Shown here piece after piece: positions 1 to 64,000 of a DNA stretch of 64,000 nucleotides. Within the stretch, counting starts at the first letter, position 1. Each line of letters opens with the position of its first letter. The stretch lies in assembly GCA_001029775.1 (NCBI GenBank), contig CP011215.1, forward strand, positions 123,187 through 187,186, in the 5' to 3' direction. The position numbers were made by a program, and so were the translations under genes. The notes under the pieces were generated by a model that was not told where the DNA came from, did not search any database, and saw only the letters and a list, made by a program, of their open reading frames with translations. The DNA comes from Candidatus Campbellbacteria bacterium GW2011_OD1_34_28. GTDB taxonomy: Bacteria; Patescibacteriota; Minisyncoccia; Phycocordibacterales; UBA12079.

Positions 1-1135
1 ATTCCATCTGTTGCAATCCCCTCAACGCCAACCCCAGAGCAACGGCAAATCCAGGACCCACTTGTTTTAACAAAGGTGCCAAAAATGCAGGAGCTTCTAC
101 CTTTGAAAAAGGGTCGGAGATCTCTACTTCTACTTCTGTATGGGATTTTGCAAATTCTGTCATGCCGTTGATTATAGATCCTCCTCCTGTGATAACCAAT
201 TTATCTACATTTTTGTTATATTTTTTCTGATACGCTAAAAAAGTTTTATTTACCTCGCCAAAAATATATTCCATACTTGAATAAACAATGTCAGAAACTT
301 CTTTTTCTGTAGGAGTATTCCCAGAAACACCTACTTTTATTTTTTGTTGTTCGGCATCGGTCGCGCTGATTCCTGTTGCTCTCGCAATATTCAATGTTAT
401 ATCTTGTGATCCCCTGCTGATAGAGTGAGAATCCTTGATCATTCCTTTTTCAATAATATATAGTTTTGTAGATCCAGACCCCATATCAAGAACAGCAAAA
501 TTTAGAATATTATGAGAAACAGCCGTTCTGATCGTACTAAAAATTTCTATTTCAAGAAAATTTAAACTTAATCCCGCTCCAGAGACAATTTCTTTTTGTT
601 TTAAAACAGTGTCTCGGTGAATTGCAGCGACCAAAACTTCTGTCTTGGGCACTTCTTCCCTTTTATTACTATTCTCTTCTCCCATAAAGCTTGTAACTGC
701 CATCTCTTCTTTCGGGATAACCTTCCAATCCAAATCCACTTCGGAAATAGGTACCGGAATATATTTTCTCGCTTCAATCGGAATCATTTGTTCCAATTGT
801 TTTTTGTCCATTGTTGGTAGTTGTATATTGAAAACAAGGGAGGATTTTAATGGTATTGAAACGCCACATTCTTTTGTTGTAACATTTGCTTCTTTTAACA
901 AATTTGTTATTGCTTCGCTCAACTGAGCAGAAGAAAGATTGGTTGCCCTACCTGCCTCAATATTTGCATAGGGGCCTAGTGACAGTTCGCCATAAGTTTC
1001 GAGAATTACAACACCATTTTTCTTTTTTAACTGAACAACTTTGATAGACGAAGAGCCAATATCAAGACCCAAAAAGCTGTCGCTTTTGTGCTTTAAAAAA
1101 CCGATATTGGATAATTTGCTAAAAGGATTGAGCAT
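1..1135 (-). CDS. pilM: Type IV pilus assembly protein PilM (actin-like ATPase fold). The N-terminus is at 1135 and the C-terminus runs off the window edge.
   Basis: Open minus-strand frame from the ATG at 1135-1133 to position 1 with no stop. The hand translation begins MLNPFSKLSNIGFLKHKSDSFLGLDIGSSSIKVVQLKK, includes ...LDMGSGSTKLYII..., and reads like PilM/FtsA over about 375 aa. It is absent from the ORF track only because the window edge leaves it without a stop. Confidence 0.8.
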   Translation of the reverse strand, partial: MLNPFSKLSNIGFLKHKSDSFLGLDIGSSSIKVVQLKKKNGVVILETYGELSLGPYANIEAGRATNLSSAQLSEAITNLLKEANVTTKECGVSIPLKSSLVFNIQLPTMDKKQLEQMIPIEARKYIPVPISEVDLDWKVIPKEEMAVTSFMGEENSNKREEVPKTEVLVAAIHRDTVLKQKEIVSGAGLSLNFLEIEIFSTIRTAVSHNILNFAVLDMGSGSTKLYIIEKGMIKDSHSISRGSQDITLNIARATGISATDAEQQKIKVGVSGNTPTEKEVSDIVYSSMEYIFGEVNKTFLAYQKKYNKNVDKLVITGGGSIINGMTEFAKSHTEVEVEISDPFSKVEAPAFLAPLLKQVGPGFAVALGLALRGLQQME

Positions 1136-1222
1136 TATTGTAGAAAATAAAAATTTATTGATTAAATTATAACATATTTTTTAAAGCTAACAGCCAACAG
1201 CTTATAGCGATTTAAAATTTAA

Positions 1223-1897
1223 TTGATAAAATTATCAACAATGAACAAATCTCTCAAAAAAATAGTTGAATATTTTTTAGACATTCTATTCCCCAGAAAT
1301 GAAATCCAAAAGAAACTAGCCACGATGACCGCAGAAGATTTTTTAAACAATATTCCTCGTACCAGACACGACGATAAAAACATCATTACAATATTTGATT
1401 ATCGTAACAAATTTATGAAAGAGGCAATTTGGTCTTTGAAATTTAGAAGAAACACTCGTTTAGCAAAAATCTTTGCTCAAATTATTTATGACGAAATATT
1501 AGAAGATCTTTCCGAGCTCGCTGTATTCCAAAATTTTAAAAACCCGATAATTATACCCATTCCTATTTCTTCAAAGAGAAAAAGGGAGCGTGGTTTTAAT
1601 CAATGCGAATTGATCGCAAACGAACTTTTAAATATCGGGGGTGATATCTTTACATTAGAAAGAAAAGTTTTGATAAAAATCAAAGACACCATTTCCCAAT
1701 CACGCACAAAAAACAAAAAAGAAAGACTGGAAAATTTGAAAGGGTGTTTCTCTGTAAATTACAAAGAAAAGATAAGGGGTAGAAATATTATTTTGTTGGA
1801 CGATGTCACCACGACAGGAACAACACTAAAAGAAGCAAGAAGAATTTTACACCGACATGGTGCAAAAAAGATTATTTGTGTGACGGTGGCGCATTAG
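1223..1897 (+). CDS. comFC: ComF family protein (phosphoribosyltransferase-domain competence protein ComFC). The start may instead be the internal ATG at 1241 (MNKSLKK).
   Basis: C-terminal PRTase signature IILLDDVTTTGTTL and an upstream RGFNQ motif; the size is typical for ComFC. Confidence 0.8.
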   Translation: MIKLSTMNKSLKKIVEYFLDILFPRNEIQKKLATMTAEDFLNNIPRTRHDDKNIITIFDYRNKFMKEAIWSLKFRRNTRLAKIFAQIIYDEILEDLSELAVFQNFKNPIIIPIPISSKRKRERGFNQCELIANELLNIGGDIFTLERKVLIKIKDTISQSRTKNKKERLENLKGCFSVNYKEKIRGRNIILLDDVTTTGTTLKEARRILHRHGAKKIICVTVAH

Positions 1898-2101
1898 ATT
1901 AGTTGGTAGTTGATAGTTTTTAGTTTTTAGGAGATGGGGTTAGTGGAGTTTTTCAGGCTGGAATTGTAATTGACCCCGCCTTGTAAGTTTGTTTTTGCTT
2001 TTTTAAAAATAGAAATCAAAGGTTCTTTGTGCACTGTTTGATATTTTCACTTACCAATTCATCTTAAGCAGTTAATTATCATAAGGACCTAATTCTTTCT
2101 T

Positions 2102-2815
2102 TTAATTCTTTGATTTTTTATTATTCAAATCAATGCCCCTTCCTGCGTAGTACTTTATAAATTCTGACACTAAAACACAATGGTCTTTTTGAGTATTTTG
2201 ACTCGCAAACCCCGACGGATTATGTAATGTTATAGTATTAGTTTTTTTATCATAGCCAGTAACTAAAACAAGATGTCCACCTCGCTGTGTAGCATCAGCA
2301 GTCTTATACCCTCTTATATTTGGGCTTACAGAAACAATTACAATATCACCATTTGATAATAATTTTTGTAATCCTCTAATTCCAAGTCTAGTATAAATCT
2401 TTGCCGACAAACCATAATTTTCTATCCAATCAACAAACTCCTTATAATGCATGCCGGAAATCTCTTGACCCTCTTTTTTATATACTCCATGATTTTTTGC
2501 ATCTTTTGCAAGAGTTACAATTCCTATTTGTTGTTTTTTAAAATGTTGCAAAGCCATTGAAGTACAAGCCATACCACATATAATTAGCACCCATTCCGCA
2601 TATTCTTCCGGAGATTGTGCTCCTGTATTTTTCCAATTTGGATCATTTGTTTTTTCAACCCCATCTTTAAGAATTTTTTCTGCGTATTCTGAGTGTGCAA
2701 ACTGACTTACATACGGAATTTTATTTTCAACAAATTCTTTTTGTTTAAAGAACAACACACTAATAGCAAGTTGCATATTTTGGATCTCATTTTTTATCTT
2801 TGTTAAAAATTTCAT
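2102..2815 (-). CDS. Peptidase C39-like (papain-fold cysteine peptidase) domain protein.
   Basis: Cys in LIICGMACTSMAL and His in GGHLVLVTGYD at the spacing of a C39-like domain. The start is trimmed to MKFLTK at 2815; the track ORF's first 19 codons read through an AT-rich promoter region. Confidence 0.6.
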   Translation of the reverse strand: MKFLTKIKNEIQNMQLAISVLFFKQKEFVENKIPYVSQFAHSEYAEKILKDGVEKTNDPNWKNTGAQSPEEYAEWVLIICGMACTSMALQHFKKQQIGIVTLAKDAKNHGVYKKEGQEISGMHYKEFVDWIENYGLSAKIYTRLGIRGLQKLLSNGDIVIVSVSPNIRGYKTADATQRGGHLVLVTGYDKKTNTITLHNPSGFASQNTQKDHCVLVSEFIKYYAGRGIDLNNKKSKN

Positions 2816-2865
2816 ATTATCTGATATTATAAGATAGTATATAAGAATAAATTGAAAATGATAAG

Positions 2866-2913
2866 AAAACAAAAATACCGCTTGGGCGGTATTTTTGTTT
2901 TGGTCGTGTGGGC
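2866..2913. repeat. Conserved hairpin block, copy 1 of 2: aaaaataccgc-ttgg-gcggtattttt followed by gttttggtcgtgtggg.
   Basis: Perfect 11-bp stem. Copy 2 at 5613-5660 has two substitutions inside the stem (t>c on one arm and a>g on the other) that are complementary to each other, so the hairpin stays perfect, plus the conserved downstream cttttggtcgtg. Confidence 0.7.
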
Positions 2914-3027
2914 TACCTCGGGCTAAGTAATGGTAGGATTAAGCAAAATAAGGTACAGTTGGTGAAAAAGAGAATTGATGGGGGTGCTTTAAATCTAAGA
3001 TTAGAATAAGCAAAAAGGTTGTGACGA

Positions 3028-3525
3028 TTAATTGATAGCTTCTGGTTCGAGGTTCTCTTTAAGGTCTTCGTATAATTTGAGAGCTCCTTTCTTTAAACCC
3101 TCTATAGCAGGTATGTCCTCACCATCTTCCAAAATTTTTATGTAAACAAACCCTAAGTTTTGTGGTACCTCATCTATATTTACCATTTTAGTCACAAGTA
3201 ATGTTCTCACCTGACTATCATTTTCGTAAAATTTATTTTGTTGCAATATATCTAATATAGTTTTTGCCATATTATCAACATCACGGGTCTTATAATCTTT
3301 TTTTGTAGAAGTAAAAAATTGAATTATTGCTACAAAAACTACTTTTGTTGTAGGAAATAATGAAGGGGGTTTATTTTCTGATAAACCAGCGGTTACTACT
3401 TTTTTAAATGTTTTAAGGCTACTGGATTCTTTTTTTCTAACATATATATCAACACCAGATTTTTTATAAGCTTCCTGTGTAGCTGGAATAATCCCATTAA
3501 TAACAAATTCATGATAATTTTTCAT
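3028..3525 (-). CDS. rusA: RusA-like Holliday junction resolvase (crossover junction endodeoxyribonuclease), typically phage-associated.
   Basis: KTRDVDNMAKTILDIL matches the RusA catalytic Asp motif (RxDxDN...K..LDaL); length 165 aa. Confidence 0.6.
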   Translation of the reverse strand: MKNYHEFVINGIIPATQEAYKKSGVDIYVRKKESSSLKTFKKVVTAGLSENKPPSLFPTTKVVFVAIIQFFTSTKKDYKTRDVDNMAKTILDILQQNKFYENDSQVRTLLVTKMVNIDEVPQNLGFVYIKILEDGEDIPAIEGLKKGALKLYEDLKENLEPEAIN

Positions 3526-3836
3526 TTCTTTTTCTTTTTTTCAAAATAAATAGGAGAATTTTCAACAACTGTTGTTTTAGGTCTTTTTTTGGCATCCCTA
3601 ACAGATATAAACTGCCCTGTTTTAGAATCTCTGCCGACAGTATAGTTTCTTGTACGATTATCCTTGCTAGAGTAATGTTCGGTAACAAAACGTCCAGTGT
3701 TTGGGTTTCTATATTTAATATTAAGTTCATCTTTTGATACTGATTTACCTTTTTTATCATAAAAATTAACCCGGGTCTTTTCCCCTTCTGTTTTAGAAAC
3801 AATAAAAAATACTTCCTCTTTTTTCTTTTTTGTCAT
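3522..3836 (-). CDS. Hypothetical small basic protein with an internal duplicated motif (NPNTGRFVT / RDSKTGQFISVRDAKKRPKTTVVE).
   Basis: ORF of 104 aa. Its stop lies within the next (rusA) start codon, suggesting an operon. The motif recurs in the 46-aa paralog at 3977-4117. Confidence 0.45.
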   Translation of the reverse strand: MTKKKKEEVFFIVSKTEGEKTRVNFYDKKGKSVSKDELNIKYRNPNTGRFVTEHYSSKDNRTRNYTVGRDSKTGQFISVRDAKKRPKTTVVENSPIYFEKKKKK

Positions 3837-3976
3837 ACTTATATTTTACACTTTTTGAGTTTGGTTTAAAACTAAAAACACCCGTCTTTCCTGCGGATGC
3901 TTTTAGTTATCTTAAAAATTATTTAAGATAGGCTTCAAAATAATAATTAACTATAAGTTAGTAAATTATTTCTGAA

Positions 3977-4117
3977 TTATTTCTTCGTATCACCATATCC
4001 TGGTTTAGGAACCCTTTCAACTACTGTTGTGTTAGGTCTCCTTTTAGCATCTTTAACAGGTATGAATTGACCTGTTTTAGAATCTCTACCAAGAGTGAAT
4101 GTTTTAGATTTACTCAT
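3977..4117 (-). CDS. Hypothetical 46-aa protein, a paralog of the C-terminus of the 3522-3836 product. Not in the ORF track.
   Basis: Hand translation: MSKSKTFTLGRDSKTGQFIPVKDAKRRPNTTVVERVPKPGYGDTKK. It shares GRDSKTGQFI.V.DAK.RP.TTVVE with the neighbouring gene. Confidence 0.4.
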   Translation of the reverse strand: MSKSKTFTLGRDSKTGQFIPVKDAKRRPNTTVVERVPKPGYGDTKK

Positions 4118-4293
4118 AAAATGAATTTATCTAGGGTTGATAAAAGGGCGTCAGTTGTGATAGAGTAAAAGTGTTAAGGTTTTACATGAACTCGCAACTA
4201 TCGAATAACCGACACGGGACGTTATAGGAAAGAAATCCCTATTCGTTTAAACGCCCAGAAAAGCTACCAAAAATTGGTGGCTTTTCTTGATTT

Positions 4294-4965
4294 TTAAACT
4301 ATCTTATATTTGGAACCCTTGAAAGGTATCTTTAAATGTTCAAGTCTGATTTCAAGGGCCTGTCTCGAAAGACCAAATCTTTCTTCAAATTTTGAAAAGT
4401 AATCATCCAAATTAAATTCAATAAGTATAATTCCATCAACTAGACCAATTTCTTGTAGAAAAGATTCGACCTCAATTTTTGGTGCTAATAAAGTTCCTGC
4501 GTATACATTAGCCTGCCACTCTCTTCTAATATTTGCTGTATCAAGCTTCTTTTTATTTTTACAAGGACTAGAATCTTCCCATCCAGTGATTAGTCCGTCT
4601 TCAGTAGAAAAAAGTGGACCGTGCAAAGATATGTGACCAGATTCATGAGCAATAGTAAATGAGATACGTTTTTGATTAGTACAACCCTCACCGACAATAA
4701 TTTGGCGTGATTCTGGACGTAGATATCCAAGAGTTTCTTCTGTTTCTAGTTCTTGCTGAATAATTTCAAAGCTAACATCAAAATCCCAAAGTTCCTTAAC
4801 AAAATTATCTACATCAATTGGAGTTGGAACGGATTTATTATATTTTTCTTGATATTTTTGGCGATATTTTGCGAGATCACTTAAAACTTGAGATTCAATC
4901 TCTTGTTTTGTTAGTTGATATGTATCAGCTAACGGATTCCATTTTTTAGTTACTCGTATTTTCAT
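4294..4965 (-). CDS. ImmA/IrrE family metallopeptidase (DUF955-type, HEXXH).
   Basis: Contains FTIAHESGHISLH (HExxH). Its start overlaps (ATGA) the stop of the upstream XRE-HTH gene, the classic ImmR/ImmA arrangement. Confidence 0.65.
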   Translation of the reverse strand: MKIRVTKKWNPLADTYQLTKQEIESQVLSDLAKYRQKYQEKYNKSVPTPIDVDNFVKELWDFDVSFEIIQQELETEETLGYLRPESRQIIVGEGCTNQKRISFTIAHESGHISLHGPLFSTEDGLITGWEDSSPCKNKKKLDTANIRREWQANVYAGTLLAPKIEVESFLQEIGLVDGIILIEFNLDDYFSKFEERFGLSRQALEIRLEHLKIPFKGSKYKIV

Positions 4966-5303
4966 TATTTTTTCTTTTTATTAACTTTTCTAAAAAGTAG
5001 TGGTTCTGGTTGCAACTCAATAGAAGATCCTGTTCTCTGAACATCAGCAACATGGTCCTCAAACTTCTCTATTAAATATGCTTGGACAAGATCATCATAC
5101 TCATTTTCGGAAAGATTATATGCATTCTTAATTTTTTTTATAGAATCTATAGGAGGAAGAACTCCAGATTCAAATTTACTAATATACGCATAATAATGCT
5201 CGCCAAAATATGGCTCAAGTTCTTTACTAAGACTTCGGATACTTTTTCCGGGGAAGCGAGCTTCCCTCAAAGATTTTATTTTATTTTTGAATTTATTAAT
5301 CAT
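4965..5303 (-). CDS. XRE-family helix-turn-helix transcriptional regulator (ImmR-like partner of ImmA).
   Basis: 112 aa; HTH-like SIRSLSKELEPYFGEHYYAYISKFESG; translationally coupled to the ImmA gene. Confidence 0.55.
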   Translation of the reverse strand: MINKFKNKIKSLREARFPGKSIRSLSKELEPYFGEHYYAYISKFESGVLPPIDSIKKIKNAYNLSENEYDDLVQAYLIEKFEDHVADVQRTGSSIELQPEPLLFRKVNKKKK

Positions 5304-5440
5304 GTAATTATTGTAACAAATAATAGTTACAGATGCAACACTTATAAAGTAAATAAAAAACCTTGTATTGTTAACAAACCAAGGGTTTTTCTTTATTTAT
5401 TATTTTAGGACTATGGGTCTACCGATAACAAGTATCTCCT

Positions 5441-5600
5441 GCGGAGAGGGAGGGATTCGGTCACAAGTCACTAAGTCTTTTGTTCGCCCTTCGCTATCGC
5501 TACGGGCTCCAAAAGCCAAAGTGTTCGCGACCCCGACTCAGAAAGTTGAAAAATTTAATAAATTTTTCCTTTCTTCCGTCTTTCGAATCCCTCCATCGCA
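5441..5600. repeat. 19-bp direct copy of the tRNA-Ser 3' end (gcggagagggagggattcg, compare 6579-6597), followed by a member of the composite repeat family (gtcacaagtcactaagtcttttgttcg...cgaccccgactc...) that ends in an inverted T-arm fragment (cgaatccctccatcgc).
   Basis: Sequence identity to the tRNA-Ser end; family members also at 6667-7080, 16745-17260 and 58205-58929. Confidence 0.7.
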
Positions 5601-5612
5601 GTTAGCGACACA

Positions 5613-5660
5613 AAAGAAAAACACCGCTTGGGCGGTGTTTTTCTTTTGGTCGTGCGGTGG
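5613..5660. repeat. Conserved hairpin block, copy 2 of 2: aaaaacaccgc-ttgg-gcggtgttttt followed by cttttggtcgtgcgg.
   Basis: See 2866-2913; the stem differences are compensatory. Likely terminator of the 5889-6479 gene. Confidence 0.7.
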
Positions 5661-5888
5661 CGATGTCCGGAAGTTTGAACCATTAAAACGCTTAAATATC
5701 AGGAATCTTGACTTGATTATACGAAAATTGAGACTAATTTACAAAGAAAAACCAGAATATTTCGAGGTGCCAAGTTTTGCAGTTAAAGTTTATTGATGTA
5801 TGCAGTATCCTATACTGTTTTGATAAGGATAATGTATATATCTATTTATCGCTATAATCCGCTACAATCGGCTATATAGTTAACATTA

Positions 5889-6479
5889 TTAATCCCGCTC
5901 AAAATCACTAGAAACTTTAACAGGATATTTGAAATCATCTTTTTCTGTCTCGATAACAGTATGAAAGCCAACTTCCCCGTCTTCTTTAACAAACTGCCAG
6001 GAGCCTTCCGGATCGTTTTTGAAACCAGCCGCATCTACAATATAAATAAAACCCTTTTCGACACTAACAAATTTACCATCGGGTAGAGTGTGAATTTCTA
6101 ATTCAAGAGGACTATCTTCACGAATAAAATATGGGTACCCTAGATTAACATTAATATTAGAATAAATTGACCGCATTATTGCAATTGCTGATTTATTCGC
6201 CGCAAAAATTTTCTTGTGATGAGATTTTAATTTGTCATCCTGTATTTCATGAATTGAGCCATGGAGTAAGAAGCCGTGATTTTGGCAAAGATAATCCAGA
6301 AAATGTTCTGTAGTAATACCTTCTTCTTTCAGCTCCTTTAAATTATCAAGTGAAATTTTTCTGACGCCCTCTGTTTGCGTTTCAAAATACTTTTTATAGA
6401 AGCCCTCCATTAATTTTTGCACCTCGATATTTTCGGGAGTCTGTGTCGGCTGTTCTATCTTTGGTTTTATATTTTCCAT
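5889..6479 (-). CDS. Hypothetical protein of 196 aa, lying between the tRNA-Ser att-like duplication and tRNA-Ser.
   Basis: Clean ORF; no recognisable motif. Confidence 0.5.
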   Translation of the reverse strand: MENIKPKIEQPTQTPENIEVQKLMEGFYKKYFETQTEGVRKISLDNLKELKEEGITTEHFLDYLCQNHGFLLHGSIHEIQDDKLKSHHKKIFAANKSAIAIMRSIYSNINVNLGYPYFIREDSPLELEIHTLPDGKFVSVEKGFIYIVDAAGFKNDPEGSWQFVKEDGEVGFHTVIETEKDDFKYPVKVSSDFERD

Positions 6480-6576
6480 AAGTTCGAATCCCTTGTGGGT
6501 TTATTCATTTTATCAAAATTCGGTTTCAAAATCTATTGAAAAATAAGGGTTAAATTATCTCATTTTTCAAAACTAC

Positions 6577-6666
6577 TGGCGGAGAGGGAGGGATTCGAAC
6601 CCTCGAAGGATATTACTCCTTGCCACGTTAGCAGTGTGGTGGTTTCAGCCTCTCACCCACCTCTCC
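6577..6666 (-). tRNA. tRNA-Ser (anticodon GCU), with long variable arm and encoded CCA.
   Basis: Reverse complement reads GGAGAGGTGGGTGAGAGGCTGAAACCACCACACTGCTAACGTGG...GAGGGTTCGAATCCCTCCCTCTCCGCCA. Acceptor 7-bp GGAGAGG/CCTCTCC, T-arm GAGGG-TTCGAAT-CCCTC, anticodon loop CTGCTAA. Confidence 0.85.
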
Positions 6667-7080
6667 ATGTTTTTTATTCAATTTTTGTCGAAGGATTTTA
6701 GTCACGAGTTACTAATCTTTTTGTTCGTTCTTCGCTACGCTACAAACTCCAAAAATATAAGTACTCTCGACCCCGACTCGACTGTCTCGCTTTGCTCGAC
6801 ATGTCTCCGTCTCTTGATTTCAGACAGAAAGCAAAGAAATTTGCTTTCCTTTCTGCTAAATATTTTTTATAAAAGATAAAAGATATTTAGCAGAACTTAA
6901 ATCAAGCCTTGCCACGTTAGCAGTGTGGTGGTTTCACCCACCTATTTCCTATTCGCCTATCGGCTCATAACGGAAATTTCTTCGCTTCGCTCAGAATCGG
7001 ATTAAAAACAAAGCAGTTTGTTTTTAGTCCTCTCACCCACCCCTGCCTGCCGGCAGGCAGGTCTCCAAAATTCAGTTTTT
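6667..7080. repeat. Non-coding region next to tRNA-Ser. It holds a tRNA-Ser fragment copy (ccttgccacgttagcagtgtggtggtttcac at about 6908-6940), a composite repeat family member (gtcacgagttactaatctttttgttcg...cgaccccgactcg), and the GC palindrome at 7041-7060.
   Basis: Direct sequence comparison with the tRNA gene at 6577-6666 and with 5460-5545. Confidence 0.65.
7041..7060. repeat. GC-rich 20-bp perfect palindrome CCTGCCTGCCGGCAGGCAGG, copy 1. Other copies: 11992-12011, 17026-17045, 56503-56522 and 58306-58325 (all perfect); 61210-61225 (degenerate); and the split variants 8102-8146 and 58789-58831.
   Basis: Exact 20-mer read at each listed position. Confidence 0.8.
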
Positions 7081-7258
7081 AGTTATTAGGTTTTAGTCTA
7101 TAGAAAACAAAAACCGTAATAAAGTGTACAAGAGTACACATACAAGAAGATATCATATTTTAACTTCAAAATCTATCTTTTTTAAAATTGCTTAAATTGC
7201 CCCAATCAAAAAGAGCGATTATATCGCTCTTTTTTGTTTTCTATATCTTTCTTGTTAA

Positions 7259-7942
7259 TTACTCTTGGTTCAAGATTTCTATTTCAGCATCTGCTTTTAA
7301 CTCTTGGAGGTATGTTGCAAATAATTCTTGTTGTTTCTGTTGTGTTATAAAAGCTTTAATTTGTTCAGAAATTTCTGAAAGCTCTGCAAGGTTTTCGTTA
7401 ACAGCAGATTCCTGATCATATGCTGTCTGAATTTCTTCTTCAGTTACTGTGATTGATTCAAGATCAAGAACTTTTTCTAGATATTTTTGAGTAACAAGGT
7501 CTCTTTCTATTTCTGTACGCAAAATATCTTCTGTTGTCCCTTGTGTAGAAAGAGCACTTTGATAAGCTGCTTCATCTTCAAATTGTCCCTTTATTGTTTC
7601 AATCTGTTCATCGATATCACTCTTTGAAACTTTTGTACCATCTTTTTTAACTGCTTGTTCCAACAAAGATTGAGAAATTAGACTATCAAGCGCTTGTGCT
7701 TTCAGTTGTCCAAGAGCTTCTTCATCAAGAGAAGCTTTATCTATCTGTTGTTCAGCAAGCATTTTCAATTCATAAGCGTCAAGATCGTTTTGGGTAATCT
7801 CTATACCATTTACACGAGCAACCACTGCTGAAGAATCTGAATCATCTTTAGGTAAGTTTGTATCTTTAATAAAATAAAAGTAAGCTCCAGCAAGAACAAC
7901 TAGAACTCCTATAACTATTGCGATTAATGTTTTTTGTTGCAT
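7259..7942 (-). CDS. SurA N-terminal-domain-like periplasmic chaperone, membrane-anchored.
   Basis: N-terminal TM (LIAIVIGVLVVLAGAYFYF) and an acidic coiled region resembling SurA_N/PpiD-type chaperones. The assignment rests on composition and architecture only. Confidence 0.4.
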   Translation of the reverse strand: MQQKTLIAIVIGVLVVLAGAYFYFIKDTNLPKDDSDSSAVVARVNGIEITQNDLDAYELKMLAEQQIDKASLDEEALGQLKAQALDSLISQSLLEQAVKKDGTKVSKSDIDEQIETIKGQFEDEAAYQSALSTQGTTEDILRTEIERDLVTQKYLEKVLDLESITVTEEEIQTAYDQESAVNENLAELSEISEQIKAFITQQKQQELFATYLQELKADAEIEILNQE

Positions 7943-8101
7943 ATTTAAAATATTAATTAAATCATGGAAGAACTTCCACCACGAATACTTTTTCTTTAAT
8001 AATATACTTATAGATTAACACGACAACAGCCTGCAACACAAATAAAGCTACTAACATCAAAGAAGCTTATGACCGATAGCGACAACGACGAATGACGTGG
8101 A

Positions 8102-8146
8102 CCTGCCTCTTTTCTGGAAGAAAAGCAACGACACGGCAGGCAGGTC
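8102..8146. repeat. Split variant of the GC palindrome: cctgcct-[cttttctggaagaaaagcaacgacacg]-gcaggcagg. An identical insert (one R difference) occurs at 58789-58831.
   Basis: Direct sequence comparison of the two loci; the insert itself contains a small hairpin cttttc-tggaa-gaaaag. Confidence 0.7.
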
Positions 8147-8214
8147 GCGTCGTTTCACTCGCGAAGACGAAGATTCCATAACGAAGCAGTCCCCATTTCG
8201 TAATTCAAAATACT

Positions 8215-10356
8215 TTATTCAAAATGCACCTCTATTTTCTTTAACCTTTCTTTTATCAAAAGATACTTTTTCAATTCTGGATCTTTCTCAATTATTTCTT
8301 TTGCTTCATTGCGAGCCGATTCTACCATTTTAATATTTTTTATTGCCTCCATTCCTATATCAGAAATACCCCATTGTTTTTTGCCCGACAATTCTCCCGA
8401 TCCTCTCAATTCCAAATCAGCTTCGGCCAATTTAAAACCGTTTTCTGCTGTTTTCAAAGCATTTAATCTGTTCAATGTTTGTTCCGATTTTGTATCACTA
8501 AAAATAAAACAATAGGCTTGGGTGTTACTTCGCAATACTCTTCCTCTTAGTTGATGTAGTTGTGCCAATCCAAATCTTTCTGCTCCTTCAATCACTATCA
8601 TTGTTGCATTTGGAACATTTACTCCCACTTCAACAACAGAAGTAGAGACGAGAATATCTATCTCCTTTTCTTCAAATTGTCGCATTGTCTCTTCTTTTTC
8701 TTTTGGCTTCATCTTGCTGTGCAAAATATCAATTTCATATTCTGGGAAAATTTCTTCTTTCAATCTTTTTGCTTCTGTTTTGACAGACTTAACATTGAGA
8801 GTGTTTGCTTTGTCTGGATCTGGTTCGTCTATACGGGGACAAATTACATACAATTGTCTACCTGCTTGCAGTTCTTTTCGCATTTCTTCATAGGCAGTTT
8901 TTCTTCTCTCTGGTGTAACTATTTCTGTTATCACAGGCTTTCTCCCTTTTGGCATTTCGTCCAACAAAGTTAAATCTAGATCGCCATAAATTGTTAAGGC
9001 GAGCGTGCGGGGAATAGGTGTCGCAGTCATGCTCAACAAGTGTGGGATTCTTTCGTCCTTTTTTGTTATGTCTCTTCTTTGCTTTGTGCCAAATCTATGC
9101 TGTTCGTCAATAATCACATACGCCAAATTTTTAAACTCAACACTTTTTTGAATAAGCGAGTGCGTTCCTATTAAAATAGGAATTTCTCCGTTTGCCGTCC
9201 ATTTCAAAAGTTGGGAACGAGAAATATCTGTCCATGTCTCAGGATTTGTTTTTGAAGGAAATTTTTTACAGCCACTAGAAGTGATCAAACCAATCTGAAC
9301 ATTCAAATGATAAAAATATTGAATAAAAGATTCAAAAAGTTGTTTCGCCAAAATTTCTGTTGGCGCCATATACGCTGTTTGCAAAGCTCCAGCATTTGAT
9401 CCGTTTGGTTTTGTTGTGGTTACTGCATAGACGGTCGTGGCAGCAACAGCTGTTTTTCCCGACCCGACATCCCCCTCCAGCAATCTAGACATGGCGTTGC
9501 CTTTTTCAAAATCAGACAATATTTGATCAATAGATTTTTCTTGAGATTTTGTAAGTTTGAAAGGAAACTTTTCTGTAAATTTTTTTGCAGAATCTTTTTT
9601 ATTTTCTATTTTAAAAGACGGTTTTTCTAAAGATTCTCTTTTTTGTTTTTGACGAAGTAGCTGAATAAAGAAAATTTCCTCAAAAGCAAATCTTTTTCTC
9701 GCCGACAAGGCATCGGATTGTTTCTTCGGAGAGTGAATCCAGATGAGAGAGGTTTTTAATTTTGGTAAACTATATTTTTTTAAAATATCTTCCGGAATAG
9801 CATCTTCAATATTATCCAAAAGGCCAGATGTAAAAACCTTTTGAATACTGTGATAGATCCATTGCGATGTGACCCCTTTGCTTTCGGGATAGACGGGAAT
9901 AAAAAAATGATTGTCTGTTTCTTTGTTAAAAATTCCCGATGTTATACTTTCGGTTATCTCATATTCTGGATTAGCCAAATAAGGTTTTCCTTTTCTTTCA
10001 CTAATGGTTCCTGAAAATTTTGCGTATGTCCCCTCGGGCAACATCTTTGCAATGTATGGTTGGCGAAACCAAACTGCTTGAATAGATCCTTCACTGTCTT
10101 CCAACACAGCTTCTGTCATTGTAATCTTTTTGTAATATGCTTTGGTTGGTTTTATTTTTTTTACTCTGGCATAGATAATTATTTTGTCGCCTTTTTGAAC
10201 ATTTTTTGTATTTTTTATCTCTTCGGTATCACCATAACGAGCAGGAAAATAATAGAGTAAATCCTCTACCGTGTTTAGACCGATTTTTTTCAACGCTTTT
10301 TTTCTACTGTCTGGCAAACGAGGAAAAATATCTTCAATTTTTGAGTTTAGATTCAT
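8215..10356 (-). CDS. recG: ATP-dependent DNA helicase RecG.
   Basis: Walker A GDVGSGKT, DEQHRFG, and helicase C-terminal motifs (QLHQLRGRV); 713 aa. Confidence 0.9.
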   Translation of the reverse strand: MNLNSKIEDIFPRLPDSRKKALKKIGLNTVEDLLYYFPARYGDTEEIKNTKNVQKGDKIIIYARVKKIKPTKAYYKKITMTEAVLEDSEGSIQAVWFRQPYIAKMLPEGTYAKFSGTISERKGKPYLANPEYEITESITSGIFNKETDNHFFIPVYPESKGVTSQWIYHSIQKVFTSGLLDNIEDAIPEDILKKYSLPKLKTSLIWIHSPKKQSDALSARKRFAFEEIFFIQLLRQKQKRESLEKPSFKIENKKDSAKKFTEKFPFKLTKSQEKSIDQILSDFEKGNAMSRLLEGDVGSGKTAVAATTVYAVTTTKPNGSNAGALQTAYMAPTEILAKQLFESFIQYFYHLNVQIGLITSSGCKKFPSKTNPETWTDISRSQLLKWTANGEIPILIGTHSLIQKSVEFKNLAYVIIDEQHRFGTKQRRDITKKDERIPHLLSMTATPIPRTLALTIYGDLDLTLLDEMPKGRKPVITEIVTPERRKTAYEEMRKELQAGRQLYVICPRIDEPDPDKANTLNVKSVKTEAKRLKEEIFPEYEIDILHSKMKPKEKEETMRQFEEKEIDILVSTSVVEVGVNVPNATMIVIEGAERFGLAQLHQLRGRVLRSNTQAYCFIFSDTKSEQTLNRLNALKTAENGFKLAEADLELRGSGELSGKKQWGISDIGMEAIKNIKMVESARNEAKEIIEKDPELKKYLLIKERLKKIEVHFE

Positions 10357-10366
10357 TTGTTATTTT

Positions 10367-10708
10367 TTATTCATTAAAAAACTGCTTTGGCTCTCCTGAT
10401 ACAAGATGAAAGTGTAGATGCTGTGATTCTTGAAAACTTCCACCGTTAGTTATTATTTTATAGTTACTCTCAGAAAGATTCTTTTCTTTAATAATATCTA
10501 TTACCACCTCAAAAATTTCTTTAATTAAATTTGTATTTTCTAAATCTGTAAGTCTAGTTATGTGTTGTTTTGGAATAATAACAATATGAAGTGTCCAATT
10601 TGGTTTTGTATGATAAAAAGCTAAAACATTGTTTGTTTCTCTAACTTTTTCTATTTTTATTTTATTGTTTAAAACAAAATTACAATAAAAATCTTCATTA
10701 ATATTCAT
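10367..10708 (-). CDS. HIT family (histidine triad) protein.
   Basis: HLHFHL triad near the C-terminus. The start is trimmed to MNINEDF; it sits 10 bp downstream of recG. Confidence 0.7.
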   Translation of the reverse strand: MNINEDFYCNFVLNNKIKIEKVRETNNVLAFYHTKPNWTLHIVIIPKQHITRLTDLENTNLIKEIFEVVIDIIKEKNLSESNYKIITNGGSFQESQHLHFHLVSGEPKQFFNE

Positions 10709-10744
10709 AAAGACAGTATACAATATTTATGATTTAACTTGTAA

Positions 10745-10848
10745 CCAAAACCTATACCAGTATTTTGCAAAATACTGGTATAGGTTTTGATAATTATTTA
10801 TTTTGAATAAAACAAAAACAGCAGATACCCTAGGGTATCTGCTGTTAA
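10745..10848. terminator. Two tandem perfect hairpins (aaaacctataccagtattttgcaaaatactggtataggtttt and aacagcagataccctagggtatctgctgtt).
   Basis: Perfect inverted repeats with flanking A/T runs, downstream of the 10845 minus-strand gene. Confidence 0.6.
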
Positions 10849-11111
10849 TTCCAGTCAGAGAGACTTTCTTCTGATGATTGAAAATCGGTCTCCTCTACAA
10901 AAGCGAGAAAATCATTAAGGTCGGAAAGTATAATAACATCATCATCTCCGTTCGTCATTTTTTCAAAAACACGAGATGCTTTCTCGTACACAGTAAGAGT
11001 TGGGTCCCCAAAGATAGGCACCGTAAAAGAAAAAGTTCTGCCTCTCGGACCACACACGAGGGTGATAAAGTTAATACTTTTTAAACGTCTCAAAGGTTTT
11101 TTCGGCATCAT
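10845..11111 (-). CDS. Hypothetical acidic 88-aa protein, second gene of a two-gene operon.
   Basis: Start ATGATG at 11111 is preceded by GAGGTG that overlaps the TGA stop of the upstream gene. The N-terminal extension shown in the ORF track is rejected. Confidence 0.5.
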   Translation of the reverse strand: MMPKKPLRRLKSINFITLVCGPRGRTFSFTVPIFGDPTLTVYEKASRVFEKMTNGDDDVIILSDLNDFLAFVEETDFQSSEESLSDWN

Positions 11112-11119
11112 ACGACACC

Positions 11120-11395
11120 TCATTGTTTGTTGATTTGAGCAGCACAATCTGCCTCTATGGAATTTAAAATATTAAACAAAGCGGAAGTACTCTTTTCATC
11201 AAAACTGTTCGAGTTTAAAATAGCTTGGATCAGACGATGAGCTGTCACAGACAAAGTAGGACTAACATGAATAAATGTTCCGTTCATTACATCGTGAAAT
11301 ACAGAAACTCTATTTTCTAATTTTTCTCCAATAGAGAAATGTTTGCCGATAACCCTTGAACCGTCATTAAAGTCAATTAAAACGAAATCTGGCAC
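11120..11395 (-). CDS. Hypothetical 91-aa protein, first gene of a two-gene operon.
   Basis: Strong SD (GAGGAGG) upstream of the ATG at 11395. Confidence 0.5.
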   Translation of the reverse strand: MPDFVLIDFNDGSRVIGKHFSIGEKLENRVSVFHDVMNGTFIHVSPTLSVTAHRLIQAILNSNSFDEKSTSALFNILNSIEADCAAQINKQ

Positions 11396-11535
11396 ATTTA
11401 CCTCCTCTCACATATATTAAAGTATCAATTTCTAATATCAGTAAATCACAAATACATAAACAAAACAACAAAAATTCAAATTTGCGAAAAGATCATTTTT
11501 GATATAAAGTTTGTGTATAAATTGAGTTTGAATAT

Positions 11536-11608
11536 GCGCACGTAGCTCAGTTGGTAGAGCGCCGAGCTTATACCTCGGTGGTCCCAGGTTCGAGTCCTGG
11601 CGTGCGCA
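11536..11608 (+). tRNA. tRNA-Ile with anticodon UAU (TAT); no encoded CCA.
   Basis: GCGCACG-TA-GCTC-AGTTGGTA-GAGC-G-CCGAG-CTTATAC-CTCGG-TGGTC-CCAGG-TTCGAGT-CCTGG-CGTGCGC-A. All stems are Watson-Crick; the 7-nt anticodon loop is CTTATAC. Confidence 0.8.
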
Positions 11609-11646
11609 CAAAATTAAAAATACTTTTGCTAAAAACCAAAAGTATT

Positions 11647-11973
11647 TTATTTAATCAACTCGAATTTAATAACTTTTACAGGGCTATTTTCATCAACTGG
11701 CCTGTGATAATAACCAGAGTATGTTTCATACATTTCCTTTTCCGATTCAAATTTTTCATGACCGTTCCAATCTTCATCAGTTAATTTTCCAAAAGTAGTT
11801 TCATTTACATCTAGTATCTTTGCTCTTTTGAATTCTTCTCCGGTCTCCCAAACCAAAAAAGAAATTTCGTCCCCCGCTGATAAATCTTTGTCGTCAAATA
11901 AACGCCAAGTAGTATCTTTCGTGTTCGACAAAATCATATCGGCTAATTTTTTTCTAAATTTTAATGTTTTCAT
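11647..11973 (-). CDS. ASCH (PUA-like) domain protein.
   Basis: 108-aa core with an ASCH-like pattern (RLFDDKDLSAGDEISFLVWETGEEF...VKVIKFELI). The start is trimmed because the ORF-track N-terminus MQTCLPAGRAIEFLI is just the translation of the GC palindrome at 11992-12011. Confidence 0.5.
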   Translation of the reverse strand: MKTLKFRKKLADMILSNTKDTTWRLFDDKDLSAGDEISFLVWETGEEFKRAKILDVNETTFGKLTDEDWNGHEKFESEKEMYETYSGYYHRPVDENSPVKVIKFELIK

Positions 11974-12256
11974 AATTAAAAATTCAATCGCCCTGCCTGC
12001 CGGCAGGCAGGTTTGCAAGAACCGGATAAAAAACTTAAACGCTTTTTATCCAACTGAGCTACATGTGCATACACAAAACTTTATCTCAAAACGTCTATTT
12101 AATCAACTCGAATATTTTTACCTTTCTTACTTTTGATTACCGACATGGATTACTTCGTTTCACTCGCAAGGATGGGCGAGCTGTCGGCTTCGTTTTCGTC
12201 CTTACTACTTAATACTTACTACTTATACCTAGTTGGGAAAACAAAAAATAGTTTTG

Positions 12257-12667
12257 CTATTTTTTGTTTTCCCAACCCCACGAAAAAGGTATCAAACTTT
12301 TTCCGCCCAGACGAACTCCCAAATAAACAATATCACCCATTCCTGGAAAAACCTTGTTTATATTGTCACGCAATTCCTCATCTGCTTTTTGTCGCTCTTC
12401 ATCCGTTCCTCCCAGCCAATATTTTATATCGTGTTCAACACAATATCCTTCCCAGGAAACACCTAGAAATCCTTCTGGCCACAAAGAACATCCGTCACTT
12501 CGAAAATCACTGATCGGGACAGACCTCTCTCCTGCCACTCCTTTAATGTAATCGTTATATTGATTCAAATTTTCAGGGGAATATGTTCTGTCCAAAAAAA
12601 TCATAAAAGCAAAAAAAATAAGAAAGGTTATTTGAAAAATTTCTTTTTTAAATTTTTTTATTTTCAT
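12257..12667 (-). CDS. Secreted hypothetical protein with a CxxHD..Y motif, possibly prokaryotic phospholipase A2-like.
   Basis: N-terminal signal/TM (ITFLIFFAFMIFL). CVEHDIKYW resembles the His-Asp dyad context of the PLA2 family. This is a weak call. Confidence 0.35.
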   Translation of the reverse strand: MKIKKFKKEIFQITFLIFFAFMIFLDRTYSPENLNQYNDYIKGVAGERSVPISDFRSDGCSLWPEGFLGVSWEGYCVEHDIKYWLGGTDEERQKADEELRDNINKVFPGMGDIVYLGVRLGGKSLIPFSWGWENKK

Positions 12668-12781
12668 CCCGTTAGAGATAGGACGCGGACTTTGTTAAAT
12701 CTCGCACATTATATCTTTAAATTAAATTTAATAAATTGTTTTTGTTAAATATCTCATTCCGTGTCCGCTATCTCTAACGGG
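12668..12781. mobile_element. MITE-like element with CCCGTTAGAGATAGG terminal inverted repeats, copy 1.
   Basis: Left end cccgttagagataggacgcggac and right end gtccgctatctctaacggg flank an AT-rich core. It abuts the start codon of the 12257-12667 gene (ttt-cat-cccgttagag). Confidence 0.6.
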
Positions 12782-12795
12782 ATTCATCATGTTTT

Positions 12796-13710
12796 TTAGA
12801 CTATCTGTTTTTTAGATTTCCAAAAGAAATATCCTACTACTCCAAAAGTTACAATCGGAGATACCCAAGCAGGAATATGAAAACCAAAACTATCCAAAAG
12901 CATAATAGTACCCAAAAACAAAATAGAATACATTGCCCCATTTTTCAAATAGATATATTTTTTAATTCTATCCATATTGCTTACTGTCATCTGACGCAAA
13001 ACCAAAGCGCCAATTCCGTTTCCTAAAACAATCAAAGGCACAGAAAGCGTAAAGGCAAACGCTCCTAAAACGCCATCCACAGAAAATGTTGTATCCAAAA
13101 CTTCAAGATAAAAAATCTTGCTCAAATCAGACATATTTCCTTTTCCTGCCACCAATCTTTTTTCTTCCAATTCTGCATTTTGTTTAAATCCATGAGTGAT
13201 AAAAAACGCGGTTGAACCGATGACTGCTCCAAATGCGAGCATCGGACTAATTTGCAAAGCAAACCAAACCACCACAGACAAAATAATAGAGACGACAGCA
13301 AAAAACCAAACTCCCTGAGCATGGAAAAACTTTTCTCCTTTCAAGCCATATTCTTTTGGTTCCAAAAACAACCAGTGAAAAAACAAAAAGATAAGAAATA
13401 TTCCGCCACCGATAAGTAAAATCGGTGCAGATTTTTCTACCGCTTCCAAAACAGCAGGGTCGCTACTAAATGTTGCCATCAATGCACCAATCGGTCCCAA
13501 CTCTGGCATCACCGCCCAAACAATAAGCCACGGCAACAAGCCTCTCACAACAACAACAGCAAACAAAAGCCCCCACAACAAAAACCATTTGCGGGCTCTT
13601 TGTGACATCGTAGAAAGAACCTCAGCATTAACAATAGCATTATCAACACTACTGATAATTTCAAACAAACAAAGTCCTGCGACTGTTAAAAGTATCGAGA
13701 AAAGAACCAT
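12796..13710 (-). CDS. DUF475 / TerC-family integral membrane protein.
   Basis: Multiple TM segments plus SSVDNAIVNA and SVDGVLGAF motifs characteristic of DUF475. Confidence 0.6.
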   Translation of the reverse strand: MVLFSILLTVAGLCLFEIISSVDNAIVNAEVLSTMSQRARKWFLLWGLLFAVVVVRGLLPWLIVWAVMPELGPIGALMATFSSDPAVLEAVEKSAPILLIGGGIFLIFLFFHWLFLEPKEYGLKGEKFFHAQGVWFFAVVSIILSVVVWFALQISPMLAFGAVIGSTAFFITHGFKQNAELEEKRLVAGKGNMSDLSKIFYLEVLDTTFSVDGVLGAFAFTLSVPLIVLGNGIGALVLRQMTVSNMDRIKKYIYLKNGAMYSILFLGTIMLLDSFGFHIPAWVSPIVTFGVVGYFFWKSKKQIV

Positions 13711-13713
13711 AAA

Positions 13714-15666
13714 CTATTTTTTAGGAGTAATGCCGTTAGCGATTAAAAGATTTTCAAACTCTGCTCTTTCAAGAGTCTCTACTTCTACCAATTTAGCAGT
13801 GATATTGTCTAGTGCTTTTCTGTGTTCGTTGATAACAACGACAGCTCTCTCCAAACCTTGTTGAACAATTCTTGATACTTCCCCATCAACAGCAAAAGCT
13901 GTCTTTTCTGAATGTTCTTTGTTAGACAAATCTGCACCACCAATCATTACTTTTCCGCCATCATCTAGTGCGACAGGTCCAATCAAATCTGACATTCCAT
14001 ATTTTGTAACCATATTTCTCGCCATTGCTGTTGCCACCTGCAAATCGTTTGATGGCCCAGTTGTAATATCACCAAAAACAATTTTTTCCGCCGCATATCC
14101 TCCCAATGTCATTGCTATGTCGTCCAAAAATTCTTTACTGTTGTGAAGTTTTTTCTCTATTAACGGCAATTTCAAAGTATATCCAGCAGCTCTTCCACGA
14201 GAGATAATAGATATTTTATGAACAGGATCGGAATGTTCGAGAACAGAAGAAACCAAAGCGTGACCCACTTCGTGATAAGCGGTTATTTCTTTTTCTTTTA
14301 CAGAAAGAATATGACTTTTCCTTTCTGGGCCCAACATTACTTTTTCAATTGCTCTGATTAAATCGTATTGAGATACTTTGTTTCTCTCTTCTCTCGCAGC
14401 TAAAATCGCTCCTTCGTTCATCAAAGAATACAAATCTGCTCCAGAAAATCCAGGAGTTCTCTCTGCAATCACTATCAGATTTACATCTTCGGCAAAAGGT
14501 TTTTTTCGTGAGTGAATTTTCAAAATTTCCTCTCTGTCTTTTCTATCTGGCAAATCAACCACTACTCGTCTGTCAAAACGACCTGTCCTCAAAAGAGCAG
14601 GGTCCAAAACATCTGGTCTATTTGTCGCCGCAATAACAATCACTTTTTCGTTTGGTTCAAAACCATCCATCTCTACCAAAATTTGATTAAGTGTTTGTTC
14701 TCTTTCATCGTTTCCTCCACCCACACCCGATCCTCTCACTCTACCCACAGCGTCTATTTCGTCTATGAAAATAATAGAAGGAGCAGCCTGTTTTGCCAAT
14801 TTAAAAAGGTCTCTTACACGACTTGCTCCTACTCCGACAAACATCTCTACGAATTCAGAACCAGAAATTGAAAAAAATGGCACGCCTGCTTCTCCTGCGA
14901 CTGCTTTTGCAAGCAATGTTTTTCCTGTTCCTGGGGCTCCCATCAAAATAAGTCCTTTTGGAATCTGTGCTCCAATATCCAAAAACTTTTTAGGATTTTT
15001 CAAAAAATCTACTATTTCCACCAATTCTTCTTTGGCTTCTTTCACACCAGCAACATCATCAAAAGTAATTCTTTGTTTTTTGTCTTTTGGATCAATAATT
15101 CTTGCTTTTGACTGACCAAAAGAAAATGCTTGCATCCCTGCTCCTTTTACCTGTCTTGTCATAAACCAAATAAAAAAAACAATGAAAAATATCGGAATCA
15201 AAAATGGAGCAAGCGCAACAGCCCAAAATCCAAGTCCTGTTGGATTGCTTACCTCTATATTCACTTTGGTCAATTGTTCTGGAGTAACACCGTAATTGTT
15301 TAGTGTTTCGGTCAAAGAAGACCCTTCTTCTTTTTTAGAAATCTGCTCTTTACCATCTTTCAATATAATACTTAGCTGTTCTCCTTTTATTTCTATTGTT
15401 TCAACTTTTTCTGTCTTGATACTCTCAACCAAGTTTGAAATCGTCACTTCATCAATATTTTTATTTTTTTCTGAAAAATATGAATAAATAGACAAGATTA
15501 AAAATAAAATAATAAGACCTGTTAAAATATTGTTAAAAAATTGAAAAGAAATCATCTTTCCGGTTATCTTTTTTTCCGATTTTTTATCCTTTGTCTTTTT
15601 GGTTTTATTTGGGGTTTTTATGATTTTCATAGAGATAAGTATAGAATATTGGATAGCTAGTATCAA
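13714..15666 (-). CDS. ftsH: ATP-dependent zinc metalloprotease FtsH.
   Basis: GAPGTGKT Walker A, AAA second region of homology, HEVGHAL zinc site, N-terminal TMs. The start may be an internal Met (MKIIKTP). Confidence 0.9.
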
Positions 15667-15721
15667 GCAAAAAATTTTTATAATACTAGATACTAAATAC
15701 TAAATACTATATACTTTTTCT

Positions 15722-16171
15722 ATGGCTACTTTTATTAGAAACAAAAAAGTTTCATTTGATTATGAAATCTTGGAGAAATTCGATGCTGGCATTGAGCTTT
15801 TTGGTTTTGAAGTAAAATCTATAAAAAGCAATCACGGAAATATAGAAGGATCACATATAACGGTCAGAGGCGGAGAAGCATTTCTTTTAAATGCAAACAT
15901 TCCCCCTTATCAAACAGCCAATACCCCAAAAGACTATAATCCTGAAAGAAATCGCAGACTTCTCTTAACCAAAAAAGAGTTGTCTGAATTGTCTGGATTG
16001 GAAGAAAAGAAAGGATTGACGATAGTGCCTATTTCGATGTATAATAAGGGGAAGAAAATAAAGATAGAAATTGCGGTTGTTCGTGGAAAAAAGAAATTTG
16101 ATAAGAGAGAATCGATAAAAAAGAAAGATACGGAGCGTGATTTAAGACGAGAAATCAAATCACGATTATAA
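15722..16171 (+). CDS. smpB: SsrA-binding protein SmpB.
   Basis: 149 aa with the SmpB-like pattern (KVSFDYEILEKFDAGIELFGFEVKSIK...NPERNRRLLL) and a basic C-terminal tail; a tmRNA candidate lies immediately downstream. Confidence 0.85.
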   Translation: MATFIRNKKVSFDYEILEKFDAGIELFGFEVKSIKSNHGNIEGSHITVRGGEAFLLNANIPPYQTANTPKDYNPERNRRLLLTKKELSELSGLEEKKGLTIVPISMYNKGKKIKIEIAVVRGKKKFDKRESIKKKDTERDLRREIKSRL

Positions 16172-16328
16172 ATTTTAGATTTTAAATTATAAATTAAAGT
16201 TCATTGAAAAATAAAAAAGAGAAATCGGTCATTCGCTTGCCGTATCCAATCACACTCGTATTGCTTGCAATTCGGGACAAACATTTCGTTTGAGCTTCGG
16301 TTCATCCTGAATGGAATGGATATGGCAA

Positions 16329-16713
16329 GGGGGTGATCGGCATAGACATTTAGTCTACTCTTATATGTGCAAAGTCGAAATGAGTAATTCGTAAAAAGGC
16401 TTGTAAAGATAAGTGCAAACTTGTCACAAAAAGCAAAAGCTATGGTTTCACCATATTTCGCTTTTGCTCCAGCATTAGCTTAAGTCTAGGCTGGCGGTCA
16501 ATCTGTTGATTGTTTGGTAAACAGAATGATTGTCATATCACCAAACTAGAAAATAAATCCGCTTCGCTTTATTTTCAAAATCAAGAAGATCGAGATTTTA
16601 AGGTTTTGTTTATTTATTACTTAACTTCTTTAAAAACCAAAAAATATCCTACACTTTGTAGACTCATATAAGAACGCTATTTGCACGCGAGTTCGATTCT
16701 CGCCACTTCCACA
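16329..16713 (+). ncRNA. ssrA: tmRNA (ssrA), candidate. The 5' end is GGGGGTGATCGGCATAGAC. The 3' tRNA-like end is GCGAG-TTCGATT-CTCGC-CACTTCC-A. A possible tag frame is ...GCAAAAGCTATGGTTTCACCATATTTCGCTTTTGCTCCAGCATTAGCTTAA (ends ...FAFAPALA*).
   Basis: Position directly downstream of smpB. The acceptor pairs GGGGGTG/CACTTCC when G-U pairs are allowed. T-arm TTCGATT. Length about 385 nt. The 5' boundary and the tag frame are inferred, not verified. Confidence 0.55.
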
Positions 16714-17340
16714 ATTTAAAAACACTGCCTTTAAAGGCAGTGTTTTTAAATTGTGGAAGTGAGCAAGGCAACTGCTTGCCTTGCGTGCGAGAATCGAAAG
16801 TCGGAACATGTTGAGCGAAGTGAAACAGTGAGACGGGGTCGCGAGCACTTAGGCTTTTGGAGTTCGCAGCGAAGCGGAGAACGAACAAAAGACTTAGTGA
16901 CTTGTGACCGATTCTCGCCTACTCTCTTAAGTCCCAAAGCACCTAGCTTTGGGGCTTTTGATTTTGTAAGAAGTGGCGAGAATCGAAACGAGCGAAGTAT
17001 GGAGGAGCGAAACGACGAACACGAGCCTGCCTGCCGGCAGGCAGGCGAGCGGGGATAAAAAACGTTTAAGTTTTTTATCTGTTTTTTGCGAAGCAAAAAA
17101 TTTTCTTAATTGAGTGAAACGAAATAGAAAATAGGAGGAACAGAGTTCTTAGTGAAGACGAGTTCCGAGCTTGTCGAGGGACGAAGTCTGAACTTAGAAC
17201 TGGAGACCGATTCTCGCCCAAAAGACTTAGTGACTTGTGGCCGATACAGACCACCTCCGCCAGAACATAAAGCAAATTAAAACCGTCTGAACTGTACCCC
17301 AAAAAGTGGGCACTTTCGTGCCCACTTTTTGAGGTACAGT
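16714..17340. repeat. Repeat-rich non-coding block downstream of the tmRNA. It holds a 58-bp perfect palindrome across the tmRNA 3' end (cacttccacaattt...aaattgtggaagtg), inverted members of the composite repeat family, the GC palindrome at 17026-17045, and a terminal terminator (aaaaagtgggcactttcgtgcccacttttt).
   Basis: The reverse complement of 16840-16925 matches gtcacaagtcactaagtcttttgttcg...cgaccccg seen at 5460 and 58475. ggcgagaatcg copies the tmRNA T-arm. Confidence 0.65.
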
Positions 17341-17359
17341 CAACAGAGCGGTTTTTTAA

Positions 17360-18163
17360 CTAATATTCAATACATGTTTCTTTTTTTTCTCCTTCACAAA
17401 ATGAACAATTTCTTTTGATTCTGACATAATTGTCCTCTAGATTGTAATTATAATAAGAAGTTCCTCTACATCCACCATCACTTATTTTTCCTTCCATTTT
17501 CATTAAACCCTCTGAAACTCCAACAACATTGCGAGGCGGGGTACTCCACAAATAAATTTCTTTTGCTTGTTCAGGGGCATTTTTAAGATAAGATTCGTTC
17601 GTAACTAAATACCACGGTGTATTTTTACCTCCATTTACATCTTCTCTTACAACAAATTCTAAAACATCATTATATACATCGTATCTTAACAATTTATGCT
17701 GATAACCCATATATACTCCACCAATAACAACAATTATATAATTATCAGATTCACATATAGTGCTGACATCCTCAACATCGACCTTACCAAACTCAACAAT
17801 AAGATCTTGGTAAGAATTATATCGAGATGAATTTTTTAAATACAAATCTTTTGCTTCTTCAACCTCCAAAACATTCAAGTCAGAAATCCTGTCAGAAAGA
17901 TTTTTATACCAAGAAAACTTTTTGTAGTTATCCAAACTTTGACACTTACTTAAACTAAAATTAGCCTCGGAGATATTTAAAAAAGGCTCTCTCGCTTCTT
18001 CAGCCTTAATTTCACCATTCAACACGCCTTCAACATTTGTGTTTTCTTCAATAATCTCCGCATTATCCAAATTTGAATAATAATAATAACCACCCCCAAC
18101 CAAAACAGCCAGTACACCAACAGCTATCAACACACTTATTAAACCAAAACCTTCTTTATTCAT
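17360..18163 (-). CDS. Hypothetical membrane-anchored protein.
   Basis: 267 aa with N-terminal TM GFGLISVLIAVGVLAVLVGGG, loosely prepilin-like but lacking the Glu at +5. Confidence 0.45.
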   Translation of the reverse strand: MNKEGFGLISVLIAVGVLAVLVGGGYYYYSNLDNAEIIEENTNVEGVLNGEIKAEEAREPFLNISEANFSLSKCQSLDNYKKFSWYKNLSDRISDLNVLEVEEAKDLYLKNSSRYNSYQDLIVEFGKVDVEDVSTICESDNYIIVVIGGVYMGYQHKLLRYDVYNDVLEFVVREDVNGGKNTPWYLVTNESYLKNAPEQAKEIYLWSTPPRNVVGVSEGLMKMEGKISDGGCRGTSYYNYNLEDNYVRIKRNCSFCEGEKKETCIEY

Positions 18164-18369
18164 ATACTTTAGTTAACAATATGTAATAAATATATAATAA
18201 CCAATATTACTGAATTAAACCACAAACTCTATCCCCTTTTTATATTCCTGTTTTGATATTAATGTAACTCACCCCTAATTGACCATTTACCTCTATCGTG
18301 TTAAATTAAAATTTAGAAATCTGTTCCTATTTTAAATAATCCTATTTTTTTAAAAAGGAGTGTGTTGCG

Positions 18370-18633
18370 ATGAACAATGTCCTCGTCTTTCCCGTAACAG
18401 TCGAAAAAAAAATAATTGAAGCAGAAACCATTTACAATTTTTTAAATGAGGAAAAGACCCTCGAAGTAAAAATAACTGGAATATTTTTCTTTGAATTTCA
18501 TGTGTTAGATGTCATAGAATTTCTTGCGACAAATTTAATAATTGATAAAGAAAAATGGATCGCCAAACCAAATATTCCATTTTTTTCAAACAAGACCCTG
18601 ACATCAACAATTATCCTTGAAAAGATTGCCTAA
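18370..18633 (+). CDS. Hypothetical small protein.
   Basis: 87-aa ORF; a terminator hairpin follows (aaaccccaaagaaaactctgcggggtttt). Confidence 0.35.
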   Translation: MNNVLVFPVTVEKKIIEAETIYNFLNEEKTLEVKITGIFFFEFHVLDVIEFLATNLIIDKEKWIAKPNIPFFSNKTLTSTIILEKIA

Positions 18634-18695
18634 ACCCCAAAGAAAACTCTGCGGGGTTTTCTTTTTTTTACTATCAGCTATTAGCTTGTGTATAT

Positions 18696-20018
18696 TTGCT
18701 TTTTGCTTATTTCAATGACACAATGATTTTGATGAAAAAACTACAAGATAATCCCAAATACGACCTAATCGTAATCGGTGGTGGTCCGAGCGGTATGATG
18801 ATGGCTGGTAGAGCTTGCGAATTGGGTGCAAGGGTTTTAATCTTGGAAAAAAATAAGCACCTCGGAAAAAAACTACAGATAACCGGCGGAGGTCGTTGCA
18901 ACATCACCAACGCCGAATTTGATGTGAGAAAATTTTTAAGCAACTTTCCTGAATCAAAAGAATTTCTTTTTTCTCCGTTTTCAAAATTCTCCGCAAAAGA
19001 CACTTTTACTTTTTTTGAAAAGAAAAAACTTCCCCTTGTTATAGAGGCAAGAAAAAGAGCATTCCCCCAATCACAAAAAGCAGATGACGTTTTTAAGGTG
19101 TTAGAAAAATATATAAAAAAAGGAGAAGGAGAAATAAAGACAGACGTCCAAGTAGTAAAAATGAGTAAAGAAGGAGATAAAATAATTTCCGTTGAAACAA
19201 AATCGGGAGAAAAATATTTTGCAAAGAATTTTGCAATCGCCACGGGCGGAGCTTCTGCTTCGTGGACAGGTTCAACAGGAGACGGATTTAGATGGTTAAA
19301 AAAACTGGGACACGCAATTAAAGAACCAAATGCAAACTTGGTTCCTCTTACGACAAACGACAAATGGATTCACCGAATTTCTGGACTAACCCTTTCTTTT
19401 ATGACAATTCGTTTTATCCAGAACAACAAAACAAAACTAAAAAAGACAGGAAAAATTCTTTTTACTCATTTTGGTATCTCGGGACCTTTGATTTTGAATT
19501 CGGCATACGAAGTAAAAAAACTTTTAGAAAAAGGCCCTGTGACTGCCTCTATAGATATGTTTCCTGACACAGAAGAAAACGATCTAGATAAAAGAGTATT
19601 GAAACTATTTGAAAAAAATAAAAACAAAGTTCTAAAAAATATTTTTCCAGAACTTGTTCAAAAAAATCTAGCGATTGAAATATTGAATTTACCAGACATC
19701 AACCTGTCAGAAAGAGAGGCAAACTCTATTACCAAACTTGAGAGAAAAAATCTGGTAAGGAAACTTAAAAATCTGAGCTTTGAAATCACTGGTACGCTGG
19801 GACTTGATAAAGCAATCATCAGCGATGGCGGGATTGTTTTGGAAGAAGTAAATTTTAAAAACATGAGTTCAAAAATTTATTCAAATCTATATTTACTAGG
19901 AGATGTCTTAAACATCAATCGTCCCTCAGGAGGATTTTCTCTTCAACTGTGCTGGACGACTGGGTGGACAGCAGGAACAGATGTTGGAGAAAAGGTGGCA
20001 CAAAAAAAGAAAAATTGA
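18696..20018 (+). CDS. NAD(P)/FAD-dependent oxidoreductase, HI0933/BaiN-like flavoprotein.
   Basis: N-terminal dinucleotide fold DLIVIGGGPSGMMMAG, then ITGGGRCN; length is typical. The start may be the internal Met at 18723. Confidence 0.7.
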   Translation: MLFAYFNDTMILMKKLQDNPKYDLIVIGGGPSGMMMAGRACELGARVLILEKNKHLGKKLQITGGGRCNITNAEFDVRKFLSNFPESKEFLFSPFSKFSAKDTFTFFEKKKLPLVIEARKRAFPQSQKADDVFKVLEKYIKKGEGEIKTDVQVVKMSKEGDKIISVETKSGEKYFAKNFAIATGGASASWTGSTGDGFRWLKKLGHAIKEPNANLVPLTTNDKWIHRISGLTLSFMTIRFIQNNKTKLKKTGKILFTHFGISGPLILNSAYEVKKLLEKGPVTASIDMFPDTEENDLDKRVLKLFEKNKNKVLKNIFPELVQKNLAIEILNLPDINLSEREANSITKLERKNLVRKLKNLSFEITGTLGLDKAIISDGGIVLEEVNFKNMSSKIYSNLYLLGDVLNINRPSGGFSLQLCWTTGWTAGTDVGEKVAQKKKN

Positions 20019-20066
20019 TATATTGTTTAATAGAAAATATCTTATCAATTTTGAAAGGAGGTTCTT

Positions 20067-20543
20067 GTGAAACCAAAAAGAGAGTTTGGACTTGTCCCTG
20101 TTTTGGTACAAATTGAAAGAACAGATTCTTTTATAAGAAATTACAAAGGTATGATTGTTCTTGGAGAAAAAATTATTTTCCATTTTGATGTATTAACAAC
20201 ACAAGACATCAGAGACTGCTCGGTAAAATTAAAAAATAATCTCAATATAGACAACAGACTCCTTTGTATGTCGATAGAAATTAAAAATTCTTCTGGAGAA
20301 AAGATTTTTCTCGACAAAATCAAGTATGATTTTTTTTACAACATTCTTGTTGATCACATTGGCCGACTTGAATATGATATTGAATCAGGTAATTTAAACA
20401 GACGACGCCCTTTAACAAGGCTGACAACCGACGGGTGGTTTAGCATCTATCCCTCCCGAGAGACAGACTGTTATACTTTGGCCATCTCTTCTAGAAAAAT
20501 TCCCCAGGATATTAAAGAGTGCGAGACACTTTTACTTACCTAA
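20067..20543 (+). CDS. Hypothetical protein with a GTG start.
   Basis: GGAGG lies 6 nt upstream of the GTG; no recognisable motif. Confidence 0.4.
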   Translation: MKPKREFGLVPVLVQIERTDSFIRNYKGMIVLGEKIIFHFDVLTTQDIRDCSVKLKNNLNIDNRLLCMSIEIKNSSGEKIFLDKIKYDFFYNILVDHIGRLEYDIESGNLNRRRPLTRLTTDGWFSIYPSRETDCYTLAISSRKIPQDIKECETLLLT

Positions 20544-22026
20544 CCCCTTCGGGGGTTTTTATTTTGGAAAAAAACAGAAAAACAAATAAATACGCAACCA
20601 CCATAAACCAAACAGAGAATGTTGGTATGTGAATTGAGGCAAAAGGCAAAGAAGAGAAAAAATCTACAATTTTTAATTCATAAGACAATAAAACATAAGC
20701 AATATAAGAAAAAGGCGCAGCGAGAACAGAAGAAAATAATCCCACTACAATACTCAAAAAACCAAATAACATTGTAAAAGGAATAAAAGTTAAAACAAGC
20801 AAATTGACAGGAACAGACACAACAGAAAAATCTCCCATCATATACAAAAGAAGCGGTAAAACAAAAATCTGAGTAGAAATGACGGAAACAAGGGATTCCT
20901 TTATTTTAAATTTTTCAGGAACAAGACTAAAATAATTTTCTATTTTAGGTGACAAAAAAATCAAACCAAATGTCGCCATAAAAGACAGCTGAAACGAAGC
21001 ATCAAAAACAAGTATTGTCGGGTTATGCAAAACCATCAAAAAACCCGCCAAGAAAAGTGTTCTTGTTATTTCATTTACCCTACCAGTTGCTCTCGCCAAC
21101 AAAACCAACAAAGCCATAACAGACGCTCTGACTATTGTGGCGGACGCTCCTGTCATTATTGCAAAAAATATAATACTTATGGCTCCGACAAAAACAGAAA
21201 GTAGCCCAGGCAAAAAAGAAAATAATCCCATTATGAAATCGGCGATAATAGTAATATTGTAGCCAGATAAAACCACGATATGTATCAAACCAACTTTACG
21301 GAAATCATCTTGCAGATCTTTTCCCAAAGATTCTTTCGCTCCAATAATCAGACCACTCAACAAAGATGAGTGCGGTTCGGGAAATATCTCTCTTGATTGT
21401 TCTATAAAAATATTTTTAACTCGAAACAATTTTTCTTTTATAAAGTTTCCATTACCCGAAGAAACAAATTTTGTTTTTGGATAAAAAATTTGATAATTTA
21501 TATTGTCTTTCGCCAGATAAGAAACATAATCAAATTGACGCTCTCCATCAGCATTAAAATTTTTTGGTTTATTTAAAATTCCACCAACTTGAATCAAGTC
21601 GCCATAATTGTATTGCGGGTACTGATCAACAATCGCAAGAATATTACTTTTTGTTTCTATTTCCTCTCCATTTAATTTATGTATTTTCAACTTTAATTGT
21701 GTATTGCTTTCTCTTGTGTCTGGTTCATCTATGACAAATGCATCAATAGAAACACTTTGATTTAAAAAATTGTTTAAGAAAGGTTCTGTTTTTTTAAAAT
21801 CTGTCAGATCAAACCTCCAGACGCCTATTCCTGCTGACAAAAATAAAAGACTTACAAAAATTATTTTTTCTTTTTCTTTCGGATTGCCCAAAAGAAAAAA
21901 CATAAAAATCGCCCAACTTATCAAAATCAAAAATAAATAAAATGTTTGCCCCAAATTAAAAAAGGAACAAAATGCTACACCAGAGATGAAACCAACTAAC
22001 ACTGAATATAAATAATTATCATTCAT
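20536..22026 (-). CDS. comEC: ComEC/Rec2 family DNA internalisation competence protein, channel domain only.
   Basis: Polytopic membrane protein containing VVLSGYNITIIADFIMGLF and other ComEC core signatures; 496 aa with no beta-lactamase-like domain. Confidence 0.8.
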   Translation of the reverse strand: MNDNYLYSVLVGFISGVAFCSFFNLGQTFYLFLILISWAIFMFFLLGNPKEKEKIIFVSLLFLSAGIGVWRFDLTDFKKTEPFLNNFLNQSVSIDAFVIDEPDTRESNTQLKLKIHKLNGEEIETKSNILAIVDQYPQYNYGDLIQVGGILNKPKNFNADGERQFDYVSYLAKDNINYQIFYPKTKFVSSGNGNFIKEKLFRVKNIFIEQSREIFPEPHSSLLSGLIIGAKESLGKDLQDDFRKVGLIHIVVLSGYNITIIADFIMGLFSFLPGLLSVFVGAISIIFFAIMTGASATIVRASVMALLVLLARATGRVNEITRTLFLAGFLMVLHNPTILVFDASFQLSFMATFGLIFLSPKIENYFSLVPEKFKIKESLVSVISTQIFVLPLLLYMMGDFSVVSVPVNLLVLTFIPFTMLFGFLSIVVGLFSSVLAAPFSYIAYVLLSYELKIVDFFSSLPFASIHIPTFSVWFMVVAYLFVFLFFSKIKTPEGVR

Positions 22027-22062
22027 AAATCAGAATTAAATCTTAAGAATTAGGAAGGAGTA

Positions 22063-22434
22063 TTAGGTAATATTACGAGACGATCTAACTATCCCAGACA
22101 ACAATCTAGTCACATCCATTATGTCTTTTTCTAATCTATAAAAATCTTCTTTGTTTATATAATCTAGGTCTCTAGATAAAATAAGTTGAGTTTTTAATTC
22201 TAAAACCGACCCTTTTGATATAGCATAAAAATGAGCCTTATCTTTTGCTGTGCTTCTACCAAAACCTTCTGCTATATTTGAGACTATGGAGACAGAGCAT
22301 CTTCTCATCTGGTTTGTTAGACAAAATTTTTCGTCATCAGGAAATTTTTTAGTCAATTTATAAATATTTAAAGTAATTTCGTGAGCTTTTTTCCAAACTA
22401 TTAAATCTGTAAAATCTTTAATTTTATTTGTCAT
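22063..22434 (-). CDS. Four-helix-bundle protein (the 23S rRNA intervening-sequence protein family).
   Basis: 123 aa with a helical pattern typical of that family (WKKAHEITLNIYKLTKKFP..EKF.LTNQMRRCSVSIVSNIAEGFGR). Confidence 0.6.
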   Translation of the reverse strand: MTNKIKDFTDLIVWKKAHEITLNIYKLTKKFPDDEKFCLTNQMRRCSVSIVSNIAEGFGRSTAKDKAHFYAISKGSVLELKTQLILSRDLDYINKEDFYRLEKDIMDVTRLLSGIVRSSRNIT

Positions 22435-22478
22435 TTATTTAAAATAATAAATCCTAATTCTAATACTATTCCTAAATT

Positions 22479-22895
22479 CTAATTTTTTTCGTCCATTGCC
22501 TCATTTGCCAATTTGTCGGCTTCGCCATTTTTTGCACGAGGAATGTGAACAAATTTAATATTTGAAAAATCTACTTTCAAATTGTTTACCCTTACGAATT
22601 GCTCAAAAAGAGCCGGTTGCTTTACACGATACTCGCCTTTCATTTGTTTCACTATCAATTCACTATCCATCCTAACTTCAATTTCGGTACTTTTAGAATT
22701 TTTACCCAATATTTTTTTTACACCCTCCAACCCTAAAATAAGTGCTTCATACTCCGCCCAATTATTTGTTTGGATCCCTAAAAATTTTTTAATTTTTTTA
22801 ATTTCGTTTCCTTCTGCATCGGTAATATAAACACCCGCCCCAGCAATGCCTGGATTATTTCGAGAGCCTCCGTCTGTATAAATAATTATTTTCAT
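22479..22895 (-). CDS. rnhA: Ribonuclease HI.
   Basis: TDGGSRNNPG, AEYEALILGL and DSELIVKQM...HIPRAKNGEADKLAN RNase H motifs. Confidence 0.85.
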   Translation of the reverse strand: MKIIIYTDGGSRNNPGIAGAGVYITDAEGNEIKKIKKFLGIQTNNWAEYEALILGLEGVKKILGKNSKSTEIEVRMDSELIVKQMKGEYRVKQPALFEQFVRVNNLKVDFSNIKFVHIPRAKNGEADKLANEAMDEKN

Positions 22896-22973
22896 AAAAA
22901 AATTATATCATACTATTAATTACAAAAATCCTCTGTGCTATCAAAAACACAGAGGATTTAAAGTCTCTAAAAA

Positions 22974-23336
22974 TTATTTTCCAATATAAACGAATCTTCT
23001 TACACCGCTTTTATGAAGTCCGATAAAATCATCCTCCAATCTACCCCAAAGAGTACCTTTTGGATAATCTCTAGAATCATACAAAGACCTATAAACAACG
23101 ATCCACTCTTGGGTTTTTTCTCTAAAACCCAAACCAACTGTTTCGTACTCACCCCCCTTAAAATGTCGATAGTGTCCGTCCAATAAAATATCTTTTTTTA
23201 CTTGTTGATGAAGTAATATTATTGCCCCAAAAATATCTTCAGGGTTTTCGGTATTGTGAATATTGTCAACAAGAAGATGACTTAAAGCTATAAAAATATT
23301 AGATATTGGTTTTCCTACTATTTCTAATTTTTGCAC
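22974..23336 (-). CDS. DUF1653 domain protein.
   Basis: HYRHFKGGEYETVGLGF...VVYRSLY is the DUF1653 signature. Confidence 0.6.
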   Translation of the reverse strand: MQKLEIVGKPISNIFIALSHLLVDNIHNTENPEDIFGAIILLHQQVKKDILLDGHYRHFKGGEYETVGLGFREKTQEWIVVYRSLYDSRDYPKGTLWGRLEDDFIGLHKSGVRRFVYIGK

Positions 23337-23466
23337 AATAATCTCCTTTAATTCTTGTTAAGGTTTATTTTTCTAAATTAAGTTAATCAAAAAAATAAGT
23401 GGTTTGCAAGGTTTTTGCTTATAATAATATTGCCCGACACTGTGCTGGCACAGTGTCGGGCAAATT

Positions 23467-23736
23467 TTAATCTTCAATTTGAGAGAGAATCTCCAAAAGT
23501 TTCTCTCGTGCTTCCAAGCTAAGAGGAATCTCCAGATGAGCGATTTTTGCAAAAGCCAGCAATTCCATATTGGAGGCGTTGGATATACTTACAGTTCTTG
23601 CGTTACCATTCCTTGAAAAAACCAGTTCACTCAAACCAAGTTCATCCCTAAAAAAATCACACAGGGGGCTAAATTTTTGCACCGTCAAAAATACTTTGTG
23701 GATAAACCTTGCGTCAGTTGGTTTTGCATAATTCAT
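23467..23736 (-). CDS. Hypothetical small protein.
   Basis: 89-aa ORF with a terminator hairpin downstream (cccgacactgtgccagcacagtgtcggg). Confidence 0.4.
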   Translation of the reverse strand: MNYAKPTDARFIHKVFLTVQKFSPLCDFFRDELGLSELVFSRNGNARTVSISNASNMELLAFAKIAHLEIPLSLEAREKLLEILSQIED

Positions 23737-23791
23737 ATATACCTCTCAAATATTAAAGGATTCTTTTCTATTTCCAATTAGAGCAAAATGG

Positions 23792-25498
23792 TTAAACAAA
23801 GTCAACAATTCTCAATCTTAATTCATTTACATTCCTAAAAGTGCTTTTCTCCAAATTAACAACCAAACTGATTTTGTTTCCCCTTTTGAAATCTATTTTA
23901 CCCTCGCCATTTTCATCAGCAAAAAATTGTATTGCAGAAATATTTTGCCCCCGACTATTTTTAAAATCCAACCCTAAATGATTTTTTTGTTTTCCAAAAA
24001 TTTTTACATTAAAGATTTCAATATTTTCAATCAAAAATGTTGGTTTTGGATTGTCTACACCAAAAGGAGCCAGCTGTTCAATTATTTTATAAGTATCCCA
24101 ATTTACATCGTCCAGTGATATTTTTTTATCAATAAAAAATTCTATCTTCTCTGTTGTTTTTGAAACATTTTTATGAGCTTCGTTTAATTTTTCTTCTAAC
24201 AAATGAATATTATCATTTAAAACAGAAAACCCTCCTGCCATTTTGTGGCCCCCCACATTAACAAAAATATTATTCTCCACAAGATTCATCAATTCAACCA
24301 CATCAACAGTTCCACAAGAACGACACGAGCCTTTTATTTCACCGTCGCCACCTCTACCCCAAACAAAACAAGTTCTTCGATGTTTTTCTACCAAAGAGCT
24401 GGCAACCAAACCAGAAACCCCCGGATTCCATTTTGGACTACCGATGACAATAACATCTTTGATATCTCTTTCTTTCAATTTTTTATTTGCCTCTCTAACC
24501 ATAGACGCTACTAGTGTCTTTCTCTCCTTGTTTATTTCATCCAAATGTTTTGCCAAACTGCCGGCAGTGATTTCATTATCGGCTGACAAAAGTTCAAATG
24601 CTTTTATTGGATCTCCCATTCTGGACGCTGCATTAATTCTCGGAGTAACCATAAAAACCAAATCATCTTCATTCAGATTTTTTTGGTCAACTTTTGTTTC
24701 TCGGAGCAGATGAATCAATCCGTGGCGAGGAGACTTTCTCAAAACTTGCATACCAAAATAAGAATAAACTCTGTTTTCTCCTTTTAGAGAAACCATGTCA
24801 GAAATTGTTGCAAGACCAACCATATCAACGAGCCACTTTTCCCAACCCTCTTTGATTTCAAATTCTCCTTTTTTTATCAGTGCTTGAACAAGTTTAAAAA
24901 CCACCCCGCTACCAGCCAAATTTTTATCGGGATAATCACAATCAATTTGCTTTGGATTTAAAATGGCATGTGCTTCTGGCAATTTTTCACCAACAATATG
25001 ATGATCGGTAATGATCACATCTATTCCAAAATCTTTGGCTTTTTTTGTTTCTTCAATGTCTTTGATTCCACAATCAATAGTAATAATCAAATCAAATTTT
25101 TGCGAAGCAAATTTTTCCACAGCTTCCAGATTTAAGCTGTATCCTTCATCGTGTCTGTGCGGAATATAATTTTTAAAATTTTGAAAACCAATCTTTTTAA
25201 AAAAATCAAATAGCACGACAGCCCCAGGAATACCGTCTGCATCATAATCACTGTAAATTAAAATTTTTTGATTTTTTTCTATTGCATTCAAAATTCTATC
25301 TACTGCCTTGCCCATATCTTTCATTAAAAAGGGATCGTGAATATCACGATAATAATCTGGCTTTAAAAATTTTTCCGCAACTTCCCTAGCTTCTATTCCT
25401 CTATAAAAAAGAAGAAGCCCCAATAGCTCTGGATATACGGCAAATTCCTTTTTAACCTTTTCTGGTAACTCAATGTTTCTAATGGAGTATTCTTTCAT
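23792..25498 (-). CDS. recJ: Single-stranded-DNA-specific exonuclease RecJ.
   Basis: DHH motifs (YSDYDADGIPG, ITDHH), a DHHA1 region (GGHKMAGG), and an OB-like C-terminus. Confidence 0.85.
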   Translation of the reverse strand: MKEYSIRNIELPEKVKKEFAVYPELLGLLLFYRGIEAREVAEKFLKPDYYRDIHDPFLMKDMGKAVDRILNAIEKNQKILIYSDYDADGIPGAVVLFDFFKKIGFQNFKNYIPHRHDEGYSLNLEAVEKFASQKFDLIITIDCGIKDIEETKKAKDFGIDVIITDHHIVGEKLPEAHAILNPKQIDCDYPDKNLAGSGVVFKLVQALIKKGEFEIKEGWEKWLVDMVGLATISDMVSLKGENRVYSYFGMQVLRKSPRHGLIHLLRETKVDQKNLNEDDLVFMVTPRINAASRMGDPIKAFELLSADNEITAGSLAKHLDEINKERKTLVASMVREANKKLKERDIKDVIVIGSPKWNPGVSGLVASSLVEKHRRTCFVWGRGGDGEIKGSCRSCGTVDVVELMNLVENNIFVNVGGHKMAGGFSVLNDNIHLLEEKLNEAHKNVSKTTEKIEFFIDKKISLDDVNWDTYKIIEQLAPFGVDNPKPTFLIENIEIFNVKIFGKQKNHLGLDFKNSRGQNISAIQFFADENGEGKIDFKRGNKISLVVNLEKSTFRNVNELRLRIVDFV

Positions 25499-25553
25499 TT
25501 GAGTATTTTAACATAAACAAGTTTACAGTAGACAGTTTACAGTAGACAGAAAA

Positions 25554-25994
25554 ATGAGTACGAATTTTATGGTAAAATATAAAGATATGGAAAACTGTTT
25601 GTTCTGCAAAATAATAAATGGAGAAATCCCATCACTAAAAATTTGTGAAAATGATAGAGCGGTTGCCTTCATGGATATTTCATATGTAAACAAAGGTCAC
25701 AGTTTGGTAATACCCAAAAAACATTCAGAGAATATTTTTGACATAGAACAAGAAGACCTTAACACAACAATGGAAATCGTCAGAAAAATATCAAAGATTG
25801 TTAAAAAAGCGACAAAAGCAGATGGAGTAAACATACATATAAATAACGGAGCTGCGGCGGGCCAAGTTATTCATCACACCCATATCCATATAATTCCTCG
25901 TTTCAAAGAAGATGGTTTAAAAATGTGGAAATCTAATGAATACAAAGAGGGAGAGCGAGAAAAAATTTTTAAAAAAATTAGAGAACAAATTTAA
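25554..25994 (+). CDS. HIT family protein.
   Basis: HHTHIHIIPR histidine triad; the likely start is the internal MENCLFCKII. Confidence 0.75.
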   Translation: MSTNFMVKYKDMENCLFCKIINGEIPSLKICENDRAVAFMDISYVNKGHSLVIPKKHSENIFDIEQEDLNTTMEIVRKISKIVKKATKADGVNIHINNGAAAGQVIHHTHIHIIPRFKEDGLKMWKSNEYKEGEREKIFKKIREQI

Positions 25995-26030
25995 AAAAAT
26001 CCACATTGAGTGGATTTTTTTAAATTTGTT

Positions 26031-27149
26031 CTATTTCAGTGCTTCTATACCCGGAAGTGTTTCATTCAACAAAAAAGCCAACATTGCACCCCCTCCAGTA
26101 GAAACAAAGGTAAATTTATTTTCTATTCCCAATTCTGAGATAACAGCAGTCGTATCCCCTCCACCCACAATAGATTTTGCGTCTGAATTTGCAATCGCTC
26201 TTATCAAATCGGCAGTTGGTTTTCCAAAACCTTTTTCATAATCACCGAGCGGTCCATTTAACAAAACAAATTTTGCATCGTTCACATACTTTATCAAGTG
26301 TGAAACCGTTTCATCTCCAGCATCCAATATTTTTTCATCATTTAAAACTTCGTTTGGTTTTTTCATCTTTATACATCCCCCGTCATTTCTTACCACAACA
26401 TCTGTTGGCAAAATTATTTTTTTATTATTAACCAAACTACTCAAATTTATCTTTTCTTCCGATATGAAGGATTTCCCAACATTCATTCCTTTTTCTTTGA
26501 AGAAATCATTTGCCAAAGCACCTCCAACAAAAACATTGTCGGCAATCTTTAACATCTTTTCTATCAAAGACAACTTTGTTTTTAATTTGTTACCGCCAAT
26601 AATAAACAAGAATGGATTTTCTGGCTGAAAACTTTCTGATAACATTTTTATTTCTTCTTGAAACAAAATGCCTGAATAACTTGGTAAAAACTTTGGGACA
26701 CCAACAATGGAGGCATGTTCTCTGTGAGAATTTGCGAAAGCTTCGTTTACATAAATATCTCCCAATCGAGCAATCTGTTTTGAAAAACTCTCATCGTTAT
26801 TTTTTTCTTGGGGGTGCTGTCGTAGATTTTCCACCAAAACAACATCTCCTTCTTTCATATTGTTTACAAAAGAATCTGCATCATTACTCAAAACATCTTT
26901 TATAAATCCAATCTCCATTGTTTTTTGGAAATAATTTAAAACAGGTAAAAGTGTTTCTGTTGTTTCTCTTCCAATGTGACTAATGATAATTATTTTTGCC
27001 CCTTCTTCTTTCAAGAAATTAATCGTCGGCAAAATTTTCTTTATACGAAAATCGTTAAAAACAACCCCGCCTTTAATCGGGATATTTAGATCAAGCCTCA
27101 ACAAAACTCTCTTTCCCCTCAAATCTTTTACTTCTCTAATATTTTTCAT
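26031..27149 (-). CDS. pgk: Phosphoglycerate kinase.
   Basis: N-terminal RVLLRLDLNIP, a substrate-binding region, and a C-terminal GGGDT..A...G nucleotide-binding region; 372 aa. Confidence 0.85.
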   Translation of the reverse strand: MKNIREVKDLRGKRVLLRLDLNIPIKGGVVFNDFRIKKILPTINFLKEEGAKIIIISHIGRETTETLLPVLNYFQKTMEIGFIKDVLSNDADSFVNNMKEGDVVLVENLRQHPQEKNNDESFSKQIARLGDIYVNEAFANSHREHASIVGVPKFLPSYSGILFQEEIKMLSESFQPENPFLFIIGGNKLKTKLSLIEKMLKIADNVFVGGALANDFFKEKGMNVGKSFISEEKINLSSLVNNKKIILPTDVVVRNDGGCIKMKKPNEVLNDEKILDAGDETVSHLIKYVNDAKFVLLNGPLGDYEKGFGKPTADLIRAIANSDAKSIVGGGDTTAVISELGIENKFTFVSTGGGAMLAFLLNETLPGIEALK

Positions 27150-27332
27150 CCCGTTAGAGATAGGAAGTCATCTTTAACAAAAAGTGACTTCTCTATTTTT
27201 TAAATAATTACTAATAAATTCGTATTGTTATATATCTCCGTGACTTCCGTATATTTCTTATAAATTTGTCTAAACAATTTACTGTTCCAATATATCACAT
27301 ACCCGAAAGAATCAATTTAACATCTCTAACGG
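27150..27332. mobile_element. MITE-like element with CCCGTTAGAGATAGG terminal inverted repeats, copy 2.
   Basis: cccgttagagataggaagtcatc ... catctctaacggg. It abuts the pgk start codon exactly as copy 1 abuts its gene (ttttcat-cccgttagagatagg is identical in both). Confidence 0.6.
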
Positions 27333-27453
27333 GATTCATTGGATTAATTATAACCTCTTATGCAAAAGAGCTAAACTGTTGACAAATATATCAAAAAGTA
27401 TATAAATAATTTAGAATTTTTTGTTTTCAACTATTTCATTATAAGGAGACAGT

Positions 27454-27840
27454 ATGATCAGGCACCCAGAGGATAGACTATTACTAATCCAATTTCTTTG
27501 TGTTATTGGACTTGTATCAGGATTGATAGCATTTGTATTATTTCTTACTCCGAATAATATCCCTAATCAAAAAAGTGAAGAAGAAAAACTGAGTATTCTT
27601 CGTCAAGTTGATGAGGATCCGTATTATCCAAAAGAAAAATATATCGTCTTGGAAATTGTAAAAAAAGAATTTATCTCAAAGGTAATAGCGAGAAGGGTAA
27701 GCGATGGATTTATGATATCGCCACTCTCTTTCATAGAAGATTTAAAAGCTGGCGACAAAGTATATGTCGGAGCAATTCAAACTAAAACCAGTGAGGTCGG
27801 CAACACGCAGGTCGTGAGTGTCGTCATCAAAAAATTATAG
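27454..27840 (+). CDS. Hypothetical membrane-anchored protein.
   Basis: 128 aa with an N-terminal TM; a terminator hairpin follows at 27858-27882 (agaccgcacatcagtgcggtct). Confidence 0.45.
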   Translation: MIRHPEDRLLLIQFLCVIGLVSGLIAFVLFLTPNNIPNQKSEEEKLSILRQVDEDPYYPKEKYIVLEIVKKEFISKVIARRVSDGFMISPLSFIEDLKAGDKVYVGAIQTKTSEVGNTQVVSVVIKKL

Positions 27841-27892
27841 GGCTTTTCAATTTCAAAAGACCGCACATCAGTGCGGTCTTTATATTTTTTAT

Positions 27893-27988
27893 CCCGTTAG
27901 AAATTTTAATATTAATAATTAAATAACTTCTTCAAAACAAATATTTGATATTAGATAAAATCCCGAGTAATTAAAAATTTCTAACGGG
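27893..27988. mobile_element. MITE-like element with CCCGTTAGA terminal inverted repeats, copy 3.
   Basis: Perfect 15-bp TIR (cccgttagaaatttt / aaaatttctaacggg) flanking a 66-bp AT-rich core. Confidence 0.6.
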
Positions 27989-27996
27989 ACAAGTTA

Positions 27997-28767
27997 TTAT
28001 ATCTTGTTAGCGATTTTTAGTATCAGACCAAAGTCTTCTATATCCAAACTTGCCTTTCCGACAAGCAGTCCGTCAATCTGTCCATTCACAAAAATATCTT
28101 CTGCATTTTTTGGATTAACCGATCCTCCGTACAAAATTTTTGGCAAACTTGTATTTATTCCATATTTGTCAGACAAAACTTTTTTTATAAAAATTGTCAT
28201 CTCATGCACCTCTGCCGAAGACATTGACTGCCCTCCGCTATTTCCACTAATTGCCCAAACAGGTTCATAAACAATCAAAATATTTTTTAAATCACTTTTA
28301 CCTACCTTTTCTAAACCACTCAACAATTGATCTTTGATAAAAGGAAAATACCAACCGTGTTCATCTCTTTCTTTTTCTCCTACACACAAAACAACATTTA
28401 ATCCTGTCTTCAAAGACATCCTAACTTTGTTATTGATAAATTCATCTGTTTCTCCAAGAGCGCGTCTTTCCGAGTGTCCTAAAATAACAAACGTCACTCC
28501 GTTTTTCTTTAACATTTCTGGTGAAATCATTCCTGTGAAAGACCCTTTGTTTTTGCTGAAAGCATCTTGTGCACCGACTGAGATTTTATTTTCTTTACAC
28601 AGGGGTGCAAAGTCGTCCAAATAAATAAAAGGAGGGCACACAACTGTTTTTACATTGGAAAGTTTTATCGCGGTTCTTTTTATTCCAGTAAAAACTTTTT
28701 TTGCCTCTTTCAAATTTGTTGGATTCATTTTCCAATTGGCAATAATAATTTTTTTTATTTTTGACAT
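27997..28767 (-). CDS. tpiA: Triosephosphate isomerase.
   Basis: IANWKMN, GAQDAF, ILGHSERR, YEPVWAIS and GGSVNPKNA motifs. The start is trimmed to MSKIKK; the 5' extension in the ORF track is rejected. Confidence 0.85.
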   Translation of the reverse strand: MSKIKKIIIANWKMNPTNLKEAKKVFTGIKRTAIKLSNVKTVVCPPFIYLDDFAPLCKENKISVGAQDAFSKNKGSFTGMISPEMLKKNGVTFVILGHSERRALGETDEFINNKVRMSLKTGLNVVLCVGEKERDEHGWYFPFIKDQLLSGLEKVGKSDLKNILIVYEPVWAISGNSGGQSMSSAEVHEMTIFIKKVLSDKYGINTSLPKILYGGSVNPKNAEDIFVNGQIDGLLVGKASLDIEDFGLILKIANKI

Positions 28768-28916
28768 ACTATAAGTATATAGGATTAAGGAATAAGGAGT
28801 AAGTGTGCGATGTTGAAAAAACAAGGATAAATTACGGTCTCTACTTATCCCTTACTCCTTACCCCTTGAGAAATTGAATAAAACAAAAAAGGGCTTTTTA
28901 AAAGCCCTTTTTTGTT

Positions 28917-30818
28917 TTATTCAATTTCTCGCCATGATTCTATCCCCCAACTACCACTCGGTCCCGAAGAAAAATTCATATTAGTTAGTCCCTGTTCGTA
29001 ATTTAAAATAATATTGTTTTTCAAATTCAATTGATCTCCAACCAAAGCCGTAATTGAAACATTGTTTGTCATTTCAATAATTCCGTAAGGAGCAACGAGA
29101 ATATCTGCATGAACATTATTACTTACATTAATTGCCGACACATCACTATTGCAGGTAGTAAATCCGTAATACTTGTCGCACCTTGCCAAGGACATCAACA
29201 TCAAATGCCCCGATCCTGATCTGGGATAATTCAAATCAACATTGTTATACAAATCAATCCAACCATCAGACAAAATTAAACCCGAACCGTTTGCTCCATA
29301 TCCAGCACCCAATTCAATGTTCGCGTCTCCATTTATTATTATATTTCCCAGCACATACAATGTCCCTCCTAAACTTACTGTTGTGTTTGATTCTATTATC
29401 AAATCCCCTCCAATTACTCCAGGACCGATTGTATCACCATCGTCCGCGGTTAAATCACCAGCTGTAATTGTTCCAAAACTAATCGCCTCATTTTTCCACG
29501 CTTCTATATTTGCTTCTGAAATAGGAGTTGGCAAATATGGAGGATCAACAGGAGGAGTGGTCGGAGAGTGGCTCGAACCACCAACATTACAATTTGTTTC
29601 AACATTATAATCCGCATCTCCATTTATAGTACAATTTGAGATACTGTTTGCGATTATATTTCCACCCACTGTCCCCCCAGAAAGAGAGTAAGTAAAAGCA
29701 TCTCCGCTAATTTGAGAATCTATTATGTTGTGTGCATAAGCATTAAATACTCCGCCCACACCATCTCCGACAATAACGGTATCTAATGTGCCAAGACCTT
29801 CTTCGTCAGTCGTCCACACTTTGAAATCAAGATCGCCTGCGACATTCACAAAAGCACTCTTTGTCCAATCGCTACTATACTTTGCTGAACCCAAAGAATA
29901 TCCCGCAGAAGTATCTATCCCCCACACATAGTAATTTGCGTCGTCTCTTGCCATATCAGCAACAATCCAATACAACTGATTTGCGTTAATTTCTGGATTG
30001 TTATTAAAACCAACATCAACATACGCATAATTTTCACTAATAAAACTTGAGAGGATTTCTCCTGTTGCTAAAATATTGTTTTTGTCGGGATTTCCACTTT
30101 TATCTTTTACTATTTTAATATTTAAATTTGCAGGCGAGCCAACCTTTTTTACATACAAAGAAATCTTTGACACTTGCAATTCACTTGTGGATGTTGCAAA
30201 ACTTTGTACGGCGTCTACTCGTTGCTGACCTCCCACATATCTACCAAAAGCAAAATCGTTATTTTGAACAATCCATTTCAAATTTGTCGTCGTTGCAGAA
30301 CGAGGTGCCACATAGACATCTCCTGCGATCATCACATTGCCAGCTCCTTCAATTGATCCATTTGAGTAAACTGATCCATTAATTCTGGTATTGTTTTCCA
30401 TTTCGATACCTCCTTGTCCTGTAAACAAACCGTAATTAAAGCTTACCCCACTTGTCACCTGAATCCTGCTTTTTATTTTTCTAATTTTATTATTTACATT
30501 TGCGGTCGTAACAACTTCTTTAACACCATTTCCCAAATCCGTCACGATTGTTCCTGCAGAACCATCATTCAGTAATATATTTTTTTGCCCAACAATATTT
30601 TCTCCGTTTTTTGTTCTATAGACGATATCTTCATTTCCACTTTCAGAAAGATAATAACTTTTTTTTGCCTCAAAAAGAATTCTGTTTGTTTTAAGTTGAC
30701 TAACAACAGGAGAAGAAATGATCATAATTAAAGAAGAGGAAACAAAGATAGCAAATAAAGCCACTAGTATAACAACTTGCCCCTCATTCTTTTTTCTCTT
30801 CAAGATTTTAGTAGTCAT
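28917..30818 (-). CDS. Large membrane-anchored, beta-helix-like (Gly/Asn/Thr-rich) protein co-oriented with the pilin genes; a putative pilus-associated adhesin or minor component.
   Basis: N-terminal TM (VVILVALFAIFVSSSLIMII), then 590 aa rich in G/N/T/S/D with repetitive GD..I.G.L stretches typical of parallel beta-helices. It lies immediately downstream of three prepilin genes. Confidence 0.5.
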   Translation of the reverse strand: MTTKILKRKKNEGQVVILVALFAIFVSSSLIMIISSPVVSQLKTNRILFEAKKSYYLSESGNEDIVYRTKNGENIVGQKNILLNDGSAGTIVTDLGNGVKEVVTTANVNNKIRKIKSRIQVTSGVSFNYGLFTGQGGIEMENNTRINGSVYSNGSIEGAGNVMIAGDVYVAPRSATTTNLKWIVQNNDFAFGRYVGGQQRVDAVQSFATSTSELQVSKISLYVKKVGSPANLNIKIVKDKSGNPDKNNILATGEILSSFISENYAYVDVGFNNNPEINANQLYWIVADMARDDANYYVWGIDTSAGYSLGSAKYSSDWTKSAFVNVAGDLDFKVWTTDEEGLGTLDTVIVGDGVGGVFNAYAHNIIDSQISGDAFTYSLSGGTVGGNIIANSISNCTINGDADYNVETNCNVGGSSHSPTTPPVDPPYLPTPISEANIEAWKNEAISFGTITAGDLTADDGDTIGPGVIGGDLIIESNTTVSLGGTLYVLGNIIINGDANIELGAGYGANGSGLILSDGWIDLYNNVDLNYPRSGSGHLMLMSLARCDKYYGFTTCNSDVSAINVSNNVHADILVAPYGIIEMTNNVSITALVGDQLNLKNNIILNYEQGLTNMNFSSGPSGSWGIESWREIE

Positions 30819-30841
30819 TATTTAAAATTTAAAATTCGTTT

Positions 30842-31384
30842 CTAATATATTTCTCTCATTACAACTGAATTATAAAAAGTCTCATTTCTTACGACGTCCT
30901 TTCTTTGAGAGGATAAATCTATTTCTATTTTAATCAATTTTGAAACACCCGTATCAACAAGATTTAAATAAAATTTGTCTACAGAAACACCTGGCAAATT
31001 GAGAGTGACTATATCAGCACCTTCCATCATTTTTAAATTGCCATCTTCCAAGAAAAATTTTTTCTCAGAAAAATTACCTGCGTCATCAACAACACTCAAA
31101 ACCAATGCCCCTAAGTCGCTATTAAAAACATTTCCAGAAACAGCCAACCCTCTGGACCATTTTGTTTCAACAACAACTCTTTCTAAAATACCAGAAGCAG
31201 TCTGATTAATTCTCTGCGACATTTTTATGTTGGAATAAGAATCAAACATCATCAGAGTTGTGTTTATCACAATGAACAAAACCAAAACTAAAACACCAAT
31301 GTAAATAAGAGTCTCTAAAAGAGAGAAGCCTTTCATTAATTTATTGTTCTTGATCAAATTTCTCTTAAACATAAATTTACTCAA
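30842..31384 (-). CDS. Prepilin-type N-terminal cleavage/methylation domain protein (pseudopilin or minor pilin).
   Basis: KGFSLLETLIYIGVLVLVLFIV matches G-F-[ST]-L-[IL]-E with a downstream hydrophobic helix. The start may be the internal MKGFSLLE. Confidence 0.7.
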   Translation of the reverse strand: MSKFMFKRNLIKNNKLMKGFSLLETLIYIGVLVLVLFIVINTTLMMFDSYSNIKMSQRINQTASGILERVVVETKWSRGLAVSGNVFNSDLGALVLSVVDDAGNFSEKKFFLEDGNLKMMEGADIVTLNLPGVSVDKFYLNLVDTGVSKLIKIEIDLSSQRKDVVRNETFYNSVVMREIY

Positions 31385-31853
31385 ACAAATTCGTCAAATA
31401 AAAATCAACGGTCTGTGTGGTTGTCGCTCCTGCTACAAATGTAGAGACAAAAGCACTCACTTTTCTTGTCCCATCATCCAAAGTTCCAGAGACGGCAATA
31501 TCTCCTCCCGCATCACGATAGACATCATCCAAAATAAAATACCTTTCAAATCTATTATCAATATAAATATTTGTTGTAGTGGCTTTCCAAATACCCCCCT
31601 CAAAAATTATTGAGTAATTAGTACTGGTTGCTAAATCATAAAAATTTGTCCAACTGGCATCCCTCAGAGATCTGACAACCTCTACCTCTTCTTCTAGTAA
31701 ATAATTTATTTTTGTAACATCCATATTTTTAACTGCCACTCTAATGAAAAAATTATAGGCAGTAACAACAGAAAAAAAAGAAACAGAAATAATTGACAAG
31801 CCAACCACAATTTCTATAAGACCAGCCCCTTTTTTGTTTTTAAAATTTATCAT
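31377..31853 (-). CDS. Prepilin-type N-terminal cleavage/methylation domain protein.
   Basis: KGAGLIEIVVGLSIISVSFF prepilin leader and helix. Confidence 0.65.
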   Translation of the reverse strand: MINFKNKKGAGLIEIVVGLSIISVSFFSVVTAYNFFIRVAVKNMDVTKINYLLEEEVEVVRSLRDASWTNFYDLATSTNYSIIFEGGIWKATTTNIYIDNRFERYFILDDVYRDAGGDIAVSGTLDDGTRKVSAFVSTFVAGATTTQTVDFYLTNLFE

Positions 31854-31857
31854 CTAA

Positions 31858-32328
31858 TTAATAGTTAGAAAAAATTGTTCCAATAGGAAAAACTGTTATT
31901 ATTTTGAATCTAACAGGATTATCAACCAAAGAAAATTTTAATGTTCCGCTTGTAACAGTATCGCCTGTAATTCTGTTAAAAACAACATCATTTCCACCTC
32001 CTACTAAAAATAATTCTGTTATTCTAACACCGTCACCAAACACAATTGTTTTATTATCGGGATCTGATTCAGAATAAAAACTTCCCACAAAAAAAGTTGC
32101 ACTATCTGTCTCAAAATGAACACCATAATTAGAAGCATCAGTGGAAGCTTGTGAATTTGTTCTTGCTAACTGAAGCATCTTTTCTACATCTTCAACGACA
32201 CGATTAAGGGCTTGTCTGTCTCTAACTGCTTCAAAAGGCTTTATTCCGAAAATAAAAAGCAATAAAATTATACCGATAGCAAAAAGGGTTTCTAATAAAG
32301 TTATTCCTCTTTTATCTTTTTTAAACAT
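31858..32328 (-). CDS. Type IV pilin / pseudopilin.
   Basis: KRGITLLETLFAIGIILLLFIFG is a canonical G-[FI]-T-L-L-E prepilin signature. Confidence 0.75.
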   Translation of the reverse strand: MFKKDKRGITLLETLFAIGIILLLFIFGIKPFEAVRDRQALNRVVEDVEKMLQLARTNSQASTDASNYGVHFETDSATFFVGSFYSESDPDNKTIVFGDGVRITELFLVGGGNDVVFNRITGDTVTSGTLKFSLVDNPVRFKIITVFPIGTIFSNY

Positions 32329-32375
32329 AATATATTCCTTATCACCTCTTACTACTTACACCTTATCCCTTAATC

Positions 32376-33590
32376 CTATATATTTCCCATTATAGAATAC
32401 ATCGGAGTAATCATTGATACCGCAAAAAATCCAACAGCCGCTCCAATAAATACCATCAGTATTGGCTCAATGATTGTAGAAAGATTTTTTGTTTTTTGAT
32501 CTACTTCTTCTTCATAAAAATCGGCAAGGCTTGATAACATATCTGGCAACTTTCCTGTTTCTTCCCCCACTTCAATCATGGCACTAACTACGGGCGGATA
32601 AAGTTTTTCATTTTTTGTAAACAATTCAGCCAAAGGATCTCCTTTTTGAATATTTATTTTTGCTTGATCCATAATTTTTTTATAATGACTATTTTGCAAA
32701 ACATCTTTTGTAATATCAAAAGATGAAAGAACATCTACTCCAGAAGAAAGAAGCGAAGAAAGAGTTCTCGCTGTTCTGGCAGAGTTAACCTCGACTGCGA
32801 TTGTCGACACAAAAGGTATTTTCAAAACAAGAGTGTCAATAAGTTTTCTTCCCCTTTCTGTTTTAAAACCTAAAACTATTCCGACAATAGCGATTATGCC
32901 CATTAAGACAAACAGTAATGGGTTGCCTCTTATAAAATCACTGGCGCCAATAATAATTCTCGTACTCATTGGAAGTTCAGTATTTAAATCCGCGAATGTC
33001 TCTTGTAGCCCCGGAACAATAAATACCAACATCAGTACTCCGACAGAAATCATAACAAATGTAATTATTGCGGGGTAAATCAATGCCCCTCTCACTTTCT
33101 TTGCCAGTTTATTACTGTTTTCCATCTGTTTCGAAACAATATGCAAAGAATCAGAAATCCTTCCACTTTCTTCCCCTGCCCTAACCATAGCGATAAACAA
33201 CGGTGAAAAAATATTTGGATATTTTTTTAATGATTCATTGATCGCATTTCCTTTTTTTATCTCTTCATTGATATCTATGATTGCATTTTTAAATTTTCGA
33301 TTTTTAAACTGCTTTTCCAAAGTACTCAATGCTTTTGAGATAGAAAGTCCTGCACCTATCATCGCACCCAAGTTTTTCGCAAACATTATTTTATCTTCAG
33401 CTTTTACTGTGCTAATAAGGGACATTTTTCTAAGCAAAAACATTATTGATTTTCCTTGTTGTTCAAAATCGACAACAACACCCCCTTGAGAGCGAACTTT
33501 TTTTGCCAAATCCTGTTCATCCTTTGCAAAAACAACCCCCTTATAGGTTTCTCCTGTTTCTCTTATTGCTTTGTAATTATAATCAGGCAC
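32376..33590 (-). CDS. pilC: Type IV pilus assembly platform protein PilC (GspF family).
   Basis: Two GspF repeats with conserved EESG..S and EVGEETGKL motifs and three TM regions; 404 aa. Confidence 0.85.
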   Translation of the reverse strand: MPDYNYKAIRETGETYKGVVFAKDEQDLAKKVRSQGGVVVDFEQQGKSIMFLLRKMSLISTVKAEDKIMFAKNLGAMIGAGLSISKALSTLEKQFKNRKFKNAIIDINEEIKKGNAINESLKKYPNIFSPLFIAMVRAGEESGRISDSLHIVSKQMENSNKLAKKVRGALIYPAIITFVMISVGVLMLVFIVPGLQETFADLNTELPMSTRIIIGASDFIRGNPLLFVLMGIIAIVGIVLGFKTERGRKLIDTLVLKIPFVSTIAVEVNSARTARTLSSLLSSGVDVLSSFDITKDVLQNSHYKKIMDQAKINIQKGDPLAELFTKNEKLYPPVVSAMIEVGEETGKLPDMLSSLADFYEEEVDQKTKNLSTIIEPILMVFIGAAVGFFAVSMITPMYSIMGNI

Positions 33591-33655
33591 GGTGGGAAAT
33601 TATAAATTTTAAATTATAAATTGTATTTTTGACTTTTGATTTTTAACTTTTGAAT

Positions 33656-35404
33656 TTACTCTGAAACCACCCTCAACACCTCTTCAATCGTCGTTACCCC
33701 CTGAACCGCTTTAAAAATTCCATCTTCAATCATTGTCATCATTCCCTCGTTTTTTGCTTGTTCTTCAATCTGGTCAGATGTTGCATTTTTCATAATCAAA
33801 TCTTTCAGAGGGGTACTCATATTCAAAATCTCATGGATACCAATTCTTCCACTATATCCGTCAGAGTCAGCATTTTTATTGTTTTTATAAAAAGCAATTT
33901 TTGCCCAATCATCTTTTGCATCGACGATACTTTCTTTTTTCAAAAAATAAAGTACTCTATCCAAATCAACAACTTTATTTAAAGAGACAATCTCTGATTT
34001 TGATAGGTAATATTTTTGACTATCTTGTGACAGACGACGCACAAGTCTTTGTGCAATAATAACATCAATTGTAGAAACTAAAAGAAACGGGTCAATTTTC
34101 ATATCAACCAATCTGGGAATTGCGCCAGCTGCCGAATTGGTGTGCAAAGTAGAAAGCACCAAGTGACCCGTCAAAGAAGCATTCACCGCAAGAGACGCAG
34201 TTTCGGTATCTCTAATTTCCCCCACCATTATAATATCTGGGTCCTGACGAACAAGAGCACGAAGTCCATTTGAAAATGTAAAACCAATATCAGGCTTTAC
34301 TTGTGTTTGGTTAACTCTCGGCATTTGATATTCTATTGGATCTTCAATCGTAGAAATATTAACACCAGGTACATTTAAATTGTCCAACAATGTATAAAGA
34401 GTTGTGGTTTTTCCAGAACCTGTCGGACCTGTTGTAAGAAGCATTCCTGTTTTACGTTTCATGGCATTGTATATTCTTTCCAACCCTTCTCCGTGGAAGC
34501 CAAGACTTTCCAAGGTAAAGCCCGAAGCTCCTTCTTTCAGCAACCTCATAACTGTTTTTTCTCCGTAATAAACAGGTAAAACGGAAACTCTAAAAGAAAC
34601 TTTTTGCTCGTCAACTTCTACTTTAAATCTACCATCTTGTGGCAATCTTTTTTCATCCAGTTTTAAATTGGAAAGCACTTTTATTCTAGCGGTGATACTG
34701 GCTGTTGCGTTTTTTGGCAAAATCATTGCGTCATGCAAAATACCATCTATTCTGTAACGAATAAGTAATTTGTCTTCCATCGGTTCTATATGAATATCTG
34801 ATGCGTCTTGAATAATCGCGTGTTTCAAAAGAGTATCGACGATACGAATAACTGGCAAATCTTCGGCGATCTTTTTCAAATCTTCTTTTGAAATATTTTC
34901 TGTTTCAACTTCTGAAATTTGTTTCAGAGACTGAGATTGTTTTTGGATCAAATCTCCAAATTCTGCTTTTAAAGATTTTTGATATTGTAACAGAGCACTT
35001 TTTATTGATGCCGTACCGGTCAAACGAGGAGAAATTTTTAAATTTACTTTCTTTTTTATAAAGTTGATAGCTTCAAGATCGTCAACATCAAGCATCGCAA
35101 CCTCCAAATCTTTATCACTTTTTTTGAAAGCAATAATATTGTGCTTTCTGGCAATCGGTTCCGGTATAATAGACAAAACATCAAAATCAATTTTTTGATC
35201 TGACAAATCAACAAAAGGAATACCAATAATATGGGCCTGAATTCTGCGCATTTCATCCTCTGTCAATTTTCCTTCGTTAAGCAAAATTTCACCAAGACTG
35301 ACATTTTCTTTTTCTGCTTTTGACAAAGCCTTTTCCAAATCTGTTTTAGAAATAAGTCCGGAGTCTTTTATAAATTCACCTAATTGTTTTGAATCAATTC
35401 TCAT
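33656..35404 (-). CDS. pilB: Type IV pilus assembly ATPase PilB (GspE family) with an N-terminal GSPII_E_N domain.
   Basis: Walker A TGPTGSGKTTT, Asp box, His box (LVLSTLHTN), and a tetracysteine-less CPR-style C-terminus; 582 aa. Confidence 0.9.
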   Translation of the reverse strand: MRIDSKQLGEFIKDSGLISKTDLEKALSKAEKENVSLGEILLNEGKLTEDEMRRIQAHIIGIPFVDLSDQKIDFDVLSIIPEPIARKHNIIAFKKSDKDLEVAMLDVDDLEAINFIKKKVNLKISPRLTGTASIKSALLQYQKSLKAEFGDLIQKQSQSLKQISEVETENISKEDLKKIAEDLPVIRIVDTLLKHAIIQDASDIHIEPMEDKLLIRYRIDGILHDAMILPKNATASITARIKVLSNLKLDEKRLPQDGRFKVEVDEQKVSFRVSVLPVYYGEKTVMRLLKEGASGFTLESLGFHGEGLERIYNAMKRKTGMLLTTGPTGSGKTTTLYTLLDNLNVPGVNISTIEDPIEYQMPRVNQTQVKPDIGFTFSNGLRALVRQDPDIIMVGEIRDTETASLAVNASLTGHLVLSTLHTNSAAGAIPRLVDMKIDPFLLVSTIDVIIAQRLVRRLSQDSQKYYLSKSEIVSLNKVVDLDRVLYFLKKESIVDAKDDWAKIAFYKNNKNADSDGYSGRIGIHEILNMSTPLKDLIMKNATSDQIEEQAKNEGMMTMIEDGIFKAVQGVTTIEEVLRVVSE

Positions 35405-35504
35405 TACCTCTATTTTATCACACAGAAAAAAAAGTTTATGAACATATACACAAAAAGAGCCAAATTTCTTTAAAAAGAAATTTGGCTCTTTTATCTTAAC
35501 TTTT

Positions 35505-38500
35505 CTAAAACTCTATTACCCGTGAATCACAATCTGCCGGACAGCTCAAAAAGTTTTCGTTTGCATCGCAAGTTGTGTTTCCACAACAATCCGCAAAACA
35601 ACTTCCTATCTCACCTGGAGAACAAATATCGTCTCCACAACCACTAGTCAAATGTTCGGCCGTACAAGTGTCAGTAGACAAAGTCCCCTGACAATTCCAA
35701 GTAGCACTATTTCCGGCAGTAGGGAAAGCGGGAGTAAGATTTTTTATTCCTCCCAAACACCAACCATTGGATGGGTCTTGCCAATTTGTTTCTTCCAACA
35801 AATAATCTCTTTCATTTACTCCGCAATCCCCGTCTCCGGTTGGAATAGCTGAACGAGTTGCTGAACAACTTGCAGATCCTAGGCCCATTTGACACGCCCA
35901 ATTTGAAACACCACCTCTAGCTGGGAAAGACACGGGGTTTGGATTTGGATTAAATGCTGTAGTCTCTATTAAACACCAATTTCCAGCAGGCCATGACAAA
36001 GTCTCGTAAGAAAATGCTCTTGCCAAAGTTCCACAGTCAACATCACAGGTTCCTGGCATACATCCGCCCGGACCTTGGCGGTTAGCTGTACAAGTAACAG
36101 AGTCTCCTCCGTTCACACAAGACCACGAAGCTGTAGAATTCATTACAGGGAAACTTGTCGGCGTACCACTTCCGGTTCCAAACTGACACCAAGTGCTTCC
36201 TGTTGGCCATGCGGTTTCTGTTGAAAGATAAGTTCCTGCTCGATAAGTGTCTCTAGTTCCGCAACCAACAGTTGGAGGAGTATCTCTATAAGCAGAACAA
36301 TTTGCTATTGATTCATAAAAATTACATTTCCACGTTACCATCTCTCCCTGATCGGGGAATTTCGCTGATGGAGAAAAAGTTTCTTCCGTTCCGTTGTCAC
36401 ACCATGTGCTTCCAACGGGATAATCTGTTGTTGAATAAGTATATGTTCCGTCTTTAGTTCCACACTCACCTTCTCCAACAGGAAGTGCCGCACGAGAAGC
36501 CGAACAACTTGCGTTCGTTGCTCCGGTACCAGAACCATTACAACTCCAAGAAACAGTTTGTCCATAATTAGGAAATAACGGAGAAGCAGAATTTGTTCCC
36601 GTCGTACAATAAGCAGATCCTGCTGGCCATGCTGTTGTCGTTATAGGATAAGGAGGAGCAACAGTCGTCGAATAATTGTCTGATCTATTTCCGCAAGATC
36701 CATTTAAAGGAAGTCTGGAAGCAGAACAACTTGCATTTGTTCCGCCGTTTATTCCAACACATGTCCAGGAAACACTGGCCCCCAAACCTGGAAAAGCGGG
36801 GCTAGTGCTGTTTGTTCCAAGTGAACAATATGCAGTAGATGCTGGCCAAGCGGTTGTCGTCGCAGGATAAGGGGGAGCAACAGTCGTCGAATAATTGTCT
36901 GATCTGTTTCCGCAAGTAGCATTTGTTGTTTGTAATACTTTTAAATATTTGACCAGAGAACTATTTGTAGCTGCCATTTGATAACAAGGACAAAGAGTTC
37001 CGTTTGAAGCAGCTACTTGTTTTGCAAAATCATTAGGTATTGCTACAAAAGAAGTGGTATGAGTACACGCCAGACAAACATATGATCCAGAAGAGAGTGT
37101 CTGAAAATCATAGCTGTCGCCGTAATACCTTGCAAACAAACCAGAATAAGTCACAGTATGATTTCCGACAGTCCTTGGTCCGAAATTTTTAGTTGTATAA
37201 GCGGTTGACCTCAAAACCCACAAGTGAATAGCAACAGCGGCATTTGGGTTTTGGGTATTTATAATAATATATTGCCAATTATTTGCATCTATCTTTACCG
37301 CACCCTGCATATAACTGATGCTGTTATTACAGACATTCCATGTCAGTTTCATAGAGGCTTGTACATCATCTATAGAATAATAAACATAACGACTGTCAGC
37401 ACTATCATAAGAACGATATCCTGTCATATCATAGACAATCGTAACTGTATCAGTAAGAAAAGAACCCCCAGGATTCCACGAAACTGTAGTTGCTTCTACG
37501 CTATTTCCGCCAAAAAAGATTCCGAACCCTAATAAAAAAACTGCCATAAAAAATTTTACGCCAATTTTTTTTAAATAAATAGCAATTCCAGCAAGGACAA
37601 TAACACCAATTAAAACATAGATTGCCCAGCCAAAAGATTTGTCTTCTTTTGTCTCAACATAAAAAATATTTTCATCCAAAACATTTCCTTCTGCATTCTT
37701 AACCTGAGCCTTGATTACAGGATTTTTACAATCCCTCAAAGAAACAATTTCCATATTTAACACACCACTATCGGCTTTGATTTCTTTTTCTCCACACAAT
37801 CTATCAAAAACACCTGTTGTGATAGAAACAAAAGCAAACAACTCTTGTTGTTGTTGATCTCGGACTCTGGCATCCAAAAAGTTTTGGGCACTTCCTGACA
37901 GAACAAAAGTAATATTTATTTTTTCGTCTTCTTTGTATGAATCCTTGTCCAAACTTACATTCTGAACAGTTGCTGATTCTCCTCTTATAACAAAGTGCAG
38001 CGGAATCATATTAGATAAATTATTACCTAATTTATTTTGCAAAATTAAATCACCGTCGTATGCCTGAGGTTTTTCGGGCAAAGGAACATCCAATTCCAAT
38101 GTTTTTGTTTCTCCTGCAAGTAATTCAACTTCTGGAAACTTTTTTTCTTCAACTGACTGTCCAAAAGAACTCCTTTCTCTAATATTTATAACAGGAATAA
38201 AAGAAATTTTATTTTGAGAACTATTAACAATATCACATTCCATAACAGGACTTTCTGTCGATCTATCTATATCAATTCCCTGATTTACAGCGAACAATTC
38301 TTCTCCGATCTTCAATTTACAACTAAAAGGATTAATCAAAAGTCCTCCATCTCCATCAATATTTACCATGCCAAAAGAAACAAATCCATAATCAAGACCT
38401 TTTTCGTTTCCAGAGGATACAATTATTTCAAACTCTCCTTTCAAATTTGAAGGTGCTGTATATTTAATCTCTTTTACAATATCTTCCCCCGTATTTAGGC

Positions 38501-38831
38501 TAAATACATCCTCATAATATTGTTTATGAACTGGAAATCCATTTTTATCAACCAATTCAACAACATATTTTATCTGAGGCTGAACATCACCATGATTTAC
38601 AATATTAAAAGACAGGCCAAAATCATTTTTGTCTTGTCTTAAAATTTTTCCATCATACAAACTAATGTCAGCCAAAATGACAAATTGTCCACTTGAAACA
38701 TCTATTCCACTCTCTATCATCTGGTCAAGAACAAAGTCCGGAATTTCTACTGGTAATTCTTCTGCGTTAGTGACGAAAACAGAGGAAAAAAACATTAACA
38801 CGAACAAACAAAAAGAGACTATTTTTTTCAT
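35505..38831 (-). CDS. Giant surface protein P1 (1108 aa). Layout: signal peptide, an N-terminal domain of about 400 aa, a tight pair of TM helices (WAIYVLIGVIVLAGIAIYL-KKIGVK-FFMAVFLLGFGIFFGG), at least six copies of a roughly 60-aa four-Cys repeat, and a conserved C-terminal module CG.TTCDANENFLSCPADCDSRVIEF.
   Basis: Read from the ORF translation. The repeat consensus is CG.R...Y...ET.WP.GS.WC..GT....FP..G....W.C......C.A.R. Confidence 0.7.
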   Translation of the reverse strand: MKKIVSFCLFVLMFFSSVFVTNAEELPVEIPDFVLDQMIESGIDVSSGQFVILADISLYDGKILRQDKNDFGLSFNIVNHGDVQPQIKYVVELVDKNGFPVHKQYYEDVFSLNTGEDIVKEIKYTAPSNLKGEFEIIVSSGNEKGLDYGFVSFGMVNIDGDGGLLINPFSCKLKIGEELFAVNQGIDIDRSTESPVMECDIVNSSQNKISFIPVINIRERSSFGQSVEEKKFPEVELLAGETKTLELDVPLPEKPQAYDGDLILQNKLGNNLSNMIPLHFVIRGESATVQNVSLDKDSYKEDEKINITFVLSGSAQNFLDARVRDQQQQELFAFVSITTGVFDRLCGEKEIKADSGVLNMEIVSLRDCKNPVIKAQVKNAEGNVLDENIFYVETKEDKSFGWAIYVLIGVIVLAGIAIYLKKIGVKFFMAVFLLGFGIFFGGNSVEATTVSWNPGGSFLTDTVTIVYDMTGYRSYDSADSRYVYYSIDDVQASMKLTWNVCNNSISYMQGAVKIDANNWQYIIINTQNPNAAVAIHLWVLRSTAYTTKNFGPRTVGNHTVTYSGLFARYYGDSYDFQTLSSGSYVCLACTHTTSFVAIPNDFAKQVAASNGTLCPCYQMAATNSSLVKYLKVLQTTNATCGNRSDNYSTTVAPPYPATTTAWPASTAYCSLGTNSTSPAFPGLGASVSWTCVGINGGTNASCSASRLPLNGSCGNRSDNYSTTVAPPYPITTTAWPAGSAYCTTGTNSASPLFPNYGQTVSWSCNGSGTGATNASCSASRAALPVGEGECGTKDGTYTYSTTDYPVGSTWCDNGTEETFSPSAKFPDQGEMVTWKCNFYESIANCSAYRDTPPTVGCGTRDTYRAGTYLSTETAWPTGSTWCQFGTGSGTPTSFPVMNSTASWSCVNGGDSVTCTANRQGPGGCMPGTCDVDCGTLARAFSYETLSWPAGNWCLIETTAFNPNPNPVSFPARGGVSNWACQMGLGSASCSATRSAIPTGDGDCGVNERDYLLEETNWQDPSNGWCLGGIKNLTPAFPTAGNSATWNCQGTLSTDTCTAEHLTSGCGDDICSPGEIGSCFADCCGNTTCDANENFLSCPADCDSRVIEF

Positions 38832-38962
38832 AATATTATTAATATTCAGTTTATCTTTATAATAATTAATACTAACACCTCGTAAATAAAAAAAATATAA
38901 GCACTGTGAACAACTAAAAAGAGCGGGTTTCCTTACGGAAACCCGCTCTTTTTTAAAACTTG

Positions 38963-41791
38963 TTAAAATTCAATAATTTTTGATCCACAATCCAAAGGAC
39001 AATTCAAGAAATTCTCGTTTGAATTACATGCATTGTCTCCACAGAAAGAATTTTCATTATCTATTGGTTCTCCACAATCTTGAGGACAAAGACTACCCTC
39101 TCCTTGTTCACAAACATTGTTTTCACATTCTGGCTCACAATCTTGCGGACAATTATTAGCATTTTCCCCAGATCCACAAATATAATCTGTTCCACATCCT
39201 TCTGGACAATTTTCAGAACATCCAAGACGACAATCTGTTCCACAATCTCCAGCATTTTCAGTCATACAATTATTACTACATCCATCTCCACTGTTTGTGT
39301 TTCCGTCATCACACTGTTCTTGTCCTTCCTTTACCCCATTTCCACAGACAGCATTTCCTGCTCCTCCTTCAATAGCACAAACACTGCTACATCCGTCCCC
39401 ACTATTTGTGTTTCCATCATCACATTCTTCACCTGTATTTAATGTTCCGTTTCCACAATTTACGCTGACATTTGTCCTAATTGCCGAACAACTCGCGATT
39501 GTTCCCCCATTTCCCGCACATCTCCAATTTGCTGTTTGGCCGGGCAAAGGAAAGGCTGGTGCTGTAAATACCGTTTCCAAAGAATTAGATCCTGTTGAAT
39601 TTATAGGAGTTCCAACCTTACACCACGCACTGCCTGAAGGCCAAGTAGTTTCTGTTGCCAAATAAGTTCCTTTTCTCTGAGCATTTCTTATTCCACAGTC
39701 GCCGTTGGTTACGATAGGTACACTAGGTACATTAGCTCTAGTTGCAGAACAAGTATCTCCCAATCCGGTTCCCTGAGGAATTGGCAAACAACTCCACCAA
39801 ACTGTCTGTCCTGGGTTTGGGAAACTTGTCGGAGTTCCTGAAGGAGTCCCCAATTTACACCAAGCACTGCCAGATGGCCAAGCGGTTTCTGTTGCCAAAT
39901 AATTTCCTTCTCTCTGAGCATTTCTTGCTCCGCAATCCCCGGGCAAGTTACAACTTACTGAACGACTAAGTGTTCCTATCAAAACGTCTATTAGACACAT
40001 CGATCCATTTGCGACAGGTAATCCCTGACACATATCTCCGATTCCAGGTCTTGGACAACAGTGACATCCGTTTTGGGTAAATTTTGCTGTTGCAGAAATA
40101 ACAGTCGGACTAGTTGAGATTGTTTTTACAACTCTGTGTACTCTGGTTGGATTTGCTTCATGTCCATAATCAATAATACTGATACCACCAGCATTGTCAG
40201 TTATCTTTGCTTGCAAACCATTTACACAAGCCCCACAAACCACTCTTAGCGTAACATCCATTATTGCAGTTCCTCCACAAGTCGGAGTAACAGGTTCTCT
40301 AGACACCCAAAATGTTGTTGTGGGAATACCTCCTCCACACATACAAAGAGCTTCTGTCTTTTGATAATCACCAAAGAACAAAATTCCAGGAAGAAATACG
40401 ATCATAATCATCACTGCTAAATCAATTTTCCCTTTTCTTTTTAAATAAACAAAAATTCCTATCAAGACAATTAACAATCCAATCAATATATACATGTCAT
40501 AACTTTTTACTCCATACTTTTTGAAATATTTGATATCCATACTGTAACTATCCAAAACATCCCCTGTCTTTGTATCTTTGATCACCAGATTCATTTCTTT
40601 TAATTTTGTTCTTTGAGAAACAGCGTCATCAAAAATAATTTTTCCTCCATATTCATCCAAAGAAACTTCTTTTGAAAAAGTTTGATCAAATCCCCAACTT
40701 CCAGTCAAATGCAATTCTGCCGTAACAGAATTTCCCTTTCCGTTGATTGAAACAACCTCAGCAGAAATTTCTAGCTTTTCACCATTCTTGTAATAATTTC
40801 TTCCTGAATCAACACTCATAATACGAGCAATCAACTGACCATATTCAACCAACCATCTCAAATTTCTTGTAAACAAATATTCATCTTCATCATTAATCAA
40901 AGAAAATTTTATTTCAAAAGGACCTCCTTTTTTCAAAACCTCATTGCCAGCAGTATCAATTTCTACAAAAAGAGAATCTTGCCCATCAACAACCTTTCTT
41001 GAAAGATCACCTTTTGAAGAAACAATCAGTTTCTTTTCCCCCAAAGTGTCATATATATCCATTTCGTATTTCATCACCTTTGAAGATTTTACATAAGCAT
41101 CCACTCCAGCATTTTCACCTAATGGAATCAAAATAAGAGGTTTGTCTTCTGGTGTAGTAGAAAGTCCCACCATAGGTGCTGTTTTTCCATAAGTGGTTGT
41201 ATAGAAATACATTTTTATTCCGGAAAGTCTTCCTCCTGTTCCGTCTAGTAGAATAGGTTCTTCTATGAAATCAACATTTTGAAATTTTAAATTTTTGTCA
41301 TTAACAAAAACTTGAACAAAATAATTTCCTGTCTCAATATTTTTAGGAACATCAATAGACAAGATTTTTGTTTGAACGGCATTAGGAGCAAGTTTTCCCA
41401 AGTTTTTTACTTCTTGATATGTGTGTTCTGTCGTTGAAAAAATATATCCTTCTGTAGCCAATGCTTCTCCTCTTCTTATTTCAACTACATATTCCAGATC
41501 ATCCAAAAAATTGGCTGTATTATTTTTGATATCTGTTTGAACACTCAATTTTCTGTTCGCTTGATCAAAAGAAATATCTTTTATTTTCAATTCTACTTCG
41601 GGAATATAAGGAACTGTTTCCCCTGCATAGTTTACAGTAATACCTTCTACATCATCGCCAAAACTATTTTCTTCGGCGACTGCATCCACAACGGGAGAAT
41701 CTCCTTCCACAGCAAAAAGCTGTGTCCCAAAACTGACCATTCCTGAAAGGAAAATGGCCAACATCAAAAACTTAACAAATGTTGATTTCAT
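38963..41791 (-). CDS. Giant surface protein P2 (942 aa), a paralog of P1 with the same layout: signal peptide, N-terminal domain, TM pair (YILIGLLIVLIGIFVYL-KRKGKIDL-AVMIMIVFLPGILFFG), four-Cys repeats, Myxococcus-type cysteine-rich repeats (CGNG...GEECDDGNTNSGDGCS..C, twice), and the C-terminal module CGDNACNSNENFLNCPLDCGSKIIEF.
   Basis: Read from the ORF translation. The C-terminal 25 aa are nearly identical to those of P1. Confidence 0.7.
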   Translation of the reverse strand: MKSTFVKFLMLAIFLSGMVSFGTQLFAVEGDSPVVDAVAEENSFGDDVEGITVNYAGETVPYIPEVELKIKDISFDQANRKLSVQTDIKNNTANFLDDLEYVVEIRRGEALATEGYIFSTTEHTYQEVKNLGKLAPNAVQTKILSIDVPKNIETGNYFVQVFVNDKNLKFQNVDFIEEPILLDGTGGRLSGIKMYFYTTTYGKTAPMVGLSTTPEDKPLILIPLGENAGVDAYVKSSKVMKYEMDIYDTLGEKKLIVSSKGDLSRKVVDGQDSLFVEIDTAGNEVLKKGGPFEIKFSLINDEDEYLFTRNLRWLVEYGQLIARIMSVDSGRNYYKNGEKLEISAEVVSINGKGNSVTAELHLTGSWGFDQTFSKEVSLDEYGGKIIFDDAVSQRTKLKEMNLVIKDTKTGDVLDSYSMDIKYFKKYGVKSYDMYILIGLLIVLIGIFVYLKRKGKIDLAVMIMIVFLPGILFFGDYQKTEALCMCGGGIPTTTFWVSREPVTPTCGGTAIMDVTLRVVCGACVNGLQAKITDNAGGISIIDYGHEANPTRVHRVVKTISTSPTVISATAKFTQNGCHCCPRPGIGDMCQGLPVANGSMCLIDVLIGTLSRSVSCNLPGDCGARNAQREGNYLATETAWPSGSAWCKLGTPSGTPTSFPNPGQTVWWSCLPIPQGTGLGDTCSATRANVPSVPIVTNGDCGIRNAQRKGTYLATETTWPSGSAWCKVGTPINSTGSNSLETVFTAPAFPLPGQTANWRCAGNGGTIASCSAIRTNVSVNCGNGTLNTGEECDDGNTNSGDGCSSVCAIEGGAGNAVCGNGVKEGQEQCDDGNTNSGDGCSNNCMTENAGDCGTDCRLGCSENCPEGCGTDYICGSGENANNCPQDCEPECENNVCEQGEGSLCPQDCGEPIDNENSFCGDNACNSNENFLNCPLDCGSKIIEF

Positions 41792-42021
41792 AATTTTTAC
41801 TTATAAATAAAATAAACCTAATAATATATCTTTAATTGTATACCACTGACCACATAAATAAAGGTACAATGTGGATATCGCTATCAAAAAAGACTTGTCG
41901 TTTCAAGAAATAATCAAATAGACCTATACCTTGCTTTAAAATAAATACCGTGATATTATTTTTTATGTTAGAGATAAGTTCGCCGAATAGGCGGACTCGT
42001 TTTTTTAAAAAATTAATAATA

Positions 42022-42120
42022 GCGTATAGGGTTTAGCGTTTAGGGTTTAGTAAAGACAAATTTTGCCGAAGGCAAAATTTGTTCTCCTATACGCTGTACC
42101 CTATACCCTATACCCTAAAC
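42022..42120. repeat. Long palindromic element directly upstream of nusA, with central hairpin caaattttgcc-gaa-ggcaaaatttg (42057-42081).
   Basis: Outer arms gcgtatagggtttagcgtttagggtttag / ctataccctataccctaaac are inverted. Related copies at 46707-46812 and 51190-51290. Confidence 0.65.
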
Positions 42121-42122
42121 AT

Positions 42123-43379
42123 ATGTTAGACCTAAAAACAATAAACGCTGTTCTAGACGAACTGGAACAAGAAAAAGGAATTCCTAGAGAAAAAATCATC
42201 GAAGCAATCGAGATGGCTTTGGCGAGCGCCTACAAAAAAGAATATGGCAAAAAAGGCCAAATAATCCGCGCAAAATCTGATCTAAACTCTGGAAAGACAG
42301 AATTTTCACAAGTAAAAATCGTTGTGGACGAATCAATGCTTAAACCAGAAATTGAAGAAGGCGAAGAAGAGGAAATAGTAGAAGAAACAGAAGGAGAAGA
42401 CACAAAAGTAAGATTTAATCCTGAACAGCACATAATGATAGAAGATGCCCAAAGAATCAAAAAAGGTGTTGCTTTGAATGACGAAATCATTTTCCCATTG
42501 GAAGAAAAAGATGATTTTGGAAGAATTGCCGCTCAAACAGCAAAGCAAACAATCATCCAAAAGATCAGAGAAGCTGAAAAATCTTCTGTTTTCAAAGAAT
42601 TTGGTTCAAAAGAAGGTGATATCATCAGCGGAACAGTACAAAGAATTGAAAGAGGTAATATTTTCGTTGATTTGGGTAGAGCAACAGGCATATTGCCTTA
42701 TGAAGAACAAATCAGAAGCGAAAGATACAAACAAGGTGAAAGAGTTCGTGCTTACCTATATTCAGTAGAAGAAAGTCCAAAAGGCGTATTCTTGAAACTG
42801 TCTCGTACTCATCCTCAATTTCTTTACAAATTGTTTGAAGTAGAAGCTCCAGAAATTGCTAGCGGAATTGTAGAAATCAAAGGAATTGTAAGAGAATCGG
42901 GATCTCGTTCAAAAGTGGCTGCTTATTCAAACGATGAACACATTGATCCAATTGGTTCTCTTGTAGGACAAAGAGGTGTCAGAGTTTCTACGATTATGAG
43001 CGAACTAGGAGGAGAAAAAATAGATATCATAGAGTGGTCAGAAGATCCTCAAAAATACATAGAAGACGCTTTGTCTCCTGCAAAAATAATGAGTATCATA
43101 CTAAACGAAGACGAAAAAACTGCGACAGTTGAAGTATCCGAAGATCAACAATCATTGGCAATCGGAAAAGGTGGACAAAATGTAAGATTGGCTGCCAAAT
43201 TGACTGGTTGGAAAATTGACATCAAAGGTGTTGGTGGAGTAGATTTGGAAAAAAGAGAAAGAAAACAACCAGAAGAAACAAAAAAGGTTGAAGAAACTCC
43301 AAAATCAGAAGACATCGAAACAACAAACACAGAAAAAGTTGCGGAAACAACACAAGAAATAGAAAAAACTGAAGAATAA
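42123..43379 (+). CDS. nusA: Transcription termination/antitermination factor NusA.
   Basis: N-terminal domain (LDELEQEKGIPREKIIEAIEMALASAYKK), S1 (GDIISGTVQRIERGNIFVDLG), KH domains (GSLVGQRGVRVS; LAIGKGGQNVRLAAKLTGWKIDI), and an acidic tail. The start is trimmed to MLDLK; the ORF-track extension reads through the palindromic element. Confidence 0.85.
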   Translation: MLDLKTINAVLDELEQEKGIPREKIIEAIEMALASAYKKEYGKKGQIIRAKSDLNSGKTEFSQVKIVVDESMLKPEIEEGEEEEIVEETEGEDTKVRFNPEQHIMIEDAQRIKKGVALNDEIIFPLEEKDDFGRIAAQTAKQTIIQKIREAEKSSVFKEFGSKEGDIISGTVQRIERGNIFVDLGRATGILPYEEQIRSERYKQGERVRAYLYSVEESPKGVFLKLSRTHPQFLYKLFEVEAPEIASGIVEIKGIVRESGSRSKVAAYSNDEHIDPIGSLVGQRGVRVSTIMSELGGEKIDIIEWSEDPQKYIEDALSPAKIMSIILNEDEKTATVEVSEDQQSLAIGKGGQNVRLAAKLTGWKIDIKGVGGVDLEKRERKQPEETKKVEETPKSEDIETTNTEKVAETTQEIEKTEE

Positions 43380-43382
43380 ACA

Positions 43383-43418
43383 AAAACCACGCAAGCCTCA
43401 AACTTGCGTGGTTTTTGT
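43383..43418 (+). terminator. Rho-independent terminator of nusA (aaaaaccacgcaagc-ctcaaa-cttgcgtggttttt).
   Basis: GC-rich 10-bp stem followed by a T-run. Confidence 0.6.
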
Positions 43419-43711
43419 TTATCTACCTCTTCTGAAACTACTTTTTTAAATAATCTCGGAAGAAGTTCGGTTGGTTTCCATTTACCAACCGAACAAATTT
43501 TTTATTTTTTGAAATTTCTTCACGACCATCTGCCGTTGAGACAGGGGGCAGTTGACCAAACGAGGGCGGAACGAGTGTTCCAATGTTCGATCAGATAGGG
43601 GCCGTTTCAATTTCTATCCTTTTACAAGGATACCATAATATAACACTCCTGTCAAGCCTTAAAACTCCATTTAAAAAAGGCGGAACCGCAGTTCCGCCTT
43701 TTTCTCTCGTA

Positions 43712-44593
43712 TTATTTTCTATTTTTGCCAGCCGAGAGTATCACCGGCATATAGTAACTTATGTTTTTTCGTGCATCCTTGGTGGCTGCACACTGGGCTG
43801 TTGTTCCGTCGCTTTGAATGCAAACCCAGGAGACACTTTTCCCTGGTTCGGGAAACGGTGGTGTTTCTTCGGACGAACCGAATTTGCACCAAACACTGTC
43901 CGACGACCACTCCGTCTCGTGTGTGGCATAGGAAGTCGCCCGATCCCCACATTCAGCGGGTGGAGTGTAAATTTTAACAGTCGGATCTCCTCCAAGCTGT
44001 GCACATCCCGTGTCAACACACTCGGGAAACATCAGCCCAGCATTGTTGAATGCATCCCCCACCATATTCCCATTACCAAGTCCGTTAAGAATCTCGGTTA
44101 TAAAAGGAAGTGAGTGATTCAAACAATCAAGACATGTCGGAGATGCCAAATCGACAAAACCGACTATCGCCTTTGCTGTAGAAGCAAATGTCCCCGGACC
44201 TTCGGCGTTCATGGTAGTACAACCATAAGCAATAAGAAGGTCAGACGGAGGAAGAGCCGTTGCCGGAATCCATGTCGTATCGCAGGTCGTCTTGAAATCA
44301 TCAGGCCCAGCACTATGCCCAGCGTTAAAAACAAACGACGCACCGCCCTCAGGGACGGAAGACAAAATGGTCTGCTCATCCGGACCGACAAGGACCGTCT
44401 TGGGCGAACCAATTTTGTCTGCAAAAAGTTCCGCTTCCTGTTTGAAAGGCCACCACAACTCCGAACATTCGGATGTGTTGGGATCAAGAGCAACTGCAGA
44501 TATGATATAGCTGTTTCCAACTACTTCCCCAGACACTGCGACCCCATAAGAGAGGGTCAGAAAAATGAAAAACAACAATCCTATTTTTTTCAC
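43712..44593 (-). CDS. Secreted protein P3 (293 aa) with an N-terminal domain containing NAGHSAG and YGCTT motifs and one C-terminal copy of the four-Cys repeat (ECGDRATSYATHETEWSSDSVWCKFGSSEETPPFPEPGKSVSWVC...C); noticeably GC-rich.
   Basis: Signal peptide MKKIGLLFFIFLTLSYGVAVSG. Repeat identity to P1/P2. Several shadow ORFs in other frames over this region are by-products of the high GC. Confidence 0.6.
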   Translation of the reverse strand: MKKIGLLFFIFLTLSYGVAVSGEVVGNSYIISAVALDPNTSECSELWWPFKQEAELFADKIGSPKTVLVGPDEQTILSSVPEGGASFVFNAGHSAGPDDFKTTCDTTWIPATALPPSDLLIAYGCTTMNAEGPGTFASTAKAIVGFVDLASPTCLDCLNHSLPFITEILNGLGNGNMVGDAFNNAGLMFPECVDTGCAQLGGDPTVKIYTPPAECGDRATSYATHETEWSSDSVWCKFGSSEETPPFPEPGKSVSWVCIQSDGTTAQCAATKDARKNISYYMPVILSAGKNRK

Positions 44594-44849
44594 GAGACAC
44601 CTCCCTTTCTTTTTGTTTTTTGTGTATATTTCGTGTAGAAAGACTTAAACCTATAAGTCCTTACAAACCTATAAATAATAGTGTCACAAATTCTTAAAAA
44701 AATCAAGGTGTGTGGATAAATTGCTTGTATTTATATTTTTATCAACAAATAATACTTTGTACAATATTCCTGTTTCCTTGTATAATTAAAGTAATGCGAA
44801 AAAATCGTTATCTTTTCGTGTTAATTTATTTAACTTATATAAAAATATT

Positions 44850-45578
44850 ATGAAAAAAATTATTACTTCCCTATTGGTTATGGCATTTGTTATGTCACTA
44901 GGGATTACAGCCTCAGCAGATGAAAATGCAACATCAACAGCAACCTCAACTATCAAAAACCAAGTAAGAAAAGAGGTTGAAAAAAGAAATACAATCAGAG
45001 AAACTTATCAACAAAAATTAAACGAACTGAAAGACAGGTATAAAGAAAACAAAGATCAACTGAAATCTACAACAACAAACGCCTCAACAACAGCAAGAGA
45101 TCTTAACAAACAAAAACAAGAAGAAAAGAGAAATCTTATTCAACAAAGACTGACTGCCCAAATAAAAGAAAGAGTGCAAGCTCAAAACGAAAAAATAGTG
45201 GCTCGTTTTGAAAATGTTATTGAAAAACTTGGTGAAATAAAAACAAAAATTGCTGAAAGAATTACAGCAATGGAAGCAAGAGGAATCGATATGACAAATT
45301 CAAAAGAGCTTTTGAATTTAGTTCAACCAAAGATCGATGCAGCTAAAACAGCCATTCAAAATATGACAACCGAACTAACAACAATCTTGAATTCTGAAAA
45401 TCCGAAAGAATCTTATGAAAAAGCAAGAGAATTAGCAAATTCAGCAAAGACAGCAATTCAAGAAGCACACAAGAGTTTGGTTGATGTTATTACATCAATA
45501 AAAGCGTCTGTTAAGATAGTTCCTTCAGCAGAAACGGCGACAACGACCCCAACAGCAACAACAACAGACACTCAGTAA
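44850..45578 (+). CDS. Secreted alpha-helical (coiled-coil-like) protein, Thr/Ala-rich at both ends.
   Basis: Signal peptide MKKIITSLLVMAFVMSLGITASA followed by long heptad-like helices. Confidence 0.5.
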   Translation: MKKIITSLLVMAFVMSLGITASADENATSTATSTIKNQVRKEVEKRNTIRETYQQKLNELKDRYKENKDQLKSTTTNASTTARDLNKQKQEEKRNLIQQRLTAQIKERVQAQNEKIVARFENVIEKLGEIKTKIAERITAMEARGIDMTNSKELLNLVQPKIDAAKTAIQNMTTELTTILNSENPKESYEKARELANSAKTAIQEAHKSLVDVITSIKASVKIVPSAETATTTPTATTTDTQ

Positions 45579-45664
45579 GAAAGACCATTTAAAACTAAAT
45601 ATTTGAATAAAATCAAATAGTAGTATAAAATGCATTATTAATTAACAATTTAATTTAAAATAGT

Positions 45665-45949
45665 ATGGAAGATACAATGAATCAAGGATCAAATCCTGAA
45701 TCAAATATGGGTGACAACCAAAAGTCAACAGGTTCAATCGTAGGGATAATAATCGTTGTTATTATTCTTGTGTTAGGAGGTTTTTACTTCTGGGGAGAAA
45801 AGTTGGATAAAAACGGAGACGACACAACAAACACAGAAGAAACAGCTACAACAACAGAAGAAACAGCTGATATAGAAGCTGATCTAGGCGCAGTAGATAC
45901 AAATCTAGATGCTGATCTAGAAGGTGTTGCAGACGCATTGACTCAATAA
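45665..45949 (+). CDS. Small membrane protein with an acidic Thr/Asp/Glu-rich tail.
   Basis: 94 aa with a single TM (IVGIIIVVIILVLGGFYFW); terminator downstream (aaaaagccgtctgtttcccgcgaggggtagacggctttt). Confidence 0.45.
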   Translation: MEDTMNQGSNPESNMGDNQKSTGSIVGIIIVVIILVLGGFYFWGEKLDKNGDDTTNTEETATTTEETADIEADLGAVDTNLDADLEGVADALTQ

Positions 45950-46052
45950 TAATTTTGAGAAATCAATAAACAAAAAATTGCCCGTTCGGGCAATTTTTTT
46001 GTTTTAAAAAAGCCGTCTGTTTCCCGCGAGGGGTAGACGGCTTTTAACATTT

Positions 46053-46535
46053 TCAAACAGCAGGCTTGTGGTCCTGAACCCAAAGGACAGTCGCCAAGCC
46101 GGCGATGTTGATGTCGTATTCACCAGCAAAATAACGAAACCGCTGATTAATACTGATATGAAATCCTGCAAAAACAATAATAAAAGAACTTGCAAAAATA
46201 AAAAGCTGATCAAATCCATACAAGATCCCCGAAACAGCCAAGAGAAAAAACAGAGTATAAGCTGGTTCTAAAAAACCCAATTTCCAGAATTTCCAATCCG
46301 AGACGGAAACCAGAAAGAAGAGAAAAACAGAAACAAAAACCGAAGATATTATAACGACAGAAGCAAGTGAATTAATTAAAAATCCTTCTCCTATCATTTG
46401 GAATCCACACCAGGTGTTACTGACACTGACAAAAAGAACCAGTGCAAACATCATACCCATCCACAGAGAAGACCCCGCTTCAAAAAAACTTTTCTGCTCA
46501 ATTGTTCTCTTCATCAAATTCTCCTTTTTAGTCAA
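46053..46535 (-). CDS. Hypothetical polytopic membrane protein.
   Basis: 4-5 TM segments; the start may be the internal MKRTIEQ. Confidence 0.45.
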   Translation of the reverse strand: MTKKENLMKRTIEQKSFFEAGSSLWMGMMFALVLFVSVSNTWCGFQMIGEGFLINSLASVVIISSVFVSVFLFFLVSVSDWKFWKLGFLEPAYTLFFLLAVSGILYGFDQLFIFASSFIIVFAGFHISINQRFRYFAGEYDINIAGLATVLWVQDHKPAV

Positions 46536-46706
46536 TGGTTTATTTCAAGTAAAAATCTAAATTGAATATAACAAAACAAAATACATTCCGTCAAGCAAGT
46601 ATGCTAAAACACGACTTACTCCTTACTCCTTACTACTAGTTACTCGTGTGTTGGACTTTTCCTCATATTTTTTATAGTATTAGAATCTAATTAAAAAAAT
46701 AACAAA

Positions 46707-46812
46707 GCGTATAGCGATTAGCGTTTAGGGGATAGGTTATGAACGAATTTTGGCTCTGCCAAAATTCGTTTGTCGCATATCTACACCCTACACCCTATAC
46801 CCTATACCCTAC
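46707..46812. repeat. Long palindromic element directly upstream of tig, with central hairpin cgaattttggc-tct-gccaaaattcg (46744-46768).
   Basis: The stem differs from the nusA and ppaC copies by a gcc/ggc to ggc/gcc swap (compensatory). Outer arms gcgtatagcgattagcgtttagggg / caccctacaccctataccctataccctac. Confidence 0.65.
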
Positions 46813-46818
46813 AAAAAG

Positions 46819-47865
46819 ATGATTAAATTTGATGTAAAAGTTGAAAAACTAAAAAATTCCGAGGTTGAAATAACAGGATCTATTCCTTTTGAAGAATTGG
46901 AAAAATTTAGAAAAGAAGCGGTAGAAAAGGCAGGAGCAGGAATAAAGATAGACGGCTTTAGAGAAGGAAAAATCCCTGAGAAAATTTTGATTGAAAAAAT
47001 TGGTGAAATGGCAATCTTAAATGAAATGGCAGAAATAACATTTGGTTATGCTTATGTGGATATTTTATTGATGAACAAAATTGATGCAATCACATCCCCT
47101 CAGGTAACAATAACAAAATTGGCAAAAGATAATCCTTTTGAATTTAAAGTAAAAGTAGCCGTAATGCCAAAATTTGAATTGGCAGATTACAAAAAAATCG
47201 CCAAAAAAGAAATGGAAAAAAAGACCGATTCAACCGACGCGACAGAAGAAGAGCTGGATAAAACTATCGAGCAAATTCAAAAATCTCAAAAACATATCAA
47301 AGAAGACGGAGCAGAAGTAACCGAGAAAGATTTGGAAAAAGATTTGCCTGAATTAAATGACGAATTTGTAAAAAAACTTGGCGATTTTAAAGACGTGGAG
47401 GATTTCAAAAACAAACTCAAAGAAAATATTAAGCACGAAAAAGAACACAAACAAAAAGAAAGTAGAAGATTGGCTATTTTGGAAAATATTATAAAAGAAA
47501 CCGAGATAGACTTGCCAGAAATATTGGTTGATTCAGAGTTGCGAAAAATGATTGCAGAAATGAGAGACAGCATCGGCAGAATGGGACTCAATTTTGAAAA
47601 ATATTTGGAACAAATAAAAAAGACAGAGGATGATTTGAGAAAAGAATGGCGAGCTGACGCAGAAAACAGAGTAAAGGGCCAATTGGTTCTAAACCAAATT
47701 TCATTGGATGAAAAAATTCTGCCAGACGAAACACAAGTAAAGAAAAATGTAGATATGCTGATGTCTCAATATAAAAATGCAAAAAGAGAAAATGTGGAAG
47801 TTTATGTAAGTATGATGATTACGAATGACGAGGTGTTTAAACTTCTTGAATCTCAAAAAGTTTAA
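46819..47865 (+). CDS. tig: Trigger factor (short form).
   Basis: N-terminal ribosome-binding domain (MIKFDVKVEKLKNSEVEITGSIP...GFREGKIP) and a C-terminal helical arm domain; 348 aa. The start is trimmed out of the palindromic element. Confidence 0.75.
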   Translation: MIKFDVKVEKLKNSEVEITGSIPFEELEKFRKEAVEKAGAGIKIDGFREGKIPEKILIEKIGEMAILNEMAEITFGYAYVDILLMNKIDAITSPQVTITKLAKDNPFEFKVKVAVMPKFELADYKKIAKKEMEKKTDSTDATEEELDKTIEQIQKSQKHIKEDGAEVTEKDLEKDLPELNDEFVKKLGDFKDVEDFKNKLKENIKHEKEHKQKESRRLAILENIIKETEIDLPEILVDSELRKMIAEMRDSIGRMGLNFEKYLEQIKKTEDDLRKEWRADAENRVKGQLVLNQISLDEKILPDETQVKKNVDMLMSQYKNAKRENVEVYVSMMITNDEVFKLLESQKV

Positions 47866-47990
47866 ACACGGAGAAAGGAGAGAGGGGTAAGGAGTAAGAA
47901 AATAAAAATTTAAAAAAGCTGATAGCCGATAGCAAAAAAGAAAACCCGCAAAAAACTTGCGGGTTTTTGCGGGTTGCCGGACTGCTATTG

Positions 47991-48308
47991 TTATTGTTCG
48001 GGTTTATCGCCGATACCCGACATCCTCAAAATAATGTGAGCAGCAACAACACAGATAGCAGCGAGTATTGTTAAAGAAATCGCAAGTATCATGGGATAAA
48101 GGGGATAAAAAATCCCAAGCTTTTCCAAAATCTCAACCTGATTCAATCCTGAATCAAATGTTTCTTTTAGATAAATGAAAACGAATATAAATTTGAAAAT
48201 GAAAATTATTATTTCGACATCTTCTTTCAAAAATTCTCGGGTTCTTGCAAGCATTATTTCCTCCGTCAGAAAAAAATTATATAGATTACTCTGAATTACG
48301 AAACTCAT
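47991..48308 (-). CDS. Hypothetical small membrane protein.
   Basis: 105 aa with two TM segments. Confidence 0.4.
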   Translation of the reverse strand: MSFVIQSNLYNFFLTEEIMLARTREFLKEDVEIIIFIFKFIFVFIYLKETFDSGLNQVEILEKLGIFYPLYPMILAISLTILAAICVVAAHIILRMSGIGDKPEQ

Positions 48309-48356
48309 GGATTGTAATACTGCTTCAAATTTTTTCTCAAAAGATTTGAAGTGCCA

Positions 48357-48445
48357 AGGCTCGCAAAGACGACAGCTTTGCTGTCGTCGACGGACGAAAA
48401 AGCAAAGCTTTTTCGTCCGTCTTCACGAGCGAAGCGAAGTGATCC
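48357..48445. repeat. GC-rich twin-hairpin element (gacgacagc-tttg-ctgtcgtc; gacggacgaaaaagc-aaag-ctttttcgtccgtc) bracketed by ctcgcaaagacg / cgtcttcacgag; a diverged relative of the palindromic element family.
   Basis: Shares ctcgcaaagacga...ttcgtccgtc with the ppaC-upstream copy at 51205-51250. Confidence 0.55.
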
Positions 48446-48480
48446 ATAAAATAATAGCGAGTTTCGTAACTCAGAATAGA

Positions 48481-48972
48481 TTAGTAACTCGTCGTCTTAA
48501 ATTCTACTCGGCCTTTTGAGACCTCTATCACCACACCCTGCGGGGAAAGTGATTTCGGACGATACCGAAAAACGACGGCGCGACAAGTGGGGAGAAGAAC
48601 AAAATAACGATAATGTTCGGCAATCACCTGCAATAAGCCTTTTTCATTTCCACTCCTTAAATCACTTGTGCTGTAAAGTTCGTCAGGAAAAAAATAACAG
48701 GAATCGACAAAATCATTCCATAGGTTTTTGGGACAATTATCCGCGTTTGAAACCAAATCATCTAATTTTGTTACCTGAAGAATTTCAGAGTTTCTCGGCA
48801 ATCCGCCAAAAAGAACAAATCCGTCAAACACGACAAGGGTTCTTGTTTCACGATAGTCTATCGGCAAAACAACCTTATCCCACGGCAAATGAACAATGAC
48901 ATCAGTTTCTTTAGCTCGCTCAACCAAAGCTTTTCCGTGCGCTTGTTCGTACAACAAATGATGTGCATACAT
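48481..48972 (-). CDS. Hypothetical protein.
   Basis: The start is trimmed to MYAHHLLYEQ; the ORF-track N-terminus MTCCGCCIIVLGG looks like read-through of the upstream region. No motif recognised. Confidence 0.4.
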   Translation of the reverse strand: MYAHHLLYEQAHGKALVERAKETDVIVHLPWDKVVLPIDYRETRTLVVFDGFVLFGGLPRNSEILQVTKLDDLVSNADNCPKNLWNDFVDSCYFFPDELYSTSDLRSGNEKGLLQVIAEHYRYFVLLPTCRAVVFRYRPKSLSPQGVVIEVSKGRVEFKTTSY

Positions 48973-49141
48973 TTTGTTATTATCCACTATTCTCTCCTTT
49001 TCAAAGATTGAGTAAAAACAATTATTTCCTCCCAAAACAATAATACAACAACCACAGCAAGTCAAGACTTTATACTTCCCCCCAAAACTGTTATATTTTT
49101 AACATCGTTTACTTTACAAACTTTATAAACTTTTAACTACC

Positions 49142-49726
49142 ATGCTTATTCCCACCGTTATAGAAAAATCACAATTTGGCGAAAGAGCCTACGACATCTA
49201 TTCTCGTCTTCTTCGAGAAAGAATTATTTTTATTGGAGGAGCAATAGATGATCACATGGCAAATATTATTATTGCCCAACTACTTTTCCTTGAATCAGAA
49301 GATCCTAAAAAAGACATCACTATTTATGTAAATACTCCCGGAGGACAAATCCAAGCAGGTTTGGCAATCGTGGATACGATGAATCATGTTAAACCAGATG
49401 TTTCTACTGTTTGTATGGGAATGTCAGCATCAATGGGAGCAGTTATTCTTTCACAAGGAACAAAAGGAAAGAGATACGCATTACCCAATTCCGAAGTAAT
49501 GATCCACCAACCACTAACAGGAGTAGAGGGACAAGCGTCAGATATTGAAATCACCGCAAAACATATTATTTCACTTAAAGACAAACTTTACGAAATGCTC
49601 GCAAAGGCAACAGGAAAAACAAAAACTCAAATTGAAAAAGATGGTGATAGAGATTATTGGATGTCAGCCGAAGAAGCAAAGAAATATGGAATCGTTGATT
49701 CTGTATTAAAACCAAAAAATAAATAA
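49142..49726 (+). CDS. clpP: ATP-dependent Clp protease proteolytic subunit ClpP.
   Basis: Catalytic Ser in GMSASMGAV, His in MIHQPL, Asp in DRDYWMSA; 194 aa. Confidence 0.9.
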
Positions 49727-49796
49727 AAAAAATGAGACGTCGGACGTCTCAATTTTTTTATTTATTTTAGAATTAGGTAAAAGTATTAGGATTTAA

Positions 49797-49830
49797 AAAA
49801 AACCGTCGCTGTGAACCAGCGGCGGTTTTA
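49797..49830. terminator. Terminator hairpin aaaaccgtcgctgtgaaccagcggcggtttt; a near-identical copy occurs at 54129-54163.
   Basis: Same 23-nt stem-loop sequence in both copies. It sits between the convergent clpP and 49836-50192 genes. Confidence 0.6.
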
Positions 49831-49835
49831 AATTT

Positions 49836-50192
49836 TTAGTGACTTATATAAACCAAACTAAATTTGTGATTTTCAAAAAAAGAAGATTTGCTAATCGGCC
49901 ACCAAAAGATACTGCCGATATTTGTCCAAACCATTCCGCCAGTAGAATACTTGCGACCACACTTAACGGGAATAATTTTCATCTCTTCGCCGTCTTTGTC
50001 TGGGCCAACAGCCACTTCACAGCAAAGACCATTTTCTCCTAAATCAGCCCCGTCATAAACATCTGCGGGTCCGATGACAACACAGTACCCTTTTCCGAAA
50101 AATCCTTTTGCTCTTCCAAAAAACAATACTTGTTTACCTTTGGGGACTCCCTCAACAGTGGGATGCCCCGACATTTGCTCGCCGATTTTCAT
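49836..50192 (-). CDS. Hypothetical protein, possibly a small beta-barrel (MOSC-like GENG...C pattern; weak).
   Basis: 118-aa ORF containing DGADLGENGLCCEVAVGPD. Confidence 0.35.
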   Translation of the reverse strand: MKIGEQMSGHPTVEGVPKGKQVLFFGRAKGFFGKGYCVVIGPADVYDGADLGENGLCCEVAVGPDKDGEEMKIIPVKCGRKYSTGGMVWTNIGSIFWWPISKSSFFENHKFSLVYISH

Positions 50193-50383
50193 TTGTCTCT
50201 TTCTCCATAAAAAAGATTATTAGAAATTCCATTTGCAACATTATCACAGCTGTGTTTATAATACAATAAATTATTAATAATAAGTTTTTTACTGAAATCT
50301 TAAACCATTTAAAAAACCACCCCCGCAACTTGCGTTGGGAGGTGGGTAATATAGATTAGCGGTAACAAATGAGCCTGGGATAT

Positions 50384-51034
50384 TTAATAAGGAAACGGCT
50401 CAGGTTTTGGTGGAGGAGGAGGGGGATAATAAGTATGTTTTTCTAAATATTTTATAGCCCCTGACAACAACACTTTGTTGTCACCCCCATCCCATTCATT
50501 TATTATCAAGCAATGACGACTCTTGTCGACGACTTTTTTTTGAGGGAAACAAATAACATAGTTTTCTATTTCCATCCATCCTAAAAGACCTTGTTTCTCT
50601 GTTTTCCATGGCTCTTTTATCCATGTTACAAAAATAGCCACGGGCTTTTGTTTATTTTTTTCAGCAAAATTCATGGCCCTATTTTTTAAATCATCTACAA
50701 AATAACAACCAACCTCTTTTTCTTCTAAGAATTGACGAAGTCGGTAGTCTCCATTCAAAGTCCAATCAATCCCTTCTGAACCGGGAAACTTAGGAGGATA
50801 ATATGTTCTTTCATCTGGATTATGCATGTGATATATCGTCATTTCCTGAATAACGCCCTTGGGACTTTGTCTACGAAGTCCTCCTTGGAAAACCGCAAAA
50901 AATCCTTCGTAAAAAACTCTCACTCCCCCCTTTTTTGGTCCCTTGTGCCTAAATAATCGCCTAGCATAAAACTCATCCAAGTGGCTGTCTTGATCGAGAT
51001 CCATTGAACTAACTAGTTTTATTGCGAAATGCAT
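50384..51034 (-). CDS. Hypothetical protein with a poly-proline C-terminus (YYPPPPPPKPEPFPY).
   Basis: 216-aa ORF; no recognisable motif. Confidence 0.45.
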   Translation of the reverse strand: MHFAIKLVSSMDLDQDSHLDEFYARRLFRHKGPKKGGVRVFYEGFFAVFQGGLRRQSPKGVIQEMTIYHMHNPDERTYYPPKFPGSEGIDWTLNGDYRLRQFLEEKEVGCYFVDDLKNRAMNFAEKNKQKPVAIFVTWIKEPWKTEKQGLLGWMEIENYVICFPQKKVVDKSRHCLIINEWDGGDNKVLLSGAIKYLEKHTYYPPPPPPKPEPFPY

Positions 51035-51189
51035 GACAATACCTCCCTGTCCTGTTAATTTTTTTCAAACTAATATTGTTGAATTTACTAGGTACTTTTC
51101 TGACAAAAATATATAATAAATATATTATCAAGTCAATCCTTTCTGTTTTTCATCAAAATTGTTAAGATTTTTGTATTCATTATTAACTG

Positions 51190-51290
51190 GATTGCTTCGC
51201 CTAACGACTCGCAAAGACGAATTTTGCCTTTGGCAAAATTCGTCCGTCGTTGCTATAGGCTATAAGCTATCCGCTATCAACTATAAATTT
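51190..51290. repeat. Long palindromic element directly upstream of ppaC, with central hairpin cgaattttgcc-ttt-ggcaaaattcg (51217-51241).
   Basis: Third copy of the family. Outer arms cgcctaacgactcgcaaagacg / cgtccgtcgttgctataggc. Confidence 0.65.
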
Positions 51291-52211
51291 ATGCGTCACA
51301 TAATAGGTCACAAAAACCCCGACACCGACACAATCTGTTCAGCATTAGTCTACGCAGATTTTCTTAATCAAAAAGGCATCTCTGCCAAAGCATTTGCATT
51401 GGGTCCGTTAAACAAAGAAACAAAATTTGTTTTTGAAAAATTTGGAGAAAAAGATCCAGAGCATATTACAGAACTACCAAAAGGAACAGAAATTATTTTG
51501 TTGGATCATAACGAAGAAGGACAGAGTATTGATAATATAAAAGATTTGGATATTGTTGAAATCATTGACCACCACAAAGTAAAAATAGAAACCGACAAGC
51601 CAATTTCTATTTATATTGAACCGTTGGGATCTTCTTGTTCAATCATCGCAAAAAAATATTTTGAAACAAGAACAGAATTATCAAAAGTAAACGCGAGTTT
51701 GCTAATCGCTGGAATAATTTCCGATACTCTTTTCTTTCGCTCCCCTACTACCACTCAAATAGACAAAGATTTGGTAGAAAAATTAAACGAAATCGCCAGA
51801 ATTGAAGATTTAGAAAAATTTAGTCTTGAAATGTTTAATGCAAAAAGCGATTTAGGAAATATGCCTGTTGAGGAGATAATAAAATTGGATTATAAAATAT
51901 TTGAATTTGCTGGAAATAAATACGGAATTGGCGTAATGGAAACAACAAACAAAGGTTATGGTCTAAATAGAAAAGACGAAATAACAACCAAACTAAAAGA
52001 AATAAAAACAAAAGACGGATTAAAAGCAGTTTTCTTTTCAATTGTAGATATTTTAAATGAAGCAAGTTACACACTGACATCGGGGAATGAAGAAACAGAA
52101 ATGTTTACAAACATATTCGGAGCAGTAGAAAAAGAAGGAGCATTGTTTGTAGACAAATTGGTTTCAAGAAAAAAACAGGTTGTGCCGAGGTTTCAGGAAT
52201 ACATAAAATAA
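51291..52211 (+). CDS. ppaC: Manganese-dependent inorganic pyrophosphatase (family II; DHH + DHHA2).
   Basis: HKNPDTDTICSA, LLDHNE, DHHKV, ISDTLFFRSPTT, and GVMETTN reads as family II PPase along its whole length. The start is trimmed to MRHIIGHKNPD. Confidence 0.8.
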   Translation: MRHIIGHKNPDTDTICSALVYADFLNQKGISAKAFALGPLNKETKFVFEKFGEKDPEHITELPKGTEIILLDHNEEGQSIDNIKDLDIVEIIDHHKVKIETDKPISIYIEPLGSSCSIIAKKYFETRTELSKVNASLLIAGIISDTLFFRSPTTTQIDKDLVEKLNEIARIEDLEKFSLEMFNAKSDLGNMPVEEIIKLDYKIFEFAGNKYGIGVMETTNKGYGLNRKDEITTKLKEIKTKDGLKAVFFSIVDILNEASYTLTSGNEETEMFTNIFGAVEKEGALFVDKLVSRKKQVVPRFQEYIK

Positions 52212-52317
52212 AAAAGTGGGCTTTCGGAAAGCCCACTTTTTTATTTTAGAATTAGAAAATAGTATTAGAATTTAAAAAAACCCCACAGACATAATCTGTG
52301 GGGTTTAAACTTTATGG

Positions 52318-52839
52318 TCATCTACGGACAGCCGCAAAGTGATGACTTCGCCAACAACAATCTCTTCCGTGATACTCGTCATAATCTTCCACCAAATTGA
52401 CGCAGGAGAACCCTCCTTCAGCAAGCACTGACAAAACATATTTCCTTCCACAAAAAACTTTTATCGTTCCCAGAGCCATAATCGATATTGTTCCCATTTT
52501 TTTTACATTTAAACAGAGAACTTCATAAGCTGTTGCTGGACGATAACCAGCCAAATGCATTTCGAGAATAGCCTGCTGAGAGACTATCTCCTTGCTGAAA
52601 CGAAATAATGCTATTTTTTTTACTTCTGCTTTGTGAATTTCCTCTTGTTGTAACAAACCAACTATATGAGGATTGAAATGAGAGTGACCCCCTTTCTTAA
52701 TAAGATCTTCAATACTTTTTTTCTTAACAATCACAGAAAAAATACTCGTAATCATAACCTTCTCCCTATTTAAATTTAAAGAACTTTTCTGTTTTCGTCT
52801 TTTTAGACTCATCAGGTAGGACACACATCCTACTAACAA
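52318..52839 (-). CDS. Hypothetical protein.
   Basis: ORF of 173 aa; the start may be the internal MITSIF. GC-rich 3' end. Confidence 0.35.
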   Translation of the reverse strand: MLVGCVSYLMSLKRRKQKSSLNLNREKVMITSIFSVIVKKKSIEDLIKKGGHSHFNPHIVGLLQQEEIHKAEVKKIALFRFSKEIVSQQAILEMHLAGYRPATAYEVLCLNVKKMGTISIMALGTIKVFCGRKYVLSVLAEGGFSCVNLVEDYDEYHGRDCCWRSHHFAAVRR

Positions 52840-52878
52840 GGGAGATTTTTAAGAGATCTCCCGAACTCTTTTTAGGAA

Positions 52879-53139
52879 CTAGTCCTTTAGAACTTTTTTC
52901 AGAAGAGAAATTATTTTCTCTAAATTGACGCATTCACCAAGAGAGAACAAATGACCTTTTTCATATTTGAAATGGTATTTACCAAACTGGCAAAACTTTT
53001 CTACATCTACACCCTCTTCTTCAAGGATAACTTGAAGATAGACAATCCAGTTAGGATTTTTTTCATAACAAGTAAGACAATTGCAATCAGAAATGTTATT
53101 TCTTAATTTTTCTTCCAATCTTTCTATTTTGGTTGTCAT
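52879..53139 (-). CDS. Hypothetical small Cys-containing protein.
   Basis: 86-aa ORF containing DCNCLTCYEKNPNW. Confidence 0.35.
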   Translation of the reverse strand: MTTKIERLEEKLRNNISDCNCLTCYEKNPNWIVYLQVILEEEGVDVEKFCQFGKYHFKYEKGHLFSLGECVNLEKIISLLKKVLKD

Positions 53140-53347
53140 GGCTAGCTCCTTTTTTTATTTTTAATTTGAGAGTTAATCTCCCTTAACTTATCTGACAATA
53201 GTTTAGCATAGTTTGTCAACCCTGTGTTAAATATGTCAACTTTTTTAGAATTAAAAAATTTATGTAAAAATAAATGGCTTTAATATTGACTTTTTTAATC
53301 AATTTGGTATGATATATTTGTTGACATAATTAGCGACAAAATAAAAT

Positions 53348-54088
53348 ATGTCTTTACTAAATGAATTAAAAGAAGCCGGTTTAAGCATTAACGAAGCCAA
53401 AGTATATTTGGCATCTTTAGAATTGGGTGAATCCACAATTGTCAGAATCTCACAAAAATCAAAGGTTAAAAGAGCCACTGTATATCTAGCAATTGATTCC
53501 CTAAAAGAGCAGGGTTTGATAAGTTTTACTAAAAGAAAAAATAAAACCTTGTTTTTTGCAGAAGATCCAAGAAAACTTCAAGAAAAAATAGAAGAAAAAA
53601 AAGAAAAGATAGCAAAAATAATGCCGGAATTGTTATCCTTTAGTAACCTGATTGATAAAAAACCAAAAATTAAATATTTTGAAGGGAGAGAACCTGTTAA
53701 AGAAATTTTTAGAGATCTTTTAAATTATCCAAATCAAGAACTTATCGGATGGTTTCCAGACCAATCTTATTGGCTGGGTGATGATTTTTTTAGCGATTAT
53801 TTTATTCCAAAAAGAATGGCGAAAAAAATTTGGATTAGAAGTATCGCCCCAATAACCGATTACAACAAAAAATTTGCAGAGCTTGGCAAAAAACAACTCA
53901 AAAAAACCAGATTTGTTGATAACGACAAATACAACATTCATATTCAAATCCTTGTTTATGGAAAAAACAAAATTGCAATCATATCCTATACCGAAGAAAT
54001 TGGATTGATTATAGAAAGTAAAAATATTTATGAAGCACTAGAAAGTATCTTTAATGTTATGTGGGAGAGCCTACCAGAAGGAAAATGA
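53348..54088 (+). CDS. TrmB family transcriptional regulator.
   Basis: N-terminal winged HTH (LSINEAKVYLASLELGESTIVRISQKSKVKRATVYLAIDSLKEQGLI), coiled linker, C-terminal domain; 246 aa. Confidence 0.65.
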   Translation: MSLLNELKEAGLSINEAKVYLASLELGESTIVRISQKSKVKRATVYLAIDSLKEQGLISFTKRKNKTLFFAEDPRKLQEKIEEKKEKIAKIMPELLSFSNLIDKKPKIKYFEGREPVKEIFRDLLNYPNQELIGWFPDQSYWLGDDFFSDYFIPKRMAKKIWIRSIAPITDYNKKFAELGKKQLKKTRFVDNDKYNIHIQILVYGKNKIAIISYTEEIGLIIESKNIYEALESIFNVMWESLPEGK

Positions 54089-54128
54089 GGATAGTTTTTA
54101 GTAATTAGTTTTTAGTTTTTAGAATTTA

Positions 54129-54163
54129 AAAAAACCGTCGCTGTGAACCAGCGACGGTTTTTG
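54129..54163. terminator. Terminator hairpin aaaaccgtcgctgtgaaccagcgacggttttt; second copy of the 49797-49830 module.
   Basis: Near-identical stem-loop to the first copy; downstream of the trmB-like gene. Confidence 0.6.
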
Positions 54164-54166
54164 TTT

Positions 54167-54469
54167 TTAAACTCTCTTACACCAATCCTTAAGTTTTTCC
54201 AAACGAAAGTTAGACGGTGTACCAAGATAAATATGAAAAGGTGGTATGTTTTTTTTAACGACCGATCCCGCACCAATGACGGAACAAGGACCAATTGTAA
54301 CACCAGGCAAGATTATACAACCAGCACCTATCCAAACACCGTGCTGAATAGTAATTTCATTAAATACATCTATATTTGAAACACCTTGTTGAGAAAACTC
54401 GTGTGTTACTCCCACAATACTACAATTAGGAGCAATCATAACACCCGAGGAAATATTGCATTTTTCCAA
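54167..54469 (-). pseudogene. Truncated hexapeptide-repeat acetyltransferase (left-handed beta-helix); only about 100 aa of the C-terminal part, with a TTG pseudo-start. Probable gene fragment.
   Basis: VWIGAGCIILPGVTIGPCSVIGAGSVVKKNIP hexapeptide repeats. The ORF-track start is TTG. Upstream, the frame reads through a perfect hairpin (cttacagggaccgagtccctgtaag, 54519-54548) rather than into an N-terminal domain. Confidence 0.45.
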
Positions 54470-54750
54470 ATAAGAACCAGCATTTACCTCAACCCGATCC
54501 TCTAAATAACTTTTTTTTAAAAACTTACAGGGACCGAGTCCCTGTAAGTTTTATAAAAAATAGACTTTTTCCGAAAAATTGTATAATATTGAATTATTAT
54601 TGAATTTAATTTGAAAAAACCCCGAAAGATAGAATCTACGGCTAAAGAGAACAAATAATATGATAAAAACTTTGAAAAATAACGGTCAAAATCTTCATAT
54701 AACAAGCCATATTTCTGGCACAATTCTAGCTTAAGCGGGTTTAATCGCTT

Positions 54751-56283
54751 ATGTCATCATTAACAATATTAATTCTTTTCACAGGACTGGCGGGTCTTGC
54801 GGGAATGGCTTTGGGATATTTCATCCGTTGGGCCATTACCTTTGGACAAAAAGGTTCTGCTGAATTGAAAATCCAACAAATGATGTTGGATGCCCAAAAA
54901 GAGGCAAAGAAAATAACTACCGAGGCGGAGGGAAAAGCTCACGAAATGGAAGAAAAGGTAAAAAAAGAGGCAAAAGAGAAAGAAACTCAATTGTCTAAAA
55001 CAGAAGAAAGATTAATCAAAAAAGAAGAATTGTTAGACAAAAGACAAACCGATTTGAAGAAAGAGGAAGAAGAAGCAAAGAGAAAACTGGAGAAAATAGT
55101 TCAAAACCAAGAAGATGTTGAGAAACTAAAAAAGGAAGAAGAGGAAAAATTGGCAAAGATCGCTGGAATGACAAAAGAAGATGCCAAGAAAATATTGATA
55201 GAGACATTGGAAAAGAATAGCGAAGAAGATATTCAGGTTAGAATGCAAAAATTGGAAATCGCTGGTGAAGAAAAACTTGAAAGAAAAGCTAAAGAAATCC
55301 TAACATCTGCAATTCACAGATTGGGAAATTCTGTTGCATCAGACGTTCTATCTACAACAATATCTATTCCGTCAGACGATATCAAAGGCAAGATTATCGG
55401 AAAAGAAGGAAAAAATATTCGTGCCTTTGAAAAAGTAACCGGTGTTGAATTGATCGTAGATGATACCCCAGGAGCAATTACAATCTCTTCTTTCAATCCA
55501 ATCAGAAGACAGGTGGCGAGAGTAGCATTGGAAGATTTGATCATAGACGGCAGAATTCAACCAGCAAGAATAGAGGAATTTGTAGAAAAAGCAAAAGAAA
55601 AGATAAACAAAATAATAAAAGAGAAAGGAGAGCAGGCAGTATACGAATGTGGTATTTACAATCTGGACCCAAGAGTAATCTCTATTTTGGGAAGACTACA
55701 TTTTAGAACCAGTTATGGTCAAAATGTTTTGCAACACTCGGTTGAAATGTCACATATCGCAGGAATGTTGGCAGAAGAATTGGGAGCAAATGTAGAAGTA
55801 GCAAAAACAGCCGCTCTTGTTCACGATATTGGAAAGGCGGTTGATCACGAAGTACAAGGAACACACACAGAAATCGGAAAGAGAATCCTTCAAAAATTCA
55901 ATTCAAACGAAGCGGTTATCAGAGCGATGGAATCTCATCACGAAGAAACGCCGTTTACAAGTATTGAATCTGTTATCGTCCAAGTGTCTGACGCCATCTC
56001 TGGCGGTCGCCCAGGAGCAAGAAGAGACACGGTAGAAAATTACCTGAAGAGATTGGAAGAATTGGAATCAATTGCAAATTCATTTCCAGGCATTGATAAA
56101 TCATACGCTTTGCAGGCAGGAAGAGAAATCAGAATATTTGTAAAACCAGAAGAAATCTCTGACATAGAAGCAAAGAAGTTGGCTAGAGAAATAGCATTAA
56201 AGATTGAAAAAGATTTGAAATATCCAGGAGAAATAAAGGTTAATGTGATAAGAGAATCAAAGGTGATAGAATACGCACGCTAA
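54751..56283 (+). CDS. rny: Ribonuclease Y.
   Basis: N-terminal TM, Lys/Glu coiled coil, KH domain (IIGKEGKNIRAFEKVTG), HD domain (HDIGK...H...D); 510 aa. Confidence 0.9.
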   Translation: MSSLTILILFTGLAGLAGMALGYFIRWAITFGQKGSAELKIQQMMLDAQKEAKKITTEAEGKAHEMEEKVKKEAKEKETQLSKTEERLIKKEELLDKRQTDLKKEEEEAKRKLEKIVQNQEDVEKLKKEEEEKLAKIAGMTKEDAKKILIETLEKNSEEDIQVRMQKLEIAGEEKLERKAKEILTSAIHRLGNSVASDVLSTTISIPSDDIKGKIIGKEGKNIRAFEKVTGVELIVDDTPGAITISSFNPIRRQVARVALEDLIIDGRIQPARIEEFVEKAKEKINKIIKEKGEQAVYECGIYNLDPRVISILGRLHFRTSYGQNVLQHSVEMSHIAGMLAEELGANVEVAKTAALVHDIGKAVDHEVQGTHTEIGKRILQKFNSNEAVIRAMESHHEETPFTSIESVIVQVSDAISGGRPGARRDTVENYLKRLEELESIANSFPGIDKSYALQAGREIRIFVKPEEISDIEAKKLAREIALKIEKDLKYPGEIKVNVIRESKVIEYAR

Positions 56284-56639
56284 TAAATAAAGAAAAGAGC
56301 GACCTGCCAAGCAGGTCGCTCTTTTCTTTATTTATTAGCGAATTATTAATTTTAAATTATAAATTATAAATTACTTTAAATTACACCCAGATGACGAAAA
56401 AGTTCTTTAAATTTCTAATTATTTCAAAATTAGATACAGAACGAGGAGCAAGAACAAAATGGAAGAAGGCATATTTTTAATACGACGACTGATGTTTTGT
56501 GACCTGCCTGCCGGCAGGCAGGATTGCGACAAAGTTATGTGCTAATTTTGAGATAATTATCACCTATTGCACAAAAAATGGCTTAATATATAATAGTTAG
56601 TATAAATGGTTTTATTAGTAATTAATAAAAAATAAAAAA

Positions 56640-56912
56640 ATGAATAAACAAGCAATAGCAGAAGCTGTACAAGGAGTTCTTGGAGGAACAAAAGCTGATG
56701 CAGAAAGAGCAGTTGAAACAGTTTTTGATTCAATCGCCGAAGCTCTTAAAAGAGGAGACGATGTATCAGTAGCAGGATTTGGTATCTTCTCTGCAAAGAT
56801 GAGAGCAGCCAGAACAGCTAGAAATCCTAGAACAGGAGAATCAATTCAAGTTCAAGCAATGAGAGTGCCTAAATTCAAGGCAGGAAAAGGTCTAAAAGAC
56901 GCTGTTAAATAA
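56640..56912 (+). CDS. hup: DNA-binding protein HU.
   Basis: GFGIFSAKMRAARTARNPRTGESIQVQAMRVPKFKAGKGLKDAV is the canonical HU arm; 90 aa. Confidence 0.9.
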   Translation: MNKQAIAEAVQGVLGGTKADAERAVETVFDSIAEALKRGDDVSVAGFGIFSAKMRAARTARNPRTGESIQVQAMRVPKFKAGKGLKDAVK

Positions 56913-57049
56913 CAGAGCTTTCCACTTAAAGAAAAAACCCAACATCCCGTTGGGTTTTTTCTTTTCTAAAATTAATTGACTTCATATATTAAAAAATGCT
57001 TGAATAGAATCCGGATACATATATAGAAAATTTAACATGGAGAAAGACA

Positions 57050-57256
57050 GTGCTGAAACTACAAAAAGGAGATGTAATAACATACGAGTCAGGAAGAATT
57101 GTAATCAGAAACAAAACAAAGACCGTGAGTTGGAATGACATATTCGACATTGGAGTCAATATAGATAAATTAAGGCAACTCTCAGAAATGATGGGATTTG
57201 CGGCAGGATACAACATAAAATTCTGCGAAAAAGACAGAGCCTTCATTGTTATATAG
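57050..57256 (+). CDS. Hypothetical 68-aa protein with a GTG start.
   Basis: GGAGA lies 7 nt upstream of the GTG; a clean terminator follows (aaaccccgcatctcacggggttttt, 57270-57294). Confidence 0.45.
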   Translation: MLKLQKGDVITYESGRIVIRNKTKTVSWNDIFDIGVNIDKLRQLSEMMGFAAGYNIKFCEKDRAFIVI

Positions 57257-57386
57257 ACAAACCATCAAACCCCGCATCTCACGGGGTTTTTCTTTTTTAT
57301 AAATTTATATTTCATAAAAAAGCCCGTCGACAGTAAATCTGCTTTGACGGGCTTTTGTTTTTTCAATAATTTATTTATATGACAAC

Positions 57387-58076
57387 TTATTTGATCAGAG
57401 ATTCCTTGATCTGCAAAAGTTTAGACAGTTTATATGGGCAGTCATCAATTATGTATCCTAGAGGACTCATTCCACACGGCAAGGTAATCAAATCTCCATC
57501 CTGAAAATCTGAAACATCTTCCCTCTTTTCAATCCCCCATGAAATTCTTTTTCCGTTTCGATAAAATGGATATTTGGAGATATCAAATTGTGAAGCATCA
57601 AAGCTTATAACATCAATTGCGGATTTGAAAAGAATGTCCCAATCCATGTTTCCGCAACAATATACACCACGAACGACTGGAAAACTTGAAAATATAGCTT
57701 CCCACGCGTCCTCGAAATTGAATCCTGCCTGCCCCAAAGCTGGTTCGTCCAAAAAAAGAATAATTTCTTTGGCGTTTAAGCCATCCAAAATGGTTGAGAT
57801 GTGACGATAAATTATTTCCACCGCCTCATCTTCACTGCGCCCAATCATGATCAATGTTGCCGGCCCGATGCACTGCACTTTTACAGTAGAAAAATTATGA
57901 CGCTTGAACTCAGCCAAACAACTCATTTTTCCCGGCCGATTAATGTAATTCATAAAATCGTCTCCTAACCTAGGAAGCTCTGGGAAAAAGGGGATATCGT
58001 GGAACAAACTGTATGACACGGCCATACCAACGTCAATAAATGGCAAAGAACCAATCTGAGTGATGATCTTACGCAT
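57387..58076 (-). CDS. MetE/UroD-superfamily TIM-barrel protein; a short cobalamin-independent methionine synthase catalytic-domain-like protein.
   Basis: CIGPATL, FLDEPAL, VYCCGNMD and TLPCGMSP resemble the MetE C-terminal zinc/homocysteine-site motifs (IGPxT, DEPA, HxCxG, PDCG). Only 229 aa. Confidence 0.4.
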   Translation of the reverse strand: MRKIITQIGSLPFIDVGMAVSYSLFHDIPFFPELPRLGDDFMNYINRPGKMSCLAEFKRHNFSTVKVQCIGPATLIMIGRSEDEAVEIIYRHISTILDGLNAKEIILFLDEPALGQAGFNFEDAWEAIFSSFPVVRGVYCCGNMDWDILFKSAIDVISFDASQFDISKYPFYRNGKRISWGIEKREDVSDFQDGDLITLPCGMSPLGYIIDDCPYKLSKLLQIKESLIK

Positions 58077-58204
58077 TGTTGAAATCTCCTCGTTTTATTG
58101 TCAAAAAATATTATTGTACAAACAAACTGAATGTTGTGTTTGATAATAAAAGATACTACAAAACAAACTTGGTGTCAAAAACAAAAAAATAATTTGGTAA
58201 ATAT

Positions 58205-58929
58205 TTTTCTTTGTGCGGATAGGACAGAAGAGAATCGGCGCCAGTTCTAAATATTTTGTTCGTCACTCGACAAGCTCGTGACTTCAAAATATTAAGAACT
58301 CGCTGCCTCGCTCGCCTGCCTGCCGGCAGGCAGGCTCGTGTTCGTCGGGCAAAGCCCTCCTCCATACTTCACTCGTTTCGATTCTCCCTATTCGCTACAA
58401 AAACCAAAGACCCAAAAGCTGCCGCTTTTGGGTCTAGGTTTTTGTGCGGATAGAATAGATGAGAATCGGTCACGAATCACTAAGTCTTTTGTTCACCCTT
58501 CACTTCGTTACGGGTTCCAAAAGTCTAAGTGTTCTCGACCCCGGCTCGCCTTCTCGCTTCGCTCGATATGGCTCCGCCTTTCGATTCTCCACGAAAAGCA
58601 AGCAGTTGCTTTTCTCTATCCGAACAGCACAAAGTGAAAACCACCCTATTCGGGTGGTTCACTTTGGCTGTGCGGATAGGATAGATGAGAATCGGTCTCC
58701 AGTTCTAAGTAAAAATTTCGTTTTCGCTTCGCTTCAACTCATTTTTACTAAGAACTCGCGACCCCGCTCGCTCAGATTTTTTCTCCACCCTGCCTCTTTT
58801 CTGAAAGAAAAGCAACGACACGGTAGGCAGGTTCGTTACGAAAAAATATACTTCGCTCGTTTCGATTCTCCCTATTCGCTACAAAAATATATTACGAAAA
58901 AGCTAGTCGCTTTTTCTCCATTATTTTTG
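58205..58929. repeat. Three tandem units of about 230-260 bp of the composite repeat family. Each begins with a copy of the tRNA-Gly 3' end (ttgtgcggatagga.agaRgagaatcgg at 58211, 58443, 58669) and ends with an inverted copy (cgattctcc...ctatccg...caca). Units carry the GC palindrome (58306-58325) or its split variant (58789-58831).
   Basis: Direct comparison with the tRNA-Gly gene at 58930-59000 (tgtgcggatagggagaatcgaac). Unit interiors match 5460-5545 and 16840-16925 (gtcacgaatcactaagtcttttgttc...cgaccccg) and 17195-17255 (gagaatcggtctccagttctaagt). Confidence 0.75.
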
Positions 58930-59000
58930 TGCGGATAGGGAGAATCGAACTCCCGACTCATCCTTGGCAAGGACGTATTTTACCACTAAACCATATCCGC
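58930..59000 (-). tRNA. tRNA-Gly (anticodon GCC); no encoded CCA.
   Basis: Reverse complement reads GCGGATATGGTTTAGTGGTAAAATACGTCCTTGCCAAGGATGAGTCGGGAGTTCGATTCTCCCTATCCGCA. Acceptor GCGGATA/TATCCGC, anticodon loop TTGCCAA, T-arm GGGAG-TTCGATT-CTCCC. Confidence 0.8.
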
Positions 59001-59158
59001 GATTATTCAGTTTTTAGTCATTAGTTTTTAGTGTTTAGAGATAGTAAATAAAAAAACAAAAACTAACATCAACCAGTATAAGATATTTTGGGCTTTTTTT
59101 CAAATTTAAAAACCCCCGGATATGCTTTACGCATACAACCGAAGGGTTTGTTTGTGCC

Positions 59159-59362
59159 CTATTTTTCAAGGGCTTTTTTCTTTATGTGGTCGCCGAGACC
59201 ATGCGAGAGATTCCTCGCACAAATCGCGGAAACCGCACTTTTTGTGGCTACGGCACGAAGATCATCGTCCCGTTCGGCCAATTCGACTTGGGCCTGTGCA
59301 GATTCCTCTGCACTTCCATTTCGAATGACAGAGTACAACTCCTCGCGTGTCTTCTTTTTCAT
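59159..59362 (-). CDS. Hypothetical 67-aa helical protein, second gene of a GC-rich two-gene island.
   Basis: Lies 10 bp downstream of the 59373-60128 gene in a local GC spike (about 50% against about 33% for the window). Confidence 0.45.
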   Translation of the reverse strand: MKKKTREELYSVIRNGSAEESAQAQVELAERDDDLRAVATKSAVSAICARNLSHGLGDHIKKKALEK

Positions 59363-59372
59363 ACAAACCTCC

Positions 59373-60128
59373 TTAAAAAAAATCGGTGATTTTTGAAGTA
59401 TATTTACGATCCAACTGCTCGTAATATTTCTCTTCGCCAGTCAGTACTGCGAGTACAAACAATGTTCTCGCACACGGTCGTCGCCGGAGACATTCGTCCA
59501 CAACCCCAACCGTATCAAGACCAAGCTCTGCCATCGGGCCACAGATGTTTTCCTGCACCAACGACATGCTAGGACACATTTCCTCTGCTTCCCACAGGAG
59601 GTCCAACTTTTTCCGCGGGTTGGTTTCCGTGTGTGACTCTGATACCGTCACCGCAGAGGCAACTCCTTCCCAAATCGGGAATGTTGCTACTTCTGGATGA
59701 AAAATATCACAACCCAGTTGAATACTCAACGGTTCAAATTGCTGTCCGTCTATCACAACCACAAGATGTGGTTCTTCATACATGAGCAATTCACTCATGA
59801 ATGAAGGATCCAAACTCTTGGATCGATTCTCGAACAGCATCTGAACCATCATTTCCGCTAAATAGTTTCTGCGAACCTCCCCCAACTCCACACGAGCTGA
59901 AGGGAAATGTTTTTCAACAACCGCTGCCGCCTGAGCTGCACGCCCGAGACAGCTTCGCTTGTCAACTGAAAGATTCAGTTTAACAAACTCCTCTTGGCTA
60001 TATTGCAGACTAACCGCAGATACGCCAAAATTGATTGTTTTCAGAGTTTCCGTTGGAGTATCTCTCTCGACATACTCCAACGACTCTATCCCAACATATG
60101 CCAGCCTTTTCGCCGTTAAAGCATCCAT
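59373..60128 (-). CDS. Hypothetical 251-aa protein, first gene of the GC-rich island next to the tRNA-Gly repeat array.
   Basis: Start MDALTAKR has GGAGG 7 nt upstream; the ORF-track extra MWRFF merely translates that SD. No motif recognised. Confidence 0.5.
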   Translation of the reverse strand: MDALTAKRLAYVGIESLEYVERDTPTETLKTINFGVSAVSLQYSQEEFVKLNLSVDKRSCLGRAAQAAAVVEKHFPSARVELGEVRRNYLAEMMVQMLFENRSKSLDPSFMSELLMYEEPHLVVVIDGQQFEPLSIQLGCDIFHPEVATFPIWEGVASAVTVSESHTETNPRKKLDLLWEAEEMCPSMSLVQENICGPMAELGLDTVGVVDECLRRRPCARTLFVLAVLTGEEKYYEQLDRKYTSKITDFF

Positions 60129-60381
60129 AAAAAACCTCCACAAAGAAAATTATGTATGTAAATGTTCTGTTATTACCCTTTTACAATTATATAACAAATT
60201 CAATCTAGTGTCAATCTATGTGGCTGAATTCTAACTTGAATGTAAACTGGCATAAACCGCCCGAATAGAGTGGTTTTCACTTTATAAACTTTAAAAACTT
60301 TTACTTATTGACACAAACAGTCAAAAAAAGTAGTCTCTATGATAGAAACCGCCTGTTTAAATATATTTAACAACCGAGGAG

Positions 60382-60735
60382 ATGTTTATGGGCAACCAGA
60401 TCAAAGTCACCTATGTCTTGTGGGTGGGGGTCGTTTTAAGTATAGACGAACCCCCTTTTCCAAATACACCCGGTTTATTAGGATTAGGTGGAAGCGAATT
60501 TCTTGATGAAATTAAAAGAAAGAAACTTGATTTTTCAATCATAGACTCCGGCTCTCTTGGAGTCATAATAGAAAAAACTGAGTGGGAAAATAAGATTGGA
60601 AAGAAAAACAGATTCAACCTCAGCAATCTTTCCAAAGCAGAAAGGGTCTGCAAAAGAATAAACAAAATCTTCGCAGAATTTAATATTTCATTAGATGCTA
60701 AAATTTATCATCATACAGAAATAAAATTGATATAA
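60382..60735 (+). CDS. Hypothetical protein.
   Basis: 117-aa ORF; terminator downstream (aaaagggcttcgcaagaagcccgttttttt). Confidence 0.4.
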   Translation: MFMGNQIKVTYVLWVGVVLSIDEPPFPNTPGLLGLGGSEFLDEIKRKKLDFSIIDSGSLGVIIEKTEWENKIGKKNRFNLSNLSKAERVCKRINKIFAEFNISLDAKIYHHTEIKLI

Positions 60736-61037
60736 ATAAGCACAACAAATAATAAAAGGGCTTCGCAAGAAGCCCGTTTTTTTATTTGCTATCTTCCTTC
60801 AAAATTACAAAATCTACGCGACCGCGTAAATTTTGTAATTTATTTTAAGATTCCTTTTATTCGTATTTTTAAATTATAAAATTTATTTCTAAAACCTTGT
60901 CACAAATCTGAAAATTATAATTTCTCCATTTAATCTTTCACATATTTCATATCCTTGATAAAAATATATTTATAGATATAATTAAATTAGGTTAGATCTT
61001 GAAGTTTCCAAAAATATGTAAACATGCGGAGGTGCAA

Positions 61038-61160
61038 ATGGGATCGATGGCCGGAAGCAAAGGGGGCATAAGGGGAAAGTTTAAAGAAGATCTGAAAAAA
61101 TTGAGGAAACAAAAAAATGAACCGGCGACAAAAAGCGCCAAAGGGGGAGCCAAAAAATAG
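61038..61160 (+). CDS. Small basic Lys/Gly-rich protein (40 aa), possibly a KGG-repeat stress-protein-like peptide. Not in the ORF track.
   Basis: Hand translation: MGSMAGSKGGIRGKFKEDLKKLRKQKNEPATKSAKGGAKK. Strong SD GCGGAGGTG 5 nt upstream; clean terminator immediately after (aatagggggcttgcccctatttttttatttt). Confidence 0.45.
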   Translation: MGSMAGSKGGIRGKFKEDLKKLRKQKNEPATKSAKGGAKK

Positions 61161-61229
61161 GGGCTTGCCCCTATTTTTTTATTTTAGTTTTTCTACTCAC
61201 TACCCACTACCTGCCAGCAGGCAGGCCCA

Positions 61230-61961
61230 CTAATTAATATTTTTTCCCATAAAAACTTTTTCCAAAATATCACTATTCGTAATATTTTTTGCTGTATCTT
61301 TCGCCACAACCTTTCCTTTATCCAAAACATAAGCACGGTCAGCAACACTTAGAAGAGATTTGATGTTGTGTTCAACTATCATAATTGCTGTTTTGTGTTT
61401 CAAATTTATTTCTTTTATCTTTTCAAAAACTTCTTTAACAACCTTTGGAGCCAGCCCCAAAGAAGGCTCGTCCAAAAGTAAAATTTTTGGATCGGTCATC
61501 AAGCCTCTGGCCAGTGCTAACATTTGTTGTTGCCCACCAGACAAAGTGCCAGACTTTTGTTTTCTTTTTTGTCTTAAAATAGGAAACATCTCCATCATCT
61601 CGTTTATTCTTCTTTTCAATTCTTCTTTATCATTCACGGTAAAACCACCGATCTCCAAATTTTCTTCGACTGTTAAGTGAGAAAAAACCCTCCTTCCTTG
61701 TGGAACAAAAGAAATTCCCTTTTGAATTATTTTGTGCGGAATAGGAATTATTTCATCTTCGTGCCACAAAATTTTTCCAGATTCTATCGGAGCAAGTCCA
61801 AAAAGTGCTTTTAAAACGGTTGATTTGCCTGCGCCGTTTGGACCCATCAAAGCGACGATTTCCCCCTCATCCAGGGCAATATCAACACCATCAAGAGCCT
61901 TCACTCCTCCATAGTGAACTGCAATATTTTTAAGTTGTAATAGTGTTTCGCTATCGTTCAT
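61230..61961 (-). CDS. livF: ABC transporter ATP-binding protein, branched-chain amino acid (LivF-type).
   Basis: Walker A GPNGAGKST, signature LSGGQQQML, Walker B LLLDEPSLGLAP, and a LivF-like H-loop; 243 aa. Confidence 0.8.
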   Translation of the reverse strand: MNDSETLLQLKNIAVHYGGVKALDGVDIALDEGEIVALMGPNGAGKSTVLKALFGLAPIESGKILWHEDEIIPIPHKIIQKGISFVPQGRRVFSHLTVEENLEIGGFTVNDKEELKRRINEMMEMFPILRQKRKQKSGTLSGGQQQMLALARGLMTDPKILLLDEPSLGLAPKVVKEVFEKIKEINLKHKTAIMIVEHNIKSLLSVADRAYVLDKGKVVAKDTAKNITNSDILEKVFMGKNIN

Positions 61962-62052
61962 GATTTATGGTTTAAGAATATCCTATTTTTATTCATAAAT
62001 CAAAAACCACCAATACTGGTGGTTTTTGATTTTAAATCCTAAATCTTGTTTA

Positions 62053-63129
62053 CTATTTGATATCTACAAGTTTTCCTCCTTTCCATTCTTGAATCAATGT
62101 TTCAAATTCTGCAATATGGTTATTAAAACCGACAAATCCGATTAAGCTTTCTGCTTTGGTCTTGTCCATTTTTTTAACGACACAACTCATATCATTTTCA
62201 CAATCATCCAATGCATTAACCATTTGTTTTGTGTGGAAATAAGCTTGTGCTATTGCCTGATAACTACCTACTGTCTTTCCTGGAAACTCAGCATTTATTT
62301 TTTCAACAAACTCAGCACTTACTGTTGGCAATCCAAACATAACAGAGTTTTCAAGTAGTTCAGAATAATCTTCAATGATATCTGGTGAAATAATTTCAGA
62401 CAAACCAACAAAAGTAGAATCTATACCCATTTCTCTCATATTTTTCAAAGAAGCCAATGTTTCTGGTTGAAATGAAATATTAAACACAGCGCCAATATCG
62501 TCAGATTTTATTTTCAACAAGTGTGTCTTGAAATCTGTTTCTCCTGCATTATATTCCTCAACCAAAACATTATTTTCTCCAAAAACATTTTTTATACCGC
62601 TTAAACACAAATCTCCAAATTCAAGATTCATTTTTAATACACCTACTTTACTTATCCCTCTATTTTTAATCAGACTAGCGGTTTCGCCACAACTCTTTTC
62701 ATAATCAAGATAAGTTTTGTAAATATTTTGTCCCTCTTGAAGAGGAGAAACTGGAGCAGCGTTATACAAGTGCAGAACATTTTTGTCTTTCAAAAAAGAA
62801 CTTACTGCAATAGCTGCTGGATTAAATTCGCTATAAATAGCATTTACACCATTTATATTAACCAACTTCTGGGCCGAACTTAATGCTACCTTTGGATCAA
62901 GTTGTCCGTCTTCAATCACAAACTCTACATTTATTCCTTCTTCTGCAAGATCTTTTTGGGCCAACTCAATTCCCATTTTAGTTGATTCACCCCAATAAGC
63001 GACTCCGCCTGTTAGAGGTGTAATAACACCTACTTTTATTAAACTATCGTCAGATTTGAAATTGTTAAATGCAAATATCAATATCAAAACAATAATAACC
63101 AACACAACCAAACTTTTTAAATAACTCAT
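62053..63129 (-). CDS. ABC transporter substrate-binding protein, Leu/Ile/Val-binding (Peripla_BP_6) family, membrane-anchored.
   Basis: N-terminal TM/signal anchor, then IKVGVITPLTGGVAYWGESTKMGIELA, typical of LivJ/LivK-type SBPs. Confidence 0.7.
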   Translation of the reverse strand: MSYLKSLVVLVIIVLILIFAFNNFKSDDSLIKVGVITPLTGGVAYWGESTKMGIELAQKDLAEEGINVEFVIEDGQLDPKVALSSAQKLVNINGVNAIYSEFNPAAIAVSSFLKDKNVLHLYNAAPVSPLQEGQNIYKTYLDYEKSCGETASLIKNRGISKVGVLKMNLEFGDLCLSGIKNVFGENNVLVEEYNAGETDFKTHLLKIKSDDIGAVFNISFQPETLASLKNMREMGIDSTFVGLSEIISPDIIEDYSELLENSVMFGLPTVSAEFVEKINAEFPGKTVGSYQAIAQAYFHTKQMVNALDDCENDMSCVVKKMDKTKAESLIGFVGFNNHIAEFETLIQEWKGGKLVDIK

Positions 63130-63217
63130 AAATTTATACTAATAATTAATAATCTTTTAATAATCATATATTTTTGTAAAAAACATAATATTGATTTTGA
63201 TATTAGTATAATCTATA

Positions 63218-64000
63218 ATGAGTGAGTGGCAAACACCACCACTGAAACAAGCTGTGTATAACGAAATATTTGAACAATTAGGCCTATCAAAGAATGAGGC
63301 AAAAATATATGAAACCCTTTTAAGAGAGGGTGTTTCTCCTGTTAGTCATATATCTTTAAAAGCGAATATTCACAGAAGAAATGTGTATGATTCAATCAAC
63401 AGACTGATAGAAAAAGGGTTTGTCTTTGAAATTGTCCAAAAAAATGAGAACAACTACAAAGCGGTCAATCCTGATAAGTTGATGGAGTTGATCAAAGAAA
63501 AAGAAGAGATGCTCTCAAAAATAATGCCCGATATAAAAAAATTATATAAGAACAAACCACACCACGAAGATGTCTGTATTTATAAAGGAATTGAGGGTTG
63601 GAAAAACTACATGAAAGATGTTTTGACAACAGGAGAAGATTTGTACACTTTGGGAGGAAAAGGAGCATGGTCAGACAAAAGATTGGATAAATTTTCCGAA
63701 CATATCATTTCAGAATTTAAGAAAAAAGGTATAAAGACGATGGCTTTGTTTGATTATGAAGTGAAAGAGAAAAATTCAGAAATAACAAAAAAAATGAAAG
63801 GTAATTATAAAATATTACCAAAACAATACTCAACATCATCAGCAATAGATATTTTCGGAGATCATATTGTAATTGTATCCGACATTAGCTTGGAAAAAAT
63901 TGATGAAAATTCTTCTTTTACTGTAATAATAAATAAAGATATTGCAGATGCTCTCAGGATCTGGTTTAAATTGATCTGGAATTCTATACCAGAACAAAAA
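63218..64000 (+). CDS. Second TrmB family transcriptional regulator; its C-terminus runs off the window.
   Basis: Hand translation from the ATG at 63218: MSEWQTPPLKQAVYNEIFEQLGLSKNEAKIYETLLREGVSPVSHISLKANIHRRNVYDSINRLIEKGFV..., with the same wHTH-plus-coiled-linker layout as 53348-54088. Absent from the ORF track only because of the window edge. Confidence 0.6.
   Translation, partial: MSEWQTPPLKQAVYNEIFEQLGLSKNEAKIYETLLREGVSPVSHISLKANIHRRNVYDSINRLIEKGFVFEIVQKNENNYKAVNPDKLMELIKEKEEMLSKIMPDIKKLYKNKPHHEDVCIYKGIEGWKNYMKDVLTTGEDLYTLGGKGAWSDKRLDKFSEHIISEFKKKGIKTMALFDYEVKEKNSEITKKMKGNYKILPKQYSTSSAIDIFGDHIVIVSDISLEKIDENSSFTVIINKDIADALRIWFKLIWNSIPEQK

Follow-up and report, generated by a model that had tools for sequence, protein, structure and literature searches.

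The window, by which we mean the whole stretch of 64,000 nucleotides analysed, carries an intact tRNA-Ser(GCT) gene adjoining lineage-specific DNA, and the original prediction had noted that the 3' end of this gene is repeated about 1.1 kb away. The features of the locus are as follows.

1898-6576, no strand: lineage-specific 4.7-kb DNA between ComF and the tRNA-Ser 3' end (Pfam, PHROGs, tblastn)
2866-2950, minus strand: D'', second module of hp plus decayed tRNA-3'-end-like sequence (89% over 46 nt; alignment)
5441-5459, minus strand: D, the 3' end of tRNA-Ser (C56-C74) repeated distally in direct orientation, 19/19 identical
5460-5581, minus strand: E, conserved two-hairpin body, type 1 (P2 about 5460-5532, P1 about 5541-5578), folding on the tRNA-sense strand
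5582-5599, minus strand: I, inverted T-loop/T-stem copy (15/16) with a decayed acceptor part (repeat search, sequence)
5611-5648, no strand: hp, perfect 17-bp bidirectional terminator-like hairpin preceding I (inverted-repeat search)
5657-5690, minus strand: D', decayed tRNA-Ser-type 3' end (GGTTCAAACTTCC...CCGCA) with an ACGACC trailer (aligned with the tRNA-Ser(GGA) flanks of related loci L014 and L030)
5889-6479, minus strand: ORF196, a hypothetical protein widespread in Patescibacteria (74 homologues found)
6482-6492, plus strand: short inverted T-loop/T-stem copy, GTTCGAATCCC, just before the ORF196 start codon (read from the sequence, no statistics)
6577-6666, minus strand: intact tRNA-Ser(GCT) (ARAGORN; Rfam RF00005, 52.3 bits)
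6698-6782, minus strand: second type-1 body, inserted into a pseudo-tRNA-Ser variable arm immediately upstream of the intact tRNA (covariance model, 77.1 bits)
6907-7066, minus strand: 5' pieces of the pseudo-tRNA-Ser (direct-repeat search, sequence)

The 19-mer GCGGAGAGGGAGGGATTCG occurred exactly twice in the window, at 5441-5459 and 6579-6597, with no further copy at up to 3 mismatches, and its chance expectation was 0 in 100 shuffles. It corresponds to the 3' end of tRNA-Ser(GCT) from C56 of the T-loop to C74, nucleotides 56-74 at 6579-6597 forming the proximal copy (X, or D0), and the distal copy matched it at 19 of 19 positions as had been claimed. The sequence of the locus was the same in four independent assemblies. 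The duplicated end is abutted by the predicted repeat, GTCACAAGTCACTAAG...CGACCCCGACTC (5460-5539), and followed 124 nt on by the predicted inverted T-arm fragment, TTCGAATCCCTCCATC at 5582-5597, which matched at 15 of 16 positions. Read in the sense of the tRNA, the order is X (the tRNA 3' part from T-loop C56), a terminator hairpin (hp), inverted X (I), a two-hairpin body (E) and direct X (D). In 37 of 52 matches linked to a tRNA or tmRNA gene, from many genomes and tRNA species, the flank directly after the body begins at T-loop position 56 of the upstream tRNA; therefore, the D copy is part of a ~160-bp element. Thus, the distal 19-mer is the outer, target-derived flank of a non-coding hairpin element at 5441-5599 and not the lone scar of a lost 1.1-kb island, as the limits of which the two 19-mers had been proposed.

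The element is adjoined by further tRNA-derived modules. D', hp and I together form a D-hp-I module, and hp has a counterpart at 2866-2911 (89% identical, 46 nt). The RusA/ImmA/HTH block is bracketed by module D'' and 5612-5657. A disrupted pseudo-tRNA-Ser is also present at the locus. Its body is the second repeat copy expected on the other side of the tRNA (6701-6783), and the flank TAAAATCCTTCGA at 6688-6700 is a copy of the 3' side of the tRNA-Ser variable arm. The piece at 6907-6946 corresponds to tRNA-Ser nucleotides 5-49 with a deletion of 8 nt, whereas 7029-7041 and 7062-7066 make up nucleotides 1-18, interrupted by a 20-bp palindrome at 7042-7061, which is the GC palindrome described earlier (CCTGCCTGCCGGCAGGCAGG). 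The predicted copy of the anticodon/variable-arm region lies within the former piece (6907-6939 against 6618-6650, 97% identity), and measures 33 nt and not 30 nt.

The lineage-specific DNA (1898-6576) contains genes for a C39-like peptidase, RusA, ORF104, an ImmA-like M78 peptidase and an HTH protein, along with the hairpin element and ORF196. A tblastn search of 80 related loci found no homologue of the window genes between ComF and tRNA-Ser. A single 196-aa gene between the 19-mers, as predicted, was found as one ATG ORF (5889-6479, minus strand). It belonged to no family in Pfam, PHROGs or NCBIfam and had no sequence match in PDB, and its AlphaFold model, though confident (pLDDT 89.8), had no Foldseek match in PDB. 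Its homologues lie in unrelated contexts, away from tRNAs and with no hairpin body nearby. ORF196 as a hidden recombinase was rejected on both grounds. In agreement with the absence of a recombinase noted for the bracketed segment, ORF196 is cargo or a bystander and not a recombinase by any test run.

Hairpin units strictly linked to, and co-oriented with, tRNA and tmRNA genes

Folding of the body is confined to the tRNA-sense strand. Covariance-model scores for the tRNA-Ser element (5457-5542) were 86.9 bits in sense and 18.4 bits in antisense orientation, its folding energies were -72.7 and -58.3 kcal/mol, respectively, and whole units folded better on the sense strand by 8-20 kcal/mol. Paired cells amounted to 96.5% in sense as compared to 90.3% in antisense. 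One G·U pair was invariant in all 22 body sequences, another pair alternated between AU (13) and GC (8), and the covariation score was equalled in none of 500 shuffles. Distant body classes share 33 invariant columns, and among 11 variants with a short apical loop, 8 have a C-GNA-G triloop. Strand-specific folding suggests that the body probably acts as a folded single strand. Against Rfam 15, only the tRNA and tmRNA families reached the gathering score, and nothing relevant to the body appeared at an E-value of 10 (5300-7200).

The same kind of unit, often in tandem, is present behind two other genes of the window, those for tmRNA and tRNA-Gly.

16713-17262, plus strand: array behind tmRNA (sequence; covariance-model match, 91.8 bits)
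58214-58928, minus strand: array behind tRNA-Gly(GCC), three units of type 2, type 1 and type 2 (sequence; covariance model)

In the tmRNA array, the first unit comprises hp, an I that is split by a hairpin (H0), a type-1 body (16827-16911) and D1 (16909-16924). It is followed by hp, I, a type-2 body, a truncated D2 (17208-17218), a body fragment (17219-17241) and, at the end, a foreign tRNA 3' end, CGATACAGACCACCTCCGCCA, at 17242-17262. The tRNA-Gly array gave covariance-model matches at 58692-58772, 58466-58550 and 58235-58316, and each of its units terminates in a copy of the tRNA-Gly 3' end with a shared 6-7-nt insert. Covariance model R1 located four type-1 and two type-2 bodies in the window, each on the strand of the adjoining tRNA-Ser, tmRNA or tRNA-Gly gene (36-92 bits sense, 18-29 bits antisense). 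The body copies within this genome were 75-88% identical, and thus gave no sign of a recent burst. Since GC skew is of one sign over the whole window and arrays are found on both strands, orientation follows the tRNA and not replication, and dependence on the lagging strand was rejected. The possibility that I copies the 5' strand of the tRNA was also rejected: in tmRNA, I reads GGAAGTG and is thus the Watson-Crick complement of the 3' strand, the sequence of the 5' strand being GGGGGTG. Such regions are at present annotated as spurious ORFs, e.g. 5368-5796, 16746-17096 and 58459-58938.

Beyond this genome, an 18-mer of the body matched 22 loci of Patescibacteria when 185,579 species genomes were searched, nearly all of them 70-300 nt behind a co-oriented tRNA gene. 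In 896 kb from the RecG-relatives, 24 sense-strand matches were obtained, 19 of which lay 57-145 nt behind a co-oriented tRNA-Ser, tRNA-Ile or tmRNA gene. With the covariance model, a same-strand tRNA or tmRNA gene was found within ~1.1 kb upstream of 52 of 62 sense matches. Units of 150-250 bp lie, in many lineages of Patescibacteria, behind at least 15 species (tRNAs for Ser, Gly, Pro, Gln, Glu, Phe, Met, Ile, Arg, Leu, Trp, Tyr, Ala and Asp, and tmRNA), and were also found at neighbouring, unselected tRNA genes (Gly in L008 and L027, Ile in L010 and L019, Ala in L014, Asp in L022, Tyr in L032). Thus, the repeat is not a local one but a structured element that occurs across the phylum in association with tRNA and tmRNA genes. 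This family behind the tRNA and tmRNA genes of Patescibacteria is previously undescribed, and keyword and sequence-string searching of the literature returned no description of it.

The duplicated target measures 8-28 nt and is also present inverted. Besides the junction at position 56, a second class starts at about position 72 (tRNA-Ile(UAU), and tRNA-Arg in L033). Hairpin and body are conserved from one genome to another and from one tRNA to another, whereas the X copies are local. When the units of the window tRNA-Gly and of tRNA-Arg in L027 were compared, the hairpin and type-2 body aligned, whereas D0 and I differed, each matching its own tRNA. An exception is the T-loop part of D or I, which is sometimes non-local (L022, L019, L027). 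In at least 9 loci, I is interrupted by the small hairpin H0, precisely where the acceptor and T-stem parts meet.

Empty and filled sites in related loci

Most of the related tRNA-Ser loci are empty. In L038, for example, the empty site sought in relatives was found, with ComF, tRNA-Ser and RecG adjacent and separated by spacers of only 62 and 80 nt. About ten are filled (L049, L050, L055, L064, L069, L072, L083, L090, L098 and L107). Indels are therefore present among relatives, the 19-mer itself occurring only at the two sites of the window. Over 55 nt, the D copy and terminator of L049 shared 98% identity with the 3' end and terminator of the L072 tRNA, while the two tRNAs themselves were 86% identical, which identifies the inserted piece in L049 as X-hp-I-body. 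In L027, a single body is flanked on both sides by nearly the same D-hp-I segment, the two copies differing by one mismatch, located in I. The near-identical populations of this genome were 100% identical at the locus, with no polymorphism, and are thus uninformative. As for the integration at the tRNA 3' end originally predicted, insertion on the 3' side of tRNA-Ser, repeated, with a T-loop junction as for att sites and with indels in relatives, stands; the single 1.1-kb segment does not.

Large serine recombinase genes adjoin tRNA-Ser in L101 (tRNA-Ser(GCT)) and L011. Among 92 ORFs of 22 element-bearing loci, the only recombinases near elements were two large serine recombinases (L011 and L030), and no tyrosine-integrase family was among the 25 families matched by at least 2 of these ORFs. 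The 53 ORFs of the 64-kb window contained no integrase, transposase or reverse-transcriptase domain, including Phage_integrase and Resolvase/Recombinase, and the window held no Y1 HUH transposase or RAYT. The body was absent from the 2.9 million viral contigs of IMG/VR (exact 18-mer and degenerate 25-mer) and from phage and plasmid records, so that it does not represent any known att arm from phages or plasmids. No autonomous, integrase-bearing relative with a type-1 body was found in the window, in 120 loci, in IMG/VR or in the phage or plasmid collections.

Origin of the hairpin units

On balance, we favour the reading that the distal 19-mer marks the target-derived end of a T-loop-targeting mobile element that is small, non-coding and non-autonomous, and that accretes. 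The T-loop of tRNA and tmRNA genes, between C56 and G57, would be the entry point of such elements, and a subclass would enter at the last tRNA bases. After insertion, the gene would read through a fresh X copy and the terminator hairpin supplied by the element, beyond which would lie the inverted X, the conserved two-hairpin body and finally the original 3' part of the tRNA, together with the terminator native to it. If insertion recurred at one tRNA, units would stack up in tandem, and such accretion would give the arrays behind tRNA-Ser, tmRNA and tRNA-Gly. We infer that the elements move at all, rather than being solely inherited, that an enzyme acting in trans, or host recombination together with template switching, does the work, and that the inverted copy derives from the target, either as insertion takes place or later. 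Against mobility weigh the failure to find an autonomous relative in the collections searched, the divergence of the copies within this genome and the uniformity of its near-identical populations. A conservative integrase model fails to explain the inverted copy, or how X and I become local at a new tRNA. A bolder proposal, which we offer tentatively and hold to be possible but doubtful, is that these are Patescibacteria-wide, trans-mobilised, enzyme-less hairpin elements with an undescribed mode of insertion. A folded single strand might enter the T-loop of any tRNA or tmRNA gene, with the 3' end of the target re-synthesised both inverted and direct (by a hairpin-primed, fold-back or guide-like route). 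The tRNA would be restored, a conserved-local-conserved mosaic would result, and in some genomes most tRNA genes would be occupied.

The insertion of H0 in I is not accounted for by the mobile-element reading, and the strong conservation across body classes could reflect a cellular function rather than mobility. H0 occupies the point at which, in a tRNA, the remainder of the molecule would branch off the acceptor/T-stem stack, as would be expected if the units were structured non-coding RNA genes, in which the closing stem imitates the acceptor and T stems of the tRNA next to it, the product is released from read-through transcripts by RNase P and RNase Z, and the tRNA copies are a relic of a duplication origin. 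A fold specific to the tRNA-sense, i.e. transcribed, direction with G·U pairs and covariation, the intrinsic-terminator hairpins that bracket the units and the columns invariant across distant classes agree with such genes. We nevertheless consider them unlikely, because the stretch from the upstream terminator to I offers neither room nor signal for a promoter (a promoter scan of the region yielded candidate sites at chance level), no Rfam match was obtained, and the units are patchy among close relatives, truncated in tandem arrays and, behind tmRNA, followed by a foreign tRNA end. The C-GNA-G triloops prevailing in the apical loops are hyperstable in DNA and are not known as usual RNA caps. 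Moreover, processing gives no reason for a local tRNA sequence.

Remnants of integrase-borne islands or prophages were also considered, the 19-mers being attL and attR of a degraded, integrase-less element and the repeat being leftover arm DNA. This would suit the att-like geometry and T-loop junction, the phage-like genes (RusA, the ImmA/HTH pair, the C39-like peptidase) of the lineage-specific 4.7 kb between ComF and tRNA-Ser, and the serine recombinase genes adjoining tRNA-Ser in L101 and L011. It probably applies to this larger block, where it is compatible with the main explanation. As the source of the 19-mers it is improbable, since D is contiguous with a ~120-nt body in the 37 matches mentioned above, across at least 15 tRNA species, and in most such loci only the hairpin, the inverted copy and the body lie between the tRNA and D. 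Units as short as these, in tandem, with a body missing from the viral, phage and plasmid sequences, do not fit such remnants, and att sites have no inverted copy of the target.

Dedicated mobility may not be required if X was triplicated by replication template switching (fold-back) at the terminator and body hairpins, and if the units spread via natural transformation, with the conserved tRNA as anchor for homologous or microhomology recombination. X-hp-X'-E-X is the order expected of two strand switches at inverted repeats, and the window carries a competence apparatus (ComEC, ComF, pilus genes). A non-local T-loop part of D or I, as in L022, L019 and L027, is expected if exchange takes place in the only stretch common to all tRNAs, and the closer identity of L049 and L072 in D and terminator than in their tRNAs points to recombination. 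However, the first arrival of the body at a new tRNA, the usual difference between the two hairpins flanking a unit, and the second precise junction class at about position 72 are left unexplained, and we give this route little weight. Chance similarity or an assembly artefact can be dismissed, with a 19-mer expectation of zero, four identical independent assemblies and a family found in dozens of genomes.

Comparison with known elements and significance

Integrative elements that target tRNA and tmRNA genes with crossover in the T-loop, and integrase-less derivatives that accrete in tandem, were reportedly described by Williams in 2002 and in work on ICESt1 and CIMEs. Like these, the hairpin units show a direct repeat of the tRNA 3' segment from the T-loop with an intact proximal tRNA, and they accrete in tandem, are patchy (polymorphic) in relatives and hold no recombinase within the unit. 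As in CIMEs, att-type repeats surround DNA without recombination genes in tandem units (16713-17262, 58214-58928, L027). Unlike these elements, however, the units measure only 150-250 bp, lie behind many tRNAs and tmRNA with no specificity for a single tRNA, carry an inverted copy of the target, keep hp and body conserved while the target copies are re-made locally, and have neither an internal integrase nor a cognate integrase-bearing element that we could find.

A second likeness is to the PATEs of IS200/IS605 and to REP/BIME sequences, which are mobilised by Y1 HUH enzymes: all are small and do not code for protein, form two strand-specific hairpins in which G·T pairs occur, end precisely but lack terminal inverted repeats belonging to the element, and keep a fixed orientation to the target, and the left flank ends in (A/T)TC, comparable to GTTC of the T-loop. 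PATEs and REP sequences, in contrast, make no target duplication, direct or inverted, and are not known to be tied to tRNA T-loops; the hairpin units do duplicate their target. In classical MITEs the inverted flanks belong to the element, whereas here they copy the local tRNA, and the duplicated target is also inverted. Integron cassettes and attC sites resemble the units in forming arrays of small promoterless units with variable centres and conserved ends, and in imperfect palindromes that act, strand-selectively, as a folded single strand. The hairpin units differ in having no IntI, attI, Pc or RYYYAAC/GTTRRRY boxes. Their site is a tRNA gene, and the 'cassette' content is itself the conserved hairpin. 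Their junctions, GACC/GAATCC and GGATTC/GAAAG, are not of the G/TTRRRY type, and no integrase is present in the window.

Parvovirus-type rolling-hairpin concatemers offer a mechanistic analogy only, a short segment alternating between direct and inverted via two turn-around hairpins, (X-hp-X'-E)n; unlike these, the units are chromosomal, no Rep or HUH gene is present and the inter-hairpin 'genome' is only 17-30 nt of tRNA. With tRNA-like RNAs (the tRNA-like domain of tmRNA, the bacterial Y RNA YrlA, mascRNA) the units share an acceptor/T-stem-like closing helix with the rest replaced, but they have no T-loop, as the helix runs through, belong to no Rfam family, and take their helix sequence from the neighbouring tRNA.

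tRNA genes are classic landing sites for mobile DNA, and the known occupants are, to our knowledge, large elements that bring their own integrase. The unit described here, ~200 bp long and non-coding, occupies the 3' flank of numerous tRNA and tmRNA genes throughout a very large and poorly known bacterial radiation. There it restores the end of the tRNA and the terminator, and carries copies of its target in direct as well as inverted orientation. In either reading, it provides a ready annotation marker and can be tested in the cultivable, transformable Saccharibacteria. If the units are RNA, they would constitute a new phylum-wide RNA family. If they are mobile, an undescribed trans-acting, T-loop-specific activity or a route based on host replication would be implied, which would explain the hotspots of both inversion and gene gain beside tRNAs in these reduced genomes.

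The tRNA-Ser locus and its lineage-specific block

The window comes from the chromosome of a member of the Patescibacteria (CPR), and its tRNA-Ser locus is flanked by housekeeping genes (PilM, ComF, RecG, FtsH, SmpB, tmRNA and RNase Y). The gene for ORF196, a 196-aa protein, and 16.5 kb around it showed 99.98-100% identity across four independent assemblies (ENA ERZ27254739, JGI 3300025011, GCA_003456895.1 and GCA_003457415.1). The 19-mer GCGGAGAGGGAGGGATTCG, noted earlier as a duplicated tRNA 3' end, was found at 6579-6597, spanning T-loop C56 to C74 of tRNA-Ser, and at 5441-5459, and at no other window site even at 3 mismatches; chance expectation is none. The accompanying repeat copies (5460-5539 and 6701-6783), inverted T-arm piece (5582-5597), tRNA-Ser copy (6907-6939, 33 nt) and palindrome (7042-7061) were all present.

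Features of the tRNA-Ser locus
2866-2950: D''-hp, decayed tRNA-3'-end-like copy with terminator-like hairpin (hp)
5441: D, direct copy of the tRNA 3' part
5611-5690: D'-hp, second decayed copy with hairpin
5889-6479, minus strand: ORF196 gene
6577-6666, minus strand: tRNA-Ser(GCT)
6688-7066: pseudo-tRNA-Ser, directly upstream of the intact gene

Homologues of the C39-like peptidase, RusA, ORF104, ImmA-like peptidase, HTH protein, ORF196 and SurA-like gene were absent from all 80 related loci, which makes the 4.7 kb from ComF to the tRNA 3' end specific to this lineage. This block is punctuated by D, D'-hp and D''-hp; D'-hp and D''-hp share homology with sequences flanking tRNA-Ser(GGA) in other genomes. 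Pieces matching nt 1-18, nt 5-49 and the variable arm's 3' side make up the pseudo-tRNA-Ser. It is interrupted by a type-1 body, which sits in the variable arm and not in the T-loop, by an 8-nt deletion in the nt 5-49 piece and by a 20-bp palindrome. For these reasons the idea of a tRNA-Ser hotspot was upheld, although the 1.1-kb segment does not form a single island.

The RusA/ORF104/ImmA/HTH block is bracketed by a 46-nt direct repeat of 89% identity (2866-2911 and 5612-5657), comprising the hairpin and GGTCGTGYGG; both copies read as tRNA-Ser-type 3' end, ACGACC trailer and hairpin, as in loci L014 and L030. A 91-nt direct repeat of 80% identity (3551-3641 and 4006-4096), also within the block, probably derives from two paralogous small genes.

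The note proposed looking for homologues of ORF196 beside other tRNA genes; the family is widespread and conserved over many Patescibacteria lineages, elsewhere in unrelated contexts. Its invariant residues include H73-G-S75, N108, Y115, Y117, W161, E177 and D182. AlphaFold gives a confident model (pLDDT 89.8), but neither a PDB sequence match nor a Foldseek match was found.

The perfect 20-bp palindrome CCTGCCTGCCGGCAGGCAGG has five window copies and occurs also in L026 and L022. At 7042 it interrupts the copy of tRNA-Ser nt 1-18, and in Saccharibacteria loci it lies within tRNA-3'-end copies. It looks like a second, distinct phylum-wide mini-element.

Window copies of the palindrome
7042-7061
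11992-12011
17026-17045
56503-56522
58315-58334

Architecture and fold of the units

The 19-mer at 5441-5459 is part D of a unit running, in tRNA sense, from 5599 down to 5441 and made of three parts: I, an inverted copy of T-loop and T-stem; E, a two-hairpin body some 120 nt long; and D. Upstream of I lies a perfect 17-bp terminator-like hairpin (5611-5648). The I-E-D order is repeated in two further arrays.

Arrays behind other RNA genes
16713-17262: behind the tmRNA gene, with tmRNA 3'-end copies
58214-58928: behind tRNA-Gly, with tRNA-Gly 3'-end copies

The general unit reads tRNA[X] - hp - X' (inverted) - E - X (direct), X being the tRNA 3' part from C56, and iteration is frequent. Part I is Watson-Crick complementary to the 3' strand of the tRNA and does not copy its 5' strand: in the tmRNA case I reads GGAAGTG, against GGGGGTG in the 5' strand. 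In at least nine loci a conserved small hairpin, H0 (AGCRAG...CTYGCGT), divides I exactly at the acceptor/T-stem boundary. The tmRNA array terminates in the 3' end of another tRNA (CGATACAGACCACCTCCGCCA, 17242-17262) joined to a truncated body, a sequence arrangement suggesting exchange between arrays of different tRNA loci. ORFs of 116-159 aa at 5368-5796, 16746-17096 and 58459-58938 fall wholly inside the arrays and are likely spurious gene calls.

In the main hairpin of E, 96.5% of cells are paired on the sense strand, dropping to 90.3% on the opposite strand, and covariation supports the hairpin, with a score matched by none of 500 shuffles. One G·U pair is invariant (22/22 sequences), another pair is G-C in 13 and G·U in 9, a third alternates between A-U (13) and G-C (8), and apical stem changes are compensatory. 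Whole units fold 8-20 kcal/mol more poorly on the opposite strand than in tRNA sense. The character is therefore single-stranded, and RNA or ssDNA of tRNA sense is probably the form in which the element works. I and D pair, closing a three-way junction that holds both hairpins. C-GNA-G triloops predominate among the short apical loops, a weak hint of ssDNA by analogy with DNA mini-hairpins.

That such a folded unit is a tRNA-like RNA gene is unlikely; the body had no match in Rfam, and promoter-like sites in the region were not in excess over chance level.

Distribution and the search for an enzyme

Searched against 185,579 species genomes, an 18-mer of E matched 29 loci. Seven of these resemble chance matches in unrelated sequence, and the remaining 22 come from many Patescibacteria classes (Saccharibacteria, Paceibacterota, Yonath-, Campbell- and Parcubacteria). 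In nearly all 22 the motif lies co-oriented, 70-300 nt behind a tRNA gene, and follows a complement of the 3' end of this same tRNA. The family is phylum-wide. R1, a covariance model built on the main hairpin, found six units in the window, each sharing the strand of its neighbouring tRNA (36-92 bits in sense against 18-29 bits antisense), and more behind unselected neighbouring tRNAs (Gly, Ile, Ala, Asp, Tyr). Within 896 kb around recG in 80 relatives it gave 24 sense-strand matches, 19 of them 57-145 nt behind a co-oriented tRNA-Ser, tRNA-Ile or tmRNA gene. A same-strand tRNA or tmRNA gene lay upstream, within about 1.1 kb, in 52 of 62 sense matches; in 37 of these 52 the flank past the hairpin starts at T-loop position 56 of the upstream tRNA, with 8-28 nt matching. 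In a second junction class, chiefly tRNA-Ile(UAU), the flank starts near position 72.

Large serine recombinase genes stand beside tRNA-Ser genes in three loci, and in the relative L101, where the gene adjoins tRNA-Ser(GCT), and in L011 the ORF reaches into the tRNA gene, which lies on the other strand.

Large serine recombinase genes beside tRNA-Ser
L101: 282-1901
L011: 897-2630
L030: 91-1686

Among the 92 ORFs of the 22 element-bearing loci, two such recombinases (L011 and L030) were the only ones in the families listed, those matched by at least two ORFs, and the 53 window ORFs contain no integrase, transposase, HUH or reverse-transcriptase domain. The body had no match in IMG/VR, phage or plasmid collections. 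We regard it as quite improbable that the units are arm DNA of integrase islands. Keyword and sequence-string searches found no description of the hairpin elements in the literature.

Gain, loss and proposed routes of insertion

Units have been gained and lost among relatives. Most related tRNA-Ser loci carry none, about ten relatives carry one with varied body types, and the empty site sought among relatives was encountered in L038 (ComF, tRNA-Ser and RecG with spacers of 62 and 80 nt). Over 55 nt, the D copy and terminator of L049 share 98% identity with the tRNA-Ser 3' end and terminator of L072, against 86% between the two tRNAs; judged from this alignment, the piece inserted at L049 is X-hp-I-E, with the terminator supplied by the element.

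The relative orientation of tRNA-Ser, recG and tRNA-Ile varies among relatives (window 1-12000 against L034, L036, L038 and others), which implies that segments delimited by tRNA genes and their inverted repeats have been inverted repeatedly. The tRNA-Ile with anticodon UAU (11536-11609), rare in bacteria, adjoins recG in the window and in 60 of 80 related loci. Ten related loci (L042, L045, L076, L082, L083, L090, L100, L101, L108 and L112) have beside tRNA-Ser(GCT) a second tRNA-Ser of predicted anticodon ACT, either an unusual anticodon or a diverging duplicate.

Hairpin and body are conserved while the X copies are local. The window's tRNA-Gly hairpin and type-2 body can be aligned with their counterparts behind tRNA-Arg of the distant locus L027, whereas I and D0, the tRNA's own 3' part, are unlike and each fit the tRNA of their own locus. 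Near-identical trailer-hp-E modules stand on two different tRNA-Arg genes in L033. Target copies are made anew at each site. The T-loop part of D in L022, and of I in L019 and L027, is non-local, with stem and acceptor parts local, which places the exchange point in the T-loop or at its end. In L027 the D-hp-I segment is duplicated almost exactly on either side of a single body (one mismatch in I), as expected for accretion via recombination at X.

Unit orientation tracks the tRNA and not replication direction. Pure template switching with transformation we consider improbable. The reading we lean towards, at somewhat better than even, is a mobile but non-autonomous element whose target is the T-loop, where it accretes. 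For its insertion we infer two candidate routes: a circle or folded single strand [X-hp-I-E] would be joined at X, or hairpin modules would be inserted and followed by fold-back synthesis on the target, rolling-hairpin-like. Either would yield the observed product.

Follow-up and report, generated by a model that had tools for sequence, protein, structure and literature searches.

A 20-bp palindrome of a patescibacterial genome as a candidate REP-like mini-element linked in other genomes to minimal GIY-YIG nuclease genes and tRNA genes

1. Palindromic Repeats and Free-Standing Nuclease Genes

The closest described counterpart of a short, repeated, GC-rich palindrome is the REP/RAYT system (REPtrons, REPINs), in which many solitary extragenic palindromes are accompanied by a single-domain nuclease gene that lies beside copies, and in which insertion leaves no target duplication. 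The 20-bp perfect palindrome considered here, which we call P1 (CCTGCCTGCCGGCAGGCAGG), resembles the REPs in all of these respects. However, the RAYT enzyme is of the HUH/Y1 class, whereas the partner of P1 proposed below is a GIY-YIG protein; REPs bear a GTAG/CGTC tag that P1 lacks, and P1 differs from them in being perfectly palindromic and just 20 bp long. REPs are also lineage-specific and vertically inherited, whereas P1 has the same sequence in many phyla, and a strong association with tRNA genes and with pseudo-copies of tRNAs further separates P1 from the REP/RAYT pattern. The P1 sequence is not among the REPs of a published survey (PMC3733652).

A second point of comparison is provided by free-standing GIY-YIG homing genes, such as the Seg genes of T4 (SegB lies in a tRNA cluster) and I-TevI. 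Like the P1-bearing cassettes described in Section 5, these genes lie beside or within a conserved essential gene, have a landmark approximately 10-25 nt from the point of gene insertion, and show tandem amplification. Unlike them, the P1 cassettes encode only a catalytic domain of about 80 aa, are chromosomal, occur in many bacterial phyla, and combine a partial duplication of the target, made in situ, with an invariant palindrome that is also found alone.

Other short elements share single traits with P1. The SDR elements of heterocyst-forming cyanobacteria (Nostoc), reportedly described by Elhai and colleagues in 2008, are said to be 21-27 nt long, to form hairpins in some cases, and to insert cleanly and in nested fashion, no enzyme having been assigned to them; they differ from P1 in sequence and in their restriction to one cyanobacterial group, and neither a nuclease partner nor a tRNA association has been reported for them. 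The yeast mitochondrial GC clusters and the Rickettsia palindromic elements are, like P1, GC-rich palindromic insertions in AT-rich genomes, and are found inserted into RNA genes and in frame into proteins. In contrast to P1, they are longer, lineage-restricted and without a defined partner nuclease of the GIY-YIG type. As for the partner protein, its closest sequence relatives are UPF0213/YhbQ and SLX1, which unlike it are single-copy housekeeping or repair proteins; we know of no description of a palindrome or a tRNA-cassette context for either.

2. P1 in the Window

The window, by which we mean the whole 64-kb stretch of DNA that was analysed, belongs to a Rifle-aquifer strain of the Patescibacteria/Paceibacteria (LBQI01000001.1). 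A mismatch-tolerant search of its full length finds five exact copies of P1 and one degenerate copy, and sequence comparison adds two split copies.

7042-7061: exact P1, inside a pseudo-copy of tRNA-Ser
8102-8144: split P1-related hairpin, CCTGCC followed by 27 nt (equal to tcttttctggaagaaaagcaacgacac) and GGCAGGCAGG
11992-12011: exact P1, situated 18 nt before the start codon (ATG) of an ORF with an ASCH domain (minus strand, 11973 to 11647)
17026-17045: exact P1, within a mosaic block 3' of the tmRNA gene
56301-56317: mini-palindrome resembling P1 (GACCTGC-CAA-GCAGGTC), which caps the hairpin of the rny terminator
56503-56522: exact P1, solo, between rny and hup and upstream of the hup promoter
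58315-58334: exact P1, within a mosaic block 3' of tRNA-Gly
58789-58832: second split copy, CCTGCC followed by 27 nt and GGCAGGCAGG, 95% identical to 8102-8145
61206-61225: degenerate P1 (ACTACCTGCCAGCAGGCAGG), 3 mismatches

The original prediction had listed the same five exact copies, two of them misplaced (7041 for 7042, off by 1, and 58306 for 58315, off by 9), and its degenerate and split copies are both found. It was right, too, that every copy is intergenic and that their number exceeds chance: 100 dinucleotide-preserving shuffles of the window yielded 0 matches, against 6 in the real sequence. The G+C content of P1, given there as 70%, is in fact 80% (16/20), in a window that averages approximately 34% G+C (range 30-44%). 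As single-stranded DNA, P1 folds into an 8-bp stem with a CCGG loop at -8.0 kcal/mol.

The flanks had also been said to prolong the dyad. Those of the 17026 and 58315 copies are direct (CGAG...CGAG and CTCG...CTCG) rather than inverted, because both copies sit in one longer repeat of 78 nt present in opposite orientations (partner span 58309-58386), and among 128 P1 copies from many genomes only 14 have a dyad extension of 2 nt or more. The flanks of the remaining three exact copies are mutually unrelated, so the idea that the palindrome merely belongs to a single duplicated segment does not apply, although two of the five copies do lie in a longer repeat.

An assembly or adapter artefact was considered and rejected: the same copies recur in cultured isolates and in the assemblies of the strain, which number at least 24, their flanks are syntenic, and degenerate and variant copies exist. 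The 24 strain assemblies were made with different pipelines; five loci were aligned, all with P1 at rny-hup, and at least 5 independent assemblies contain the 56503 copy. Relatives, whose rny-hup spacers are much shorter or different, lack it. This spacer is hypervariable, ranging from 145 to 535 bp of unrelated sequence in genomes whose RNase Y proteins are 80-89% identical, and since the spacers are unrelated, the insertion boundaries cannot be read from orthologous empty sites. A metagenome scan for the empty or filled 56503 site returned no match and missed the known filled site too. Nearby, one assembly (L123) lacks the 56301-56317 stretch or gives it ambiguously.

3. P1 as a Clean Insertion

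Several copies in the window lie among fragments of tRNA and tmRNA genes, and one further site shows the empty state.

5441-5459: tRNA-Ser fragment, identical to 6579-6597
6577-6666, minus strand: intact tRNA-Ser(GCT), the source gene of the flanking fragments
6907-6936: tRNA-Ser fragment, 100% identical to 6618-6647
7029-7066, minus strand: 5' pseudo-copy of tRNA-Ser (nt 1-18) holding P1, approximately 375 nt upstream of the intact gene
12050-12068, minus strand: tRNA 5' fragment (GCACATGTAGCTCAGTTGG), adjoining P1 and a second hairpin module
16746-17260: mosaic of repeats that follows the tmRNA gene and contains its 3' end in direct and inverted copies (GCGAGAATCGAA / CCGATTCTCGCC)
51208-51244: empty site, whose junction (between 51215 and 51216) coincides with the foot of a 13-bp hairpin on its 5' side
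58212-58928: three tandem units of approximately 230 nt, each of which begins with a copied 3' end of tRNA-Gly (TGTGCGGATAGG..GAGAATCGG)

The pseudo-copy at 7029-7066 is the most legible of these. On the minus strand, from 7066 to 7029, it reads GGAGA, then P1, then GGTGGGTGAGAGG, and the genuine tRNA-Ser 5' end reads GGAGAGGTGGGTGAGAGG, which places P1 between nt 5 and 6. The second hairpin module (GGATAAAAAAC..GTTTTTTATCC) that lies beside the 11992 copy recurs at 17053-17079, next to the 17026 copy, and in the blocks next to the tmRNA and tRNA-Gly genes the 3' ends of those genes are repeated many times over, in direct as well as inverted orientation. Rfam searches, of the whole window at the gathering threshold and of the two blocks at E values up to 5, returned only tRNA, tmRNA and generic hairpin noise.

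Wherever a tRNA-like reference exists, P1 adds exactly 20 bp with no target duplication: at window position 7042 and in six loci of other genomes (L085, L155, L030, L083, L037 and L106). In tRNA-like sequence it is found in the D-loop (between GGATA and GAGC, GGTA and GAGC, or GGTAGA and GC), at the border of the anticodon stem and loop, and in the variable loop; the variable-loop case, L155, is a phage tRNA-Met that is intact apart from P1 and has no ORF nearby. Clean solo insertions of 20 bp also occur in non-tRNA sequence, P1 is nested within P1 in two loci (L018 and L042), and single pseudo-tRNAs have gathered several palindromes. Direct repeats of at least 3 nt flank only 8 of 128 copies, while the flanks of 128-168 copies show a bias at position -1, where A is favoured and T disfavoured, mirrored on the other side. 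P1 is thus a discrete 20-bp insertion without target duplication, and it lacks the target-site duplication that, together with terminal inverted repeats, defines a MITE.

A related insertion is polymorphic in the lineage of the window itself. A sister strain whose RNase Y is 99% identical carries CTCGCAAA-CCTGCCTGCCGGCAGG-GACGAATTTTGCC, in which the insert CCTGCCTGCCGGCAGG is 16 nt long and P1-like, and in the window CTCGCAAA is joined directly to GACGAATTTTGCC at 51208-51228, the site between 51215 and 51216 being empty. This polymorphism is a recent gain or loss in the window's own lineage.

The preference for tRNA-like targets can be expressed as a rate. After removal of P1, the flanks were tRNA-like at 8 of 172 sites against 2 of 855 nearby controls (approximately 20-fold), a figure that is a lower bound since the tRNA-likeness profile was built from class I tRNAs and misses class II tRNAs such as the tRNA-Ser of the window. 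In 6 of the 8 the alignment crosses the P1 junction contiguously, and in none of the controls. In addition, smpB occurs in five P1 loci from different phyla, its presence indicating a tmRNA gene there. By a crude MFE classification, P1 shows no preference for loops or stem ends (168 empty sites against 957 controls).

4. Distribution across Phyla

A scan of one genome per species finds exact P1 in at least 120 genome loci from many phyla. The hosts include many classes of Patescibacteria, Omnitrophota, Planctomycetota, Bdellovibrionales, Thermodesulfovibrionales (Nitrospirota-like), Chloroflexi and others, as well as Gamma- and "Delta"-proteobacteria and Bacteroidota, the last with the cultured genera Winogradskyella, Flagellimonas, Flavivirga and Longitalea. 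These loci are mostly 30-48% G+C with unrelated flanks, and one to a few copies are present per 8-kb locus. By our own estimate, chance would supply fewer than about 5 matches to such a 20-mer in 596 Gb, and these in high-GC genomes.

Two control palindromes, one with the arms of P1 swapped (GGCAGGCAGGCCTGCCTGCC) and one matched in composition (CCGTCCGTCCGGACGGACGG), gave 0 matches each, from which it follows that the excess is specific to the P1 sequence. Composition and hairpin stability are ruled out as its cause by the same two controls, the arm-swapped hairpin being at least as stable as P1 (-8.9 vs -8.0 kcal/mol as single-stranded DNA). In the sampled loci secondary copies show decay, exact, one-mismatch and two-mismatch copies standing at roughly 16:14:10. 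Identity across phyla within unrelated flanks needs horizontal transfer or re-templating.

5. A Minimal GIY-YIG Gene beside P1 in Other Genomes

Clustering of ORFs over the P1 loci produced a group of small GIY-YIG proteins that were first taken for translations of P1 itself. Their ORFs start 20-41 nt downstream of P1 in five loci (L037, L060, L106, L118 and L162) and lie next to a variant of it in a sixth (L077). The proteins match Pfam PF01541 with E values of 1e-10 to 1e-15, above the curated cut-off, and among solved structures 1ZG2 and 1YWL, both UPF0213 proteins, are closest (E approximately 1e-12), followed by SLX1 and then by the catalytic domain of I-TevI. At about 80 aa (77-110 aa) they consist of the catalytic domain only, and a separate DNA-binding domain is absent.

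A profile built from six of these proteins has at least 546 metagenome relatives, and the best 80 of these were examined, the loci being picked by similarity to the P1-associated proteins with a query that contained no P1. Exact P1 lies within 130 nt upstream of 42 of 82 non-redundant ORFs (51%), typically 8-46 nt from the start codon; of the rest, 2 have an exact copy downstream, approximately 20 have variants 1-3 edits away, and 13 have nothing recognisable. Counted by locus, 43 of the 80 contain P1 (a total of 50 copies over 191 kb), against 0 and 1 for two other cross-phylum palindromes. The P1-bearing ORFs are scattered over the whole tree and their proteins are just 40-55% identical to each other, so that 20 bp are far better conserved than the gene that adjoins them, which argues for constraint or re-templating and against neutral hitch-hiking.

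These genes have a common setting. In L037, L162, L106, L118 and L077, for example, the order is a partial duplicate of a tRNA 5' end with P1 inside it, the GIY-YIG ORF, and then the intact copy of the same tRNA. The median length of the partial duplicate is 37 nt; taking P1 out makes it contiguous in approximately 29 of 41 cases, and P1 interrupts it after tRNA nt 14-15, 22-24 or 32-33. P1 is followed by 5-30 nt of tRNA sequence and then, within 0-20 nt, by the ATG, and the stop codon lies 0-7 nt from the intact tRNA. Two duplicates (L169 and L198) also carry 14-24 nt of unique leader, which indicates that the duplicates are made in situ. There is a mirror form, in which an intact tRNA is followed by the ORF and a 3' partial duplicate with a palindrome in its T-loop (L187, L204, L225 and L231), and there are tandem cassettes (L167, L181, L184, L188 and L237). 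One locus departs from the tRNA setting: in L060, P1 and the ORF were inserted together into the type I restriction specificity gene hsdS, forming an in-frame fusion.

Against this background the window can be read more closely. The layout of the pseudo-copy at 7029-7066 is that of the ORF-bearing cassettes, minus the ORF, and the blocks at 16746-17260 and 58212-58928 are read as decayed cassettes of the mirror type. HMM and tblastn searches of the 64-kb window, and of about 70 kb of sequence from relatives, yielded neither a GIY-YIG ORF nor a remnant of one. Each of the five exact copies is accordingly solo, and the link between the nuclease and this genome is indirect. Weak tblastn matches at 12268-12420 and 2874-3053 were considered as GIY-YIG remnants and belong to unrelated ORFs.

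More than 90% of the sampled P1 copies have no adjacent GIY-YIG gene. Phages were considered as the main carriers of the nuclease and rejected, only 2 viral contigs encoding it, against 35 viral stretches that contain P1.

6. How P1 May Move, and the Alternatives

We consider it somewhat probable that P1 is a tiny non-autonomous REP-like mobile palindrome whose partner is the UPF0213/SLX1-like GIY-YIG nuclease of about 80 aa. The original prediction of a REP-like element served by an enzyme encoded elsewhere thus stands in so far as P1 is a discrete 20-bp insertion with a linked nuclease gene in other genomes, and fails in the identity of the partner, which is of the GIY-YIG type and not a Y1/HUH RAYT. 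The individual steps that follow are offered with low confidence. The nuclease would recognise P1, and possibly tRNA-gene DNA as well; lacking a DNA-binding domain, it may work as a dimer on the symmetric P1 site. It would cut P1, tRNA-gene DNA or both, and P1, alone or with the ORF, could be copied into the breaks so made and thereby reach new sites. In other genomes the nuclease gene would move within a cassette that abuts a tRNA gene; the in situ partial tRNA duplication could stem from a template switch while a break is repaired, and the events that survive would be only those leaving an intact tRNA. Re-cutting of the intact tRNA copy could yield the tandem cassettes, and the solo copies of the window may be relics of cassettes that have lost the ORF or copies mobilised in trans.

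It is also conceivable, if unlikely, that P1 is mobilised by some other machinery and happens to favour the same target as the GIY-YIG cassettes, namely non-essential tRNA-like DNA, their adjacency being coincidental. Solo P1 in ORF-less pseudo-tRNAs (window 7042, L030 and L083), the accumulation of different palindromes within one pseudo-tRNA, and the distance of most P1 copies from any nuclease gene are all what this explanation would expect. However, a shared target would not readily account for the narrow range of P1-ORF distances (8-46 nt) in about half of 82 divergent genes, for the fact that other cross-phylum palindromes show no enrichment at GIY-YIG loci, or for the joint insertion of P1 and ORF in hsdS, which is not a tRNA gene.

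A second alternative, which we think quite unlikely, makes P1 an immobile "plug" at the cleavage site of a tRNA-targeting homing endonuclease, copied along with the gene, so that solo copies are those from which the ORF has been deleted. I-TevI cleaves at a site offset from its insertion site, and the position of P1, 5-30 nt inside the pseudo-copy from its ORF-proximal end, recalls this offset; the five loci with tandem cassettes would also fit, as would the spacers of ORF-less pseudo-copies, which are of about the right length. Yet clean, ORF-free solo copies occur in sequence unrelated to tRNA and in the phage tRNA-Met of L155, P1 nests within P1, and the hairpin-foot site is gained or lost between strains, none of which is expected of a plug, and under neutral hitch-hiking 20 bp would not stay unchanged alongside a protein that has drifted to 45% identity.

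Less probable still is that P1 acts as an RNA-level hairpin (a stabiliser, a processing signal or a terminator without a U-tract) or as an operator or uptake site, and is maintained by selection rather than mobility. Its stable 8-bp stem with the CCGG loop, its place 5' or 3' of small ORFs and its strong conservation, suggestive of function, all speak for such a role. But an equally stable hairpin with swapped arms is absent from the genomes scanned, the position of P1 relative to promoters and gene ends is not fixed, and P1 lies within tRNA-like sequence, nests in itself, and is polymorphic for presence and absence, besides which its identity across phyla with unrelated flanks would call for transfer or re-templating in any case. 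As a terminator, one of the roles originally suggested, it is a weak candidate, since a hairpin is present but a T-run follows none of the five copies on either strand, and P1 lies both upstream and downstream of ORFs. An uptake sequence or operator, also proposed at the outset, is a poor match for clean insertions in tRNA-like sequence and spread across phyla: DUS and USS sequences have very high copy numbers, lie within genes as well, and belong to one competent lineage, and here there are 5 copies in 64 kb, all intergenic, of a sequence distributed across phyla. No role was detectable for the central GCCGGC as a restriction site.

Finally, it is highly improbable that P1 is a classical REP moved by a RAYT (Y1/HUH) encoded elsewhere in the genome, for although P1 is a multi-copy, short, GC-rich extragenic palindrome and GTAG precedes a few copies in high-GC contigs (L028, L105 and L151), the flanks of 128-168 copies have no general GTAG/CGTC tag, P1 is identical across phyla as REPs are not, its recurrent neighbour is a GIY-YIG gene and not a RAYT, no transposase or integrase domain was found among the 10 ORFs scanned beside the window copies, and no transposase family recurs across approximately 165 P1 loci.

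7. Implications

Returning to the preferred reading, a partnership of a mobile palindrome with a GIY-YIG nuclease would, if true, make GIY-YIG proteins the second enzyme class to support palindrome-plus-nuclease parasites, or domesticated elements, of the REP/RAYT style, and would provide a role for the UPF0213 family, a large and uncharacterised group of minimal GIY-YIG proteins. A sequence of 20 bp that is identical from Patescibacteria to Bacteroidota to Planctomycetota is unusual, and implies strong constraint by a conserved protein or frequent horizontal transfer. The repeat in the window is a local outcrop of a cross-phylum palindromic mini-element tied to minimal nucleases and tRNA genes. 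A nuclease this small could also serve as a tool if its site is a 20-bp palindrome or it is specific for tRNA genes.

A broader claim, that P1 and the 80-aa UPF0213-type nuclease constitute an undescribed two-component selfish system that spreads across phyla, in which a nuclease reduced to its catalytic domain recognises the invariant palindrome, uses tRNA-gene DNA as its landing pad and makes partial tRNA duplications, is put forward more tentatively, as a serious possibility toward which we do not yet lean. No description of the P1 sequence or of GIY-YIG cassettes with tRNA pseudo-copies was found in the searchable literature, subscription journals lying outside its coverage. If the selfish-system reading were correct, P1 may be the smallest mobile DNA known to spread horizontally, and other invariant palindromes, for example TCCGCCAGCTGGCGGA, would be the cis partners of other enzymes.

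P1 and the cassettes also account for certain irregularities of metagenome assemblies, namely tRNA pseudo-fragments, spurious ORFs and contig breaks. The spurious ORFs are those that encode the ...PACRQAG... peptides. P1 causes assembly breaks: two independent assemblies break within the 58315 copy or shortly ahead of it, L249 and L124 ending at window position 58332 and L250 at 58286.

Mosaic repeats beside tRNA and tmRNA genes

5441-5540, 6695-6809, 16746-17260 and 58212-58928: mosaic repeat blocks, flanking tRNA-Ser, the tmRNA gene and tRNA-Gly
11536-11609: tRNA-Ile, anticodon TAT
12022-12051 and 17053-17079: small hairpin module GGATAAAAAAC-loop-GTTTTTTATCC, in opposite orientations

All four blocks share a roughly 150-nt module (5457-5540, 6719-6804, 16768-16916 and 58461-58609), and they also contain inverted copies of tRNA and tmRNA 3′ ends. 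Beside tRNA-Gly lies a tandem array of three units, each about 230 nt long and opening with a copy of the tRNA 3′ end (at 58212, 58443 and 58669). At the tmRNA gene, a perfect 29-bp inverted repeat with zero spacer (16704-16761) takes in the final 9 nt of the gene; after it, the tmRNA 3′ end recurs as an inverted copy split by a small hairpin (agcaaggcaactgcttgccttgc). The second small hairpin module lies 5-10 nt from the GC-rich 20-bp palindrome P1 at both of its sites, and the copy at 12022 appears to be an insertion that interrupts a tRNA 5′ fragment in its D-loop. The TAT anticodon of the tRNA-Ile is an uncommon solution among bacteria for reading AUA.

Within 5441-6666, the 3′ end of tRNA-Ser forms a 19-bp perfect direct repeat (5441-5459 and 6579-6597) enclosing a 196-aa ORF (5889-6479), for which comparison with Pfam and PHROG gave no match. 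This layout looks like the cassette of tRNA, ORF and 3′ pseudo-end, carrying a different cargo.

Assembly breaks at palindromes, and hairpin turnover in the rny-hup spacer

In independent metagenome assemblies, contigs of the strain end at or beside P1 (L250, L249 and L124, at window positions 58286-58332) and at the P1-like hairpin apex of the rny terminator (L129, at about 56307); P1 and the P1-like terminator palindrome are therefore practical assembly breakpoints. The rny-hup spacer of a relative (L128:11350-11450) holds different GC-rich hairpins that are nested, with GCCCGCCCG...CGGGCGGGC lying within CCCGCCTGCC...GGGCAGG, and thus the turnover of such hairpin insertions in this clade is fast.

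Further palindromes and possible carriers in other loci

Two further invariant GC-rich palindromes, P2 and P3, recur in P1 loci of different phyla, often no more than 30-50 nt from P1.

P2, TCCGCCAGCTGGCGGA: L011, L015, L016, L032, L040, L108, L110
P3, CCCGATAGCTATCGGG: L052, L062, L070

Neither is enriched at loci with the small GIY-YIG nuclease ORFs, so P2 and P3 may have other partners; in L032, P2 lies within an apparent coding sequence of DHH/RecJ type.

Together with a GIY-YIG domain, P1 forms an in-frame insertion in the gene for a type I restriction specificity protein, HsdS (L060:3861-4151), placed between the two target-recognition halves, with the short linker QDPNDPP duplicated. 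On a viral contig (L164:3916-4125), about ten 21-nt units, each the P1 variant CATGCCTACCGGCAGGCAGG plus one more base, form a tandem array. Related GIY-YIG ORFs in L192, L213, L215 and L243 have no tRNA neighbour and lie within a long inverted repeat (CCGGGTAGTGAAA ... TTCTACTACCCGG), which suggests the same nuclease on a different carrier.

Follow-up and report, generated by a model that had tools for sequence, protein, structure and literature searches.

Two large genes beside a type IV pilus cluster

The window (the whole stretch of DNA analyzed, 64,000 nucleotides from Candidatus Campbellbacteria, of the CPR/Patescibacteria) carries two large adjacent genes, P1 and P2, whose features are listed in Table 1 together with those of their neighbors. 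In the explanation that we favor, and which we hold to be fairly probable as a whole, their products are paralogous two-part precursors of cell-surface proteins. Both open reading frames (ORFs) have exactly the coordinates and lengths given in an earlier, sequence-only reading of this DNA, and the ORF map agrees with its statement that the two genes run in one direction, with pilB and pilC next downstream of them on that strand. The three prepilins that it placed downstream of pilB and pilC were also recovered: besides the Pfam matches for the two assembly genes, three prepilin-type N-termini were found (KGITLLETL, KGAGLIEIV and KGFSLLETL), only one of which has an N_methyl match, and a weak one. 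A PilB-type ATPase and a PilC-type platform protein thus adjoin prepilin genes, as in a type IV pilus cluster. A scan for promoters and terminators gave counts not above those in shuffled sequences, so that no operon is claimed from it.

Table 1. Features of P1, P2, P3 and the adjoining pilus cluster (positions within the window; aa, residues of the corresponding product)
Feature	Position	Strand	Evidence or remark
633-aa membrane-anchored protein, closes the pilus cluster, ends ...SWREIE	28917..30818	-	
Three prepilin-like genes (31858-32328, 31377-31853, 30842-31384)	30842..32328	-	N-terminal G/F-x-x-x-E motifs
pilC-type platform protein	32376..33590	-	PF00482 (T2SSF), E 4e-59
pilB-type assembly ATPase	33656..35404	-	PF00437 (T2SSE), E 3e-121; PF05157 (MshEN)
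P1 precursor gene, N1-type	35505..38831	-	ORF, 1108 aa; P0001 is a 93%-identical orthologue
P1 two short Cys motifs and terminal ...DSRVIEF, aa 1061-1108	35508..35651	-	
P1 four-Cys repeats, six copies, aa 637-1060	35652..36923	-	Profile; strain-variable (86% versus 99% identity)
P1 middle region, aa 448-636, start of predicted released C-half	36924..37490	-	
P1 internal signal peptide, aa 421-447: n-region KKIGVK, h-region 16 aa, c-region NSVEA/T	37491..37571	-	A447 invariant in 14 divergent sequences
P1 TM1, stop-transfer anchor, aa 399-420	37572..37637	-	Hydrophobic segment; model
P1 N-half, three beta-sandwich domains (aa ~56-158, 164-282, 288-391)	37638..38762	-	AlphaFold2, mean pLDDT 82
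P1 N-terminal Sec signal peptide, aa 1-23 (...VTNA/E)	38763..38831	-	A23 invariant in family alignment
P2 precursor gene, N2-type	38963..41791	-	ORF, 942 aa; orthologue in sister Campbellbacteria genome, 939 aa
P2 short Cys motifs (C..C...E....CP.DC) and terminal ...GSKIIEF, aa 846-942	38966..39256	-	
P2 Myxococcus-type cysteine-rich repeats, two copies, aa ~773-845	39257..39475	-	TIGR02232, DUF4215; Pappalysin-2 match
P2 four-Cys repeats, two copies, aa 617-772	39476..39943	-	Profile, pattern
P2 middle Cys-containing region, aa 482-616, start of predicted released C-half	39944..40348	-	Conserved within N2-type relatives only
P2 internal signal peptide, aa 451-481: n-region KRKGKID, h-region 17 aa, c-region DYQKTEA/L	40349..40441	-	Is the N-terminal signal peptide in split relatives
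P2 TM1, stop-transfer anchor, aa 433-450	40442..40495	-	Hydrophobic segment
P2 N-half ectodomain, aa 28-432	40496..41710	-	Three beta-sandwich domains inferred by N1 homology
P2 N-terminal Sec signal peptide, aa 1-27 (...QLFA/V)	41711..41791	-	Hydropathy and direct sequence reading
P3, 293-aa secreted protein with one four-Cys repeat (aa 212-272; nt 43778-43960)	43712..44593	-	

The signal-peptide-like segment that had been noticed at the N-terminus of both proteins is present. When tested as type IV pilins or pseudopilins, P1 and P2 showed ordinary Sec-type signal peptides and no N_methyl match. Their N-halves share a mere 18% identity; alignment of the N2 half with the N1 profile (hhalign) gave a homology probability of 97% over 387 columns. 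A fold search with the P1 N-half returned only generic matches of the Ig, FN3 or macroglobulin type, with TM-scores of about 0.2, from which no functional conclusion was drawn. Compared with the sister genome, P1 is 99% identical in its N-half, 86% in the four-Cys repeats and 79% in the tail module. Given this adhesin-like variability, the C-half may be the variable, ligand-binding part of an adhesin.

Word-indexed homologue searches yielded two matches for P1, two for the N1 profile and none for the repeat profile, probably because low-complexity and transmembrane (TM) words swamp the candidate list. The homologues discussed below came from an exhaustive HMM search and from locus scans.

A four-cysteine repeat family

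The arrays of an approximately 60-residue module reported by the sequence-only reading are present in six copies in P1 (C640...C1056) and two in P2 (C620...C768); their C, G, C, FP, W, C, C and A columns do not vary. The window holds nine copies in total when that of P3 is included; the P3 copy had escaped the earlier reading. P3 was also considered as a clan-CD-like protease, a candidate for which Pfam, NCBIfam and PDB sequence searches gave no match and in which the His/Cys context is our own reading. The repeat can be written as G-x-C-G-x(5)-Y-x(~13)-C-x2-G-x(~8)-F-P-x2-G-x4-W-x-C-x(~8)-C-x-A-x-R, with four invariant cysteines.

The repeat occurs far more widely than chance would allow. Among 1.84 billion proteins, its HMM matched 796 cluster representatives at E<=1e-3, while 286 were matched at the stricter E<=1e-10, and a single protein may hold as many as 25 copies. 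The invariant columns, including the four cysteines, are shared by 470 full-length copies in 149 proteins. The module had been described as unlike any named domain, and searches of Pfam, NCBIfam and PDB indeed gave no match; nor did a PDB fold search with the structure model of the repeat (pLDDT 87.8), in which a helix and four strands are predicted. The repeat is a genuine, unnamed domain family. One of its members, P0007, belongs to Minisyncoccus archaeiphilus, a cultivated species, so that experiments should be feasible.

P2 also carries, as had been proposed, two Myxococcus-type repeats (residues 778-810 and 815-842), which score well above the cut-offs of TIGR02232 (66.4 bits versus 20.8) and PF13948 (35.2 versus 27). 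Neither model matched in P1.

Linkage to pilus genes

The sequence-only reading had seen in the gene context a pilus-coupled attachment apparatus, and had suggested testing whether homologues always co-occur with pilB and pilC. They do not. Among about 18 independent loci with at least ~5 kb of flank, pilB and/or pilC lie within 10 kb in seven, always on the same strand, the closest at 45 nt (L038); in L052, the intervening ORFs resemble pilM/N/O on inspection only. About 11 of the 18 have no pilB or pilC nearby, and at the syntenic locus L006 the gene pair adjoins nusA, without pilus genes. Pilus coupling is therefore not obligatory at the level of gene order. The linkage is real, but not universal, and the interpretation given by the sequence-only reading is supported in part. 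A tie of another kind was found in the proteins themselves: 14 of the top 150 repeat proteins have a prepilin N-terminus (class III signal), and the two of these that were looked up are named prepilin-type proteins of Paceibacterota.

About 2 to 4% of a genome of ~1 Mb is assumed to lie within 10 kb of pilB/pilC, and under this background seven independent same-strand linkages are far above expectation. This tells against the reading of P1 and P2 as general envelope or S-layer adhesins with no functional tie to the pilus, under which the genes would have come to lie beside pilB/pilC by an accident of gene order particular to the lineage, and the end motif described below would be no more than the last beta-strand of a terminal domain. 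Such a reading would fit the roughly 11 loci devoid of pilus genes, the L006 pair beside nusA, and the many large Cys-rich extracellular proteins of CPR genomes (PMC4736985); it fits poorly with the fusion of the repeat to prepilin N-termini and with end motifs that follow non-strand contexts. We consider it rather unlikely.

Helix 2 as an internal signal peptide

Both proteins contain, as had been noted, two internal hydrophobic segments and a short basic loop (KKIGVK, residues 421-426 of P1; KRKGKID, residues 451-457 of P2). AlphaFold draws helices 1 and 2 of P1 as a helical hairpin. The sequence-only reading took the two helices for a TM hairpin that anchors both large domains outside the cell; helices and loop are confirmed, but helix 2 is reread here as a Sec signal peptide. 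In P1 and P2 it has the basic n-region, the h-region of 7 to 20 residues and the small-x-small site (-3, -1) of Sec/signal peptidase I substrates. All 23 hairpin-family proteins among the database matches likewise have, in helix 2, a basic n-region, an h-region of 14 to 22 residues and an AxA-type site, and the same features were found in 35 of 35 distinct fused proteins at the fetched loci, the site often being xKA/DTF. Ten of these 35 sites were read by eye, the script having returned a chance match in the mature region (five cases), no site (one) or no hairpin match (four). Position -1 (A447) is invariant in an alignment with a mean column identity of 39%, as is A23 of the N-terminal signal peptide, and the h-region of helix 2 is significantly shorter than TM1 (17.0 versus 19.8 residues, p 8e-5).

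Seven independent loci (L006, L019, L023, L045, L047, L057 and L058) were found to be split exactly at this place. One gene encodes the N-half, TM1 and a basic tail, and ends with a proper stop; the product of the downstream gene, on the same strand, begins with Met followed by the helix 2 signal peptide and then AxA. The gap between them ranges from -41 to +36 nt: the two ORFs of L006 overlap by 41 nt, while the genes are 2 nt apart at L047 and 36 nt apart at L045. The mature N-termini encoded at L019 and L023 are homologous to what follows helix 2 in the fused forms. Since the same segment here stands, as a signal peptide, at the start of a separate gene's product, the C-half of these loci acts as a free secreted protein. 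It is highly improbable that the splits are sequencing or assembly frameshifts of fused genes, uninformative about signal-peptide function: such errors do occur in metagenome assemblies and the L006 overlap is compatible with one, but the seven loci are spread over different lineages and assemblies, their gaps differ, each has its own Met, n-region and stop after the basic tail, and the L045 and L047 junctions show no overlap.

Because helix 2 is a Sec signal peptide and the gene is split exactly there in seven loci, each precursor is probably cleaved into an anchored N-half of three beta-sandwich domains and a released C-half, the predicted N-termini of the latter being T448 in P1 (TTVSWNPGG...) and L482 in P2 (LCMCGGG...; LCMCGGGIPTTTF). 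The contrary view, a permanent, uncleaved hairpin in a single polypeptide with both domains outside and the tail as a docking or sorting module, can point to the existence of two helices with a short basic loop, to the AlphaFold model, and to a report that internal signal sequences are not always cleaved (PMC2114505). A permanent hairpin, however, would have no use for an AxA-type site, whereas all relatives conserve the c-region and residue -1 does not vary; moreover, helix 2 has the length of a signal peptide rather than of a TM segment, and in the seven split loci a separate gene begins with it, as an N-terminal signal peptide. We regard the permanent hairpin as unlikely.

The C-terminal end motif

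The last 25 residues of P1 and P2 had been called nearly identical, which proved an overstatement: over the last 26, 16 positions are identical (62%). This similarity is within the top 1% of 26-column segments of the alignment, and is equaled by segments within the repeats. What was taken for one 25-residue tail consists of the final member of a series of short Cys motifs and, at the very end, a Phi-x-E-Phi end motif. In its strict form, Phi-x-E-[VTI]-x-P, the end motif closes 17 of 154 proteins, compared to 0.07 expected, and the looser Phi-x-E-Phi form is found in 20 of the 23 hairpin-family proteins, compared to 18 of 130 other repeat proteins (Fisher 7e-12). It is preceded by unrelated domains, including non-strand contexts such as Cys-knot modules. 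P1 and P2 share the IEF variant, and N1-type relatives elsewhere end in WxEVxP. That the same variant is found despite N-halves of only 18% identity indicates that the tail tracks lineage, not N-half type, which at the sequence level points to a putative shared partner.

The end motif also occurs on repeat proteins with neither an N1 nor an N2 half, such as P0010. The idea that tail-bearing proteins of this kind are always the C-halves of split N1 pairs was not confirmed, the upstream neighbor of P0010 being a different, C-terminally anchored ectoprotein that is not N1-like. Within the window, 4 of 77 ORFs have a Phi-x-E-Phi end, all of them within an eight-gene cluster (hypergeometric 5e-5); they include the third prepilin-like gene, whose product ends in ...VMREIY, and the 633-aa protein, although the ends of these two follow a loose four-residue pattern with a background rate of 2.5%. 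Such ends do not recur on the pilins of other pilus-linked loci.

The tail had been proposed as a sorting or docking module. The enrichment at the C-terminus agrees with this, but no known module was recognized: ten C-terminal modules from diverse members, searched against NCBIfam at E<=10 and, for seven of the ten, against Pfam, gave no match to curated C-terminal sorting domains (PEP-CTERM, GlyGly-CTERM, MYXO-CTERM, PGF-CTERM, T9SS CTD and others). P1 and P2 have no LPXTG, no hydrophobic segment follows the end motif, and the true C-terminus is hydrophilic. The test for sortase substrates gave only a sub-threshold match (12.7 bits versus 15.9), to the internal TM1 and KRKGK of P2.

It is improbable, in our judgment, that Phi-x-E-Phi(-x-P) is a true sorting signal which a dedicated protease or transpeptidase, as in the sortase, PorU and exosortase systems, would process, tethering the C-half to the wall or S-layer by a covalent bond with no part played by the pilus. 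The strong enrichment of the motif at the extreme C-terminus, after unrelated domains and according to lineage, would suit such a signal, and P3, a secreted protein that has a single repeat and a His...Cys pair, could be the enzyme; a diverged P3 counterpart sits between P1 and pilB in the sister genome. To our knowledge, however, a TM helix follows the motif in all curated C-terminal sorting signals except the T9SS CTD, whereas P1 and P2 lack one there. The negative NCBIfam and Pfam searches also argue against it, as do the lack of detectable protease homology in P3, whose His/Cys pair is our reading, and the lack of any candidate sorting enzyme identified in the window.

A model for biogenesis and docking

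The reading that we favor, and consider fairly probable, is that P1 and P2 are two-part precursors in which an internal signal peptide is cut and an adhesin C-half is docked via its terminal motif. It is directly supported by the way the proteins are built, by helix 2 being a signal peptide, by the alternation of fused and split genes, by the domain family, by the enrichment of the end motif and by the partial pilus linkage; from these we infer the actual cleavage, the adhesin role and the docking partner. In a CPR bacterium, taken to be monoderm-like, Sec export would begin at the N-terminal signal peptide, the three beta-sandwich domains of the N-half would cross the membrane, and TM1 would halt the transfer, leaving the basic loop of 6 to 7 residues in the cytoplasm. 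The second hydrophobic segment would then act as an internal signal peptide and restart export, now of the C-half, and signal peptidase I would cut after VEA447 in P1 and TEA481 in P2. The predicted products are a membrane-anchored stalk and a free extracellular C-half made of the four-Cys domains, with the Myxococcus-type repeats in P2, and ending in VIEF or IIEF. As a short, strand-like docking signal, the terminal motif may keep the C-half on a shared partner at the surface. If PilY1-PilX strand complementation is taken as the analogue, the most plausible such partner would be a minor pilin of the adjacent type IV pilus or a component of its tip, the anchored N-half being the other candidate. 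A host- or cell-attachment module, possibly docked on the pilus, is thus our best reading of the locus.

Comparison with known systems

Signal peptidase cuts flavivirus structural polyproteins at internal signal sequences, and P1 and P2 resemble these in having a stop-transfer helix followed by an internal signal with a small-x-small site, which would give anchored and extracellular products; flavivirus polyproteins, though, are eukaryotic-virus proteins cut by an ER enzyme. A literature search found no natural bacterial surface-protein family of this build, nor any earlier description of the repeat, of the internal signal peptide architecture or of the end motif, the coverage being incomplete and hence no proof of absence. 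The N-half, especially in the split forms, resembles the WxLIP proteins (DUF916/DUF3324) of Firmicutes in its signal peptide, Ig-like ectodomains, and C-terminal TM anchor with basic tail, but the match to WxLIP_HBD (PF11797), in residues 64-169 of P2, is below threshold (20.6 bits versus a cut-off of 28.9) and no WxL partner genes were seen. The two bona fide copies of the Myxococcus repeat (TIGR02232/DUF4215) are a minor part of P2 and absent from P1, and unlike the Myxococcus proteins, P1 and P2 have no hydrophobic sorting domain of the MYXO-CTERM type.

Precedent for a Sec-exported non-pilin adhesin that is strand-docked on a tip pilin comes from the PilY1/PilC tip adhesins of type IVa pili (PMC13190605). 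Like P1 and P2, these are large, Sec-exported non-pilin proteins encoded with minor pilins and assembly genes; their variable adhesive part is joined to a conserved part that docks on the tip minor pilin by beta-strand complementation (PMC13190605). The PilY1 beta-propeller (PF05567) has no Pfam match in P1 or P2 at E<=1. In P1 and P2, unlike PilY1, the candidate docking element is a C-terminal motif of 4 to 6 residues, the precursor has an additional membrane-anchored N-half and an internal signal peptide, and the organism belongs to the CPR. A further likeness is to the large cysteine-rich extracellular proteins of Peribacteria (PMC4736985), which have a signal peptide and weak Myxococcus-repeat or pappalysin similarity, vary between strains, and were proposed to act in attachment. 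That description is generic, and defines neither the four-Cys repeat, nor an internal signal peptide with fused and split forms, nor the end motif.

Implications for CPR bacteria

All CPR/Patescibacteria cultivated so far are reported to be obligate episymbionts (PMC12206443), and type IV pili to be needed for host attachment in Saccharibacteria (PMC9894109, PMC12206443). The locus provides a concrete candidate family for what CPR pili or surfaces present to the host: its putative adhesin half is Cys-rich and varies between strains, its genes are repeatedly linked to those of the pilus, and its repeat is sometimes fused directly to pilins. It also suggests a simple rule of biogenesis, an internal signal peptide with fused and split gene forms. 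The repeat merits a Pfam or NCBIfam model, as hundreds of large proteins are now left unannotated, and the short C-terminal motif could serve to list the surface or pilus-associated proteome in any CPR genome.

Tentatively, and with far more doubt than confidence, the reading may be extended to an undescribed, CPR-wide host-attachment device: a 'polyprotein' from which signal peptidase I, acting at the internal signal peptide, would produce a stalk in the membrane and a free adhesin of new, disulfide-stabilized fold, the latter to be loaded on a pilus, tip or stalk via a new Phi-x-E-Phi(-x-P) signal common to many secreted proteins of the genome. If this is true, ultra-small episymbionts would have a domain family not defined before and, at the C-terminus, a new class of sorting or docking signal.

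Gene context of the surface-protein precursors

ORF calling recovered both P1 and P2, the adjacent surface-protein precursors, with the positions and lengths proposed in the sequence-only reading. Downstream of them on the same strand, as that reading also held, lie genes for a PilB-type ATPase (Pfam domains T2SSE and MshEN) and a PilC-type platform protein (T2SSF), then three small genes whose products have N-termini of the prepilin type, and one gene for a 633-aa protein. The window is AT-rich (GC about 31 to 44%). A P1 orthologue, 93% identical, is present in another Candidatus Campbellbacteria genome, and the P2-P1-pilus gene order is conserved in the sister genome. Co-transcription of P2 and P1 with the pilus genes is possible; the promoter and terminator scan was uninformative. 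A gene for a ComEC-type competence channel (PF03772 and DUF4131) is found some 7 kb past the end of the pilus cluster, and the pilus could therefore serve DNA uptake in addition to, or in place of, another role. The window also encodes a tRNA-Ile with anticodon TAT (UAU), predicted by ARAGORN; this tRNA is uncommon in bacteria, where AUA is usually read by a modified CAU tRNA.

Features of the window and of related loci
Feature	Location	Position	Strand	Remarks
tRNA-Ile	window	11536-11609	+	
ComEC-type gene	window	20536-22026	-	
633-aa protein gene	window	28917-30818	-	last of pilus cluster; ends ...ESWREIE
Third prepilin gene	window	30842-31384	-	ends ...VVMREIY
P1	window	35505-38831	-	1108 aa
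P2	window	38963-41791	-	942 aa
P3	window	43712-44593	-	293 aa, secreted
P3 counterpart	L001 (sister genome)	13370-14257	-	
P2 orthologue called as two genes	L004	1895-4707		165 and 746 aa
N1-family fused gene	L015 (CAWINY010000007.1)	9881-12985		internal site APAAKA↓DTF
Recombinase-like gene	L015	7842-9443	-	
Secreted proteins (310, 430 aa)	L022	11949-14230		end ...KKPIFTEF, ...KKPIFIEF
Genes with RVT_3/RNase_H and bAvd/23S_rRNA_IVP matches	L024	9425-9856; 11046-11423		

A family of unnamed four-Cys repeats

The four-Cys repeat is present in six copies in P1 and two in P2, in agreement with the counts first proposed, and in one more in the secreted protein P3. It matched nothing in Pfam, NCBIfam or the PDB sequences, even at E ≤ 10. 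When 1.84 billion cluster representatives were searched exhaustively with the repeat profile, 796 proteins matched at E ≤ 1e-3, of which 286 also did at E ≤ 1e-10; a single protein may have as many as 25 copies. Among the best 150 of the 796 matches, 470 full-length repeats could be aligned, in which the four Cys are invariant and G, Y, G, FP, G, W, A and R nearly so. A confident AlphaFold2 model built from 73 diverse copies (pLDDT 87.8, pTM 0.71) consists of a short helix and four strands. We conclude that the repeat is a real, unnamed domain family without a recognisable solved fold. The two Myxococcus cysteine-rich repeats reported in P2 are bona fide.

One 815-aa repeat protein (P0014), with a C-terminal TM anchor and a basic tail, is labelled 'uncultured archaeon', and the repeat may range beyond CPR bacteria, for example into DPANN archaea. 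Beside another repeat protein, P0010, two genes with RVT_3/RNase_H and bAvd/23S_rRNA_IVP Pfam matches might form a diversity-generating retroelement.

Paralogy and strain variation

A confident model of the P1 N-half (pLDDT 82) has three beta-sandwich domains and, after them, the two helices; its fold matches are generic Ig/FN3/macroglobulin strings only. Among the best 150 repeat matches, 16 relatives have the N-half type of P1 (N1) and three that of P2 (N2). No similarity between the two N-halves was detectable by phmmer, yet profile-profile comparison found them homologous (probability 97%, E 6e-11, 387 columns, 18% identity), which identifies P1 and P2, initially proposed to be paralogues, as old ones. 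Local duplication of such genes is recurrent: N1-family genes occur in tandem pairs resembling the P2-P1 arrangement at L032, L033 and L062, with identical tails within each pair at the last two. One N1-family gene lies on a 1.5 Mb contig labelled Acidobacteriota (L015), next to a 479-aa prepilin-like gene and a recombinase-like gene, the latter read from its N-terminal sequence only; the gene could have arrived by horizontal transfer or with a mobile element, or the bin could be mislabelled.

When P1 of the window is compared with its sister-genome orthologue, identity is 98 to 99% in the N-half, the hairpin and the middle region, 86% in the repeats and 79% in the tail module, a pattern that fits an exposed, diversifying ligand-binding part. 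In the window, P3 has nusA on one side and a 242-aa gene on the other; its sister-genome counterpart is encoded on the opposite strand, between P1 and pilB. The counterparts are only 48 to 62% identical, compared to 93 to 99% for neighbouring genes, which points to a relocated, fast-evolving or paralogous gene. A His/Cys pair in the P3 N-domain (...NAGHSAG... / ...AYGCTTM...) recalls clan-CD peptidases, a likeness unsupported by any search.

Helix 2 as an internal signal peptide

A common layout (signal peptide, N-half of about 400 aa, two hydrophobic segments, repeats) was found in 23 hairpin proteins, namely P1, P2 and 21 of the top repeat-profile matches. In all 23, the second segment (helix 2) follows a K/R-rich stretch and has a short hydrophobic core, with a small-x-small site 3 to 8 residues past it (VEA↓T, TEA↓L, AKA↓D, ASA↓A or similar). 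The core of helix 2 is shorter than that of the first segment, TM1 (17.0 versus 19.8 residues, P = 8e-5). Only 17 columns of a 14-sequence alignment are invariant (mean column identity 39%), and they include A23 and A447, the -1 residues of the N-terminal signal peptide and of the internal site, respectively.

Scanning species-representative genomes and metagenomes for such loci yielded 35 distinct fused genes, all with the internal site, often xKA↓DTF; in ten it was read by eye, the script having given a chance match in the mature region (5), no site (1) or no hairpin match (4). At seven further loci the gene is split at helix 2. The first gene stops just past TM1 and a basic tail, and the next same-strand gene, at a gap of -41 to +36 nt, opens with Met, followed by this signal peptide and then AxA. 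At L019 and L023, the mature N-terminus of the second gene (DTF...LDKS.Y..GE) is homologous to the sequence following helix 2 in fused proteins. This alternation shows helix 2 to be a signal peptide, and the two halves to be able to function as separate polypeptides; cleavage of the fused forms at helix 2 is the natural inference. Of the hairpin anchor proposed earlier, the two hydrophobic segments and basic stretch stand, with TM1 as a stop-transfer anchor and helix 2 reassigned. The P2 orthologue of the sister population is broken into two gene calls in one assembly (L004), by either a frameshift or a strain-level disruption of the N2 half.

The C-terminal motif

The tails of P1 and P2, first described as nearly identical, are 62% identical over the last 26 residues; this places them in the top 1% of alignment windows, a level also reached inside the repeats. 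The tail comprises the last of several CGxxxCxxxENxxxCPxDC motifs of about 19 aa (two in P1, three or four in P2), then a terminal (V/I)IEF. Family-wide, the end motif is Phi-x-E-Phi at the extreme C-terminus, usually W/F/Y-x-E-V/T/I-x-P or Phi-x-E/Q-F, after widely differing domains. Its strict form was found at 17 of 154 C-termini (0.07 expected), its loose form in 20 of the 23 hairpin proteins compared to 18 of 130 other repeat proteins (Fisher P = 7e-12). The C-halves of split pairs carry it as well (...SYIEQ, ...TFQTF, ...IFQEF). The tail matched no curated sorting-signal model, and unlike known CTERM signals the motif has no hydrophobic helix after it. P1 and P2 share the IEF variant despite very different N-halves, while N1-type relatives of other lineages have WxEVxP. 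The tail thus tracks the genome and not the N-half type, which argues for a shared partner.

Linkage to pilus genes

Co-occurrence with pilB and pilC held in part. At seven independent loci (the window and sister genome, counted once, L011, L014, L022, L038, L039 and L052), one or both genes are found on the same strand no more than 10 kb away, and at L038 only 45 nt downstream; the ORFs that separate the N1 gene from pilB at L052 resemble pilM/N/O by inspection only. About 11 loci having at least about 5 kb of flank lack them. Prepilin-like genes flank L005, L008 and L015, and 14 of the best 150 repeat proteins begin with a classic prepilin signal; the two looked up are both named prepilin-type proteins of Paceibacterota. 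Linkage is therefore significant but facultative.

A loose four-residue end pattern of the Phi-x-E-Phi kind occurs in 4 of the 77 window ORFs, all within an eight-gene cluster (hypergeometric P = 5e-5). Besides P2 and P1 themselves, the ORFs are those of the third prepilin (...VMREIY) and of the 633-aa protein (...SWREIE), whose ends resemble the P1 and P2 motif. It did not recur on pilins of other pilus-linked loci. Tail-bearing proteins seem to cluster in pilus-linked loci such as L022, where two more secreted proteins lie between the N1 gene and pilB.

A model for biogenesis and attachment

Overall, the observations of the sequence-only reading were confirmed and its interpretation was partly supported, the main correction being in biogenesis: a cleavable internal signal peptide instead of a hairpin anchor. 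The precursor would be exported by Sec and cut at the internal signal peptide. One product would be a beta-sandwich stalk that stays anchored, the other a free adhesin half made of Cys repeats, which the terminal motif would keep attached to a shared partner at the surface. The pilus or the pilus tip complex is the most plausible partner, in analogy to the strand complementation between PilY1 and PilX (PMC13190605); alternatively, the partner may be the stalk. P1 and P2 are not PilY1 family members, having no beta-propeller, nor are they pilins, and they belong to neither the sortase nor the CTERM substrates.

The general class, large extracellular proteins of CPR bacteria that are rich in Cys and to which a role in attachment is ascribed, has already been described (PMC4736985). 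In the literature searched, we found no description of the repeat family, of an internal signal peptide that alternates between fused and split genes, or of the end motif. The P1/P2 family, whose function we infer, is widespread in CPR, is testable, and bears on the attachment of episymbionts to their hosts.
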